Shown here: positions 1-64,000 of the stretch, piece after piece | Layout: each line of letters begins with the position of its first letter | Numbering within the stretch: the first letter of the stretch is position 1 | NCBI RefSeq assembly: GCF_021028975.2 | Contig: NC_059427.1 | Location: 110,050,001 to 110,114,000 of the forward strand | DNA length: 64,000 nt | Reading direction: 5' to 3' | Source of the DNA: Sphaerodactylus townsendi | Lineage: Eukaryota | The notes under the pieces: model-generated | The model's input: only the letters and a program-made list of their open reading frames with translations | Databases searched by the model: none | What the model was told of the DNA's origin: nothing | Program-made: the position numbers and the translations under genes

Positions 1-611
1 GTATTTCTGTTGGACAGCAATATAATGGCCCATCAAGCAAGCAAAGCTTTGTGCTTCAGTCCAGCAGAAGCTAATGATTTGCAGGTGCTTCCCAGATACT
101 TTTCTCTTTGACAGAGACCAAGAGGATGCAGAAGTTCTTTTTATCTAACTCTGGGGGGTGCTATTCTAGCAAGGTTGAATGGAATTTCTTAACATAGTTC
201 AATAAATATCAATCATTTTGTATACAGGCAAGCAAGGAAGAGCAAAGCAGTCTTCACACTACCAAAGAGACAAGTATGCATGAAGACAGTCTTTTTTTTT
301 TTTACCAGGTGTGATGGGTACAATATTTGCTATTTTCTGCAAAAAAAAATTACACAAAATCTGCCATTGCTAATATATGAGTTCTGAGATGACATTGCTG
401 TTAATTGTTGAATAATAAATACTCATAGAAGAAGGGCAGGATTTAAATGTAAGAAAATTGCTAATATTTATTTAACCATTGTTATACTGGACTTCCTCCT
501 GCATTCTCAGGTTAGGCTGAATGTGTATGGTTGATCAAGGTCTGTTAGTAAGTTTCCATAGAAGAAGCTTGGGATTGAACCTAGGTCTCTTAGATTCTAG
601 CCTGACTGCTC

Positions 612-695
612 TGTGTGTGCGCGTGTGTGCGCGCGCGCGCGCGCGTGTGTGTGTGTGCGCGTGTGTGTGTGCGTGTGTGTGTGTGTGTGTGTGTA
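612..695. repeat. (TG)n/(CG)n alternating purine-pyrimidine microsatellite in kisspeptin receptor intron 1
   Basis: Directly visible tgtgtgtgcgcgtgtgtgcgcgcgcg...gtgtgt tract. Confidence 0.95.
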
Positions 696-1298
696 CCAGG
701 TTCCCCTCCCTCTGAGCTAGTAAGGCATTTTGGTCCATAGATGCAAATCTTAAGAGATAACCTGCCAACATCAATATTAGAGAATACTTTATTTACTGAA
801 CTGTGGGAACAGGGCTAGTGATTCAGCAGCACTGATCCAGGGAGAATGAAATAGCCTTGAAGAAACATAATACAAAGCCAATTCATCGTCAGATTAATTT
901 TCAGTTAATATGACAAACAACTGTCATTGACAGTGTAAAATATCATGAATGAAAGGATTAAAATACAGTAAAATCCTAAGCACAATTACACCTTTTTAAA
1001 GCACACTGACTTAGATGGGTGTAACTCTATTTAGGACCACACTGTCTATTAAAATCCTGACTGGGACCAATTGACAGTCTGACCTTTTTAGTAAAAGTCA
1101 AAGATGGAAGTCATTAATGGCAGCTGCAAATCAGGATGGAAGAAGATCAGACAGCTGGCTGGAAGTCTCTGTCTCTTTCTATCAGTTTAATGAGTGCATA
1201 GTTTAGCATCTGGGGAGCAGAAGTGCTATTGGTCCGAAAGGCAAGAAGCTACAGGGCAACCCTAGAAACGAGAGGAGGCAGGTGGGTGTTTCACTCAC

Positions 1299-1584
1299 CA
1301 ATATAGAAGTTAGTAGCCGTGCGCATCTGGCGGTGCTTGCTGATGACATAGATGACCAAGGAGTTCCCAACCAGCCCGAGCAGCATGATGAGAGCATAAA
1401 AGAGGGGCACAAGCCACGCATCAGTTAGAAATGGGGGGGAGGTATCTTCTCCACTGCTGTTAAAGATCCAAAAGTGCATCCTACCCTCGAGGGCTCCTGT
1501 GCTGGGCTTGGCACTGCCTGGCCAGGATGTAGGCTCTGCTGTCCAGCTAGGCAAGGCCTCTGAATGTAAAGGCTCAGCATCCAT
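1299..1584 (-). CDS. KISS1R: Kisspeptin receptor (GPR54 family, probably Kissr-4 paralogue), coding exon 1: N-terminus, TM1, ICL1
   Basis: Translation ...[46 protein letters not shown] matches the KISS1R TM1/ICL1 pattern (DAWLVPLF...[12 protein letters not shown]...MRT.TNFYI). Phase-1 donor ATT G|GTGAGT at 1298-1293 is where KISS1R exon 1 ends. No later exon recognised in 1-1290, so they probably lie left of the window. Confidence 0.95.
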
Positions 1585-3699
1585 TCTGAGCAGAACACCA
1601 AGTCAGCTCTTGTCAGCAGCCAGAAATGTGCAGTCTATCCTTCTGAGGAGCCTGGCTGGAAAGTCTTTGTCTGGGAAATACAAATTGGTGGGAGGTGCTG
1701 AAGCTACTAATGTCCCAGGGATGCACAGTCTCTTAGCTAAAGGGGTGCATGGCGTAGATAGTCCTAGTAGAAATGGAACGTGCTGGCAAAATTTGGGGCA
1801 AGATTACAATCCCTCATAGACTTACAAGTTACACCGCATTTGGGCTGAGAGAAAGGAAAGTTAAACTAATTCCTCCAGTTTCCGGTTCCCTTACCCTTAG
1901 TAGAAGGAGATGCTGCTGTAAGAGCAGAGGTGGGCAGACAGACTACCCAGACAGTACCTTTTGCACTAGTTGGCTCCCTCTGAGATGATCCCATCTCCAC
2001 TGTGATATTTTGTCTTCCAAAGCTTTCAGAATCTTCTCTTTGTGCCAAAACAAGTCCTTCTCATTCACTCCACAGCATGCCGAGAACTCTCCCCTTTTTT
2101 TTCCTGGCTGGCCTTTCTTCCATGAAGAGGGATAGCTACTGTGCCAGCTCCTTATCTTCCTCTTGCCTCCTTTAATGCATCTCAGGACCTATTGTGACTG
2201 ATGCTGGTCTCCGAACACAGGAGAGACACACTAAGCAAGCCGAACTTAATGATGAGAGGTGGAAGAGGTGGTTCTGATTGGCTGTCACGGATGCTGTTTG
2301 TAACTGTGTGAGGGAGAGGACCAAGGAAGCAGCAAATAAATGCTCAATACAGGACCTGTCTGAGATGCGGATGTGTTCATTCCAGCACCATCTCCCTTGC
2401 ATACTGCTCACAAACAACCCCTCTCATAAAGAAACAAGCTCTTGGGATACAGCAAGAACTAGGGACATTACAGACAGGATTCCAGGGTTCTTTCTGAAGC
2501 TCTGCTAAAAGAGTGGGACATATGGCTTGCAGCTTGCCCCCAGAGTTCCTGAGTTATTCTTTGCTATTGTTTTCTTGAATGAGGTTCGCTGGGTTCTTTT
2601 CTCTCTCTGCTATGCACCGTCCTGAGAGAGAAATTACAAGCGTTTTTCTTTCAGCAGAACTGATTCACCAAAACAAGAACTTGTCTGATTTTCCTTTACT
2701 ACAGCATATTTTCATTCTTTGTTATGTGAGATGCAAGTGAATGAATTACTGATTTTTCTCTTCCAGCATTTATTTATCAGTTTGAACATTTGCTGTGAAG
2801 ATCAGGCACACTGCCTGAAAAAGAAAATAGAGGGGAAACCTTATTTGTTTAAAAAACTAATTTGACGAAAGCTCACATAAGTACATTTTGAGAAGGGTGA
2901 AATTCTTATAGTATTTTTTCCCTTTAAAGTTGTGATGAAGAAATTGGGTGAAGACTGATATTAACCCATCATTTTAAAATGTTTTGAGAGAACTATTGTT
3001 GACAGTTCCTTGTAAATCTGAAGTCCCCTGGCTGGTGAACAAATAGCAACAGAGTGATTTTAACACTGATGGGGTTTTTATTACTGCCGTCCTCACTGAT
3101 TTGTATTGTAATTGTATTGGTACTTCTGTAAGGTATGGAATTATGCTATTTATTGTAACTTGTTTTTAAAAGCCTTTTAATGTATATATAAGTATATTAT
3201 TTATTGCATTGTTGTTTTATATGCTTTTATTGTAAGCTGCCCTGAGTCCTCTAGGAGATTTGGCAGGGTAAAAATGCAATAAACAAATAAACAAACTTCC
3301 TTTTCATTCCTCACCATGATAGAACATTTATCATAGCTGGCATCCAAGTGTCTAAATCAATCTTGTGAAATAAATAATTTCTGATAAGTAAATCTAAAGC
3401 CAAACAGCTATCCTCAGAAATTATCAAATTATATTATTTCCTCTTTTACTTATAAGGAGCAATATTTACCATGGTTTGAGTACAAATATCAAAAATAAAT
3501 TTTGACTCATTTATTTTGACATTTTTGTTGTCTTTTAAAAATACTGACATACTGACAATAAATGCAATGCGTTCACCCTAAATTTCTTTCATTTACCAAT
3601 AAATATTAACACAGGCACATTTGGGGTAAGACTACAATCTCCAATAGATTTAGCACCAAGGAAGATACTGCTGTTTCCATTTGGGCTACGGACCCAGTG

Positions 3700-4370
3700 C
3701 CCTCCATGGTAACATGGGACAATTTGTCTCGAATCTCGCACATCAAGCAAGTCGCACCCTGGATTTGATCTTTGAGCTGGAGTTAGATATTGGCCCAGTG
3801 CAAATTGATAAAATGCATGGTTAGACCATTATGTCCTGGAGGCCTGTCTATTCCAACCCTCCCTGTATAAGCGGAGAGCAAATTTATGCTTGCCTGCCTG
3901 CACGGATGCATGTGAACGTGAAAACAGGAAAACGGGTTACTTTATCCCAACTGCAACCCGTTATACATTTGCTGTGTGGAAAGGGCCTTTGAGTTGGCAA
4001 TGAAGATCACAAAGAAAGTATTCTATGTGGCCTTATTGCATCTGCCAGCTCATGCTCAGCTTAATTGTTTAGGGTAATTAGGTCTTTAACAATCCTCACT
4101 GAGGCGTCCTCAATTATTAGAAATTTGGCTATTAGTTGTGAGACATTTGCAAGTTTGTTTTTCAGGTAAAATCTTGCTGCTCTGCCATCACCCTCCAGCC
4201 AACCTTGATACAGTTACGGAACTGGAGGCCCTTTGGCTGGCTTCTGACCCAATTTTGGACTAATTCACCTGTCTCTCCCAAGCCAATGTGATAGAACCCT
4301 GGCAGCTGCAAAGCATACCACCTGTCCTATTAACCCATGTTTATCATGGCTAGTGAAAACCAGCAGTGAC
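3700..4370 (+). mobile_element. Highly decayed L2/CR1-group LINE ORF2 remnant
   Basis: Degraded endonuclease-like (caccctggatttgatc, ttagaccattatg) and pre-RT (acctgtcctattaacccatgtttatcatggctagtgaaa, TCPxxPCxSWLVK-like) segments; boundaries approximate. Confidence 0.5.
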
Positions 4371-6080
4371 AGCATGTGCATGCCCCCAAGAAAAAGTACA
4401 GGAAACAAAATAATAGTGCAACCACCAGAGAAAGTCCTCATAGATACAACTGATGGACTGACTGAAAGACAAAATGAACTAAGGGAAAAACTCATTAAAT
4501 ATGCACAATCAAATTAGGAAAGTCAACGACTGCCAGCATTGAAAATGGTGCCCCCCCCAAAAAAATAACTTGGCATCCATAATGAAGGATATGAACAAGG
4601 CACTGATGACAACTGAAATAACTTCCATCAAACAAACCGATCAGCTCATGTACAGTATGGCTGCAGTGGTCACATGAGAACTGGGAACAGGCTTCCTTGG
4701 GAGGTAATGGGCTCTTTCTTTGGAGGTGTTTATGCAGAAGATGGCTAGCTGACAGCAATGCTGTTTCTGTGAACTTAGGCAGATCAAGAGAGGTAGGGCA
4801 GAAAGAGTTGCATCAGTGCTTGGCTTTTGTGGTCATTTCTTACATGCCCAGGATAATGCCTATCACCACTTTGGAATCAGGAAGTAATTTTACTCCTGGC
4901 CAGATTGGTCAGGGATCCTGGAGGTTTTTTGCCTTCCTTTGGGCATACAGCAAGACTCACTGGGGGAGTGGGGAGGTGGTAGTTGTGAATTTCGTGCATT
5001 GTGCAGGGGATTGAGCTAGATGACCCTTCCAGCTCTATATTTCAAAGATCATACTCCAATAGACTTGGCAAATGTATTTCACCCCATGACTGTGACATAG
5101 GCCATTTCACTTATTTTTATTATTTATGACCCATACTCTCTAAATGGATTCTGTTGTGTTAAAAAGTATTTGTCTTACATTATTGTTTTCTGATGTATCT
5201 GCTCCCAAGCTACTTAGGCCTGATGTAAATATAACACACTGGCAAGGCAACATAATTTTCCCAGATACGTTTGCACTCAAGTAATTTCACGTTTAACCCA
5301 GGCTGCTGCCCCAGCAAAGCAGTCCTAGGTGCTGAATTAGAACACTGGGGTGTTCACTAAGCAAGTGTAGCAGCTTGGCACAGGTAGCAAGCCAGTTCAA
5401 AGGAAACAGTGTGAGAGTGAAGGAGGTCTCCTTTGCCTTGCCTTAATCATATTGAAATCAGCCCTTAGTTCAGTAATGTAATTGTTTTTTTCCCTAGTAG
5501 CTTCAGTTTTATTAATAGGAAATGGATTTATAATCATCTAGTAATCATCCCCAGGAAGAAACATTTTTCCTTTCATTAATGCTTTTGAAGGGGACTGACT
5601 GTAAGGTAAGGTTGGACTGGCTGATGTAAAAATGTCCAAGTGGTTTTTTCAACTTGATTCAATATCACAGAATCAATGTTGCAGTGGGATGAGTGTCTCA
5701 TCTCCTTTGAGGTCTTGTCAATATCATCTCCTTCATTTGTGAATTACCACAGCAGTCTCTTTATTCTTTTCCCACTCTATGATCTATTTTAAAAAGCTTT
5801 TAATAGGCCTCTTAGTGCCAGTACCATGGTGACATACTATCATAAGGACCTCTATATGCACAAAAGCACCATAGACACAAAAGTGCACAAAGGTGGAGAA
5901 ATAGATATATTCATAACAAAGAGTAGGGGGAGATAAAAGGATCCTTAGAGGGCAGAGATGAGGAGAAGAGAAGGGAACAATACAGAAGGGGAGAAAACTA
6001 TAGTATCCTTAGCTATTTTAGTCTCTTTTCAGAGAGATATTTTTCTTGCTTCTTTTCTTTCCCCTCAGAATACTTTAGTG

Positions 6081-6623
6081 CAGGGGTCTGCAACCTGTGG
6101 CTCCGGAACCGCATGCGGCTCTTTCAGCCTTGTACTGCGGCTCCACATGGCCTGGAGGTCAGAGGGTAGCATGGGTGTGTCCCTCCAGCCCTCCAGAGCA
6201 GCGCTGGAAGGAAAGGTGAGTGGAGGGGCCAAACTGGAGGCAGCTCCGTGCGTCAGGGCGCCACTTTTTGTGTCCCCTCCTCTCAGCTCTCCTTCTAGTG
6301 TTGCTCCGGAGAGCTGGAGGGAACATCCATGCTGTCCTCTGACCCCTGGAGGTCGGAGGGTTGCGTGGGCGTGTCCCTCCAGAGCAGCTGCCATCCCCCC
6401 TCTGCCATCCCCACAGCCACCATCCCCCCTCTGCCCCACGGAGCAGGCGGCTGCCTGCTCAGTCAGGCAGAGGGGGTTTCTCTGCCCAGTGCCTCCACCT
6501 CCCAGCACTGGAAGGAAAGGTGAGTGGAGGGGGCGAACGGAGGGGGCTCCATACAGTAGACCTTTGGGGCCATGGAAAACAGGTCCAAATGGCTCTTTGG
6601 GTGGTAAAGATTGCCAACCCCTG
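6081..6623. mobile_element. Non-autonomous hAT element
   Basis: Termini CAGGGGTCTGCAACC...TTGCCAACCCCTG; perfect 8-bp TSD CTTTAGTG at 6073-6080 and 6624-6631. Confidence 0.9.
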
Positions 6624-6674
6624 CTTTAGTGCAAGAATGTTTAAACAAGTACTAGTTGAGAATGTGTCCCAATA

Positions 6675-6892
6675 AAGTTGCCAACCCCAGGTTGGGAAAT
6701 TCCTGGATATTTTGGGAGGCACAGCCTAGGGAGAACAGAATTTGGGAAGGAGAAGCACCTCAGCAGGGTATAATACCATAGAGTCCACCCTCCAAAGCAG
6801 CCATATTTTCCAGGGGAACTGATCTCTATTGTCTGGAGATCCACTGTGATCCCAGGAGATCTCCAGGTTCTACCTGGAGGCTAGCAACCCTA
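6675..6892. mobile_element. MITE with (TAG)GGTTGCCA-type termini; related copies near 34630-34790 and 35160-35355
   Basis: agttgccaacc...tagcaacccta ends; shared internal ggaaattcctgga / gagatct motifs across the three copies. Confidence 0.6.
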
Positions 6893-8811
6893 TATCACAA
6901 CCATTGCTTAGCACCCATAAACATGGGGGCAAAAATTGTGCTCTTCACCTGTTGCTTTCAGACGTTAGGTCCAATTTAAGAAATTTAAGTATGACCCAGT
7001 TCTGTGCTATCAAATAAATGATCTTTGGACTTATTTTACATCAGCTTTTCTAAATCTGAGTCATGGTAAATAAACAATCAATCTTAAATATAAGTGACAG
7101 AATAGCTGCTGGAGATATCAATATAATTTCCCTGCAACTTTGGTATAGCATCCTATTTTATGGTATAGCTTTAATGTTGCAGATGTTAGGGGCCCATCTT
7201 AAACACATGTTCTGGCCTAATGTGGTGAATGTCTACAGCCTATGGGCTTCAAAGGAACGGAGCACCTGCTTGCCCTACTGAACCTAGCAGCACCTGTTGA
7301 AACTCAGCACCTAACATATCCTTGTAGGGAAATTTTCAGCAACCTGATCTGAATTCCTTTTTATGTCTTTTCCAGGTGATTCTGACAAATAATACTTCTC
7401 TTATTTGGGAACAGTGTGTCCCATGGCATTGTGGCAGCTCGCCAGTGGGCTGACTGAATATATATGGAACAGGAAGGCAATGGTTCAAGTTTTCACAGGA
7501 CAGTTACAGGGCAATGTGAAGGGCAAACAGTACACTTCATAAGATCTAATCATCTGTGCAAGACTGGTTTTGCTAATCTGGCAAGCAGGACAAAATGTTA
7601 TAAGAGACACACAGACAGAGCTGCCTTGTGAAAAATGTACCTACCATAAAAGTCATCACCTAAACAAATTAACATCCCAATTTTAAAACAAAGCTCCCTG
7701 GACATTTTTCCTTGCAAGGATGGTCAGATCAGGGCCATCTTCTAGATGTGCCAAGAGACCTGAGCCAGAGTCAATCAGAAAGACCACACACCAAGCAGAC
7801 AATATCCAGAGTAGCTTTGAGGACAACACTGAGGAGATCAGAGTGAATGATTCTATATCTGTTGGGTTAGCATTATCACAGTAATCTGAAATCCAATGCA
7901 ATCAATTCATCTTGCCACTTAACTTCAGTAATATGTGGATTTTGGCCCAACCCTGTGAAACACCCTCCATGATGTCATATTAAACTTCCTGAAGTCCTTT
8001 GTTTGACAAACACACTTATAAGACAAATAGAGTTTCACAGACAAGATGCGGAGAAGCGAGCAGGTAAAACACAAGAGACGTTGCTTCCTGGTTGGTACTG
8101 TTTGAATGGGTAGCGTAGTTTTGAAAATAAGTTTTTCTTGGTGTCTTAGATCAACACAACTATCTTCAGCATCACTGCTGATCAAGATATGAGTTCAATG
8201 GAAATAAGTGCTTTGTGGGTAAACCTCTGTTATTTGAATGAAGTGACTTAGTTTCTGTGACTAAGGGCACAATTTATCAGGAAGTTATTCTTTACAACCA
8301 CAGGGAAATGGACTATGCAAAACCACTGCTATAAAAAATGAATCAACCTAACTATTCACATGATCACTTTTAAAGCCAAGAAAACAAGAGAATGAAGAAC
8401 TGGAGTTCTTAATGGTAGCCACAGTTCTTTTGCATCAGTTCTGAAACCTGGATTATATCCTCACTGGCAATTAATCCTGGGATAGTCACCCAAAATATCC
8501 AGGTTCCCTCAAGATCTCCTCACCACGGAAGACAGATCAGTCCCATTTCTGGCGCTCCCCCTGCCCCCCATCATGGGATTTTCCTGGACCTGCTTGTATA
8601 TGCACCTTTTTGGAAAAAACACTCCAATGGGAGATAATAGGAGATGGGGGCTACACATTTGAGGGTCCATAACTTTGGCCCCCATGAACCAAACTTCACC
8701 AAACCTGGGTGGTATCATCGGGAGGGTCTCCTAAAGATACTCTGAAATGTTGGTGCTGCTAGCTTAACAATTGCACCCCGACAGCAGGCACGCGCACACC
8801 ACACGCGCGCG

Positions 8812-8855
<44 letters not shown>

Positions 8856-8926
8856 GCAAGGGGCAGGCCTAGATGTCTTCACTAGAAACATGCTGCAGTG
8901 AGGATGTTGGAACCTGGATGAAAAGG

Positions 8927-9075
8927 TGCCGATTCTTTTGAAACTTGTATTGTCGAAGGCTTTCACGGCCGGAATCACTTGGGTGCTGTGTGGTTTCCGG
9001 GCTGTATGGCCGTGTTCTAGCAGCATTCTCTCCTGACGTTTCGCCTGCATCTGTGGCTGGCATCTTCAGAGGATC
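8927..9075 (-). mobile_element. Penelope-like element terminal (pLTR) fragment
   Basis: tgtattgtcgaaggctttcacggccggaatcac...ctcctgacgtttcgcctgcatctgtggctggcatcttcagaggatc resembles squamate Penelope termini; second copy at 24.3-24.5 kb. Confidence 0.8.
9031..9073 (-). ncRNA. Minimal type-I hammerhead ribozyme motif (Penelope-associated)
   Basis: Minus strand reads UCCU-CUGAAGA-U-GCC(AGCCACAGAUGCA)GGC-GAAAC-GUC-AGGA: helix I UCCU/AGGA, CUGANGA box, helix II, GAAA box, loopless helix III, GUC cleavage triplet. Confidence 0.8.
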
Positions 9076-9664
9076 TTTTGAAACTTGATTGTATCTAGAT
9101 TAAATTTTCAGTGGGGATTCTGCCTGGTTAAAAATGTGCATAACTTGCATTTTCTGGGATGGAATAGGGAGCTAGTGCTGGTGGAAGAGGCTTGTTAGGT
9201 CGAGCAGTGGATAGGAAACCTTACAGTATCCTGCTTTGCTGCTCCAAAAGACTAGCAAACATCACAGGTCTGCCCCCTTCACCACTCCATCTTCTACAGC
9301 AAGCCTTCCATCTTGGTTTGCTCTTTTTTTTTCCTCCAATGAAACACCAGAGAGGACCAGGAGACTGACTCTTCAGCAGCCAGGACCTCATTTGTCAGGT
9401 GGCTTCAGCTGTCCACCTCCATCACTTTACCCCCTTCTGCCACTTCTTTTGGGCTTCACTGCATCTCAAATCAACTGGTAAGGTAATTCAGAGCAGCAAG
9501 GTGCCTCCTTCTCCCAGTTCTCTAGCACAGGCACAAACAAAAAGAGTCCCTTTCTTCATTGCTGCTAGCTGACAAAAGGCAGAGAACCAAGAGTTATTAA
9601 AAACCAGAGTTCTTCACACGTTTTTGATTATGTATGTATATTATATAGGTTGATTATATATCTA

Positions 9665-9678
9665 TATACACACACACA

Positions 9679-9744
<66 letters not shown>
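9665..9744. repeat. (CA)n-(TG)n microsatellite
   Basis: Directly visible. Confidence 0.95.
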
Positions 9745-9746
<2 letters not shown>

Positions 9747-10069
9747 GTCTCATTTTGTATTTTTGCACCCCTTCAAATAAAATGTAGGTATGGCCCTGAT
9801 GCTTTCCCACATGTGTATAGGAAGGGTCCAAATCTCTCTGCCCACATCTGGCCCCCACACCCATTATTCCTCTCTCTGCCATCAGCAGGCTTTTTTGCTG
9901 ACTTTAAAAAGGTAGTAGGTATATTGTTTGAACACAATAGCAATATACCTGCTACCAACTGTACAAAAAGCTAACAGAGGTTGATTCCCCACTGACTAAA
10001 TAGCATGTGATACTCACAGAAAAAAACGAGGTTTGGCGCAGAACTCCCCACTGCGTTCTGGGCGATCAT

Positions 10070-10277
10070 CAGAGGTGGGATCCAACCAGTTCTCACCACT
10101 TCTCTAGAAGTGGTTACTCATTTTTTCTGAGTGCCGAGAAAGGGTTACTAAAGCAACCTCCCTGCCCAATAGGGGCTGGAGGTGCGTGTGTGTGGCGGCG
10201 TGTGTGTGGCGGCGTGTGTGGCGGCGAATCCCACCACCATCGGGACCTGTTATTAAAATTTTTGGATCCCACCACTG
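10070..10277. mobile_element. Non-autonomous hAT MITE
   Basis: Termini CAGAGGTGGGATCCAA / TTGGATCCCACCACTG; 8-bp TSD GCGATCAT at 10062-10069 and 10278-10285. Confidence 0.9.
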
Positions 10278-11643
10278 GCGATCATGGTTCTGGCGCTCCT
10301 TCTCCCCCTTATCACGTGCTTTTCCTGGACCTGGATGAAACTAGACCTTTTCAAAAATGCTGTGATCAATCCAGGATGGAAGGGAGCAGTGGGGAGGATC
10401 GGGGGTCGAATCTCCCGCCCTTGTGAGAGATATGGAGCCTCCCATCCAAACAGGGCGCAGTGGGCTGTGCACGATGCGTGCGCAGCCCCTTTAAAAAAAT
10501 TTCACAGAGCTAAGATCCATGTAGAAACCCTCCCTGAAAGTAGTAAACGACACATCGGGATATAGACTCCCAGATGTTATTTTCTATAGAGACATTTTGA
10601 TGTAGGGATAATATTTGCCTATTCAATCCCATAGCTGCTGCCTAAATTTATCCCATTTCTCTGTAGGTATAGACTGAACTAGTCATTTGAGTAGCTCAAA
10701 CCAAATGCAATTTGCAGCTTGTTAATGTCACTGCCCAACTAGAATTCAGAAACTTTGCAAAGAATAGTGAAAAAGTTGCTACTTGGGCTAATGGGGAATG
10801 ATTCAGCTGATGGATTTCTTCCATTGTCATGCTTCAAACTGTCTATCTGAATTGCAAGCTGGGCATGTGGTAAAGCAGTGATATACTTCAGTATCCACAG
10901 TGAACTGCACACATAACTATCACACCAGTGTGGAGGCAAGAATGGACCCTGTCTCTGGACCACAGAGCTGCTTCAAGGGTTTCCCAGACTTTCTCATGAA
11001 ACACCAAAGTCAGTGTGATAACTCTCAACATAACTGCCAGTCTCCCAAAGAGAATAGCAGTTTTTCTGACTCAGATCTAATCAGCACTGAACATATTACC
11101 AAGCTGGCAAATTGGATGATTAGAAAATCAGCAGTTTAATGTTAGATGAGTTGGCAGTTACACCAGCTGGCATGACCTCCTCCCTGAGGAGATTTAACAA
11201 GACTCTCTTATGCTAAAGATAATTTACTACCAGCTTTTGCAACACTCTCCAAGTCTTCTTTGACTCATTACTAGGAGAGTGACTAAGAATCTCTTTGCTA
11301 AATAATGTTAAGATCATTTTAAAATAATGTTTAGGTATCACAGATTATGCTGTATTTTTGCTCAAGTATTTACACAGTTTTAAAACTTTCTTACGCCTTT
11401 ACAAAGAAACAACAATGGCTTTTCAATCCTGACAATGAGGGATGAGGGAGAACACCTTAGAGCTATCAGACAGGGGCACTAAACAGCTCCCCCCTGCCTT
11501 ATGCAAGTATTTGTTTTGCTTTATTTATTTTTTAAAATTATTTGTACCTTGCCTTTTGTACATGTAAATCCCCTCCATAAAATGCCTAGGGAAGGATGAT
11601 GTTGTAAGTTGCTTTTGGTCCCTATTGTGGTCAAAGGTGGTTA

Positions 11644-12200
11644 TCTATATATATATAAAAAGCAAACCGTGTATTTGTTAGTGATAGTATAACTCAGTAA
11701 CTGCTGGGCCAATTCCTCTGAAAATTCCGAGCCACTGTAGTCAGCCTGGTGAGAGCGTTTTTAGATGTTCACATACCTGAAATTTCACACATGGGCCAGG
11801 TAAAACACCTTTTTCCTGGCGCTCCATGGTGAAGGACATGCAGCTGCCTGTGTGTAACTGTCACCCTTAGAATGTTCATGCAGCTTAGAATGTTCACTCA
11901 GATGGCCAGATATGAGCAGTGAAAACAGTACATAGGCAATAACTGGTGTGGAAGTGAAACACATATACATACATACACACGCGGGAGAGGGAAGGGAGGG
12001 AGGGGGAGGCGTGGCATGCAAGGGAAGAGAAGTGAGGGAGGGGAGAGAGTGGGGGGTGGCATGCAAGGGAGGGGAGGGAGGGGCCCCAGCATCTGGATAT
12101 GATCCACCCATCCTAGCGGAGGGAGATGGAAGGCTCAGCATCTGTTCTTTTCCCATTTCACCACAATAACCCACAGCAACACATGGCTGGGTACCGCTAG
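11644..12200 (+). mobile_element. Non-autonomous Helitron
   Basis: 5' A|TCTATATATATATAAAAAGC, 3' GC-rich hairpin region then CTAG|T; no TSD; homologous to the minus-strand copy at 16294-17300. Confidence 0.8.
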
Positions 12201-13499
12201 TAAGTATATAAATATACACCATTAACAACCCAAGTGAATGAAATAACCTTGCAGCACTTCCTAAATAAATAACTTGTATCCCATCCCCGCCCCTCACCTC
12301 CTCAGAAAACCTGTTCCAAAGGAGCTACGATGGGAAAGGCATGAGCTCTAGTTGGAGCCAAGCAGGCTACCCTGAACAGGAAACAATTAGCAAGTTTCAG
12401 CCTGAAGACCACATCAGGGGTTAGCTTTCCACCATCATGTTTAATGACTAAAATAAATGAAATGGAGTGACTATATACCTATGATTCTAATATGAATATA
12501 ATAAGTGCCTGGATGCTGTCTCATTTTATTTTCTCACCAGGGTGGCTATTGGATGAATTCTCCATCATTTGCCTGGTGAGTCCTAAGTTTTCCTCGTTCT
12601 AATTTATTGTTGTTGACCTATTCTGCTGAAGCTGGATGCGCAAGAGATTACCCATAAAATATGTTACACTTACTAATGACTTTTGGAACATTTCCCTATC
12701 ATGTCCTATTTTAAATATGACTCGATCCTTTCTTTGTTTCAGCTTTGCTATTTCTTCCCAACTCTTTTATGTGTAGCCATGCCATATTTATGGATGGTGC
12801 CAGATGCTGAAGAACACTATGCAGTAGCTTGTGGGAGGTTGCCACCAACTCCCGTGCACAATTTATCCCAGGCACCCCAGCCCTTCCTTTTCTGCAGGCT
12901 GCAGCCCATATTAATACATTTCCGGGCTCTTTCTAATAGGGTAGCCATGCTGGCAGAGGCTGATGGGAATTGTAGTCCATGAACAACTGGAGAGCCACAG
13001 GTTGCAGACCTGTGAATATAGAGGAATACCCAAAATCCATTAAATATGCTGGTGTTGTCTTTTGAGAATGTTCTTATAACTCCTTCAAAATGGTGATAAA
13101 AATTAACGAGAGAGAGCTCATCTTTATTCAAGAAAGCTGAGAAATACAATTATCCAAGGCTATTACAAAATAAGACAGACAGATGTATCTGCTTCATGTT
13201 GAAGTAGCTGTGCGTCAGCTGGTGAATGGAATGAGAAGGTTATGTACTTGAAAGAAAATAGATCTCCTGAGACTGCTTTGTTGCTGGAGAAGACTAATCT
13301 CAACCTTGCCACCTCAGGGATCTTTGGACAAAAGCAGGGCTGCATTCACTGGCAGATAAGGACACTAGTGCAATAATTCCTCGGGTATTGCAGGGAACTA
13401 GACTCTGGCCACACAACTGGCCACTATTATTGATTTTCAAATTACTTTGCAGACAAAATGGCCTAGATCCTTGTGTGTTAGATGTTCTCATGGACACAT

Positions 13500-13930
13500 G
13501 TTTAGATCATGTGCCTTTGGCACCTGCTTCTCCAACTTATATAGACACCTTCCAGCTTGTGACACCTGAGAATGAGGGCAGGATTCTTGGGAAAGTTTGG
13601 CCTACCCATGTCCTTGACCCTTGCCCTTCCTGGTTGATAAAACCTGCCAGAGTTGGGCTGCTTGCATTTGGGCTGGCTGAGTAAGGGGTAAATGCTGAGT
13701 AAATGCTTCTTTGAGGGTGAGAATTGTGCTGCCCACACTTAAGGAATCAGTGATTAGACATGCTCTGAAAAAACCCCTCTAATCCCTACTATGTTGGAAA
13801 ACTTCAGGCCAATCTCCAATATTCCACCCTTGGGCAAGGTGGCAGAGTGGGTGACTGCTTCTTGGTTCCATGAGCTCTTGGTTTTCTGGAATCATTTCAA
13901 TCTGGCCTTTAGTTGGGATTTGGAACATGT
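13500..13930 (+). mobile_element. Decayed L2-type LINE ORF2 fragment
   Basis: LDPCPSWLIK and NFRPISNIPPLGKVAE-like RT-proximal motifs, broken by stops and frameshifts. Confidence 0.7.
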
Positions 13931-15378
13931 TGGGGGAAGTGACAGAAGGTAGCTCTGAGAATCACTGGAAATATAGAGTTTCCAAAGATTCCTAGAGTAT
14001 ACACTGTCACTTCTGGGTTGTCCACAAAAGTAACGTTATCACTATAGATATATGTAGAGTATGTAGAGTAACAAATATGTAGAGTAACAAATTACTTTTG
14101 TTATCATGGAAAACCACATTTCTACCTCATGATCTGTAGCTTCACTAGGACTGTCATATAACAGAAGTATTAACATGCAGTTTTCAAAACTTAATAGAAA
14201 TGTTGTCTTCCACTTTGAATTATGCAATGTATAATATGACCTGTTTTGCAGCAACTGCTGTACCAGGAAACAAAACATTGTGAAGGGACCAAACTCCTTA
14301 TAATTGCAGCTCTTACTAGCAACATCAGCCAATCAGAATTACAATTTTCTTCAGTTCAAGGGAACTTTACTGACAGAGAAGCATTGCTTGTATCAAATGC
14401 AAGCAGCTTCTTCACAACTTCTTGTGTCTATCACATTCGTCCATCTCTGAGATCTACTGTATGCATTACACCAAATGAGGTGGTATGCTTCAGAGGCTAG
14501 GTATGCATTAAGTGCATTTCTGATCCTGTGTATAGTCATTACTTCCACAAAACACTTGAGCAAACTCTAAACTTTCTTGGAGGTTTATTCAAACAGCAGC
14601 TGTGAAATTGAACAGTATTTCTACACCGGATGAAGTAGAACTATAACAATTTGCCAGTGAATTTTATGCAATTAACATACACTCACAAAGCATATAAGAG
14701 CTGACTAAGAGAAAAGGGAGGAAGCTGGATAGGGTTTCAGGGATGGGTGATACTAGTCTTGAAGGAATGTACAGGGAAAGCAGTGCTGAAGAGGAAAATG
14801 ACCAGTGTTTTCAGGAGCAAAGAAAAGAGCCCACACACAAGTGGGAGTGTGTGCATGGATCCAGAACACACACACAAACTATAAATGGCCGAAAGACCAA
14901 TATTTATGTCTCAAAATGGGTCCTGAGGCAGTATGAGGTAAACTGGCAGAAAAGCCAGAGACAAAAAAAATGATTGTTTTTCCAGAGGTTGAACAAAAAG
15001 ATAGGAGAGATTTGAAAAATCATCAGAATCCAAGAGAATGCCTGGACTATTCTCCTGCATACTGATTGATTGCTGGGATGGGAGAATGGTCTGCTACTAA
15101 TTAACTCACCAAAGAGCATCCAGCTGTCTTCAGCTAAAGCCATTGCATTCTCGGCCCTGGACCTGGCCTGGTGGAATTCTCTGTCAAATGAGACCAGGTC
15201 TTGAGGGACATCTTAGTTCCACAGAGCCTGCAAGAAAGAGTTGTTCTGCCAGGCCTACAGTTCAGGGAAGCAATGGGCATATTTCATTCTTAGCTGGCCT
15301 CCCTTTCTTCCGCTTCTTTTGTTTAGTTATTCTGAATTTGTTTTAGGATGTAGTGTTGGGAACTTTGGCATATTATTA

Positions 15379-16287
15379 CCGTATATACTAGCGTATAAGT
15401 CGACCCGCATATAAGTCGAGGCACCTAATTTTACCACAAAAAACTTGGAAAACTTATTGACTCGCGTATAAGTCGAGGGTGGGAAATGCAGCAGCTGCTG
15501 GTAAATTTCAAAAATAAAAATAGATGCCAATAAAATTACATCAATTGAGGCATCAGTCGGTTAAATGTTTTTGAATATTTATTTCAAAGAAAAACAGTAA
15601 ACTGGCTCTGTAAGTGGAAAAGAGGGTCAACAAGAACAATATGGTATCAACAATAACTTTAAAAGTACAAAAACCTTAGCTCAACCAGCAACCAAGCTAA
15701 AACACAAGAGTTAAAATCCTCCAAAACTGGATTCCTCATCATCATCTGTATGCCCAAATGTAACCCAACTTAGATTTTAAGAGGGATATTATCAGAAATG
15801 GAAAATCTACTATTAGCTTCCATTGTAAACAATGGGGGATGGGGCATCCCCTTTGGGGGTCAATAACTTTGGATCTCCTGACCCAAACTTCACCAAACCT
15901 GGCTGGTATCATAAAGAGACTCTCCTGATGAGACCAGCCAGGTTTGGTGAAGTTTGGTTCAGAGGGTCCAAAGTTATGGGCCCTCAAAAGGGTAGCCCCG
16001 TCTACTAATAGCTCCCATTGAAAACAATGGGGAATGGGGGCACCTCATTTGGGGGTCCATAACTTTGGACCCCCTGAACCAAACATTACCAAACTTGGCT
16101 GGTATCATCAGGAGTGTTTTCTGAGGGTACCCTGAAATTTTGGTGCTGCTAGCATAAAAACTGTGCCCCCTGCTGGCCGGCAAAGTAAAAACACAAAAAT
16201 ATTTAATGACCCGCATATAAGTCGAGGGGAGCTTTTTCAGCATTAAAAATGTGCTGAAAAATTCGACTTATACATGAATATATACGG
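15379..16287. mobile_element. Tc2/pogo-type (Tc1-mariner superfamily) non-autonomous element
   Basis: TA|CCGTATATAC...GAATATATACGG|TA termini with TA TSD; repeated CGTATAAGTCGA subterminal motifs. Confidence 0.85.
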
Positions 16288-16293
16288 TATTTA

Positions 16294-17300
16294 CTAGCGG
16301 GGCCCGGCCACACGTTGCTGTGGCAATTTTCCTTCTCATCACAGTCCGCAACCCATACAGATGTCCATGCAGGTCCAATGATCCGCAGCATAGCCTTTTG
16401 AGGTGGTCAAATGGAATCCCTCTTTCCCTTTTCAATTCACATTGACATATGGTGGTGTCTTGTTTTTTTAGAATAATGTAACCCTTTCCATTCCACAATG
16501 GAACTGTTCAGAGTGTGAATCCCGCTGTCCATGAGGCTGGTTGACATGCATAGTCCTGGCTTGGGTAAGGCAGAACTGGGGCAAGGAGGCTATCCCAGTC
16601 AGGCAGCAGAGGCAGGGTGGCGAGGCGCTCAGATCGAGGCCAGCTCTCTGGGTTCTTAAAGGGCCATGTACAAAAGAAGCGGAGCCGGTTCACCCCCCAC
16701 CCCGTGGATTTTCTTAGAAGAAAAAGGCAAACTCCAGCTAGCTTTTAGTAAAAGAGAGCTGTGGTGAATATGGGTAAGGAAGTGAGTAAGTGGTGGTTGG
16801 ATGTGAGGGAGGGCAGAGTGAGGTGTGTGAGGATGAGCTGGATGTGTATGAGGCACAGAGAGTGAAAGTTACCTGCAGTGGGTGAGGCACAGAGAGTGAA
16901 AGTTACCTGCGTGTGAGGGGGGGAACCCCACCTGACGTCTCACACGGCAAAGTGTGTATGTGTTTTCACTTCCACTCGTATTACCTAACAGTATTACCTA
17001 TTTACTGTTTTCACTGCTCATCTCTGCCCATCTGCACAAACATTCTAAGCCCTCATCCCAAGCCCTCAGGCCACAGACAGACAGGCTGCACGAACATTCT
17101 AAGGGTGACAGTTAAACACAGACAGCTTCATGGCCTGGTGCGCCAGGAAAAAGACGTTTTACCTGGCTCAGGTATGGACTTTTGGCGATTTGAAGGTCTG
17201 ATTACCTGCCCAGAACAGGGAGGAACATCATGTGAAAATTTGAGGGCTGTTTCTGTGTTAGGGCGTGACTAACAAAGTCACTGTTAGCTTTTTATATAGA
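16294..17300 (-). mobile_element. Non-autonomous Helitron, same family as 11644-12200
   Basis: Reverse-strand TC start at 17300 and CTAG end at 16294; shared blocks (taagggtgacagtt, cgccaggaaaaag, tactgttttcactgctcat). Confidence 0.8.
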
Positions 17301-18289
17301 TAGATTATTTTATGTATTATTATTTTATTGTTTTTATACTGTTGTAAGCCACTCTGAATGTGATGCAGTAGAGGAAAGCAGAATAAAAATCAATCAAACA
17401 AACAAATAAATATTCTTAATTTGGATAAGGAATGTATTATTTGGCTGTGCTTTGAATCTGTATTTGCTCAGGATAAAGCACCCCCCTTTACACACACAAT
17501 TTTAATAAATCCCTCAGTAAATTCAATATTCATTTTAAAATCTTTAAATCACATCTCTGTCATCCTTTTCCTGCTGACATTTGCTGCTTATAGTCCCCTG
17601 TTAAGGTAAAAGAACCCAGTTGTTTACTCCCTGAACAAACATGCAAGTAGTTTGCATGCTAGTCTGCCCTTTCCTCGTCCCCACAACCAACTCCTTCCAA
17701 GGCACCAGCCAACCCTCCCCTGGGGCCAGTTCACCTAGCCACTTGCTCCAGTGAGCCCAACCCTTTCCAGATGCCTTGGCTTTGGGCTGGAGAGAGGAAG
17801 GGGGGTTCCAGCCCTCCTGCCCAACACAGCTCCACTCTTTCAAGGCAAGGCCCCAGCTCCTTACTCATCCAATTTCCTCATATAGCTGATACTCATCATG
17901 AATGGCATGGCTGTGGCAGGCAGGAAGGCAGAAAGTGATGGTACCCCCCTTCAAGTGGTGATCATACCTGCCATACCTTAGATACACCACTGGATGTGCA
18001 TTAAGTGCACTTCTGATTACTTCAAAATCTCTGTGCAAACTTATCCTGTGTACAGCCATTACCCTTTCATGAAATATCTGTGCAAACTCTAAACTTCCTT
18101 TGAGGTTTATTCATATGGCAGCTGGAAAATTGAACACTCTTTCTACACTGGGTAAAATAAAACTATAACCATTTTCTGAGGAGCTCAAACTAATGAAGGT
18201 ACCTTATCAAGGCAATATATATTGCACTAAGGCCAATCTAGCTTAAGTCTATTTACCTGACAGACAGAAGACGGAATAGGTGTGGTTTT

Positions 18290-18630
18290 TTGCACTGAAG
18301 AATAAAAGACTCATGGTTCACAAATTTGCATAAATAAATAGGATTCAAAGTTTTATAGCAGATCATACGACTGATAATTTCCTGTGAAAATCTGAATTAT
18401 TCTGATTTATGTGACTATCTGCTGATGTAAAGCCAGTGGACCTATGCAAACAAGGGCATTGGACAGTGGTTATGCCTCCTATTCTTGCTCTGAAACAAAT
18501 ATTGATTTAAAAATAAGTTCTAGATAGGCACAAGGTGTAGATGTATGTGTGTGCACAAGGTGTGGTGGTTACAATTAACTAAAAGAGTGACCAATCAGAT
18601 GAGAGATTTGAAACTCAGCTATATTTAAAG
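18290..18630 (+). promoter_or_regulatory. RETN-A proximal promoter: TATA-like TATATTTAAA (18620-18629), TTCCTGTGAA STAT6-type site (18379-18388), GATA motif (18372-18377), octamer/C-EBP-like ATTTGCATAA (18324-18333)
   Basis: Aligns by eye with the RETN-B promoter (34141-34450, minus strand), including aact(c/t)agct(a/g)tatttaaagggg. Confidence 0.7.
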
Positions 18631-18649
18631 GGGGCAGCACACTCAGTTT

Positions 18650-18678
18650 CTTGCAAGAAGTTCCCAATTCTAGAGATG
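18650..18678 (+). other. RETN: RETN-A exon 1 (5' UTR; ends in an ATG in frame with exon 2); start approximate
   Basis: Donor ATG|GTGAGT at 18679, ~50 bp after the TATA box; positionally homologous to the RETN-B exon 1 donor. Confidence 0.7.
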
Positions 18679-18829
18679 GTGAGTACTATGTGCTTGTTTG
18701 ACAACGTGATGTAGGACATAAAAATGGATAGCTTCTTCTACAAGTAGATTTCAAGAAAGGCTGTCAGCTCAATCTTATCAAACTCAATTAAAAAAACAAT
18801 TTTTTAAATTTAGTGATATTTTGCCTTTC

Positions 18830-19010
18830 TTCCCAATGGGAAGAAAGTTCTCCTTTTCTCCGTTTTATCATCACAGCAACCTTGCGAGGTAGGTTAGACT
18901 GAGTGTCACCTAGTGTCACTGGTCCAAGGTCACCCAGTGAGTTTTCATAGTGGAGTGCAGATTAGAACTTGGGTTTCTCAGATCCTAGTCCAGCACCTTA
19001 ACCACTGGCT
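18830..19010 (-). mobile_element. Degenerate Squam3-like SINE
   Basis: tcacagcaaccttgcgaggtaggttag...caaggtcacccagtgag...ttaaccac, the reverse complement of the SINE at 52229. Confidence 0.65.
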
Positions 19011-19340
19011 CTGATTCTAATGGACTAAATTGATTATTTACCAGTTTATTATTACAGTAGCCCAACAGAGGTAATGCTTCAGACCATTCAGTAAAGTATC
19101 TGAAGCAGTTTTTCTTAACCCAATTGCAGATTCAAATTATATCTGACTAGGAAAACTTAAATTCTTCCTCTGTAGCTAGAGATGTATATAGACTAGAGGT
19201 GACAAGATCTGGGATCTTCTCCGTGCCAACCAGGTACTCTCTCTCAGTCATGGGCCTGTCCAAGTAGCAAAGTGGTAATGGAATTCAACAGACTGTATAT
19301 ATAAGAAGGATCTCCCTTTATTCTTGTTTATGCCCTATTA

Positions 19341-20949
19341 CTGTGATGGCGAACCTATGGCACGGGTGCCCAAGGCAGCACTCAGAGCCCTCTCTGTGGG
19401 CAAGCATGCCGTCATCTCCCCCTCCCCCTTCCTCCCTCATCCAGCCAGAGGTGGCTGCCAGCAGACGCGTTGGGAGTCATACTGCACAGGCTGACTGTGC
19501 ACAAGGCGCTCTGCCAGCTGGAGCTGAGCTTCAGGGAGGTCCTCTTGAATCAACCTGATTTGCTGTAAGTACCATCTACTGCCCCACGAGTACCTCCTCT
19601 CCCCCAAAAGGCTTGGGAAACTGGAGGCTGGCACACTTTTCTTGGCATGTAACTTTTGGGACCAAACTAAAACATTGGGGGTAGGGTTAAAAAGCGGCAG
19701 CCCGGGTGAGGGGCTCCCATTGGGAGGAGTGCATCTGCCAAGAGCAGAGGCGAGGGAGCACACCAGTGGTGAGGATTCGGTGCGGCTCGTCCTGCATTGG
19801 GATGAAATCCATTTGTTAAGGGCCTCCTTCCCCTGGGAGAGAGGAGCATGATGGGGAACTTTCAAGTGCCTGGGGGCCCAGGTCAGGGAGGAGAGATCTG
19901 TAAAGGTTCCTAGAGCTCGTGACGTGCCCAATCCCGTTACCTTCACAGGATCAGAAGCAAAGAAATTACCAAAGGACAGGAGGCATTTCACACGCAAAAA
20001 AGAATTGAGCTTAAATCTACGCCCCTAAATCCAACTGGCAGGAAAAGGGAGAGGAGGCATCCCTTACTGCTCGTGGAGTAGCCCTTCTTCCCCACTCCCT
20101 TGTCCAGGAATTAGAGGCCATTCCTGACAGAAGCAAATGTGGGACAGAAGAGGTCCATTCTCAAAAAATATTCTCCATGCTTTATTGCTTTCTCCCTCCT
20201 GCTGCATTTCTTGTGGGAAGTCAAAGTGCTGTGATGACATGTGAAGGAAAAACACTGTAAATCAGATGGCTTGCTCCACCAATTTAGCTTTCCCCTGAAG
20301 TTATCCTGCACCCCTTGCACAGCATTCTTTGCTTAGGATGGTGTCTTGTTGACGCTGCCTTTTTACTTCCTATCTTTGTGGTGGGGGGGGTTGTTGGGTT
20401 TACTGGGAAAGCAAAAGTTTTACTTCCCTCTCCCCTACTATCCCTCCCCCTTCCCCTCGGCCAGGCCCCCCAGTGTGATAATAGTGCAATTGTTCAGGGG
20501 TTTTGCGTTAGCATTAAAACCCTAAGACCCTAGCTCTTCCTTCCTGGGGAAGCAGTCTGCGGTAAGTGACCCTGTTAAGCAGCTTCGTTAAACCCTACTA
20601 GATTTACTTACGGGAAAAGAACTAAAGCGTGATCCTTTACCTGGGAGTAAGCTTGGTTGCTTGCAATGGGACTTTAGCTTTTGAGTTAACCCTCCTAGGG
20701 ATTACCGTGATTCACCCATTCAAAGTGTAAATGCACGGTTTGGACCGTTACAAAGCAAAAGCTCAACCTGGAAACCCCTCACCACCGTTTACTCTCCCCT
20801 TGAAAGTAACGCGCACCTTGGAGCCAAACTTTTTTTTAAACTAAAGCCTCAGTATTCAGGCTAAATTGCCGTGTTGGCACTTTGTGATAAATAAGTGAGT
20901 TTTGGGTTGCAGCTTGGGCACTCAGTCTCGAAAAGGTTCGCCATCACTG
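19341..20949. mobile_element. 1.6-kb non-autonomous hAT element (CAGTGATGGCGAACC-type TIR) in RETN-A intron 1
   Basis: Termini CTGTGATGGCGAACC / GGTTCGCCATCACTG; perfect 8-bp TSD CCCTATTA at 19333-19340 and 20950-20957. Confidence 0.9.
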
Positions 20950-21340
20950 CCCTATTAGAACAAACCATTTAGTTTAAATGCTGGTTGCAGTCAGCTGCTA
21001 GCCTCCCCAGCAAAAAAAAAAAAGTGTTTTAAGGGTAATGTTCAGAGTGACAACTAAACCATAACATAATTTCTTAGATGTTAGCATGAGAGGTTTTATT
21101 GTGATCAGGAATGAGTGAGATTAGTTTATAAATATTTACAGACTTTTAACTTTTTAAAAATTAGGTATGGTTCAAACGTAATTATTCCCCCCACCCCTAT
21201 TTTTATGGTAACTGTATCTAGTTTCACAGTTTCCCTGCATCAACAATACTGTTGCTGTTTTTTCTTTTCCCCTTTGTTTTCCTTTTGGCTTCAAACATGA
21301 GCTAGTTGATGCTCAGAGTTTGCCAAACTAAATCATGTTC

Positions 21341-22081
21341 TTTCAGGGGGATGACTGCAAAGCTATTATGTCATGATCAGAGAAGCTGCAATACGTGCAT
21401 ATTTGTGCAGTTGTAACCGTGGAAAACCTTCACCAAATGTGAATGTATGTGAATTTAGGAGTTCTGGTCACTTTCCTCTGCTTCTAGATTTTACTGCCCT
21501 GACATATCACAGTATGTGATGACAGTGATTATTCCTCTACAGGATTCTCTGCACAAAATGATGAAGGTTACCATATTCCTGCTGGTTGCTATGCTGATCT
21601 TCAGCCAGTACACACGTGCTCAGTCATGTGCTGTTGATAATGCAATTGACCAGAAGATTGCGACATCTGTTGCCGCCAAAGGTATTTTGACTGTGTGGAC
21701 CCTTAATGTTGCTTTAAATGCTGAGTTTTGCTGGTTCTTTCTGCACAGCAGAAATAAAACATCCTGCAGACATTTTTAAAAGATCAGTTTTGGCTTTTTG
21801 TGTTCTTACACTGTGGAGAACACAAGTATTGCCAACCAAAATGGTTCCTTTCCCCCCATCTGCTGGCTGACGGAGTTCTGGTCAATTTCAGAGTTGTGCC
21901 TGTCATTTTGTGTGCTGCTGCAGAGATTCTCCTGCGTCTGCCATTTGATGAAGTTTTCCATGGCAACAAATGTATGGCCATTGATTTGGTGAAGGTTTTC
22001 CACGGTTACAACTGCACAAATATGCACGTATTGCAGCTTCTCTGATCGTGACATAATAGCTTTGCAGTCATCCCCCTGAAA
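21341..22081. repeat. 98-bp inverted repeat (arms 21341-21438 and 21984-22081) flanking RETN-A exon 2
   Basis: Arms are reverse complements with one mismatch seen (gtcaTgatc vs gtcaCgatc). Confidence 0.95.
21558..21681 (+). CDS. RETN: Resistin-like gene A, exon 2 (signal peptide + N-terminal Cys/helix); exon starts 21543
   Basis: Acceptor cctctacAG|GAT at 21542. Reads MMKVTIFLLVAMLIFSQYTRA-QSCAVDNAIDQKIATSVAAK. Phase-1 donor AAA G|GTATTT. Confidence 0.93.
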
Positions 22082-22520
22082 ACAAAAACAAAAAAAGGAA
22101 AAACAACATGTAAGTGGGATCGCTAGGCAAAACAGACTTTATTCATCTACTTTTTACATGGAAATCACATGCAGATAAGCTGCAAAAAGAGGAAACTTCT
22201 GTGGGGAACCTTCAGAGAATCTCTACTGCAGCACACAAAATGGCGGGTGTGAATGATGAAAATGAAAGAGGTTTAGGGGGAAGAAATAAAGCATTTCCTG
22301 CCTGTTTTTGTTCATTCAGCAGGCCAGAAACATCTTCAGTCCAGGTTGGGGGGGAGGCGGGGAAGATTACTAATTTAGTGATTTTTGAAAATACTCAGGT
22401 TGAGATAAATAAAATGTTTTGAAGATATTTTGGGGGAGGGAGCTGTGCAAACTTCTTTCCCAAAATGCTTTTTAAAACGTCCTAAAGATGTTTTATTTCT
22501 GCTGTGTGGAAATCACCATT
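21731..22520. mobile_element. Degenerate palindromic MITE (possibly PIF/Harbinger-derived) in RETN-A intron 2
   Basis: cacagcagaaataaaacatc at ~21744 is mirrored by gatgttttatttctgctgtgtg at ~22487; internal cattttgtgtgctgc / gcagcacacaaaatgg symmetry. Confidence 0.65.
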
Positions 22521-24332
22521 GCCCCTCTACAATTCTTGATTTCTCCTTCAATGAATTGTCTGATTCTTACAAAAACTAATAGTTCTTGCTTAGAAGATCA
22601 GAAAGTCAAGCACTGTTACCTGTTGCTTTTCTGAATTTTCACATACTGGCAGTTTCTCTGGATGACTACTGCACAAGGGTGCCCAAGCCACCATCATTCT
22701 GTGCAAGCTGCAAGGAACTGACACTCATCCTCCTCCCCTTCCCCCTGTACCATGAAAGAAGGAAGAGGAAGGTGATCTGCGAAGGAACCTCCCAAGGCTG
22801 CTGCTTGCCAACCACATCCCAATGTCCAAATTGATGGAACTGTGGTACAGCTCATTGACAACCCTCCATCTCTAGTGTTTTAGACCTAGGACCTAGTGAA
22901 TGCATTAGCTTTGAACTGTAGCCTAACCTGATTAAGATGGTGGGGGCTACTGCACTTGCTACTGGACCACTGTCTTTTTAAGCAGAGAGCAATAGCCACC
23001 TCATCTTCTTCCTCACAGGAAGCATGGTTGAGGTGCGACTGCAATGGCTACTGCTGCTGCTTCCTCTTCTTTTTGTAAGGAGGAGTCAGTGGAGTAGTGA
23101 AATGTTCATGCAGAGTGTGCCTTATAAATGGAAAGATGGTTATTCAAAAATTAGACTGCCCATCTGAGGAGTTTTCCAGCTTCTTTTATTGAGCTTTAAC
23201 TCAATTTTGTCTGCCACTTAAGATCTCTCCATTATTCATTCACTGTTTGTTATTATATGAAGGAAAATGTATATAATATATGAAGAGCAAAAATGTATAT
23301 AATATATGAAGAGCAATTTGTACTTTTGCCCGCTCTTCAAAAATGTAGATCCAGCCCTGAGAAGGAGCTGCTACCTCATAGCCTCATCACCCACCATGAT
23401 GGCCTCACATAATTACAAAACAGTACAGGCCAATCATATGACCTGAAATCCATGGTTGCTTTAACTTACAATCTGTGTTTGCTCTTACACCCTCTGTAGC
23501 TCATTTTCAAAAAACTCTGCTATTATGACCAATCCTAGTTCATTCTTATGTTTGCTGAAATAAATTTCAGGTTAGATCCATCCTGAATTGAGAAACCCAT
23601 CATAATAGCCAATAACCTTACTTGACAATATTGAACTCTAATTTCTCATTAACAAGAGTCCAGAAACTGGCATCCTCAACTGCGACTTCTTCCACTTTCT
23701 GTGGGTTTAAAAAGCACTTTTAAGCACTCAAGACATCTCCCTGCAAGATTGTCAGACACATTCCTCAGTGTACTTAATCCTTTTTAGAGAGCATAGTAGA
23801 AAGCTCCTTAAAGAGCAGTACCCACTGTACATTTTTAACCTGCTGTAAAAATGAATATTTTAATAGTGACACTGAAAATTAATATACCATCCTAAGTACC
23901 ATTCTGTGTTCCTTGCTTGGGAGGAAACTGTTGGCATTTGGTTGACTATGGATCAGCCCAGTCCTGTGTGTGAGTGTAGTAAAGAGCTCTCCCAAACAGA
24001 TATCTGCAAAAAGGAAAACTGACATTTATTTCAAGTAACTGTGAATCACAAACATTGTTCCTGGTGAAATATAGACAGAAACCTTATATGCATGCACACA
24101 AAAGCTTATACCAAGATAAACTTCGTTGGTCTTAAAGGTGTCACTAAAATCAAACTTTTTTTCTGCTGCTTCAGGCCAACACGGCTACCCACCTGAATCC
24201 AACAGGAAGTCGTTAATGAAGCAGAGAATTGGAAGCTATTTCAAAATAGGAGCAGGAAAAGTTTAAGGGGACTGTGGGGGAAGAAGGTTTTCATTAATAT
24301 TTTTCTCCTTTGCTGCAAAGTGTCCTCATTAA

Positions 24333-24520
24333 CTGGGGTGCTGTGTGATTTCCGGGCTGTATGCATCTGTGGCTGGCATCTTCAGAGAATCTGAAGAAGA
24401 AGATGTCAGCCATAGATGCAGGCGAAACGTCAGGAGAGAATGCTGCTAGAACATGGCCATACAGCCCAGAAACCACGCAGCAGCCCAATGATTCCTGCCA
24501 TGAAAGCCTTTGACAATACA
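24333..24520. mobile_element. Penelope-like pLTR fragments in inverted arrangement
   Basis: Left part matches 8980-9070 with a deletion; right part is the reverse complement of 8927-9066. Confidence 0.8.
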
Positions 24521-24662
24521 TTGTCCTCATTAATGTTTTCCCCTTTTCATTATTATAATTTGTAATCAGGAAGGAGATAAGTATCTGTAGCCAAGGCAAG
24601 TATAATCCAGAGGACCCAAGATGGAGTTTCTATCAGAGCAGGTTTCTGGAGAGGCAGACAAC

Positions 24663-25625
24663 CAGGGATGTAGGTATAGATTTTTTTATGGGGGGAGTTC
24701 AGGGCAGGGCCACACTTCCCCCAGCCCCGCCCCTACCCTCAGTGCTTATCAAAGCAGCTCTCCGAGGCCAGGGGTGGCAGACCCCCCCCCCCCCCCCCCC
24801 CACTGGCTGGGCTCCCAGCCAGCAATCCCTTCTGCCCTCCACTCCAGGCAGAGGCATAGCTAGGGAAAATGGAGTCCGGTGCAAAATCTGAGGTTTGTGC
24901 CCCCACCCCCCATTGGGCAGCCACTGTGAAGCTGGAATCCACCCCCAAACAACATCGCTTTCAATGGTGTTTAAACCTGGGAACCCAGGTTCTCCTTTTA
25001 AATCCACCTTAAAGGGAGAATCTGGGGTCCCCAGTTTAAACAACACTGAAAGTGATGCTGTTTTGGGGTGGATTATCCCCCACCCTTAAACGGCATAACT
25101 TTCAATGTTTAAACTGGGGACCTCACATTCTCCCTTTAAATCCATGCCAAAGGGGTGGATTTAAAAGGAGAATCTGGGGAAATTTAGGGGGTGCCTGCTG
25201 TCAGGGGTGCAATTGTTAAGCTAGCAGCGCCAAACTTTCTGGGTATCTTTAGGAGACTCTCCTGATGATACCACCCAGGTTTGGAGAAGTTTGGTTCATG
25301 GGAGCCAAAGTTATGGAACCTCAAACGTGTAGCCCCATCACCTATTAGCTCCCATTGGAAACAATGGGGGATGGGAGCACTCCCTTTGGGAGTCCATAAC
25401 TTTGGACCCCCTGAACCAAACCTCACCAAACCTGGGTAGTATCATCAGCAGAGTCTCCCAACAAATCCCTGCAATTTTGGTGTTGCTAGCCTAAAAATGC
25501 ACCCCCTGCAGGTCAAAAACCAAAAGAACACTAAAAAAATACAAAAAACCCACAAACCGGGGCAGAGCTTTGGACATGTAATGGGGGGGTTGAACCCCAG
25601 AACCCCACCCTTACCTATGTCCTTG
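24663..25625. mobile_element. Non-autonomous hAT-like element in RETN-A intron 2
   Basis: Termini CAGGGATGTAGGTA / TACCTATGTCCTTG; 8-bp TSD CAGACAAC / CAGGCAAC (1 mismatch). Confidence 0.75.
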
Positions 25626-25828
25626 CAGGCAACCGATACATTTTTTAAATAATAAAGAAGTAAAAATGCATGGGTGATTGTGCAGAATATATCCCTGCTC
25701 GTATGGGAATGAAACTGATCTCACTTGCTTCTAGTTTTCTGTATAATAATGGGGGGGGGGGGGGTAAACTTTTTCAGCTTGAGCAAGGGTGGTTTGTGGT
25801 GACAGTAACCCCCTATCTTATCTTGCAG

Positions 25829-25906
25829 TGTCAGCAGCCCTGGCGAGAGCCCAGCTGGTTTGTATAAACATAAGTTCACGTGGAAGACTTGCCGTCTGTC
25901 CTTCAG
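25829..25906 (+). CDS. RETN: Resistin-like gene A, exon 3 (78 nt)
   Basis: tcttgcAG|TG...CCTTCAG|GTGAGT; (V)SAALARAQLVCINISSRGRLAVCPS(G); C-X11-C spacing of the resistin signature. Confidence 0.95.
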
Positions 25907-26176
25907 GTGAGTCACTCCATGTTGCTGTTGTGGAAGAAACTTAAAAGCTGGAGTAATTACAACAGGTGGGCATGAAGGAAAATTACTCTACAGGCATGTT
26001 TTAAAAAGATCTCATGGGTATTTGCTTGCCTTGGGAATACTTGAGTATAAAGTGCAAGCTAGTCTGTTGCAGGGCAAGCAAGCATTTGTATGTGATGATG
26101 CTGGAAAATTAAGATCTTCTGACATGTAATGGATCAGGCATTCAACTGCCTTTCATTGTAACATTTTTCCCCTTAG

Positions 26177-26307
26177 GCTACAAAACTACTTCCTGTTCCT
26201 GTGGAATGGCTTGTGGTTCCTGGGATATTCGAAATGAAAATATCTGTCACTGCCAGTGTGCCGTCATGGACTGGGCATCTGCCCGATGTTGCAAAGTGAG
26301 CATCTGA
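26177..26307 (+). CDS. RETN: Resistin-like gene A, exon 4 (Cys-rich head, stop codon)
   Basis: ccttAG|GC; (G)[42 protein letters not shown]. Completes C-X11-C-X8-C-X-C-X3-C-X10-C-X-C-X-C-X9-CC. Confidence 0.97.
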
Positions 26308-26354
26308 CAATTCCTCAGCTGCTTGCTGGCTCTCTGGGCCTAAGTACTTCGACC

Positions 26355-26360
26355 AATAAA
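26355..26360 (+). terminator. RETN-A polyadenylation signal AATAAA
   Basis: AATAAA 48 nt after the stop, followed by GT/T-rich sequence. Confidence 0.8.
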
Positions 26361-27905
26361 AGCATCAAACCCTTTTTGAGGAGTCCAGTGTTTGAGTATT
26401 TTCCTTGTAGACTAAGAAACTGGCGGGGGGGCGGGGAGGGCTTCATTGCCAATGGGACAAATGCTGCTACTCCATACTTATAGTAAGCTTGACTTTCTTC
26501 TGTTTATATAGGAACCCTGCATCCTGGCTTTTGCCCTGTAAAATGATTCAAAATCTCCAAAGTGGGGAAATGAAGGGAAAGATGTAATAGGTTTGTTCCA
26601 AGACACCCTAAAAAAGTACAGAGGACAATTGACTATCTGGAAAAAATATTTCCAAAGAAACCATAACTTTGGGACAGAAACAGTGTAAGCTTATTGCTGT
26701 CTGAACAGTCAGGCCTCACCTTAGTCACTCACCTGGCAGGTTGACACTCCCCACCCCCCACGACAGCTGCAGGGTGAAGGAAGAGGAAGAGCCACTTGAA
26801 GAAAACTCAATATGAGATAGACTGATTCAAGCAGAATTTCCCAACCTGTGAGTCAGGACTCTACTGTGGGTTGTGAACAGTGGTGGGATTCAAATAATTT
26901 AACAACTGGTTCCATTGGTGGGATTCAAATAATTTAACAGCTGATTGTTTACAAGCACCATTTTAACAACCGGTTCTGCAGAAGTGAGATGCTGAACCTG
27001 CCTGGAATCCCACTCACTGGCTGTGTGAATCCCTTTGAAAGTGGGTCCACTGACAGCCCTGGGGCCAAATGAGTGGTTCTTCTTGGGTAGGCTTTGATAT
27101 CCTAGGTACATTTTCTTTCCTCTTTCCAACTTCTCACATTCTCATCCACCACCCCCTGTGACAATAATGGGGCAGTGGGGCGGGGGGAGCCTTCAGCTAC
27201 TAGTAACTTCACAGAAGCAGCCGGAACAAGCAGGTGTTGCGAGACTGGAAAATAAATGGGAGCTGTGAAGAATGTCATGGAAAAACCAGAGGAGAGAAAG
27301 AGATATGTGTGTGAATGGGCTCTCTTGGTGCTGCTCCTTCAGTGGCCCAACCTCTTACACAATCCCCAGCAATGCCTCACTATCTTCTGCCTGCTGTGTT
27401 AGATATACTGCACTGAGTCCTTTATCACCTACTTCTTTACCACCATCTTTCATCATCATGTATCTCTTCAACCCAGCATATTCTGAGTGCACAGTTCCAA
27501 ATTCCTGCTTGCCCCAGCTGGCAGAGGAGGAAGAGATGAACAATCACTTGCTTGGGGTTCATAGTGTTGGAATAAGCGACTTCTGCACGCCTGGACAATG
27601 GGGGGCTGTGTATCTTTAAGCTGTTCTTTTGTTTGCTCTCCATGTCTAAGGGTCCGCCCACCAACTCCTCCTTCTTCACCTTTGGAGCCGTTTTCTTTCT
27701 TCTCTTTTGTACTGAGCACAATGGTAACGGCTACCTGCGCCTGCTGAGACTTTCCCACAGAAGCAGATCACACTCGCACGTATGTGATGGCATGTTAGAA
27801 TGCCCATTTGTTATAGGGAAGTTATCTCTTTAGTTTAAGGTTTCTATCTATGCTTGTGATCCAAAGCTACTTGAAATAAATGTAAGTTTTCCTTTTTTGC
27901 ATATA

Positions 27906-28137
27906 CCCTGTTTCCCCTAATATAAGACATCCCTGAAAAATAAGACATAGTAGAGGTTTTGCTGAAGTGCGAAATATAAGGCATCCCCCGAAAGTAAGAC
28001 GTAGCAAAGTTTTTGTTTGGAAGCATGCCGGATGAACAGAACACAGAAAAATAAGACATCCCCTGAAAATAAGACATAGCACATCTTTGGGAGCAAAAAT
28101 TAATATAAGACACTGTCTTATATTCGGGGAAACACGG
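27906..28137. mobile_element. Tc2-type MITE
   Basis: TA|CCCTGTTTCCCC...GGGGAAACACGG|TA; repeated AATAAGAC subterminal motifs. Confidence 0.85.
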
Positions 28138-29196
28138 TATTTGTTTGGAAGAACTTCTTTTACTGCACTCACACACTGGGCTGGGCTGATCCTTATTCAA
28201 CCAAATTCCAACACATAGTGGGGGCAGCTGTAATCTTTCTGTGATGTTTGTTGGTTTCTCACAAATACCTGGTTGGGCACTATAGAAAATGGATGCTAGG
28301 ATAGATGGGTGCCAAGATCATAGTTTGCATAGGGCACCCAAAACCCCGGGCCAGCCTTGGATGGGTCACTGCTTAAAGTAAATTTAAACCTGTGTGTCAC
28401 AGCAATACCAAAAAGATTGGGAATCACTGCAATAAAGGAAGCCACAGCCTGCACTTTATAAAACCTGAACCAGATTGTTAATGAAATGATTTTTGAAGGC
28501 CATTAATTCAAATCAGCACCACAAGCTGGAAGCAAATTAACTGTATATAACACTCACTGTTGCTTCCCACTACTTGGCCAACTACGCCATTTTTTCTCTC
28601 TTAATCTATTTTATGGTGTAGCACTTAAAGTGAGTTAAACTTCAATTATCATTTGTAACGATTTAGTAGCAATACAGTGCTCATCCAATCAATTAAATCA
28701 AGGATAAGATTGCAACCTTAGATTCTGACTGTGCCATCTTAAGAAGAGTTACACCTTTCTAAGCCAGTTGACTTCAATGGAATTAGAATAGTGTGATTCT
28801 GCTTAGGACAGTAAATTATATAGCCTTTAAGCCTATAGTTATATGAATATTGCTTGATCATGCAGAACATAAAGAGAAATTTGCATTCAAAAGAGCAATG
28901 TTGCCAGTGCAGGTCATTTATTTACTCTGGAATTCTACTGACGTGAGAACTGATTTAAGAATGCCAGAGAGGTAGTTATGTTAGTCTGCAGCTGCAAAAT
29001 AGGAGTCCAGCAGCAATGTAAAAACTAACAAAATTAATTATAGCAGAAGTTTTTGTGAATCAGAGATCTCTTCATCAGATGCACTGAAGAATACATCCAT
29101 AGCATTCATCAGGCACATAAAATGTTCATGGTTTTCAAAGTGGCCTCTCTTTGTGGCATCTCTGTATCCCCACCTTTCTGTTGCTTGTACCTTTAA

Positions 29197-29447
29197 GACT
29201 AGGACATGGAGTAATGGATTTCAACTACAGGAAGATAGATTCCACCTAAACATTAGGAAGCACGTCCTGATGGTAAGGGCTGTTCAACAGTGGAATATGC
29301 TGTTTTGGAGTGTGGTGGAGTCTCCTTCTTTGGAGGTTTTTAAACAGAGGATGGCATCTGCCAGGAGTGCTTTGATTGTGTGTTCCAGCATGGCAGGGGG
29401 GTGGACTGGATGGCCCTTGCGGTCTTGTTATGTTTCTATGATTCTAA
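29197..29447 (+). mobile_element. CR1 LINE 3' end fragment
   Basis: RTWSNGFQLQEDRFHLNIRKH...VRAVQQWNML...VVESPSLEVFKQR is the typical CR1 ORF2 C-terminus; ends ttctatgattcta. Confidence 0.9.
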
Positions 29448-29689
29448 CTACATCTGCTAAGAATATACAAATCATGCATTTGATGAAACAAGCTCCAATT
29501 TTGGACTTTGGTTTACTTTGGATAACAGATTTATGTGTGAACGTGCTGACATTCAAGACCAGCATGAATTGCTATTCCCATGTATTGTTGTGCCCATAAT
29601 CGAACCCAGCAAACAATCAGACACACCTGTTTGAATGAAAATCTTTTCAGTGGTATATTGGCATAGTATCTCTGGCATAGTCTGTGGAA

Positions 29690-29870
29690 TGGCATAGTAT
29701 AGCCCAATCTTATCAGATCTTGGAAGCTAAGTTGGTTCAGCACTTTGAAGGGAAACCTCCAAGGTAGACTCTGCAGAGGAAGGCAATGGCAAACCTTCTC
29801 TGCTTAATCACTTGCCTTGAAAACCCCACCAGGGGTCAGTAGAAGTCTACTGCAACTTGACAACACTTCA
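29690..29870 (+). mobile_element. 5S rRNA-headed Sauria-type SINE (degenerate)
   Basis: cccaatcttatcagatcttggaagctaag (5S-like) joined to aggaaggcaatggcaaacc...ccttgaaaacccc (Sauria/RTE-type tail). Confidence 0.65.
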
Positions 29871-30654
29871 CACACACACATCTCTGGCATGGTATCAAAA
29901 AAAGAGAGGCCATAATCCTGTGTTTGTATGCACTTGAGGCACTCTGTAAAGAGTGCCTGTAAAGAGTCAACAGAGTGCAAATTGGGGTACAGAACCAATG
30001 AAACCTAATTGGGAGGGACCTAATGCATTTTTCCGTGTTCTTTTTCCTCCATTTCAATAGTCCCTCTCTTTTTGGAATGAATTTTGTTTTTTTCCTACTT
30101 TAGACAAATCAAAGCACTAAAATTAAACTTTGGTATCATTAATAAAAATACTATCATGTTTTTCTTCTCTTCTCATCCACCTGACAGAGACCTCTGTGTT
30201 ACATTTGGCATTCAAGAAACATTTAATCAACCACTGTTTTTTGAAGTTTTCAGTTCGATGGCTTTCATTTTTTTAATCTTCTTCCCAAAGCCCAAATGTG
30301 CAATTTAATACAGCAAGTGTCCATGACAAGTCAGCCTTTGGTCCAGGCAGGATGCAGACATAGACTGTAAAATCATGGCCCGAAAGATCTCCCCCTCCAC
30401 TTTTTTCAGTATCTAGCCTGATGAAGAATTCTGGAGAACTCAAAAGCTGTGTTATTTCAGTTGGTCTCAAATTACATGACAACTTTTATTTTATTTTAGG
30501 ATTTTACAGTGGATTATGCAGCTACCAATGTCTTTGTCTACCATGATTATAAGAAAGTAAAGCAATTATGACTGCTATTTCAGCCTGCCTTTGAGCCCCT
30601 TTTGGAGAAAGTTATGCTAGAATATGTATTGTCGAAGGTGTCTTATGCTAGAAT

Positions 30655-30893
30655 NNNNNNNNNNNNNNNNNNNNNNNNNNNNNNNNNNNNNNNNNNNNNN
30701 NNNNNNNNNNNNNNNNNNNNNNNNNNNNNNNNNNNNNNNNNNNNNNNNNNNNNNNNNNNNNNNNNNNNNNNNNNNNNNNNNNNNNNNNNNNNNNNNNNNN
30801 NNNNNNNNNNNNNNNNNNNNNNNNNNNNNNNNNNNNNNNNNNNNNNNNNNNNNNNNNNNNNNNNNNNNNNNNNNNNNNNNNNNNNNNNNNNNN
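30655..30893. other. Assembly gap (239 N)
   Basis: Run of N. Confidence 1.
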
Positions 30894-31235
30894 TCTTGTT
30901 GGGACAATATATTAAAGTACAAATCACTTATATTGGTAATGGCATATATCCTACCACTCCACTAAGGAAAGGGGTGGCCTTCTTCTGGCCTAAGGACCCT
31001 TCCTCCAACTTAAATGGCTCTTCCTCTAATGGAAGCCTAAGCTTCCTCCAGTTCAAGATTGGATACATGCTGCTGTCTTCACATAAAAGTTGCAATTCTT
31101 ACTACAAATATGGAATGGCACCAATGCCCTATTAGTTCTGCAATGCTCCCAATTTATCATTGCTAGGGAGCTACCATTCCTCAATGAATTCAGGGAAAAA
31201 CTCAAACATTAGACTGTTCTGCAATTATAAATGCT

Positions 31236-31241
31236 TTTATT
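31236..31241 (-). terminator. RETN-B polyadenylation signal AATAAA
   Basis: tttatt on the + strand, ~47 nt beyond the stop, the same spacing as in RETN-A. Confidence 0.8.
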
Positions 31242-31287
31242 GAGCACAGTAGCTACAACCAAACAGCCAGTATGGTTCTAAGCACTA

Positions 31288-31427
31288 TCAGCTGCCGACA
31301 AGACCTAGTTTGCAACACCGGGCAGAAGTCCAGTCTATGTTCTGACACTGGCAGTGGCAAGCAGAATTGCCACGGATATCCCAGGACCCACAAGCCATTC
31401 CACAGGCGCAGCCAGTGGGCTTGTAAC
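31288..31427 (-). CDS. RETN: Resistin-like gene B, exon 4
   Basis: catcctAG|GT; (G)[45 protein letters not shown]. Confidence 0.97.
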
Positions 31428-31529
31428 CTAGGATGAAAAGAAAGAGGTGAAAGGGAAAGGCAGCAGAACACTTCACCTTGTCCTCAATTCCCAATTCTTA
31501 ATTCTCTCCCCCTCTATCACATGACTCAC

Positions 31530-31607
31530 CTGAAGGACAGAAGGCATCAGCCCCACGTGATGTCACACTGGTACAAATAATATCAAGTTTTGAGAGGGCT
31601 GAAGTCC
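31530..31607 (-). CDS. RETN: Resistin-like gene B, exon 3 (78 nt)
   Basis: ccttgcAG|GG...CCTTCAG|GTGAGT; (G)TSALSKLDIICTSVTSRGADAFCPS(G). Confidence 0.95.
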
Positions 31608-32460
31608 CTGCAAGGCAAGACAATCGTTACTTTAACCATAGTCACCCTTAAGTACATAAGAGCACCCTTAATGGATCAGACTAATGACCCACCTAGTCCA
31701 GCGATCTGCTTCTCTGGTAGACCCAGATGCATGGTCTGTTAATTTGAATGAGTGCCCACAGTCTCCAGAATTGCAGGCAAGGGAGGAAAATCCCCTTTAA
31801 TGTTAGTGCTCAGGTCAAGTACTACCTGAATAACTAAGCTGACAGCAAGAAGTAAAAGAAATTCACTGTCATTTCCAAAACAGAAATCACATTCAAACAA
31901 CTCTGGGTCATGTCTGTCCTGGTCATAAAAATAACATTTGTATATGTTTTTCCTTTATCCTTTATAGCAGACCAAATCAGTTCATCTATGACAAATACAA
32001 CAAATTGAGTATGGGCATCTTCAAGTTGCTGATATCTCATTCCATTTTCTTTCTTGGGGTGCTGCATGCAATACAAATCTGTAAAATAGAGAGGGAATTC
32101 ACAGGGCATGGAGGAGGCAGAGCACAGCTATGTGCCTTACCCAAAAACAGATAGCTATCCTGAGTGAAAGTGAGCTAGCCACAATAAAAGAGCTTTTCTC
32201 CTCTGATCTGGACTACAGAGGGGGGAAGATGAAAACTGGACCTTTCAGGCCCTTGCCTGAGGAATAATTTGTTGTGCTAGCAGGGCAGGAGGGAAAGAGG
32301 GACTATGGCGGATTCTGCATGGGCCAAAAACAGCAGTGTGAAAACAGTGAAAACAGCCCAATCCAACACACTAACAACTAACTACACGATATTGTCTCTA
32401 AACCTCTGCTCCCAAATCTCCAAGAATTTATCAAGCTGAAGGTTTCACAGAACTGAATAC

Positions 32461-32593
32461 CTAGTGCTTCAGAGGACGACTTGATCATCAGGTTAATCAC
32501 ATTATCAACTGCACATGACTGAGCACATGACTGAGCACGTATATACTGAGAAGGGATCAGCGCTACAAACAGCAAGAATATGGCTGTCTTCAT
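32461..32593 (-). CDS. RETN: Resistin-like gene B, exon 2 (signal peptide + N-terminus); exon starts 32612
   Basis: ctccacAG|GAAG acceptor; MKTAIFLLFVALIPSQYIRA-QSCAQSCAVDNVINLMIKSSSEAL; phase-1 donor CTA G|GTATTC. Confidence 0.93.
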
Positions 32594-34088
32594 TATCCCG
32601 GTGCAGAACTTCCTGTGGAGAAGAGAAATGTCAAGCCATCATATACTATGCCATGCCAGGGTGGCAGAATCTGGAAGGAGACAAGAGTTCCTTATCACAT
32701 AATAACTTTATAACAACCAATTAAAAATCTAACAAAGTTAATAAAATTCTTCCGCACTGTTGGAAAAGAAGCCAAAAAAAGCCAAATAAAGGGAATGGTT
32801 GAGGGACTTTATGTGAAACCATAAATCATCATAGATGATTTTATTTAGGTTTTTTTTTAAAAAAAAAACTATGATTTAAGATGCAGTTATTTTGGGGGGG
32901 AGGGAGGGGATAATTGTGATTATATCATATGTTAATATGCTTTTTTAAAATTGTAATCTGCCTTAACCCAAGCAGAGTGTAAATGTATTTTAAATAAACA
33001 AATAATACATACATAATTTCCTTTTTAAAAAATAGGCTGAGATTTTGTACATAGATCCATATTTGTTTTGGAATACACAAAGATGCCTGAGTATACTATC
33101 AGTCTATGAAGACTGGTATTGCCTACTCTGACTGGCAGCTATTTGCTATGATCTCAAGTAGAGGTCTTTCATACCACCCACTACGTGATATTTTTAACTG
33201 GAAATGCTGGGAACTGAACTTGAGACATTGTACATGCAAAACAAGCACTCTCCCTAGTCCCTCTCCTCCTGCATGCACTGGAGTGTGAATCCTTTCTCTG
33301 CGGTTTGTTTTTCTTCTTAAAATCCCCTCTCCATTTTCTTCTTCCTATTGAGTTGCAGATGTGTGTTTATAAGAATAATTCTGTACCTGAATTCTTGAGA
33401 GGAAAGCATATTGAAGGAATGATTTTGAGGGGGGGAAATAACCTGCACTCCCAAGGTCTGCCCCACTGAACCCATCAGCTGAGGTTACATTAACAGCTTA
33501 GAGATTTCATCCAAATGAACCCATCAAAGAAATGTAGCTAGAATGACCAGGACCCCAGAGATCCTACCACTTTCAGTGCTCCAAAACAATGATAAAGTAT
33601 GCATTTTGCATCTGCACTTCCAACATGTTCTTCCACATATCCATCGCCTGTATTTCTTCTCCATCTGCTGTGCAGTAGAACCGAAGTCCTGCAGCTACAG
33701 CAGGGAGGAAAGGAAGGTGAACTAATTTTTGTGTGGTCTTTTCCTAGCAATTGCTTATTTGTATTTGCAATTCAGTTTTAAAAAAACTGCTACAGATACT
33801 TCACTCAGTGTTCTCAAAACATTACCTGCATCAATATATGATATAATTGGTAATCAATATAGCCCATTAAAAACAAATTATTGAGAGTTTTTAAAAACTC
33901 TCAAAAAATTCTAAAAACTTTTTTTTTAAAACACACCTATGACCCAGATCAGAATGTATGGATCACATGTTAAGGCAGTTTGGCAAAGTTTCTATTGGCA
34001 GTTTCTGTTGGAATATACACATATATGAAACAAATTCCTATGTCCCATTATTTCCCCTCCCAGCTCTGTCTAACAAACACACACTTAC

Positions 34089-34118
34089 CTTCTAGAAGCA
34101 AGAGTTTCTTTCAGTGTC
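34089..34118 (-). other. RETN: RETN-B non-coding exon 1 (start approximate)
   Basis: Donor GAAG|GTAAGT at 34088, ~50 bp downstream of TATTTAAA; intron start resembles that of RETN-A. Confidence 0.7.
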
Positions 34119-34140
34119 ACTAATGAAGCACACTGTCCCC

Positions 34141-34500
34141 TTTAAATACAGCTAAGTTGCAGCATTTCTCAACAAGGTAAACTTACACTTTTCAAACAAC
34201 GTTAATCTCCTGTCCACAGCTGGACAATGCCTGAAGCAATTCCTTACACAATCTTATAAAATTTCCAGATTTGCTCAATATTTATGATGCAAAACAAGCA
34301 AAAATATTTACTTAACGATAGCAGATTTGGGGAAATAATGATAGTGCGGGGCTTTTTCCAGGAAATATCAATTTGGTGATCTGCTGAAAGAAACCCCATT
34401 TCTCAGTGCAAACAATGCAAACAATGAGATCCCTGTTCTTCAGACGAAAACAGCAACAAATATTAATATGAACAGCTTCCTCCTTTCAAGTTCCAGGAAA
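34141..34500 (-). promoter_or_regulatory. RETN-B proximal promoter: TATTTAAA (34141-34148), C/EBP-type sites (34243-34252, 34271-34279), two TTCCAGGAA GAS sites (34356-34364, 34491-34499)
   Basis: Motifs read directly; region is homologous to the RETN-A promoter. Confidence 0.7.
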
Positions 34501-36992
34501 GCAGACATCAAGTGCATGGTGTACTCATTGTCACTGTTTTAACAGGGTGCAGAATGTATAATGAAAGGTTCACACACAGTTGACTTCCGGTTTGGATCAC
34601 GACATTCTGGGTGATCTCCAGCCCTCACTTGGAGGTTGGCAAGCCTAGTTCTCCTGGAGGAAACGGCTGCTCTGGACAGTGCAGTCTAGGGCATTACACT
34701 CTTGTTTCCCCTCCTCAAACCCCACCTTCCTTGGGTTCCACTCCAACACTTAAGTCTCCAGGAATCCCTCAAGCTGGAGTTGGCAACCTTATCTCCTTCC
34801 CATCCAACAGCCAAACTACCTTTATCTGCCTATCTTTTCTGTCTCCTTCCTCCCCTTGCAGCCTCTACCTTGGAAAACTACAGTCTTTCCCAACAGTGGG
34901 GACTAAAGAAGCTTCCTCTCCTTTTTGTCCACACACAACCCTGTGCGGTAGGTTACACTGAAAGTATGTGACTGGTCCAAAATCACCCATGAGCTTCCAC
35001 AGCAAGATGGGGATTTGAGCCTACAGCACACAGAACCTTCTCTGAAGCCCTAGTCTAATCTCTACACCACACTGGCTTTCACAGGGTGGTTGCTGTTAAA
35101 CAGTAGAAAGCAGCCAGAACTAGTTGAGTCATCTAGTTACCGAGAGGTTGCTCCCAGGCCCAGGGTTGCCAACCCTAGGGGTATAAATTGAATTTTTAAA
35201 AAACCCTCTAGGTAGGACCTAGAGATCCCCTGGAATTAAAACTGAACTCTAAACAACAGAGATCTGCCCCCCCCCCCCCCGGCCTCTCCCAACGCTGTCT
35301 TTCTCAGACTTTACCATAAAATATCCAGGAATTTCCCATCCTGGAGCTGGCAGTACTCACTGACCACAGTGAGTCCTCCCTCATAGGCAAAAGATAGGTC
35401 CAGAAAGTGCTCTACCCCCCCCCCCTTCCCTTTACTTCCCTTTGCTGATAGAAATTTTTTTTGGAATGCTGTAGTTGCCTAGCAACAGAAACTGAGGGAA
35501 TCCACTGCTTAAAGCTACAGGTGCTCATTTTGGGGTTATTAAAATCCCCAAACTTGCCCAAAACCTTTTTATAATTCACATTTTTCAGCAAATCTGGGGT
35601 CTTTTTCAGGTTTGTAGAAACATTTGTCTTGCTGTTTCACAGCTCCAGTCACCAGGTTTAAATATCCAAAGATTTGGCAACCTCACTATTAAAACATAAG
35701 TGAGGACTCACAAGAAACTTGCAGAGTGTGTGAATCCCTTCCTCCCCACTTTGCTTCATTCCCTCTTTCCTCCACCCTTGAAGTTCTTCCCACTTACCCA
35801 CCAACAACTGCTGGTAACTTCTTTTGAAACGGCAGCTTCCCCTCACCGGCCCAGCTGGGGCAAGGTGTGCAGCTGCCCCACAAAGGACAGAGGCAGCTGC
35901 TGTGGGCCTGATTGGGCCAGTAGGGGATGGAGGCTATATATGCAGGCTCTAGAGCAGCTACCTCCATCTCCCACTGCCACACTGAAACCCAGAGCATCTG
36001 CCTCCATCCCGCAATGGCACAACAGCTTGGCAGCTTTCCTCCTTGGACCTGGCCACCAGTTTAGCAGGTAAGTACACTGCACATGAGCAGTCTTTCCTTT
36101 AAAAGGGGGGGATTTAAACCCCAAGTCTGCAGAAACATCTGTTTGGGGTGAGCAGGCCTCCCATCTGTGGATTTAAATACGTGCAGGCAGAGAGCATATG
36201 TGGGAGTTCGATATATAGAAGAGGAGAATGACATCAATGATGATGGTGATATGCATACTCTATATAGTTCCTCATAGTCATTAAGCAGTGGCATCCTGTA
36301 GTTTCTGAGTTTTCAAGGGCCAACCCACATGCAGCATGTTTCAGTGGTCTAGCCCTCAGGTCACTGTGGCAAGGATCCCTGTGGCCACCAGATTAAGATT
36401 GGGAGTCAACCTCAGGCCTAACTGAGAAAGGAAGAAAGCATTTTTGGAGTTGAATTAACTTGCTTCTCTTTCAGTACTGATGGTTCCCGTACAGCTACCA
36501 CACGCCTAACTGAATCAGCGAGAGTCAGCAGGCAGTATAAACATGGGAAGCTCAATACCCTCAAGACCTCATCTTTCCCAACCAGAATTACCTCCTTCAT
36601 ATAAGCATTCACCTTTAAAAATGTAACTACAGTACCCAAGCACTGGCTCAGGAGCTCTGCAGCACTATTAGACAGTCTACACAATAATCTGCATATTGAT
36701 GACATGCAACTGCAAAACTGCAGATGATCTCTCCCAAGGAGTTGAGACTGAACATGGGAAATGAAACTGAGCCTTTTGGAGCCCACACAAGGCAAGTTGT
36801 ACACTGCTGACAGCTAGTCTCCAATAGCAACCATCTTAGTCCAATTCATAAGAATTGATTTAAACCAGGGGTTCCCAACTTTTTAGTGCCTGCAGGTACC
36901 TTTGAAATTCTGATACGTTGCGGGGAACAGCCACAAAATTTCTGTTGCAGGAAGTGAAGCCATACACACAGGAAAAAGTCTAATTGCAGAGA

Positions 36993-37086
36993 AAATTTGG
37001 AATTTTTAAAATTTGGAATTTTTAAAATTTGGAATTTTTAAATTTGTAATTTTAAAATTTGGAATTTTAAAATTTGGAATTTTAAA
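36993..37086. repeat. AT-rich minisatellite (~15-16-bp unit AAAATTTGGAATTTTT, about 6 copies) inside a decayed hAT-like MITE
   Basis: Directly visible tandem units. Confidence 0.9.
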
Positions 37087-38729
37087 AAAATATGCTGTGA
37101 AAGTGGAGTGGAGGAGAATAAAGACAAAATGGTGGTGGCAGTTACTACTGAAATAATACTATTTTAATCTGCCTAGCCAATCAGTTCTCCAGTGGCTCAT
37201 CAGAAGCTCTACTGGGTAAGAACCCTATCTAGCTCCAATCACTTTCTAAAAATATTTGGTGGGCACCAAGAAAGGTGTCGTCAAGCTCCATGATACCCAC
37301 AGACAAAATGCTGGAGATCTCGGATTTAAGCCATTCCAAAGCACATCTCTTGAACAAGTTGAAGCTGAAGCCTGACATGACATAGGATTAGCCAGAATCT
37401 TACAGAGCATTGCACGCCCCATAGCTGATGGATCTAGCTGACACTCACTGACTTAGTGAGGAGCCCACAGGTTACACTGTACTCAGCATTCTAAGTTAAT
37501 GCAGTAAGTTAATGCAGCTGCAAAAATACCACTTTCATTTAGCTTGCAAAATGGCTCCCTATCTTGATCTGTCCCCAATGTCTATAAATTTAAATAATAA
37601 AATAAGTAAATAAATAAATGATCCATGTCCCAGTAAGCTTGCAGCTAGACTATTGTTATGTACTCTATATAGGTTGGCCTTTAAAGTCAACTTGAAAACT
37701 CAGCAAATACAGAACATAACAGCTTGGTTACTATCCAGAGATTAGTGGAGCATGCACATAACAACTGTTTTGTAGTCTATCCATTGGTTATGTGCATTTT
37801 CTTTGGTGGCAACCACCTGTGGAACAACATGCCTAAGGCGGTCAGGAAGGCTCCAATGCTTTCATCATTCCATAGAATTAGTAAAACTGAAATCTTCACC
37901 AGATCATTTTAATCAAGGGATCAGAATGGCAGTCCAATGGAAGAATCCAGGAGGGTGCTTGCATTCTATTCTAATATTTACTGTATTTCACTTACTTTCA
38001 TTGCTCTCTCTCATACCCCTGTAAACATCTCTCAGCACTGCTGGCAGTATATTATGCCGCTGACAGTTTTGTTTGCATTGTTCCTTACTTTACGTAATCC
38101 TAGTCATAATGCATTGTTACAGCGTGTCTCATGCTGTCTGACTGAATTGTTTCCTATATTTTGTAATCCATCTTAAGCCTCATTGAGAAAGGCGCACTAC
38201 AAATGAAGTTTAAAAAATACCAAGCGACTCTCAGTACAGCTTGTGCTGAATGAGGTAAATGAATACCTACAACTGACACCAAACTCTCCACCTTATCAAA
38301 GGCTTTTGATAGCTTCAGGAACAAGAAGGAAGCACATTCTTTGTCTACATTCAAATAGAAACCAGCTAAAGCCACCCATCATCTCTGCTTCATAGTCTGG
38401 TCTTATTGAAAGGAACTAGGGCAGATGTGTCATTCAAAAAGGCCTGGAGTTGCTCTGGCACTACTCTTTGACATAAACAATTTACAGTGATAGGTACATA
38501 TGCAAAAACTGTGACTAGGTAATTGTCCCTTGTGGTTTATTTTTTGCTTCTAGAATTCTTTCAGGATTTTGTTATCATATTCCACTTTGAGCACCTTGTA
38601 GGTGAAAAAAAACCATGTGTAAATAAGCGAACTCCATCTTTTCTTTCCTCAACTCTAAATAAGTGAGGAACTAAACCACAGCCACCTTTAAGAACACAGC
38701 TCCAGAAGAATGGAGTTGTTGAGGCCCAA

Positions 38730-39360
38730 CCCAGCAAACACGCGCACTGCTGTGCGAAGGAGTCCAACTCGCTCCAAGCAAGGCCAGCTGACGTGAAGGC
38801 TTCGCTGCAACCGACCGGCGAAACTCAGCGCACAGGACCGCAGGGCCACTTTCTAGTCAGCGGCTGCGTCAGCCTTCCTTGCAGAGCAGCCGGCTCCTTC
38901 GCACGAGGGGTGTGTCCCCAGGGGCGGGCTCAGGAGGAGGGGGAGTCCCCAGGGCTGCCGTGTGACGCCCCGTCCGTCTTCGGACACGGAAGTGGAGGCC
39001 TGTGGGGAAGCGAGAACCGGAGTGGGGCTCGCTCGGGGGCCATGGCGCCGACTGGCCTGAAGGCGGTGGTGGGCGAGAGTGAGTGCGGACTGGGCATTGA
39101 AGTGGGGGGCGGGCGGTGCTGTGCTGTGCTTGGACCAGCGCGTGTCTCTTCGCTTTCCCGGGCAAAAGACTTGCAAATGTGTCGTTTCCTCCGATCTCTC
39201 TGTTTTTGCGCGCCCTACCAAAAAGCGTGCCTGTCCCATTGGAGGCAAACGCGTATGTGTGGGTGTGGCGGGGGGGGGGACGGGCGGGGGTGATGGTGGT
39301 GGTGTTTGACCCACATCTTTTACTGCACGTCAGAACTCCACACTTCTGATCGTTTTCGCA
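38730..39360. promoter_or_regulatory. CpG island / promoter of STXBP2
   Basis: Abrupt GC and CpG enrichment around exon 1; GC box (GGGGCGGG) and ETS-type CGGAAGT motif. Confidence 0.85.
39042..39078 (+). CDS. STXBP2: Syntaxin-binding protein 2 (Munc18-2), exon 1
   Basis: gccATGG Kozak; MAPTGLKAVVGE(K); donor A|GTGAGT; 37 nt. Confidence 0.95.
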
Positions 39361-42300
39361 GGTCACCTTCTCTGATAGGAGGATCCTTGAAGGGGGGCAG
39401 GGCTGAGCAGCCCCTCCTTTCCCAGGGGAATTGGGCCACTGGTTGAACCTGTTCTGATAAGCTCCTGTCGTTCTCTTTCTTTTCCACCGTTACAGTAGTT
39501 TTAGGTTCTTTTGCCCCTTTTCCTCTAACATCCCATGGACAAACTCGTTGGGTTTTAACCACAAAGCTTCTTCCGTACGGGTTGACTGCAAGTGTAGATT
39601 GGAATCACTCTGTCTCTGACAGATATCCCTTAGCCCCTTCAACCAAATAGTAGGAAATTGATCTTGAACTGTTGTTTTGTCGTTGAACTTCTTATAGGGT
39701 TTGTTTTTATCAAGTATTTAAGTTTAGCTAGTGGGTATACTGAATTATGTTCTTTCTTCTTGGAACCTGCCCGAAGGGATCCCCTAGTTGTGGTGCTGTT
39801 TTCTCTAAGATTAGCAGCTTCAGCTGTCTCCAGGATGATCAACCATCTTATTCCCTTTTTTTGCTTTCAGTAGTTCTCTTAGGGTCAAATTCAACATCTT
39901 TATGGCCTCCACAAGGCTGGCACTACCATTTTAAAGTGATGTAAAAATGCTGCAACAGCTTGATCCTGATTGGGCCTGTGACACTTTATCAGGTGTTCAC
40001 ACACACACTGCTGTTTTGATAAGATGTAGCTAGTTACTCAATCATATCTAATTTGGTCCTCATCCTTTCTGATTCATCACCATCTTCCTTCAATTGTATT
40101 TCACCACTATTGCTATCTGACTGAATAAGTCTGTTATGTTTTCCTTGACAGGGGCTTGGACAAGCCTGATAAAATGGCAGGAGTTGGGTCAGGTTGCTAA
40201 AAATTCTTCTGTCCAGTCTCCTGTACCATCATAGTCCTCGCATATATGCCAATTTTGAGTTAGCCGAGCCTGTTCTTGTTAGAAATGAACTGTTCTTCAT
40301 TTTAAAATAAAATATTTCACCAGGGAGTGGCTTTTCAGTTTAACACTAAAGTGCACAGTCTTATTTACACTTTCTGAAAAGTAAGTCTAAAAGACTAAAT
40401 ATACTAAGGGTAAGGGCTATAAGATCGTTGGCAGCAGGTTAGGTCCCTGCGTTATGTAAGGCAAGGGATAGGAGATCAATTTGCTTGTAATGCTCATGTT
40501 ATATCGTTTTGTTAAAGTAAGTTTAGGTTAATGTGCATTATTCATTTAACTAATTCATATGAAAGAAAAGGAAACATTTTAGAATCTCATTCCTTCCTTC
40601 TCGGAGCTGTGCTTGCCAACTAAACTTCATAAGTGTCTGCATTCTTAGGGTTGCAGTATGTAACCCTTTATTTTATATTCACAAATAAGCCGAAAGCATT
40701 GTTAGGATCTGACCTTTGTAAAAGGTTAACAATGCACCCCCCCCCCCCGCCTGTTTTCTTAATGCCACATTGACTGGGTTTCCTAACTTCTTAAGTGCAC
40801 TAAGGAGCTGAATGATTAAACATTAGTAACTGACTGTTGTTAAAATCTGTTGCATTCTCTACATACGCACATTACTATTTTGTTTGTCATCACTGAGCTG
40901 TATTTGTACATGATGCAGTAGCTAGTTGTGACGTTGTCATTGTTGCAATGAGGAAATGGTGAGTAGCTCTATGTCATTATTGATGCTTTGGAATCTCTGC
41001 CCTACAAACTCCGAGCCTTCATCCTCAAGTCTTTATGTAGCAACTGAGCTCATAAACAGGATGACGCAGTTAAAACCTTTCCCTCATGGAAAACTAAGAT
41101 AAATAAGGCCTCATTCTTTGCTACTGCTGCTATTAGTGCTTATAATTGGCTGATCTTTTATAACTTTTTGATGTGTTTGCTTTCACAACAACCTTGTGAG
41201 ATACATTATTATTGCTGAAGGTCAGTCAATGAGTCCATAGGAGATGTGGGAGTTATAGATTAAGTCCAAAGGGATATATTGGTTTGCTTTCATTTATATT
41301 TAATATCTGGGAATATCTTTGGATGGCCTAGGAAGGAAAGCCGGTAGAGATGATGTGAGTGAAGATGGAAGACTTTGCCCATTCCCCACCCATTATCTGT
41401 AATTATCAGCAAAAGCTTTTGACTAAATCTTCTTTGCTGTACTCACTACCCTCATAAAAGATATCGAAATTTGGATTTTAAAAGGTGAAAGTAGAACCTT
41501 CCAGACTTATGTGTAACTAGGCATGCTTAACAAGTTACACATTTATAACTCATTTTTGCTGACTATTGGAAGGATTTTTCTAATTTTTAGACCTGTCAAC
41601 TGACTGAAGATTTTTATTTTATTTTGAGAGGTGCACATTTTACTCAAGATGTTAATTTTAAATCAGCAATTTTTTATACAGCATGTTTTGCAATTCTGGC
41701 CGTTTTAAACTGCAATAGATTCATAAGGATTGTTTAAATTACCATGTAAAACCTAGCCGTCCCTTAGAAGCCTCAAAGTGCTGTTCATTTAGAAGCTTCA
41801 TTTCTTGGGCTGTGTTGCCAATATAAGGTAGTTGAGTATTCTGACCATGAGATTTTACTTCTTCCCTTTCCCTATAAAGTGTCCCATAACCACTGGCTTC
41901 CTGTACTACTTTCAAAAGAGGGTAAAGATTCCGGGCTGTTTTAGATTCTTCATCAATTACTTTCTTTGTCTACTTTTTAGTTGATTAATCCATTGCCTCT
42001 GTCTATTTTCAAGCCCACATTGAGGACAATATTATGCGAGTCTAACATTACATTGCTCTAACAAACAATGTATTAAAATAGTCTTGTACAAATATTAAGT
42101 AGTGGTTTTCCTTCCCCCTCCCATTGCTACATATCTGGTACACTTCTGGTGCCCACCAAGTGTTTTTCAGCAAGTGGGTGGTGCCAGGTAGGGTTCTTGT
42201 CCACAAGGCTTCTGACTGACTACTGGAGATTTGATTGGATGTACAGATTTTTTTAAAATGTTGTTTTGACAGCAGCTGCCACCACAGCACAAGAACCTTC

Positions 42301-43745
42301 ACTGTCGTAATGAAGCTAAACTGTGGCAATCATTTTCTGACTGGCTGAACCTCCCACAACAGCCATTTTAAGGCAGCCATTTTGTTGCTGCACTCGCCAT
42401 GCAATGAATTTCAGATATGCCCACAGGCTCAAAAACTGTGGGGACCCCTGAAAAGCGTGATGAAAGGGGTAGCTGTGTGAAGCTACCATTTATTTTGCAG
42501 CCGGTCATAAAGTGAATAGCTATTTGAAAGCCTGATTTTAAAAGAGCAGGAGTAATTTAACTACCAAAGAAACATTAAGCTGTCTTGTCCTAAGTGAAAA
42601 GATTGTACTAGTAAGTTGTTGTTTTTTAGTTTCTAACATTTCAGTAACTTCGAAAGGGCAGTGTTATGGCTAATGCCTATTATCTAATTTGTACTATGTA
42701 TGTTAGATATATGGCTGATTGACTGGACCACAAAGGGAAGGGTGGAGCATAAAATACCCACAGTTTGAAGACAGCTTTCTGCCCAAGTCTAGAGTTTGGT
42801 TGAAATTGGTCGGTTTGCCCGCCTTTGTGACAGGAAATCATTGTGCGATTTCCATGGTTGTTACTTGCAGTAATTTTTTCCAAATCCATTTGAGATAAAC
42901 TTGTTCAGACGGGGATGGTAGTGAATGGAAAGGGTTTATATTGAATTATGTGACCAGAATTAATGACTCTGCAGTCAATCATTCCTGTATTGATGGTACA
43001 TTATTGTGGAATGAGTTGGCCATGCTCCAGACAATGTCACATGTTTGATTCCGCATAGATTCATGCTTGCCATCTATTCACCATACCTTGAAAATCTGTT
43101 ACAATTGTGTACCAATATGGGTCTGATCTGATCCATAAGGTACTGTCAACATGCTTACAGCATGCTTTGACAATGGCAGTGTGACAGGAAATCAGTATAA
43201 GCCATCTGAAAACTGTGGCTGCTGTGATCATATGATGGAGCTTAGACATTCTCTGTGGCAAGAAAAGGAAATGCAGCAGAGTGGGGTGGGGGAGTAATAT
43301 GGTGTGGAGAAATGCATTTTATTTTGAGATTTGGGCTTTGCAAAACCACCACATTTGGTTGGCAGAAGACAGCATTGCCCATCTTGCCAATAACTGTAGC
43401 AAATACCAACCATTGAAGCTTTGTAAGTACAAATGACCCTGCTTGGCAAAAACAATGAAATAGCCATCTCAACTCTGCTTGGAATTTGAAACCTAGGAGG
43501 GACACAAAGCTTAGCAGAGTGTAAAAGGATTGATGGCATCTTCCTAGATATTTCAGGAAAGGATTATTTGACCTTGTTGGTGGGACATCAGAAGAGATAA
43601 AACCCTTGGCACTCAGGGAAAGGGGGCCATTTTGGCTAATTCCAGCTAGAGGAAGGAGCTCTCATACCTGAGGTCCATCTTAATGGCCACCATTGCCACA
43701 TGGAACACATAGAGGTTGGTCTGTGTAGACAAAGTCCTTAAGGTA

Positions 43746-44132
43746 TAAGAACATAAGAACTAGCCTGCTGGATCAGACCAGAGTCCATCTAGTCCAGCAC
43801 TCTGCTACTTGCAGTGGCCCACCAGGTGCCTTTGGGAGCTCACGTGCAGGATGAGAAAGCAATGGCCTTCTGCTGCTGCTGCTCCTGAGCACCTGGTCTG
43901 CTAAGGCATTTGCAATCTGAGATCAAGGAGGATCAAGATTGGTAGCCATAGATCGACTTCTCCTCCATAAATCTGTCCAAGCCCTTTTTAAAGCTATCCA
44001 GGTTAGTGGCCATCACCACCTCCTGTGGCAGCATATTCCAAACACCAATCACACGTTGCGTGAAAAAGTGTTTCCTTTTATTAGTCCTAATTCTTCCCCC
44101 CAGCATTTTCAATGAATGCCCCCTGGTTCTAG
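43746..44132 (-). mobile_element. CR1-type LINE 3' end
   Basis: (ATAAGAAC)n tail on the + strand, then the reverse complement of a CR1 C-terminus (ctagaaccagggggcattcattgaaaatg...). Confidence 0.85.
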
Positions 44133-45561
44133 TAATGGAAAGGTAATGGAAAGAGCTTAAAGAGCCTGTATTAGAATAGGACCAACTAGGTCAATGTGTC
44201 AAGTTAAAGGACAGAGGAATGCATGTTTATTCATTTTCTTAGTTTTCCTTGCTCGCTCTAGTGCTGTGTACAGAGTGTGGGGGCTTTTTCTTTTAGTAAA
44301 TTCATTATTATTTTAAATGCTTTCAGTTTTTCTCTATACCAGTTAGACTTTCCATCATTCAACCATGCTATTTGTAGTGGGCACCAGTGGAAGGGAGGCA
44401 GTTGGTCACTGAATCGCTATTTCTCTGGGAGTGTGCAAGTGCAGTAAACTATCCACAAAGTAACCAGTCACTGGGTAGCAGAAGATATGGGCAGTATACT
44501 GAAGGAAAAATGAGAGTGATAAACCTCTCCAAGGGTGAGGTGGACCAGGAGAGCAGCATGTTAGCAGATAGTGGCTCAGGACAACCTAGCCATCTCAGAT
44601 GGTTGGAAAGGAGTGGTGCTCACAAATGAGTGGGGCTGTTCTGCCACATATAGCAACAGGCAACAATAGGCCATCTTCATGAACCTGAACGCATACTTAA
44701 TATTTTTGTTGGTCAGTCCCATCTTCTCAGAGCCTAACTACACAATGCTTTTTTTCTGAAATATATCCCTAAGTTGGGTAGGCAGATGCACATTTGAATT
44801 GGGTGCACATTTGAATTGGGACCATGGCATGGGAGGATCTTAAACCTCTCCCCATGCTGTTTTCCTGACTTGAAACTACCCTGATTGTTTGCCTCACTGG
44901 AGAAACTTATCACAGACTGATGATCTATAAAGTTTTCCCCGCTGGGCAAATAGCAACCCCTGGGGTGTTTCCGGTTGAGAAAATAGTGCTTATGCTCCTT
45001 GTCCTTACACACCATGGTCCCTGATCCAAATCAGGCCTATGTGTGCTTAGAAAGCACAAAATTCCAACACTGTATTGGTTGACCCAATCAGTGGATGAAC
45101 CTAGGAAAAATATTTTGTGCAATTATGTTCTCAAAGGCTCTTCATTTCTCAGCTACTGGAATTCCATTCCACTTGGAAAAAAGCAGTGAGAGTTACAAGT
45201 TGCAATTTGTTCTAAAATAGTGGGCAAACTTTCTGGGGCTGGGAAGGGACAAAGACAAGGAATAATGGACATGTGGTATTTTGGATCGATTGAGAAAAGA
45301 TCCTTCCTCATCCTGCTGGTGAAATTCACTGCTGTGGAAGACACTTGCACCTGATAGCAGTCTAATGAAGACTGTATTTATAGGGCTGCATCTGTAGTCA
45401 GGCCTCATGCCTCAGAATGTTTATTTGTCATTGTTTAGAAGAAGCTTCACTCTGAATAATGCTAGACGTTCAAGCTAAGATTTCTTGTGAAGTTTTATCT
45501 GCGAGAATACAGAGGAAGGATAGGGATTGAAGGTTTCTAAGGGAAAGTGACCTGGATAGCT

Positions 45562-45718
45562 TAGGCTCACCTAATCTCGTCAAATCTCAAAGGCAAAGCA
45601 GGGTCAGCCCTGGTCACTTTTTGGATGGGAGACCACCAAGGAATACTATGGTCATTCATGCAGGGAAAGGCAATGGTAAACCACATATGAATGTCTCTTG
45701 CCTGTGACTTGACAGCAG
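45562..45718 (+). mobile_element. 5S rRNA-headed Sauria-type SINE
   Basis: cctaatctcgtc...aagcagggtcagccctggt...ttggatgggagaccaccaaggaatac (5S internal control region-like) plus aaggcaatggtaaaccac tail. Confidence 0.75.
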
Positions 45719-46247
45719 GAAAAGAAGAGCAAAGGGGGAAACATGACTGGTAAAAGTAAGCTGGTGGTGTTATTCTTCAATATTTGCTGGAAATGAAACC
45801 ATAACTGGCTGAACCTGTCTAGTTGTTGCTCATGGAGTGTCTTGGTTGCTGGAACTGAATGTAGATATCTGATCTTCCAGGTATGGTCAATAAGAAAATG
45901 GCAGTGCAGAAGTAGAAAAATGTGAGGGCGGGAGGAGGGGGGAACAGGAGAGGAAGCTTTAGCAATTTCTAAGAAAGTAGTTTATTGTGTGAAATAATAA
46001 ACTGACACATTTTGGTGTGAAAGCTTTTTGTTTGGGCAGCTCCTTCTCTGAACTGTTATTTTAAAATGGGACATAGCAGTATAGAACAGTCTGTACACTG
46101 CTTTGTTCTTGAGTTGGGGATGGATCGGAACCCTGATCCAAATCTCTTGTTTTGTGTGAAGCCACACCCTCAGACTGCTTGTACAGCTATCCTTGCAGCT
46201 ACAGCTTGGAGAGAACCATGTTCAGGGCCTTAATAGACACTCTGTCT

Positions 46248-46433
46248 CAGTGGTTCTCAACCTGGGGGTTGGGATCCCTTTGGGTGTCAAACAACCCTTT
46301 CACAGAGGTCGCCTAAGACTCTCTGCATCAGTGTTCTCCATCTGTAAAATGGATAAATGTTAGGGTTGGGGGTCACCACAACATGAGGAACTGTATTAAA
46401 GGGTCACGGAATTAGGAAGGTTGAGAACCACTG
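46248..46433. mobile_element. SPIN (Space Invader, hAT) MITE
   Basis: CAGTGGTTCTCAACCT...cccttt cacagaggtcgcctaagac...gggggtcaccacaacatgaggaactgtattaaagggtc...aggaaggttgagaaccactg; TSD CTCTGTCT / CTCTATCT. Confidence 0.9.
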
Positions 46434-49400
46434 CTCTATCTCAACCAACAGTACTCCCTCACATACACTGAGAATAAAAATACTATTCCTTTGTGATATC
46501 TGAGCAGTCCAATATGTAGAATCTATGCTGACACAAACCCATACAAGGCCATTTTCCTAAAATGTGGGATGGATACCATGTTGGAATGATGTGCACACAA
46601 GCCAGAGGTGGCATTATAAAGAGCTGCATGTGGCTCTTGAACCAGTGAGTATCGCTGCTTTAGAGGGATTCTGTGTTTATTTGTTACTAAGACAAAGGTT
46701 TTCAATGTAAAGGAACTTTATTTCAAATTCCAAATATAATCAGCAGCAAGAATGGGAAGATCTTACTGAATTCTAACAACCATTTTGGATGCCAGGCTGG
46801 TCCCAATTTGTCTTCATGATGTTTTCTATGTAAGTGAAAGTACACATCCCACAGGAAGCCATAGATCAGAGGTGTTGCACTCATTTGGCCGGGCTGAGGG
46901 TGGGGGTTGCCTTAAATGGCAAGCCCCCAGCAGGCTCACCAGCTCAGATCAGCACTGGGGTGAGGGTGGCTGCCTCAGCTGGTGAGGCATTGGGGGTGGG
47001 GATGGGGGGTGGGGGAGTGGTTTGCCAAGTCACATTGGCAGTGGGGAGGGTAGTGTCTGGACAAGCAAGCCCGCAGCAGCCTCACCTGCCAAGAGTCACC
47101 TGCCCACTGGGGGTGGGGTGACTACCTCAGCTGGTAGAGGATGCTTGGACTGGTGAGTCCACAGGACCTCACCAGCCCAAATCAGAACTGTGTGTGTGTG
47201 GCTATCTCAGCTGGTGAGGGGGTGTGTGTCTGGACTAGTGAGCCTTCAGTGGCTTTGCCAGGCCAGAGTGGGGGCGGGGTGTGTGCCTGCCTAGACTAGC
47301 AACCCACAGCAGCCTCACCAGCCCAAATCAGCACTGGGGGGGGAGGGGCTGCCTGGACAGGCAAGCCCATAGCAGCCCTGTCAGCCCAGATTAGGAGCAG
47401 GGGGGAGGAGGGTTGTGCCTCAGCTGGCTCGTGGGACTGATGAGCCCTTTTAAGGGTTCGGATCCCCCTCCGTGGCATATGTGGACACCCCTGCCTTAGA
47501 GGCAGTTACTTTGATTAATGCAGCTTGAAAAGGAGACTGCCCCAGTGGTATTACTCTGAATTTATAACTAAATGATTTACGTGAAGAGCCCTACATGGAA
47601 AAAGAACTGGATCTGAATAAGAAGGTGAGCAGAGGAGCAAATTGTTCTTGCAGGTGGAATGCTTCTTTGTGTGACAAGCCTGAACTAAGAGAAATGTGCT
47701 CTCAAGATTTTCTCACACACACACACACACTTTGGATTTGGTTTCCCATTTGTAATTTGTGTTACATTACCATTGCCTTTAAAGATTCAGAGTGTGTGTG
47801 AAGTGCTTACAGTACGACTATTAAATCTCATCAGTTCTACTGTCTTCCTGAACTGGCAAACAAGCAACCTATAATTTTCATGTAGCTTTATGCCACCTTT
47901 TCGTATATCTTCACTCCAGGTTTGTAAATGCCAGTGTAATTTTTGAGAAAAATGGTGGGAAAAGTTCTTTTGCAAAAAAGTAATATGATTCTTTAAAAAT
48001 GCTGCAATAAGGAATAATCCCTACTTATCCCTACTGGAGTTGGATTTTCAGGCAATTTGCTTTGAACTCTGAGCACTTGCCAAGCTAGCTATACCTTGGC
48101 CTGGTCTAATTACTTCTAGGGTTGAAGATATGTAGGAACCACAAATTTCCTGTTTCCACATCCACCCATCAACTTGTCAGCCCTGTTTTCTAGTCATAAT
48201 CTCAATAATTTTGCTGCTTTTTCTAAGTGAAGTGCTAAATGTTTCATGCCAACTCATGTAGACTGCAGTGTGGTGCACAGTACTGTACACAGAGCAAATA
48301 GCTGATCTTCTGGCACTGCTCGCTGGCTAAATTGATTCATGAACTTCTCTCATAACTCTACAGTATCCATGTGCTGGCATTACCACTTGGTATCTTTTGT
48401 ATGCCAGACAGGGTGGCAGTCCTCTTATGTCGGGGTAGACTTGAAGCATCACCACCTCCCAAAATTCTTCTTAATGATAAGACTCTGGTTGGCTACTATT
48501 TTGCCCTAGAAATGTCTGCATTCCAAAGATACTATATGGATTTTTTTCTGTACTAACCATTCTGCCTACAAAAGAAGGCACAGGAGAAATGAATGCTGTA
48601 ATATTTATTTAGAGAGACCTGGTTCCTGTGTGCTTAATGCTGATTCCTTTTCTTTACAATGGTGAGGGAGCATGGAAAATGTTGAATCACCTCTCCCCAA
48701 GAAAGGCTATCTTCTGTTACAACATTACAGGTTAGATCTTGATGGAAGAGGGCTTGCTGTTAACGCATATTATGTTTATTCTTGGTTTCAGTAGGTGTCT
48801 AGCAGTATAGATCTACCATTCATGTATGGTAGTGATATTTAGTAGTCCTTGCACTACCCCCTGTACCCTTCTTGACCTGAGATGTGAGAATTACTTAGCT
48901 TAATTGACCACATCTACTATTATGTACCAAATATTGGACACCAGATAGAGTAGGAGAGGCCATCTGCAACTGGCTGTTTGCCTCATCACCTGTAGATGTT
49001 CTCACCCACATAGCAGTCATAACCCTGACGCTGTCGCCATGGCAGCCACTTCCTCTCCACTGGGAGTCTTGTTAGAAAAGAGTTTGGCAATTAAATGTCA
49101 TTATATCTATGTAACATTACCGGTTCTCTGAATCCCCAATTTCATTTAAAGAAAAGTAGATTCTAGCCCCTTTTGTTGAAGAGATATATCTTAGCAATGA
49201 AAGGGAGACTACATTTAAAAAAAAGAAAGCTAGGAATTCAGAGAATCTTTTACACACATTGTTATGATGTCATACTGACCTAGCAACATTCAGTTGCTGA
49301 TTTTCTAAAAACTGAAAATGTTCCAGAGGCCCGAGAGTGGAAGGATGGCCATTGCTGGTGGTCTGGGTTAGGGAAACTGTGGGAAAACCTGTCCTGTGGA

Positions 49401-50397
49401 AGACCCACCGATGCTGCGCTGGATCAGCAGTCACACCAGCCACAGGGATATCACACAAGCCCATCCCCATGTAGTGAAAACCACTACATTTACATGGAAC
49501 ATATAACTGTCTAACTTCTGTGCTTCGTGAACAAAAGGTTTGATTGTGGTTTATGAACAGCCTCTCCTGCTTTTTCTGGCTGACATGTTAGTGGCTTTCT
49601 CATTTTGTGAGGGATGGATTGAGAGGCTGACCTGCCACATAGGTTGACTTCCTTTACCACTGTTTCTTGCTAATCTACTTTCTGGTATTACTTCTTGCTT
49701 TCCTCTTCCAAAATACCATGTTTCCAAGGGACACTGTTATGTAATCACCTAAAAGCGTTTGATTTTCAGCAAACATAAAACAGCTCCTAAAAGTAATTCA
49801 CAGTCATTTTTGGCATGCTTAATGTAGTTAATGCACTAAGCAAATGAAACTGCTGCTGTATCCTTCTGGCCAGGTAGGAAGCAATTACTTGCAAATCAGT
49901 CCAGAGACTCTTTGTTCCAGTAAAAACATTTTAAGGTGTTTTGCAATATCTGAATATTCTTGGGCAACGTTGACAGTCCCTCCCTAATTAACTACAAAGG
50001 TAGTGATCATTCTGTTTCTCAGAATTTGTCTCCTATAAATGCACATATGTGCTGAGATGAAGGTTAACTAGGAGTGGGTAGATCTCTGAAGCTGATAATA
50101 AGGGAATGGGAATGTTCCTGATCTGCATGTTTTTGGTACTAAACGTCCAGTTTACCTAGTTTTCTGGGTCAGATTTTCTAGTAACCACAACATTGTGTAA
50201 CACACAAGCACAAGACATCTAGGAGGAGGAGGAGGATGGGGCCTCAGGAACTAGGACATAGAATTCATTTTTAAAGCAGGAAATCAAGGAGGAGAGAGCT
50301 TCCCCAGTGTATCAGCATTTGCAAATGGGGCAAATGAAAAGCATGGTTTCTGTCATAATGTGTCAAACAAAAGAGGGTTCCCTGACATGAACTAGAG

Positions 50398-50530
50398 CAG
50401 TGGTGGTGAACCTTTGGCGCTCACACAGGGTTTATTGCTCCAGCAAGAAATAGCCAATTGGCCATGCTGGCAGGGGCTGATGAGAATTGTAGTCCATAAC
50501 ATCTGGAGTGCCAAAGGTTCACCACCACGG
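50398..50530. mobile_element. 133-bp hAT MITE
   Basis: TIR CAGTGGTGGTGAACCTTTGGC / GCCAAAGGTTCACCACCACGG; perfect TSD AACTAGAG. Confidence 0.9.
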
Positions 50531-50539
50531 AACTAGAGG

Positions 50540-51530
50540 GTTCTAGCCTCCATAGGTTGGAGAAAGCAGCTGTCTTCATGACTGATGCCAACCTAAACTT
50601 CATGAAATTCTCAGCAAGGGCTATCGCATCCTGTGTGAAGGCACCTCTGGCCAAAGTCCTGGGCAATGATTATGCTCTCTAAATCAAATGTGGACACATG
50701 GCCCTTTTTTGGAGGCAAGCTTTTAGGGGACAGGGTAAATTACATCCTCATAGAAACTAAGGATATTTCACCTACAAATGAGATGACAAACACCCCAAAG
50801 GCTGTGGAACTCAGCCCTTTTGATCTAATAGAGCTCTATCTAAGTTCAGAGGAGACTTTAGAAGTAATTCCTGGATCAACCCCAGTCACCAGCCCAGATC
50901 TGCTGGACAATCAGCTGGAATCAACAGGAATACAAAGCAACAAAACCAATTATACTGATGCCAGGACAGTTTGGTGAGGGGAAGTCTCCAGGAATTTCAG
51001 GCAACTTGGCTGAGATCTACTGCTAGCTAAAATGACACAATCCCTTGACACAATCTGACTCGATAAGAGCAGAATGCATGCAAAGCTCATTTAAATGTCC
51101 AAACAGAAGCCAGCTAGGTCTAGGAGAGTGGGCATTTAACCCAGACCTGTTTCAGCAGATAGTGACTCTCTTTTGTTGCCCACAAGTAGATCTGTTTGCG
51201 ACAAGAAACAATGCCTGGATAGCAAAATATTTCTCATGTTCCCTCAAGGAAAGCAAGTGCATTCCCTGATGGCACCATACCTGAGAGGTCTTCTTTATGC
51301 CTTCCCCCCCTATTTCAGTCATTCCCAAAATGCTGTGCAAAATTGTACAGGAGAAGGTGCAAGTCATATGTGTGGCTCCTAGATTACCCAGGTGTTCATG
51401 GTTCTCCAGTCTAGTAACCTTGTCCACTCAGCCACCATGAGAATTAATAATAGTTTCAACATGCTAATGCAGGCCCTGTCTCACACCCAGACCCTTCATG
51501 GTTCCATCTGATCACCTGGAAATTTGAGAC
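50540..51530 (+). mobile_element. Decayed, internally deleted DIRS-type tyrosine-recombinase retrotransposon
   Basis: Gag-like PFFGGKLLGD; RT-start-like VRGSLQEFQATW; post-RNase H motifs EWAFNPDLFQQI...PQVDLFATRNNA and LLYAFPP. Confidence 0.8.
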
Positions 51531-52228
51531 ACCATGAGAGGTGTCTCTTAAGTTTCTGACATTTCAAGTTCTTGTGTGTCCCCACTTACCCAAAAACTTG
51601 TCTCCACTGCCCCTTGCCCTCTTCTGTCTTCTTTTTACTGGGTTTTTCTCATGCCTCCAACACTTCTTCACACCATGAACTGCCACCATGTTTTGACTGA
51701 TGATGAACACACCACCAGCCACGGGCTCCCTCCAGCTCAAACACAGATGGCACTCAATGACTTCCTCATCTGGCTACCATTTTCTTCCCCTGCCCAGTAG
51801 CATCCATTGATTTGAGGGGTGGGGGGTTGCTTAGTGCTGGACTGGCTGCAGGCTGCCTACCTGTCCACATATCAATACTGCTACTTTCTCCTCCCTTTCC
51901 CACTGCCTCACTTGTTCACCTGTCTCACTGCTATGTGCTTCTTCCTTCCATAGTATCTCTACAGCCACTGCAGTCTTCTGGCCACCTCGTCCATTTATTA
52001 CTGCTTCAGTTGGTTGTCAGCCCATGCAACCACCAACTCTTCTTGTTTGTATTTTCGTTGTGCATGCACAATGACATTAAAGTTTATCATATCTGCTAGC
52101 CAGCTGATTCAGGATTGCTTGGATTGGAAAATGGGACAACTTTCCCCACTTTGTTTCTTTCTCTTACCAATTTTGGATGCATTTCATACCCTTCAAAACA
52201 ACGGTTATGTGGGTTAACAATGGTTATG

Positions 52229-52578
52229 GGAGCAGCAGTGGTTAGTGGCATAGTGGTTAAGTGCAGGTGCATTCTAATTTGGAGGAACCGGGTTTGATTC
52301 CCCGCTCTGCCACCTGAGCTGTGGAGGCTTACCTGGGGAATTCAGATTAGCCTGTGCGCTCCCACACACGCCAGCTGGGTGACCTTGAGCTAGTTGCATC
52401 TCTTCAGAGCTCTCTCAGTCCCACCCACCTCACAGGGTGTTTGTTGTGAGGGGAGAAGGGCAAGGAGATTGTCAGCCCCTTTGAGTCTACTACAGGAGAG
52501 AAAGGGGGGATATAAATCCAAACTCCTCCTCTTCTTCTTCTTCTTCTTCTTGTCCTTGTCCTTCTCCTCCTCCTCCTT
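52229..52578 (+). mobile_element. Squam3-type tRNA-derived SINE with (CTT)n tail
   Basis: A box tggcatagtgg, B-box-like ggtttgattccc, body ctgggtgaccttg...cctcacagggtg, tail tataaatccaaactc(ctt)n. Confidence 0.85.
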
Positions 52579-53663
52579 CAGCAGCTCCCAAAATTGTAAT
52601 CTTGCAACATTTTCTTTGTGAGACAGGCTATGTTTAAGTTGTGTCTGCACAGGTCAGACACAATTTCTTCTGTTTGTGGCCTTTTTAAAATCTCTGATTT
52701 TTATTTTTGGATGCTCCTGGGTTTACTGACAAGTCTTCCTTCTCTGTCCATGGTACTATATTGTGGATTTATTGATCTGCATTCTAGGGCTATGTTCAGA
52801 ACTGGTTATATGGCAGGTGGTGGTCTAATTGCTGTTCTGAGTCTCCCTGCGCTGGGTTCCCTCTTGCATAGTTTTTGTGCTGTTCTGAATATGAGCCTTG
52901 GTTTTGGCAGCTGAATTCCTCTGGATTTCACTTTGCTACAGCTGCTTGTTTTATGGCCTAGTTTTATATTCTTCAGCTTAGTTTCTGTCGTTTATTGCCA
53001 TAATCCTTCCAACAAGCATGTTAATTAATGTTAATTAGTAATGTTACTGCAGTTTGTATTTATCTGGTTTTAAATACAGACTTGTCCAGGTGATAATGCT
53101 TGGTTGAGTTTTAAATTGAGTACCGTGATCTCAAGGTCTTGTTCAATTTCAAAAGTAAATCCATCTTCCAGATGGGTGCAGATCAATAAAATGCACCGAG
53201 ACATGTATGTCCTTGTTACCTGGAAATTCCACTTCAGAGGTACAGTGGGAAAAAGTCATGTTTTAGACTCCTTGGTGGGAAACCACCATGTCAGTGTCCC
53301 AAGCCATCATCAGTCAAAATTTGGTTAGAGGAAAGGGAGTATTTGTTCTTTATTGCATTCCTGGTGATATTATTGGGAACATACTGGAGTTTCAGAATTT
53401 TAGATTTTGGTCGGGAGAATGGAATGAACCAATTGCTTGTTCTGTTGATCCCAGTTGCAAAATGAGAACAGAAGGATTTGTCCATAACTACTTGAATGAG
53501 ATTAAGTAGTTAACAGTCTAGAAACTTTTGTGTTAACCTAGTTCAGACTTAAACTATCCTGCATCTAGCTATTTTCTGCTGGGCTGATTTTTTTCTGTGG
53601 TGATCATGTTGCCGCTACAATTATTGGCCAATTTCCACTTGTGGTGGAGATTCCAGATATCAA

Positions 53664-53967
53664 AGGAGGAGTAGTAGTAGTTTGGAGTTATATCCCCCCT
53701 TTCTCTCCTATAGGAGACTCAAAGGGGCTGACAATCTCCTTGCACTTCCCCCCTCACAACAAACACCCTGTGAGGTGGGTGGGGCTGAGAGAGCTCCGAA
53801 AAGCTGTGACTAGCCCAAGGTCACCCAGCTGGCATGTGTAGGAGTGCACAGGCTAATCTGAATTCCCCAGATAAGCCTCCACAACTCAAGCGGCAGAGCT
53901 GGGAATCAAACCTGGTTCCTCCAGACCAAAGTGCACCTGCTCTTAGCCACTACACCACTGCTGCTCC
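53664..53967 (-). mobile_element. Squam3-type SINE, same subfamily as 52229, inverted
   Basis: Reverse complement shares the diagnostic ctggggaattcagattagcctgtgc block. Confidence 0.85.
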
Positions 53968-54415
53968 TATAGGGTAATTGTTTTTTCATCATTCTCTCCC
54001 CCCACTCCCCACACACACCCCTCCCTGATTTTGTATTGCCAAACTAAAGTAACTGCACTACAACTATGCCGTGAGCTCAGATTTATTTGATTTGCAGTTT
54101 ACTATAAAAATGCAAAGGAAGATGCTCCATTTATTCAAAGACAAGTTGTTCCATACCTTCCAAGAAAAAAATAATCCTGACATCATAATGGAAAACTATT
54201 TTTTCTATTTTGTTTTAAAATAGAGCTTTTTGCAGAAAGAATGGGCTTTTCATTTGTAGAAGAATGGAGGAGAATAATGTCATGTGGAAATGGAAAACAA
54301 ATTGCAAATGAATCAGGGGTTTGAAACAGGGAAACAACTCCATGTGGAATCAGCTCTGGTTAGTCATATTATTTTCCATCTAGGGTTCAAAGTCCAGAGT
54401 TAAAATAAATATTCT

Positions 54416-54656
54416 AGAGCCAGTGTGGCATAGTGGTTAAAAGTAGGGGACTCTAATCTGGAAAACTGGTTTGATTCCCCTCTCCTTCACATGAAGCCTT
54501 CTGGGTGACCTTGAGCTAGTCAGTTTTTCAGAGCTGTCTCATCCCACCTACCTCACAAAGTGTCTGTTGTGCGGAGAGGAAGGGAAAGGCGTTTGTAATC
54601 CGTCTTGTGTCTCCTTACAGGAGAGAAAGGCAGGGTATAAATCCAGACTCTTCTTC
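54416..54656 (+). mobile_element. Squam3-type SINE (shorter subfamily)
   Basis: agccagtgtggcatagtggttaa...ggtttgattcccc...tataaatccagactcttcttc. Confidence 0.8.
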
Positions 54657-55092
54657 AAGTTATTGGGGGGAGGGGGTGCGCAATGGGCTACTGGAAAGGG
54701 AAGCAAGAAAGTCCTGCTTTCCAAAGTCCATAGAAAGTTGGATATACATCATTATCTTATTCCCATCTGCTAATTCAATTTTGGCTTATGTGTATCATTG
54801 GATATCTGGCAATTGTGGTTCAACAGGTTCATCCAAACTGGTTGGTAGCATTGAAAAGTTAACCTGTTAATCCATAAGACATTTATGGCATTTGTCATTT
54901 ATTACGAGTCTCATTTTTGCAGACTCCAGTGAACTTTTATTTTATCAATTGCTGATTTTATGGATTTTGTGGTTGTATGCAATTACTTTGGGTATTGTCT
55001 TCGATTTTTAAATTATGCGTATTTTATGTTAGAACAGTTTTTATGTAAGGTAATTCCGCTGGTACATCGCCCTGAGCCAGATCTGGGAAGGG

Positions 55093-55166
<74 letters not shown>
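55093..55166. repeat. (AATC)n microsatellite, probably the tail of a LINE 3' end
   Basis: Directly visible. Confidence 0.9.
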
Positions 55167-55168
<2 letters not shown>

Positions 55169-56919
55169 TAAATAAATAAGAGATTAGAGTAACTTTTAAC
55201 TTGCAAATTCTGGTTTCAGTCTGATGAAGTTCGGAGCTGGAACTGTACATTTCTGATTTCTTCTCTGGTCAGTTGAGTGGGCTAGCACAGTGAGTTGGTG
55301 TGTTCATTGTGCAATCTCAGGCAGAAGCACTCTGGTCAAAGCCCATTGCCTTTAATGGTCCAAGGTTGGAGCATCCCTTCATAGGATTATGCTATTAGGT
55401 GTGCCTTCCCGCAGAAGAGGCAAAGGTGAAATTGTACTGTACTCTCATTTACTGAAAGTTTCCCTCCCTTCCCTGTACTTCAGTTCTTTACACCAGAGAA
55501 GTCCTAACCCCTCCCAGGTTTATCGAAAGCATTTGTCACTCAGGGATTACTGAAAGACTTTAGACTATTTGTTTATCATTAACTATCTTGTGTCCCCAGA
55601 GTGTTGCTCCATTTTGTTCTTCTGAATTACTGTTTCTAGGCTTTCAGAGGTCCTTACGAGTGGTGATGATGTGGGGGCTTTCCACATGAACTGTCTGTGC
55701 TACATAAGTCTGTCGTACAATCACGTTACTAAAGCAGCTTGTGTTCTAGCCACAGATAAATGGCACCCACTCTGCTCTTTTAATGTATGAGTCAGGTCTT
55801 GAGGGTTTTATTAAAGCTGCCTGTATCTGGGAGGTTTCCTGATGAATAGTGTCCTGGTGCAGCTAAGATACATTGGTATTACAGTGCTGGGTATTGTTAA
55901 CTCTACACCTGTTGGAAGATGCATACTGCATGTCTTCAGTCAAAGTGTTAGCTTCTTGATTTGTGATTAGTGCTGCCAGTATACAATATCTGGAACAGTA
56001 CAAGAAGTACCATTTTTTTTAGAAGTGTGCTCGGTCCTTGATTTTCACAGTTGCTGACCAATTGAATGCAGAAAGATGGGATGAGGCAGAATGCAGGTTT
56101 CGCTTCGTTTAGAATCTGTGTCGTTTCATAGAGACTGATGACCCCAAATTCTGTCCCATCTAAAAAAAAATCTGTTGATGTTAAGTTAGAGAAAATATTT
56201 GATTACTACAACAGAGGCCGGCCACTTGTATCAAAATTTCCTTCTGCATCTCCAAATCACTTGAAAAGAATAGCAAGTTCAATGTTAGATTTGTGTCTCT
56301 AGTGCCACAGACCCCAAGGTAAATGAGAAAAACATCTACATTTTGCTTCATGTGAGCACTAACATTATATGTTGATTACTAGAATCCACCAAAGGAGTCT
56401 GCGCTGATGTTGTGAGGTGCTGCAAAGATTACTATATCTTGTCTCAATGAAAGATAGAAACTGAATGTTGAATTAATCCACAGCTACTTCCTGGACCTTC
56501 TGTGCAGTTGAGTACTTTGCTGTGGTCCTAGTGCCTGCCCAGTTGTTCCCCCAGTCCCAATTCTCCAGTAAGCATTTATAAAGCTATTTTAAGCATCACT
56601 TATGTCAAAACCTTTATTCTGTGCACTATTAAGCTTGCTACTTTAATAAAAGAGCAGTTATAAGAAAAAGACAAGTACTGCAAATAGTCTTTGGATGTAC
56701 TAAAAATACTTCTTTTATCGACGTAGCAAACTAAATGCTACCAGAGAATTGGGACTTTTTTGAACTGTGGGAGGACACGGTGTTCACTTCCGCTATACCA
56801 CATACGACTGCTTTTTTATCTTTCATTGCGACAAGGTATCAGTACTGGAAAAGGCCAGCTATTCTAATGGCAATAGAAGGTCCCTCAGTACTGACTGCAA
56901 ACTCTTTTTTAACTTTCAG

Positions 56920-56969
56920 AAATCCTGAATGATGTCCTCCGTAGCATGAAGAAAGATGGCGAATGGAAG
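56920..56969 (+). CDS. STXBP2: STXBP2 exon 2 (50 nt)
   Basis: ctttcAG|AA ATC...; (K)ILNDVLRSMKKDGEWK; donor AAG|GTAGGC. Confidence 0.95.
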
Positions 56970-58199
56970 GTAGGCATGTGTCACTATAGTGTAGAGACAG
57001 CTGCATATAACTCTCAAGCTTAATAAATGTACTGCTAAAAACTTTAACTGCATCTTGAAGATTACTTGCAAAAAAGGGCATTATCTGTCTTTGTGGAATC
57101 AGCTCAACTGTTTACACAATTAGGGTGTCACAGAGATAATATGGTGGCAGGTGTTCACTCAACCTTTTGTATCCTTGACTGTAGGCAGTTAAATTTCCTA
57201 GAAGTATCAATAACTTTTGTTGACGTGAAGGTGTAGGCCAGGCCAGCCATGAAATTACTGGCTGAAGACAGATCAAAGAGGCTATTAGAATTAGATTTGC
57301 CCCACTGGTTCTGCAAGAGCTTAATGTCACTTATAGGCTGGGTGTGTATTTTCCTGAGGCCTTCAGTACTTCACAGTTCCTATATGCAGTGTCTCATTGG
57401 AGAGATACATCTTTGCTGAGGCAAATTTTGTGTTTCTAAATGATAGTTTGTACTGATAATGTAGGTTGAATTAAGAAACATAGTTGGGAGTTACCGTGTC
57501 CTACATATTAGGGACCACAGGCTATAAGAAGGCAGTACAGCCTGAATTTGTAAGCTCTATGGAGTTCTTTCCAATGTGGGTGACACCTGGGATACTGAAG
57601 GTGACTAATTATGCTTTTAGAGCATCCATAGTGGAACTCCCATGTTCTGATTTTGAAGGAGGGGGTATAGTGCGTACATTTTAACTAATGTTAATTTTTA
57701 AAATCAAGATTTAACTTTCCAATAGTTCATAATTTTATTGGGGGGGGGGTGTTATTGTTTTCGCTTTGTTTTTTGTTTTGAGCAAAGGAGACAACAGTTT
57801 CGGTATAAAACACCTCCAATATTAACTACTTCTGGTTTCCCTTTGAGGTTTGAGATTTATTTATTAATGGATTTATTTATATTTTATCCCACCACCTTGA
57901 ATTCTTGAGCTTTTTGCGTAATTTGATATACTATTTATGTAGGAAACCTGGGTACAGGAGTCAAGTTCCCTAGAACTCCAGGGCTGCCATACTGGCAGCC
58001 AAACTCCACACAAAAGGACAAGGTAGAGGTGACCTAGCAGTATCAATAACTTTGGGAACTGGTCTCATCTGGAATGGGCTGCCAACTGCAACTACTAGAT
58101 GCCCAAATACCTGGAAATATGGTATTAGCATTTTGCAAAAAAAATTGAACCTTCTTCATCTCTTCTTTTACCTTCAGAATTAAATAAAATATCTGTATA

Positions 58200-59137
58200 A
58201 ACCTTCAAACTTTACCAGAGTGGACAACAGTAAGTGAAAAAGAGATTGAGAACTTAATTACATCTCTCACCCCGAACAAATAACTTGGGGAGGATCAGAT
58301 CCCATCAAATCTGTTTAAAGCATTCCTGACATGGTGGATACCAATATTTGCCAAACTCTTTTCACAAATCAATATCACAGGAAATCACAGGAAATTTCCC
58401 TAAGGGGTAGAAAACCAGCATAGTGGTCCCAATATATAAAAAGGAGGACAAGTTAGATCCAAATAATTACAACCCTATATATATTTTAAATATGGCTTCT
58501 AAATTCTGTGGGAAATATCCCCTTCTAAAGCTAGAGAATGGGTTGCTGAAAATCAGATGATACACCTGCACTAAGTAGGCTTCAGAAGGGTCCAAACTAC
58601 AGCTGACCATTGTCAAGTCCTTTATCAGCTAGTTTTTGCTGGCATGAGAGGTCCCACAAAATACATGCGGCATTTGGCAACAGCATTTGATTCCATCATT
58701 AGAGAGTGACTTAATTAACAAGACCAAATATTGTCACATGTCTGCCATCTCTTATGCAGGAACTGTATATAGACATGTACATAAGCGTCAGGGTGGGCTC
58801 CCTAAGGAGAGAATGAAGCAGTGTGTACTTGCCTCTCTGCTTTTCAACTTATACATAAATGACATCGTACCAAAGCTTTCAGGCCCTGATTTTGTTGCTC
58901 CCACTTTTGGTGACTGACAGTATCAGTTCTGTTATATTTAAATGACACGCCTCTTGATTTCCCTTACAAGAATCAGACTAAAAAGGCTTCTGCTCAGTTA
59001 GGGAGAATATTGCAGAAAGGAGGCTCTGTCTATAAATTATACAAAAACTAAAGTAATGATCTTTAGGAAAAGGCCCAAAAAATTCCTATGAAGTATTCAC
59101 AACATCCCCATTGATTAATGTAACTCCTTTAAATATC

Positions 59138-59213
<76 letters not shown>

Positions 59214-60470
59214 ATTGTAGATTTCACAGCTGCCAGATCTTTAGTTGGTTGTTGGTCTTCTTCATCATCATCATTATTATTATTACCATCATTAAAACTT
59301 TTATACCACCCACCCCCAAAGGGCTCTGGGCGGTGTACAACGTAAACAACGTAACATAACTTAACAAATAAAGCCCCCTCATAGATCTAAATCAAAATAC
59401 AATATAACTAGGGTTCTGGCCATTAAATAAATAAAACCATTTAAAACACAGCGTACAAAATATAGTGTCCAGATGATCTAAAAAGCCCCTCTCAGGAGGG
59501 AGACAGGGGGGCCCATCGATGTAATAAGGGCCACAGAAGTTAAAAGAGGGAGAGAGAGTCATGTTTAGTGAACATCTAGAAGTCATGTTTAGTGAAACCC
59601 TAAATTGAAACGGACACCTAGCAACAGTTAAGACCCTCAGCTTTAAGAACTATTTCAATAATGAGATTCTATGCCAGAGGAAGATTCCTTGTTGACCCTG
59701 CATTAAAACTCTTCGTAAGCCAAGTAATTCCCATGCTGCTCTATGCTGCTGAGGTCTGGGGATGGAATGAGCAAATACTTGCCAACCTGGGAACCGTTCA
59801 GAATCTCTTTCTCGGGCGTGTCTTGCCATTGCCAAGGGGAACATCAGCAGCCCTCCTTAGGGCAGAACTTGGCCTGCCATCAATTAAAGCCCATAACCAC
59901 TTGGTCATCTTAAAATCATGGAAGAACAAGAGAGCAGCAAATGCAGACTTGCTCAGTAACTGAAGTTACCAGATACCAAGACCCGTGCTGACTTCTTCAA
60001 TAACATTCTGCTTAATTGTACCACCCGAGACGATTTAATGAATGCGTCAGCAAATAACTCTGGGTCTTCAAAGATAAAAAAAATTAATTATGCAAATTTA
60101 ATTGTGCAATCCAAATTCTCTCCCTGGTATTGAGTAATCAAAAAAGATCACCTCAGAGCATCTTATTTGGTGGATATCTCACAATATAACATCAGGACTA
60201 AGACTACATTTCCAAACAATGCTAACAGAGTACTCAGTTGGACACTATTCTCTAAACCCACTGGAACAATGTCTCTGTAAAAGAGTGGTGGAAGATATAC
60301 CTCACTATGTCTTGGATTGCCCTCTATATGTAGAACCAAGGTTTAAATTTCTTTCCTGTGTTTTAAATGGGATAAAGTTTTTGGATAAACTTTTTGCTTT
60401 CAGACACTGATTCCTTTGTATCCTATACGATGGCTCTGTTTGCATTGTCAGCCACTAAATTCAGCCAAGG
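58200..60470 (+). mobile_element. Decayed non-LTR retrotransposon ORF2 (RTE-X-like), interrupted by (ATT)n and another LINE 3' end
   Basis: KTSIVVPIYKKEDKLDPNNYNPI; KQCVLASLLFNLYINDI; MLLYAAEVWG; C-terminal CLC...EDIPHYVLDCPLY; many stops. Confidence 0.8.
59138..59212. repeat. (ATT)n microsatellite
   Basis: Directly visible. Confidence 0.95.
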
Positions 60471-61289
60471 AGGTATCAAAAGAAAGCAGTCAGCTCAGAA
60501 TAACTTTCCTGTTAGCATAGTCTTGCACCATTTATTTATTTATTTTATTCATTCATTCATTCATTTATACATTCATTCATTCATTCAATTTCTATACCGC
60601 CCGATCCCCGGAGGGCTCCGGGTGGTGAACAACATAATATAAAACAGCAAGCAGGAGCAAATCCAATATAATACAAAACATAGGCTCCATTAATAAAACA
60701 TCTTAAAATACATAAAAACAGCGGCTAACAATTAACAAATTAAACAAGAGGCGTCCACGGCTCAATTAAACCCACCCCCCCCAAAAAAAATTTAAAGGAT
60801 TTTCACTCTATCTATTCAGTTATTGGGAAGAATTTTGAAGTGGAAGCCTTGTGATTGTTGATTTTATACTTCTCTGTAACTTATATTGGGGTTTTTTAAA
60901 TGTTTTTTAATTTTATATTCTATATTGTAAATATAGAATATATTAATTTTTTTTATTTTATATTCTATATTGTAAAGGCCTAAAGCTGTTCAATAAAATC
61001 TTTGATGATGATGATGAATAGTTAATTATTTCAAAAACTGCTGAAAGAACCTGAACCATCAACAAGTTATTACTCTCCCTGTTTTTATTCTGTCAGAGTG
61101 ACTAGTCAGAGTGGCAAGGATAGTTTTGATATCCAACCTGGGCCTCAAGCAGGATTTGAATAGGTCAATTGGAAGTGATATATTGGAAGTTAGCCATTAA
61201 GCACTGGCTTAGAATGCATAAAACCCTTTGGCCGTAACACCTTGCCCTGCGTGATCTAATAGGATAGTCTCCAAACTTAAACATATTGA

Positions 61290-61945
61290 ACTTAATCCAG
61301 AATATTTGCTGGAATTAAACATCAACAGGGCAATGCCAATTATCTTTCAGTGTCTTTGCGATACTGATAATGCCTCACTTCCCACTTTTTACAAATCCTT
61401 AAAGTCGTGGTCGGGTACTTCATCAGCCTCTTACCTTTTCAATATTAACTCTATAAAATGCAGATGGGCCTTCTCTAGAGTCTGCTTTGATTAATTCCTC
61501 TCAGCTTCTCCTAACAGGCAGATTTCAGAGAATCTCGTATGATCTGAGAACCTGTTATTGTAAATCAGGGGAGGCAGAAACTTTAACCCACATGTTATTG
61601 TACTGTAAAATGTATCAAGATGAAAGAAACAACTTAATCTACCCCCTAGTATCACATTTGGCAGGGAAGGAAGGGATAGATTTGGATAGCTTAAAATTAA
61701 AAATCTTGCTGCAGGATAGAGTTTCCAAGACCTCCTTTCAGATTGCGAAATTTTGTTTTCCAATCTATAAAAAGTGTAACTCCTTGCTAAAAGGTGCAAT
61801 AGATCAACATTGCTTGAGAATGCTGTGATTATTAAGTAGTAATGTCAAGTTTTAGGATTTGGTTATGTGACTAAATTGTATCTATGTTTTTGTATCTTTT
61901 TTATTGTTGATGACTGGCCATTGGCTGTATAAATAAAAATTACTA
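61290..61945 (+). mobile_element. 3' fragment of a second RTE-X-like LINE
   Basis: CRWAFSR...GRFQRISYDLRTCYCKSGEAETLTHMLLYCKMY (C-terminal Cys/His motif), followed by AATAAA. Confidence 0.75.
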
Positions 61946-62726
61946 GTTGCTAATGGGTCACGATAATCAGTCTCCTCAAGAAGTACCTGGAGTTGTCCAG
62001 CCAACACATATAATAGTGTCTTGCTAAAAAGAGGGAGATGCGAACAGCCAATAGAGAGTCCAAGGAGGGTTTCTTTGGGACTGGTCTAATGATAACATCT
62101 TTCCAGGATGCTGAGACCACTTTCCAAAGAGTCATTTATAATTTCCTTGATAGGTCACTGTCTCCTGGATAGATGTAATTAAGTAATCACAGAGGATAAA
62201 TGGTAGTTTGGACCCCTCCAAGCACTCTGTAGACCTCTCAGGTTGCAATAACTGAAGCTCTGGTAACTATGCTGCATGAATAGTGATGCTAAAGTCACAG
62301 TGAATGCAAATTATTCATCTGCAAAGTACCTTGTAAACATATCAGATGGTATGTTGAGATCTCAATAAAGTTTTAACCTCATCTACACCAAGCAGGTTTT
62401 TTGGCATGCTTAAAGCAGCTCCAGTGGATAGCTCTGAGCAGATGCAGGGGTGGGTGGTGGGGAAGTGACTCGAATATAAAACAGGTGGAGTGAGAAATGT
62501 GAGTAGACTGGTCTGCTCAGTTCTGTAAAGAGAATGGAGGCTTGTTAGCCTTGGGGATAGGGTCAGGACATCAGGTTTTAACATTCTAGTTCACAGAAAG
62601 GAGTGGAGTGTAGAAGACAGAGGAGAAGTCAACATGTGCTGTGTTTTGCCACCATACAGAAGTACCATGACCATTTTTATGCTTCTCAGTTGAAAAATAG
62701 ACCACAGAGTCTCTTTGTTCATATAG

Positions 62727-62808
62727 GTACTCATCATGGATCATCCCAGCACACGCATTGTCTCATCCTGTTTTAAGATGTCAGACCTTCTGGCTGAAGG
62801 AATCACAA
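62727..62808 (+). CDS. STXBP2: STXBP2 exon 3 (82 nt)
   Basis: catatAG|GTA; VLIMDHPSTRIVSSCFKMSDLLAEGIT(I); donor A|GTGAGT. Confidence 0.96.
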
Positions 62809-63101
62809 GTGAGTGACTTTGGCAAAGTTCTTGGTGCTCTGTTTCTGAGCAGGTACCTTCCTTCTTCTCTACATAACATTAGCTCTTCCTTCCATCCCAC
62901 AAATTATGTGTCAATCCAAGCTCAACAGGCTCCTCAGGTTGCTGTCTAGCACCATCCCAACACACTTCACTATGCATCTTGATGCCATTGATTTGAATGT
63001 TCATGTGGCCCATGTTTTCTGCAGGCCCTGAGAATTGTTTTGCTCCTTTGTCTTGCACCCATCCCAGACACAACCACCTGATACATATTTGTTTTCTTCA
63101 G

Positions 63102-63178
63102 TTATCGAAGATATTAACAAACGCCGAGAGCCCCTCCCCAGCTTGGAAGCCATCTATTTGCTCAGCCCCATTGAGCCG
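63102..63178 (+). CDS. STXBP2: STXBP2 exon 4 (77 nt)
   Basis: ttcttcAG|TT; [25 protein letters not shown]; donor CCG|GTAGGT. Confidence 0.96.
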
Positions 63179-63449
63179 GTAGGTCCTCAGTCTTGTATCC
63201 ACTGCCAGTTTCTGGAGAAGGCACAAATTTATTGGAAGGACTGATAGGGGTGGGGGTGTATGTGTGTGTGTGTATGCTGACACTTTTGGCTGTTACTACT
63301 TCCTAAGGTCTTTATGGGCTTCATGCAATTCCCACAGGAATTGTGTATGATTAAGGGTGCTTGGTGGCTGATTGAAGCCAAGGGAAGCTAGTAGCAGAAT
63401 CTCAAGGATGTGTGTTCTTGCTACTAACACACTATTTTCCCCTCTGCAG

Positions 63450-63528
63450 TCAGTGCGCGCTCTGATAAACGACTTCAAAGGAACACCTACCTTCTCATAC
63501 AAGGCTGCTCATGTCTTCTTCACTGACA
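63450..63528 (+). CDS. STXBP2: STXBP2 exon 5 (79 nt); gene continues beyond the window
   Basis: ctctgcAG|TCA; [26 protein letters not shown](T); donor A|GTAAGT. Confidence 0.96.
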
Positions 63529-64000
63529 GTAAGTCAAGGGCTGCTCTCAACCATACAGGAAAAGGCTAAATGGGAAGTTTTATGATTTGGAAGATGTAAA
63601 GTGTTTTAAAGTTCACCAGGGAGTTCCTGAGACCCTGACAATGACTTGCGTTCCCATGGAAGTGAGTCATAAAATGCAGCAAGAGATCAGGGGGAACAGA
63701 GATGAGTTTCCACAGAGAGAAAACTATTTGTTTTACCTGCCAGGAATGGCAAAATGGATGGCTGTCATAAAACATAGTCTGGTCATTGAGCTGTATGGGA
63801 CATAAGCCCTGGGTTGACTGGGAGAACTGGGGTTCCCTTTCCTATGTGGGGCAAGTTCTTTAAATCTGGATTGGATTAAGAGTTATAAAATTGGAAACAT
63901 ACATTAGACTTCGTTCAAATGCTAGAATTCAGATTCGTCTGCATGAAGCAAGTGGTGGTCAGGATATGCATTTGTTCCATGGACATCCATTGAGAGTGCC

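What the first reader, a model, noticed from the sequence alone, without database searches (positions are those of the whole stretch)
18290..34500. Paralogous resistin promoters differ by a one-base STAT-site spacing change (N4/STAT6-type vs N3/GAS-type)
Seen: the promoters align across ~350 bp, sharing ctgaagaa, ctcat(g/t)gtt, agcagatca, atctgct and the TATA block. At the homologous position RETN-A has tgataatTTCCTGTGAAaa (TTC-N4-GAA, 18379-18388). RETN-B has tgatatTTCCTGGAAaaa (TTC-N3-GAA, 34356-34364), a second identical N3 site (34491-34499) and two C/EBP-type sites. Known: STAT6 (IL-4/IL-13) uniquely favours N4 spacing, STAT1/3/5 use N3, and mouse Retnla is induced by IL-4/IL-13 through STAT6 with C/EBP. 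Inference: a reptile resistin pair may have split into a type-2-immunity gene and an acute-phase/myeloid gene, converging on the mammalian RETN/RELM division of labour. I have not seen this described.
Basis: partly seen in the sequence, partly recalled or inferred. Interest (0 to 1): 0.8.

Follow-up and report, generated by a model that had tools for sequence, protein, structure and literature searches.

The report
Gecko resistin promoters' STAT-like sites
Two neighbouring resistin genes of a gecko really do carry look-alike STAT sites that differ by one base of spacing, but comparison with other lizards shows the "N3" state is a local accident of this lineage, so the proposed immune division of labour is at best a weak lead.

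Summary
The window is from the gecko Sphaerodactylus townsendi. It holds two intact, already annotated, tail-to-tail resistin genes: A on the + strand (about 18650-26307) and B on the - strand (about 34120-31288).

The gene pair is old: Eublepharis has the same convergent pair, and Euleptes has both proteins. Eublepharis A keeps an N4 site (TTCTACAGAA), but in a poorly conserved stretch. B's proximal N3 is absent from Eublepharis, Gekko kuhli and Heteronotia. At that place these geckos, Podarcis, Sceloporus and a Hemicordylus promoter duplicate carry TTCCTGGGGGAAACCCC or a close variant, a kappaB-type motif. The S. townsendi N3 therefore arose by G>A substitutions, not by an indel in a STAT site.

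Such palindromes occur about once per 2-2.5 kb in this window, at or slightly above the shuffle expectation. RNA reads from a sister species show that A is expressed, but they neither confirm nor refute the TSS. The assembly gap lies between the two 3' ends and does not bear on the finding.

Verdict: ordinary promoter divergence between old paralogues. A STAT6 site in A remains a modest lead.

The parts
18290..18649 (+). Promoter of resistin gene A (NCBI 'resistin-like beta', P0035). TATA box TATTTAAA at 18622-18629.
   Evidence: Aligns with the B promoter and, at 72% over 656 bp, with the Eublepharis A promoter.
18379..18388 (+). TTCCTGTGAA, a TTC-N4-GAA palindrome 243 bp upstream of the TATA box. 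It is the only STAT-like site in the A promoter.
   Evidence: Eublepharis A has TTCTACAGAA at the aligned place. Unchanged in the sister species' DNA.
18326..18335 (+). ATTTGCATAA, an octamer / C/EBP-type match, conserved in Eublepharis A. Sceloporus keeps the octamer core (ATTTGCATGA).
18588..18607 (+). TGACCAATCAGATGAGAGAT, a CCAAT box block, 20/20 identical in Eublepharis A. The CCAAT is lost in all four gecko B promoters.
18650..18679 (+). Gene A exon 1. The start is inferred from the TATA box. It ends in ATG|gtgagt, and the NCBI model P0035 uses that ATG as its start codon.
   Evidence: P0035 begins M + DSLHK, and DSLHK starts at 21543. No RNA read lay on this exon.
21543..21680 (+). Gene A exon 2 (signal peptide and N-terminal helix).
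   Evidence: RNA depth about 18-24 in two of three runs of a sister species, with introns near zero.
25827..25908 (+). Gene A exon 3.
   Evidence: Mapping of P0035.
26178..26307 (+). Gene A exon 4 (cysteine-rich resistin domain plus stop codon). Poly(A) signal at 26355.
30655..30893 (.). Assembly gap, lying between the two 3' ends.
   Evidence: Flanks are collinear with Eublepharis. Not filled.
31288..31426 (-). Gene B exon 4 (resistin domain plus stop codon). Poly(A) signal at 31241.
31527..31607 (-). Gene B exon 3.
32461..32612 (-). Gene B exon 2 (ATG at 32593). Contains a 12-bp tandem duplication at 32511-32538 that encodes QSCAQSCA.
34089..34120 (-). Gene B exon 1, non-coding. The start is inferred from the TATA box at 34148-34141. 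Donor AAG|gtaagt.
   Evidence: TATA, exon 1 and donor are conserved across squamates. Heteronotia and G. kuhli gene models read through it.
34356..34364 (-). Proximal TTCCTGGAA (N3), 216 bp upstream of the TATA box and homologous to the A site. Specific to this lineage.
34439..34448 (-). Not conserved.
34491..34499 (-). Distal TTCCTGGAA (N3), 351 bp upstream of the TATA box, inside a strongly conserved gecko-B block that also has GAGGAAG.
   Evidence: Perfect in S. townsendi and Heteronotia; one mismatch each in Eublepharis (GTA) and G. kuhli (CTC).

Best explanation
These are the two annotated resistin-family genes of Sphaerodactylus townsendi. They form a convergent pair that arose by duplication before the Eublepharidae/Sphaerodactylidae split. 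Their promoters are homologous but have diverged in the ordinary way.

At the place in question the ancestral squamate resistin promoter carried TTCCTGGGGGAAACCCC. This matches the kappaB/Rel consensus GGGRNWYYCC; the factor that binds it is unknown. The A lineage lost the G run and the CCCC and now reads TTC-N4-GAA in both S. townsendi and Eublepharis. In the S. townsendi B gene, G>A substitutions in the G run happened to produce TTCCTGGAA.

The N4/N3 contrast is therefore a by-product of two independent decays of a non-STAT element. It is not a conserved spacing switch that assigns the genes to STAT6 versus STAT1/3/5.

Shown: the letters, the homology, the age of the pair, the non-conservation of B's N3, and the ancestral state.
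Inferred: that neither site needs to be a working STAT site, and that the real regulatory divergence lies in complementary loss of other blocks. A keeps the CCAAT box and the octamer. B keeps the kappaB-type element (in some geckos), the distal block and the GAGCAA block.
For: - Species and genes.
- The same convergent A/B pair occurs in Eublepharis. A-type and B-type proteins occur in Euleptes. The A clade has 100/99 support, with its deeper placement unresolved.
- Homologous site across 8-11 promoters:
  - Stow_B: TTCCTGGAAAAAGCCCC
  - Emac_B: TTCCTGGGGGAAACCCC
  - Gkuh_B: TTCCTGGGGAAATCCC
  - Podarcis g2: GTCCAGGGGGAAACCCC
  - Sceloporus: TTTCACTGGGAAACCCC
  - Hemicordylus upstream promoter copy: TTCCTGGGGGAAACCCC over the same 17 nt as Emac_B (BLAST: 18 nt identical)
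- The exact decamer GGGAAACCCC occurs once in each of those ~20-kb loci, always at this element: in the aligned promoter, or in Hemicordylus in its upstream duplicate.
- B has its own N4 site.
- N3 and N4 palindromes occur about once per 2-2.5 kb, N3 at and N4 somewhat above the shuffle expectation.
- In the A orthologue alignment the N4 site sits beside an 11-bp indel and has 0 of 4 spacer identities. Perfect 20-28-bp blocks lie elsewhere.
- The CCAAT box is kept in A and the outgroups but lost in all four gecko B promoters.
Against: - A's TTC and GAA half-sites and the N4 spacing are kept between two gecko families while the spacer changed completely. That is the pattern expected of a constrained STAT site.
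- The distal N3 in B lies in a strong footprint and is perfect in two geckos.
- Three STAT-like palindromes in 420 bp of the B promoter is more than expected (about 0.37).
- Mammalian RELM genes are known STAT6 targets (PMC3190958, PMC3876430), so the prior for this family is not negligible.
- Only two independent A promoters were available, because the Euleptes DNA was not on record.
- No binding or expression-response data exist.
Confidence: 0.6

Rival explanations
1. A one-base spacing difference makes A a STAT6 (IL-4/IL-13, type-2) gene and B a GAS (STAT1/3/5, acute-phase/myeloid) gene. This would be a convergent copy of the mammalian RETN/RELM division of labour.
For: - The letters are right and the position is homologous.
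- A's N4 is kept in Eublepharis.
- B has two identical N3 sites.
- STAT6 prefers TTCNNNNGAA, and RETNLB and Retnla are STAT6 targets (PMC3190958, PMC3876430).
Against: - B's proximal N3 is absent in three other gecko genera, and the distal one is imperfect in two.
- B carries an N4 site as well.
- The ancestral element was not a STAT site.
- STAT6 also binds N3 sites (my knowledge), so spacing alone does not separate the pathways.
- There are no response data.
Confidence: 0.07
2. Only the A half is real. After the duplication, the gecko-specific A gene gained a working STAT6 site (TTC-N4-GAA) in place of the ancestral kappaB-type element, and became an IL-4/IL-13-responsive resistin. The B sites are noise.
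For: - The N4 half-sites and spacing are kept in S. townsendi, its sister species and Eublepharis, although all four spacer letters differ.
- It is the only STAT-like palindrome in either A promoter.
- The A protein clade has a long stem, suggesting a changed role.
- A is transcribed.
Against: - There are only two independent lineages. At 72% identity the chance of keeping six letters and the spacing is roughly 0.1-0.15 (my estimate).
- The site lies in the least conserved stretch of the promoter.
- The nearest C/EBP-type match is 42-53 bp away, which is not a tight composite.
- No A-type gene was seen within 10 kb downstream of B in the three gekkonid loci, so A may be dispensable.
Confidence: 0.2
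3. Subfunctionalisation by complementary loss of promoter elements (the duplication-degeneration-complementation pattern). A kept the ancestral CCAAT box and octamer and lost the kappaB-type, GAGCAA and distal blocks. B kept those and lost the CCAAT box and octamer. The STAT-like palindromes are incidental.
For: Alignments and the motif table:
- CCAATCAG is present in A, Podarcis g2, Sceloporus, Pogona and Thamnophis, and absent in all four gecko B promoters.
- ATTTGCAT is present in A and Sceloporus; B has ATTTGCAC or GTTTGCAC.
- The kappaB-type element is present in Emac_B, Gkuh_B, Podarcis and Sceloporus, and absent in A.
Against: - These are consensus matches only.
- The kappaB-type element is itself lost in S. 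townsendi B and in Heteronotia B, so it is not indispensable.
- The timing of the duplication relative to the outgroups is unresolved.
- There are no tissue expression data for the two genes.
Confidence: 0.35

Closest known systems
Mouse Retnla (RELM-alpha/FIZZ1) and human/mouse RETNLB as IL-4/IL-13-STAT6 target genes
   Same: Same protein family. A TTC-N4-GAA palindrome lies in a proximal promoter (gene A), with a C/EBP/octamer-type match nearby.
   Different: In mammals, STAT6 dependence is shown by experiment (PMC3876430, PMC3190958). Here there is only a consensus match. Mammalian RETNL genes arose by a separate duplication with transposition to another locus (PMC4467842). The gecko pair is a local, convergent duplication beside STXBP2. 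The gecko site derives from a non-STAT ancestral element.
Human RETN promoter controlled by NF-kappaB p50/p50 binding (PMC6811637), and C/EBP control of mouse Retn (PMC4474570)
   Same: The ancestral squamate element GGGAAACCCC fits the kappaB consensus with G/C-rich half-sites on both sides. C/EBP-type matches about 100 and 130 bp upstream of the TATA box are conserved across squamates.
   Different: No sequence homology to the human promoter was tested or claimed. Binding is untested. The element is lost in S. townsendi B, Heteronotia B and the A genes.
Lineage-specific Retn duplicates in Sauria (Hu, Tan and Irwin 2015, PMC4467842)
   Same: Extra Retn-like genes at the ancestral locus next to STXBP2. 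That paper reports duplications in a lizard and in alligators.
   Different: That paper does not treat geckos or promoters. The gecko A/B pair is old, being shared by Eublepharidae and Sphaerodactylidae. Both copies are intact and the A protein is markedly diverged.

Membership tests
Resistin / RELM protein family (Pfam PF06954) | A match to the Resistin profile above the curated cut-off. | tested here: met
   Exon-4 reading frames score 75.5 and 73.3 bits against a cut-off of 25. The closest proteins are all named resistin or resistin-like.
Resistin / RELM protein family (Pfam PF06954) | C-terminal cysteine pattern C-x-C-x3-C-x10-C-x-C-x-C-x9-CC, a signal peptide, and a gene of one non-coding plus three coding exons. 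| tested here: met
   The pattern was found once on each strand. NCBI proteins P0035 and P0001 map to three coding exons each. A conserved TATA box, short first exon and splice donor lie upstream. The signal peptide was judged by eye only.
STAT-binding GAS-type element (TTC-N3-GAA) / STAT6 element (TTC-N4-GAA) | Palindromic half-sites with the right spacing. | tested here: met
   A has an N4 site at 18379-18388. B has N3 sites at 34356-34364 and 34491-34499 and an N4 site at 34439-34448.
STAT-binding GAS-type element (TTC-N3-GAA) / STAT6 element (TTC-N4-GAA) | Occurrence above the chance level. | tested here: inconclusive
   Window-wide there are 26 N3 sites against 22.5 expected and 31 N4 sites against 22.2. 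One site in A is unremarkable. Three sites in B is a mild, post hoc excess.
STAT-binding GAS-type element (TTC-N3-GAA) / STAT6 element (TTC-N4-GAA) | Conservation of the half-sites and spacing in orthologous promoters. | tested here: inconclusive
   A's N4 is kept in Eublepharis. B's proximal N3 is kept in none of three other geckos, and the distal N3 in one of three. Taken separately, the test is met weakly for A and not met for B's proximal site.
STAT-binding GAS-type element (TTC-N3-GAA) / STAT6 element (TTC-N4-GAA) | Binding by the STAT protein and cytokine-dependent activation. | not testable with these tools
   This needs EMSA or ChIP and reporter or induction experiments in gecko cells.
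NF-kappaB/Rel site (GGGRNWYYCC) | A consensus match conserved at one aligned position. | tested here: met
   GGGAAACCCC occurs in Eublepharis B, Podarcis g2, Sceloporus and the Hemicordylus upstream copy, and GGGAAATCCC in G. kuhli B. It is absent in S. townsendi A and B. This is a consensus match only; binding is untested, and other factors could read this G/C-rich palindrome.

The most novel reading that the evidence does not exclude
Geckos independently evolved a RELM-like, STAT6-driven resistin. After an old local duplication, gene A replaced an ancestral kappaB-type promoter element with a TTC-N4-GAA site and changed its protein. The ancestral-locus gene B kept inflammatory and myeloid control. 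This would be a second, convergent origin of the type-2 versus inflammatory split seen in mammals.
Probability: 0.1. Interest if true: 0.6.

Novelty: new member of a known kind. Interest (0 to 1): 0.28.

Why it matters
If the A gene really were STAT6-driven, geckos would offer a second, independent origin of a type-2-immunity resistin. That would help to explain why this family keeps duplicating.

As the evidence stands, the result is mainly cautionary. A neat one-base contrast between paralogous sites within one genome dissolves once orthologues are aligned. What remains useful is a map of the conserved squamate resistin promoter: the TATA box, the CCAAT box, C/EBP-type blocks and a kappaB-type decamer. 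There is also an old, previously undescribed gecko A/B resistin pair with complementary losses of these blocks.

Tried and rejected
- Euleptes europaea A (P0015) and Mauremys (P0007) are not on record as contigs. A third independent A promoter and a turtle outgroup could therefore not be read.
- The Gekko japonicus B promoter lies in an assembly gap. I left it out.
- No A-type exon 4 was found within 10 kb downstream of B in Heteronotia, G. kuhli or G. japonicus. Whether A is lost there or merely lies further away is open.
- The protein tree could not date the duplication. The A clade is solid, but the backbone is a polytomy.
- RNA reads covered A exon 2 in two of three runs of a sister species about 2% diverged. 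No read lay on exon 1 and no exon 1-2 joint was listed. With about 25-30 reads on exon 2 and a 30-nt first exon this is uninformative, so the TSS is neither confirmed nor refuted.
- Podarcis g2 has TTCCCGGAA 377 bp upstream of the TATA box. In the alignment it falls on the GGAAGCTGTT block, about 15-25 bp from the gecko distal N3. I did not count it as homologous.
- Pfam scans of the longest ORFs elsewhere in the window found nothing.
- The literature search 'resistin' + 'gecko' returned only 'resisting' hits. I found no paper on reptile resistin promoters.
Exon reading frames were searched by reference, and the database proteins P0035 and P0001 were used for mapping.
- No contig looked human.
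Full report
**What is there.** The window comes from the gecko Sphaerodactylus townsendi. The reading frame of the minus-strand resistin exon is 100% identical to the NCBI protein 'resistin-like [Sphaerodactylus townsendi]' (P0001). The plus-strand gene is the NCBI model 'resistin-like beta' (P0035). Both last exons match Pfam Resistin (PF06954) at E 5e-21 and 2e-20.

Mapping the two database proteins onto the window gives three coding exons each:
- Gene A (+): 21543-21680, 25827-25908, 26178-26307.
- Gene B (-): 32612-32461, 31607-31527, 31426-31288.

Each gene has, upstream, a TATA box (A 18622-18629; B 34148-34141), a short first exon and a GT donor. P0035 starts with M followed by DSLHK. 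DSLHK begins exactly at the exon-2 acceptor, so the NCBI model takes its M from the ATG that ends exon 1 (18677-18679).

The genes are convergent. Exon frames were searched by reference, and the database proteins were used instead.

**The gap.** The N run at 30655-30893 lies between the two 3' ends, about 400 bp past B's stop codon and 4.3 kb past A's. Both poly(A) signals (26355 and 31241) precede it. The sequences on its two sides match the Eublepharis intergenic region in the same order and orientation, about 290 bp apart there against about 320 bp here. It has no bearing on any exon or promoter. I did not fill it.

The promoters are homologous. They show 64.7% identity over 343 aligned columns, z = 7 against shuffles. 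The 61 bp around the A site find their best local match precisely at B's proximal site, score 29 against 17.5 +/- 2.5, reached by 3 of 1000 shuffles. That alignment reads AGCAGATCATACGACTGATAATTTCCTGTGAAAA against AGCAGATCACCAAATTGAT-ATTTCCTG-GAAAA. So, within this genome, the two sites do differ by one base in the spacer.

Two qualifications apply:
- B also has an N4 palindrome, TTCGTCTGAA at 34439-34448, between its two N3 sites.
- The motifs are common. The window has 26 N3 and 31 N4 sites in 64 kb, against about 22 expected for each.

**Orthologues.**
- Eublepharis macularius has the same convergent A/B pair. It has it twice, in two 98-99% identical segments 2.4 Mb apart.
- Euleptes europaea has both protein types.
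- The A proteins form a clade with 100/99 support and a long stem. The backbone of the tree is unresolved.
- The pair therefore predates the Eublepharidae/Sphaerodactylidae split.
- B-type genes, like the resistin genes of Sceloporus and Podarcis, lie next to a Sec1-family gene (STXBP2), which is the ancestral neighbourhood (PMC4467842).

Both promoters align well to their Eublepharis orthologues, at 72% and 75%. B promoters were also read in Gekko kuhli and Heteronotia binoei. Single or other-copy promoters were read in Podarcis, Sceloporus, Hemicordylus, Pogona and Thamnophis.

**The key result.** The homologous place reads as follows:

| Promoter | Sequence | State |
|---|---|---|
| S. townsendi A | TTTCCTGTGAAAATCT | N4 |
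| Eublepharis A | TTTCTACAGAAAACCA | N4 |
| S. townsendi B | TTCCTGGAAAAAGCCCC | N3 |
| Eublepharis B | TTCCTGGGGGAAACCCC | no STAT spacing |
| G. kuhli B | TTCCTGGGGAAATCCC | no STAT spacing |
| Heteronotia B | TTAATGGGGAAAGGTCT | no STAT spacing |
| Podarcis gene 2 | GTCCAGGGGGAAACCCC | no STAT spacing |
| Sceloporus | TTTCACTGGGAAACCCC | no STAT spacing |
| Hemicordylus, upstream promoter duplicate | TTCCTGGGGGAAACCCC (identical to Eublepharis B over these 17 nt; BLAST match of 18 nt) | no STAT spacing |

The exact decamer GGGAAACCCC occurs once in each of those roughly 20-kb loci, always at this element (in Hemicordylus in an upstream promoter duplicate). The ancestral element was therefore TTCCTGGGGGAAACCCC. 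It matches the kappaB/Rel consensus GGGRNWYYCC and has TTC...GAA six apart, which is not a STAT spacing.

S. townsendi B has the same length as this ancestral element and differs from it by G>A changes in the G run. Its N3 site is thus a lineage-specific by-product, not one side of an indel switch.

The distal N3 lies in a strongly conserved gecko-B block. It is perfect only in S. townsendi and Heteronotia. Eublepharis has GTA and G. kuhli has CTC.

**The A site.** A's half-sites and N4 spacing are kept in Eublepharis while all four spacer letters differ. The site is also unchanged in the DNA of a sister Sphaerodactylus about 2% diverged. This is what a constrained STAT6 site would look like.

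The evidence is thin, however:
- There are only two independent lineages.
- At 72% identity, keeping six letters and the spacing has a chance of roughly 0.1-0.15 (my estimate).
- The site sits beside an 11-bp indel in the least conserved part of the promoter.
- Perfect 20-28-bp blocks lie elsewhere: 18247-18272, 18481-18508, and the CCAAT block at 18588-18607.

**A broader pattern.** The conserved squamate promoter has these parts:
- a TATA box;
- CCAATCAG about 35 bp upstream of the TATA box;
- a C/EBP-type TTGTGCAAG about 100 bp upstream;
- AATATTGAGCAAAC about 130 bp upstream;
- the kappaB-type decamer about 210 to 270 bp upstream;
- an ATTTGCAT / ATTTGCAC block about 300 bp upstream.

Gecko A keeps the CCAAT box and the octamer and has lost the kappaB-type, GAGCAA and distal blocks. 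All four gecko B promoters have lost the CCAAT box. That looks like complementary degeneration after duplication. It rests on consensus matches only.

**Expression.** RNA reads from three runs of the sister species cover A exon 2 in two runs, at depth about 18-24, with introns near zero and molecules ending at the acceptor, 21542/3. No read lay on exon 1 and no exon 1-2 joint was listed. With so few reads and a 30-nt first exon, this neither confirms nor refutes the TSS.

**Literature.** TTCNNNNGAA is the STAT6 consensus, and RETNLB and Retnla are STAT6 targets (PMC3190958, PMC3876430). The human RETN promoter is controlled by p50/p50 binding (PMC6811637), and mouse Retn by C/EBP (PMC4474570). 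Retn duplications in Sauria are described, without promoter analysis and without geckos (PMC4467842). That STAT1/3/5 prefer N3, and that STAT6 can also use N3, is from my own knowledge. I found no paper on reptile resistin promoters.

**Verdict.** Most likely this is ordinary promoter divergence between two old gecko resistin paralogues. A STAT6 site in gene A remains a modest lead, at about 0.2, and the full convergent division of labour is at about 0.07-0.1.

Noticed in passing
L001 (Eublepharis macularius CM053280.1, 44.44 Mb) and L002/L003 (46.81 Mb): The whole convergent A/B resistin pair is present twice on one chromosome, 2.4 Mb apart. The two segments are 98-99% identical over about 16.5 kb and encode identical A proteins. 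This is either a recent segmental duplication or an assembly duplicate.
   Followed up: partly
window 32511-32538 (- strand, gene B exon 2): A 12-bp tandem duplication encodes QSCAQSCA just after the signal peptide, adding a cysteine. The repeat is shared by the Euleptes, Eublepharis and G. kuhli B proteins, but not by G. japonicus or Heteronotia.
   Followed up: partly
window 18677-18679: Gene A's exon 1 ends in an ATG that the NCBI model uses as its start codon, giving an MDSLHK extension before the usual MMKV start. Eublepharis A has no ATG there (CTAGAC|GGTGAGT), so the extension is probably not conserved.
   Followed up: partly
window 19331-20947 and 21343-21446 (gene A intron 1): A DNA contig of the sister Sphaerodactylus joins 19330 to 20948 and 21342 to 21447. 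The 1.6-kb segment is therefore missing there, and the 104-bp segment stands as only 4 other letters (GTTC). The 1.6-kb segment holds very high-copy repeats (depth up to about 10^6 in DNA and hundreds in RNA), so it is a likely transposon insertion specific to S. townsendi.
   Followed up: no
window about 62700-63530 (+ strand): Exons of a Sec1/Munc18-family gene (STXBP2-like) lie about 28 kb upstream of gene B's promoter. Its end of the coding region lies about 7 kb from the promoter in G. kuhli and Podarcis and about 4 kb in Sceloporus. The stretch from 34.6 to 62 kb gave no Pfam hit for the ORFs tried.
   Followed up: partly
L004, L005 and L006 (Heteronotia binoei, Gekko japonicus, Gekko kuhli): No A-type resistin exon 4 lies within 10 kb downstream of the B-type gene in these gekkonids. 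The protein search found no A-type protein from them either. The A gene may have been lost or moved in Gekkonidae.
   Followed up: partly
L009 6040-6330 (Hemicordylus capensis): A partial duplicate of the resistin promoter lies about 1.1 kb upstream of the proximal promoter. It keeps the TTCCTGGGGGAAACCCC element, whereas the proximal copy has a degraded version (GGAGAATTCCCC).
   Followed up: partly
window 34466-34476 (- strand) and the aligned gecko B promoters: The distal conserved block of gecko B promoters carries GGAGGAAG, an ETS/PU.1-type core, right after the distal N3 site. It is invariant in all four geckos and better conserved than the STAT-like half-sites.
   Followed up: no

Follow-up and report, generated by a model that had tools for sequence, protein, structure and literature searches.

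The arrangement closest to the one analyzed here is that of TBXT. In the hominoid AluSx1-AluY pair, and in mouse Tbxt insRCS2/insRCS, an inverted copy of downstream-intron sequence lies in the upstream intron, with one exon between (PMC10901737). As that study describes it, a 220-bp intron 6 sequence placed inverted in intron 5 of mouse Tbxt led to skipping and to tails about 10% shorter; Xia et al. urge a search for natural non-Alu cases (PMC10901737). Primate inverted Alu pairs likewise form intronic, repeat-derived duplexes across an exon, and gain of a pair is linked to lower inclusion; in the reporter experiments described in PMC13019944, seven of eight pre-selected pairs skipped less after arm deletion, by about 1 to more than 40 PSI points. 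The disease-causing intragenic inverted duplications of MANBA (PMC6549551) and CHM (PMC8756506) are ascribed to template switching and form pre-mRNA hairpins, with skipping proposed or seen. Intronic repeat duplexes also drive circular RNA formation (PMC4201285). As to how inverted copies arise, germline templated insertions can involve more than one template switch, according to the account of MMB-TI in PMC8421209.

In a window of 64,000 nucleotides from the gecko Sphaerodactylus townsendi, exon 2 of a resistin-like gene is bracketed by two near-identical inverted arms (Table 1). As in TBXT, the arms lie in both introns flanking one exon and form a stable duplex in silico, and one of them is new in one lineage and stands beside an older repeat. 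Set against TBXT and Tbxt as PMC10901737 presents them, the gecko pair is natural, non-Alu and 98 bp long (near-perfect) rather than 220 to 297 bp, its skipping product would be a null rather than an in-frame isoform, and it is known from DNA alone. In the MANBA and CHM reports, the duplications span 1.7 to 13 kb and the exons themselves are duplicated and buried in the stem, whereas here intronic sequence alone was copied and the exon sits in the loop. The gecko partner also appears to have been copied locally from a decayed MITE-like element, in contrast to the second transposition described for Alu pairs (PMC13019944). By analogy, the gecko arms, if they work at all, would work as the TBXT/insRCS2 arrangement does.

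Table 1. Features of the resistin-like locus and its inverted arms, in coordinates of the window
Feature	Position	Strand	Remarks
TATA-like box at 18622; predicted short exon 1, whose final bases are ATG (18676-18678)	18622..18678	+	5′ end putative
Left arm	21341..21438	+	very probably derived, as an inverted copy of 21984-22081; lies in intron 1
Junction scar, 8 nt	21439..21446	+	relatives resume at 21447
Exon 2	21543..21681	+	139 nt, with the second ATG at 21558; N-terminus resembling a signal peptide; phase-1 donor, modest in strength
Old MITE-like palindromic repeat, intron 2	21732..22518	.	copy-specific internal rearrangement near 21960-22014
Right arm	21984..22081	+	very probably the template; embedded in MITE-like copy, intron 2
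Exon 3	25829..25906	+	78 nt
Exon 4	26177..26360	+	resistin Cys-rich domain; stop 26305-26307; AATAAA at 26355
Paralog, second resistin-like gene	31300..34149	-	convergent, intact

The host gene has the features of the resistin/RELM family: exon 4 matches PF06954 (resistin; E = 1.4e-18), the product is of about 110 residues, and there are three main coding exons, to which the public model adds an ATG-only exon 1. With that ATG, exons 2 to 4 translate to 116 aa that equal XP_048347586.1 (resistin-like beta, Sphaerodactylus townsendi) exactly; the introns on either side of exon 2 measure 2864 and 4147 nt. Exon 2, whose signal peptide was judged by its hydrophobic N-terminus, is 83% identical to Euleptes europaea resistin across 89% of the exon. 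The TATA region matches that of the paralog at 25 of 29 positions (E = 4e-4), placing the TATA box at 18622 and the exon 1 donor at 18679. Two other candidates for exon 1 were dropped for 18679, one at 20562, at the edge of a very high-copy repeat, and one at 21165. All five sites in 18000-21543 at which ATG directly precedes GT lie upstream of the left arm (the four further ones would yield an identical protein), and thus the public model splices across the left arm. Since it does so and has exon 2, inclusion of exon 2 probably occurs, the RNA support of the public model being taken as is. The in-frame ATG that ends exon 1 gives this model six extra N-terminal residues, an extension absent from the paralog and from the Euleptes protein, which begins at the second methionine.

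The paralog has an open frame of 116 aa, and no comparable inverted pair was noted there. Two of four genome candidates for resistin match, both within this window; lineage-specific duplicates are described as common in non-avian reptiles (PMC4467842). Close to the predicted signal-peptide cleavage site, exon 2 of the paralog (32540-32517, minus strand) contains a 12-nt tandem duplication that repeats four residues; cysteines in the paralog number 12, and its exon 2 donor is very weak. About 65 nt of intron before exon 2 of the host gene (21477-21542) are conserved with 32681-32613 of the paralog (minus strand). This stretch holds a second pyrimidine-tract AG, at 21488, which outscores the annotated acceptor on a rough matrix and could serve as an alternative acceptor, 49 nt away from the helix. 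Rfam gave 0 matches at the gathering score over 18000-27000, and no literature on this locus was found among the CC-licensed PMC and bioRxiv texts listed.

The first-pass annotation had reported 98-bp arms with a single mismatch around a 545-nt loop that holds exon 2 and both of its splice sites. Self-comparison of the window returned the same coordinates, length, mismatch and loop exactly, and exon 2 does lie within the loop with its splice sites, separated from the left arm by 104 nt and from the right by 302 nt. It had also placed the right arm inside a MITE-like repeat and called the left arm isolated; self-comparison and family copies agree on both points. The pair exceeds chance (BLAST E = 3e-46), and similarity breaks off sharply at either end of the arms. 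The sole mismatch, 21374 T versus 22048 G, lies at a CpG that is retained in the right arm, as in 8 of 10 family copies, and is present in its deaminated form in the left. In sense RNA it pairs as a G-U wobble, so that 98 of 98 positions can pair.

The MITE-like copy is about 790 bp long, with 51-nt terminal inverted repeats (21732-21782 and 22468-22518) that are 80% matched. Its relatives in the genome are 68-76% alike across long stretches, measure 730-885 bp (n = 4) and occupy seven loci in 999,902 sampled bases; the longest ATG frame is 82 aa. Terminal inverted repeats, small size, high copy number and the lack of a transposase are all as in MITEs. A consistent target-site duplication was absent at the ends of the window copy and of four of five other copies (in the fifth, the ends were not found), and naming therefore goes only as far as MITE-like. 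At 21943-22002, the left half of the central palindrome is missing from the window copy, which contains a short local duplication with filler; the right arm begins at the second copy of this duplication. Judging by its structure, this may be the scar of an earlier repair event at the very place later used as a template. The displaced left half of the central palindrome was itself rejected as the source of the left arm, which, the CpG base aside, reverse-complements the local right arm exactly, private variants included.

Those private variants bear directly on the origin of the left arm. In the 67 columns to which at least 6 of 10 family copies contribute, five positions of the right arm deviate from the majority, and the left arm has all five. 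The left arm also spans a copy-specific junction unmatched by 9 of 10 family copies, and the best other genomic copy, among the 40 scored of 355 candidates, is 91% alike over 67 nt. Its first two bases are also ancestral flank, which leaves 2 nt common to flank and template at the left junction, a microhomology that is weak alone. Past the other end, 21437-21444 repeats the adjoining flank 21447-21454, suggestive of a second, short template switch, in a junction model that is incomplete at the four ancestral letters. No transposon ends were found in the insert. The recent template-switch duplication proposed in the first pass is upheld by these shared private variants, the microhomology, the templated scar and an empty allele in two relatives, and the insertion was likely a template switch in DNA repair or replication. 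We hold the direction and mechanism of copying with high confidence.

An inverted copy from nearby, junction microhomology with a possible second template, and an empty ancestral allele are features of templated insertions. Polymerase-theta-type scars belong in the same group. The gecko insertion resembles MMB-TI in its inverted nearby template, short microhomology, second short switch and small site loss, but its template lies 545 nt from the copy, outside the 100-bp window searched in PMC8421209. Separately, a 17/18 direct repeat (E = 0.008 in a 1.7-kb self-comparison) links 21458-21475, in the flank right of the insertion, with 21872-21889 in the MITE-like copy. It lies within sequence that the relatives share and thus predates the insertion; it is either chance or the product of an earlier exchange between the two places.

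The age of the left arm can be judged from read contigs of four of the 11 listed runs: two from the assembly species (organism A; two samples of one study, one of which may be the assembly's source) and one each from relatives B and C, from two studies. In both organism A runs, contigs at 20930-21370 and 21341/21409-21761 tile the left arm with 0 differences; one contig bridges the right junction fully, and those across the left junction reach 30 letters into the arm, one under the 31-letter bridging rule. In both relatives, single contigs with more than 200 letters on either side connect 21342 with 21447 through four letters; organism C has the right arm in place. A and B differ at 3 of 1046 bases (about 0.3%) and A and C at 10 of 929 (about 1.1%), as counted in three single-copy pieces each, with gaps, repeat rows and two C contigs left out. 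On these contigs, the left arm appears to be a recent gain. Because A is nearer B than C, one gain in A, of 104 bp replacing 4, is the simplest history, and the arm may also be an older polymorphism.

The same contigs speak to whether the pair is an assembly artefact or, failing that, an independent transposon insertion from elsewhere. The near-miss at the left junction and the sample that may be the assembly's own would leave room for the former, but the second sample has identical junctions, the arms differ at a CpG, and the empty site in the relatives is clean. The empty site also speaks against an independent insertion, as do the private variants, which indicate a local template, and the fact that no element ends inside the arm. 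We give these two readings together practically no weight, and on the evidence seen, the arms are not an assembly artefact. The A-B distance predicts 0.28 mismatches per 98 nt, with P(≤1) = 0.97; a single mismatch in 98 agrees with an arm that arose when A and B split or later. Gene conversion, which the first-pass annotation had offered as an ongoing process, is not needed and was dropped, since age alone explains the identity of the arms. That the arms are near-identical and the MITE symmetry is decayed reflects their different ages. That the pair is real, recent and accidental in origin seems to us very probable.

To gauge how often such pairs occur, 10-kb pieces were taken at even spacing from this genome, 100 in all (999,902 bases). 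This sample holds one inverted pair of at least 80 nt, at least 97% identity and at most 2 kb spacing, and seven of at least 60 nt and at least 95%. Each of the two background pairs inspected, including the one of at least 80 nt, consists of the ends of young multi-copy transposons; therefore, one-off pairs like the exon 2 arms should number less than about 3 per Mb (rule of three). They would be uncommon, yet some exon somewhere in 1.8 Gb is expected to be bracketed. The elements inspected, L054:5131-5697 and L037:830-1222, have terminal repeats matched at 99-100% (184 and 61 nt) and appear to be recently active DNA transposons; a related piece lies about 5 kb from several L037-like copies, as in longer autonomous elements. 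The window itself holds another inverted pair, of 294 nt at 88%, at 52244-52537 and 53666-53959, with 1128 nt between.

Folding in full context predicts the 98-bp helix, with a mean arm pairing of 0.986; the arm duplex comes to -187 kcal/mol in silico, compared with -49 for the MITE's own ends. Nine inverted pairs lie in the predicted pre-mRNA, and the arm pair alone straddles exon 2. The predicted accessibility of the exon 2 splice sites does not change with the insertion (0.46 versus 0.49 for one site, 0.48 versus 0.48 for the other). Masking of the splice sites by the helix was rejected on these values, and any splicing effect must therefore come by looping out exon 2. The first pass had held that skipping removes the signal peptide and shifts the frame; translation bears this out and gives a 13-codon product, with a stop 39 nt ahead of the last junction; by the 50-nt rule, the skipped transcript should for the most part evade NMD. 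In-frame methionines remaining in the skipped mRNA lack a signal peptide.

The explanation that we favor, and to which as a whole we give an even chance, is that 98 bp of the MITE-like repeat were copied from intron 2 backwards into intron 1 by a template switch, that the arms would pair into a 98-bp RNA helix in vivo, and that this helix likely brings about partial, unregulated skipping of exon 2. From skipped mRNA, 13 residues would be translated and no protein secreted. Overall, this would amount to a tolerated partial knock-down particular to the species, with normal transcripts and the intact paralog as a buffer. Counting for skipping are the position of the arms as the sole pair straddling exon 2, the precedents, and the exon 2 donor, which at 2.5 is the weakest of the three (the others score 5.8 and 8.1 on a rough matrix). 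Counting against strong skipping, the Tbxt arms, at 220-297 bp, are longer than the gecko arm. In both organism A samples the arm is present and the frame intact, which fits a small effect. Skipping at a level of 5% or more seems to us about as probable as not.

It is somewhat less probable, though well within reach, that the same insertion is a neutral scar, with splicing practically unchanged. Exon 2 might be committed cotranscriptionally before the right arm pairs or, jointly or instead, RNA-binding proteins and ADAR might disrupt the helix. The public model includes exon 2, splice-site accessibility is the same as without the arm, the splice sites lie 104 and 302 nt away from the arms, and the frame is intact in both A samples; in the constructs that PMC4201285 describes, stability alone did not predict outcome. 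All of this would suit a scar. What weighs on the other side is a perfect 98-bp helix around a 545-nt loop with no competing partner, together with the mouse Tbxt non-Alu inverted pairs, which, as PMC10901737 reports, did give skipping.

The first-pass annotation had gone further, to a potential RNA switch and to a possible circular exon 2, and neither proposal is supported. A regulated or selected off-switch, in which the helix is tuned by ADAR or helicases, for example during inflammation, and is favored by selection or kept by gene conversion, could point to its fitting geometry, to 30 and 26 adenosines in the two arms, and to the arm in 2 of 2 A samples. We regard it as very unlikely: the arm is a very young accident, younger than a split of about 0.3%, its identity is explained by age alone, nothing points to regulation or conservation, two samples are too few to show a sweep, and the public model has exon 2. 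Back-splicing into an abundant circular exon 2 seems slightly less likely still. [quoted passage not shown]

The insertion also creates a weak acceptor and a weak donor at 21347-21444, and hence a possible 98-nt pseudo-exon. Were the cryptic acceptor at 21347 and donor at 21445 used, an early stop would follow the exon 1 ATG; the helix would normally mask this pseudo-exon. Both sites lie within inserted sequence, and the donor, at 2.5, equals that of exon 2. The acceptor, at 3.5, is weaker than the genuine acceptors (4.7-5.8) and lies enclosed in the predicted helix, and the matrix is a rough one. Such exonization, with its masking, is as improbable in our view as the off-switch, and partial, unregulated skipping remains the reading that we prefer.

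Among the literature matches listed, none concerns this gene, which is not known to have a function in geckos; the biological stakes are accordingly limited. The mechanism is a known one, and the instance is new: a natural equivalent of the insRCS2 allele engineered in mouse Tbxt. Both alleles exist in nature, about 0.3% apart, and offer a ready before/after comparison. If a 98-bp stem with a 545-nt loop suffices, templated insertions would be splicing mutations even deep in introns; if it does not, the case sets a bound on the rule. One can envision, as a doubtful but larger claim, that a single 100-bp repair accident rather than a new transposon insertion made a dead repeat into an RNA clamp, so that one gecko species, unlike its sister, has one of its two resistin-like genes substantially silenced; local templated inverted insertions would in that case be an overlooked general source of species-specific skipping in genomes that lack Alu.
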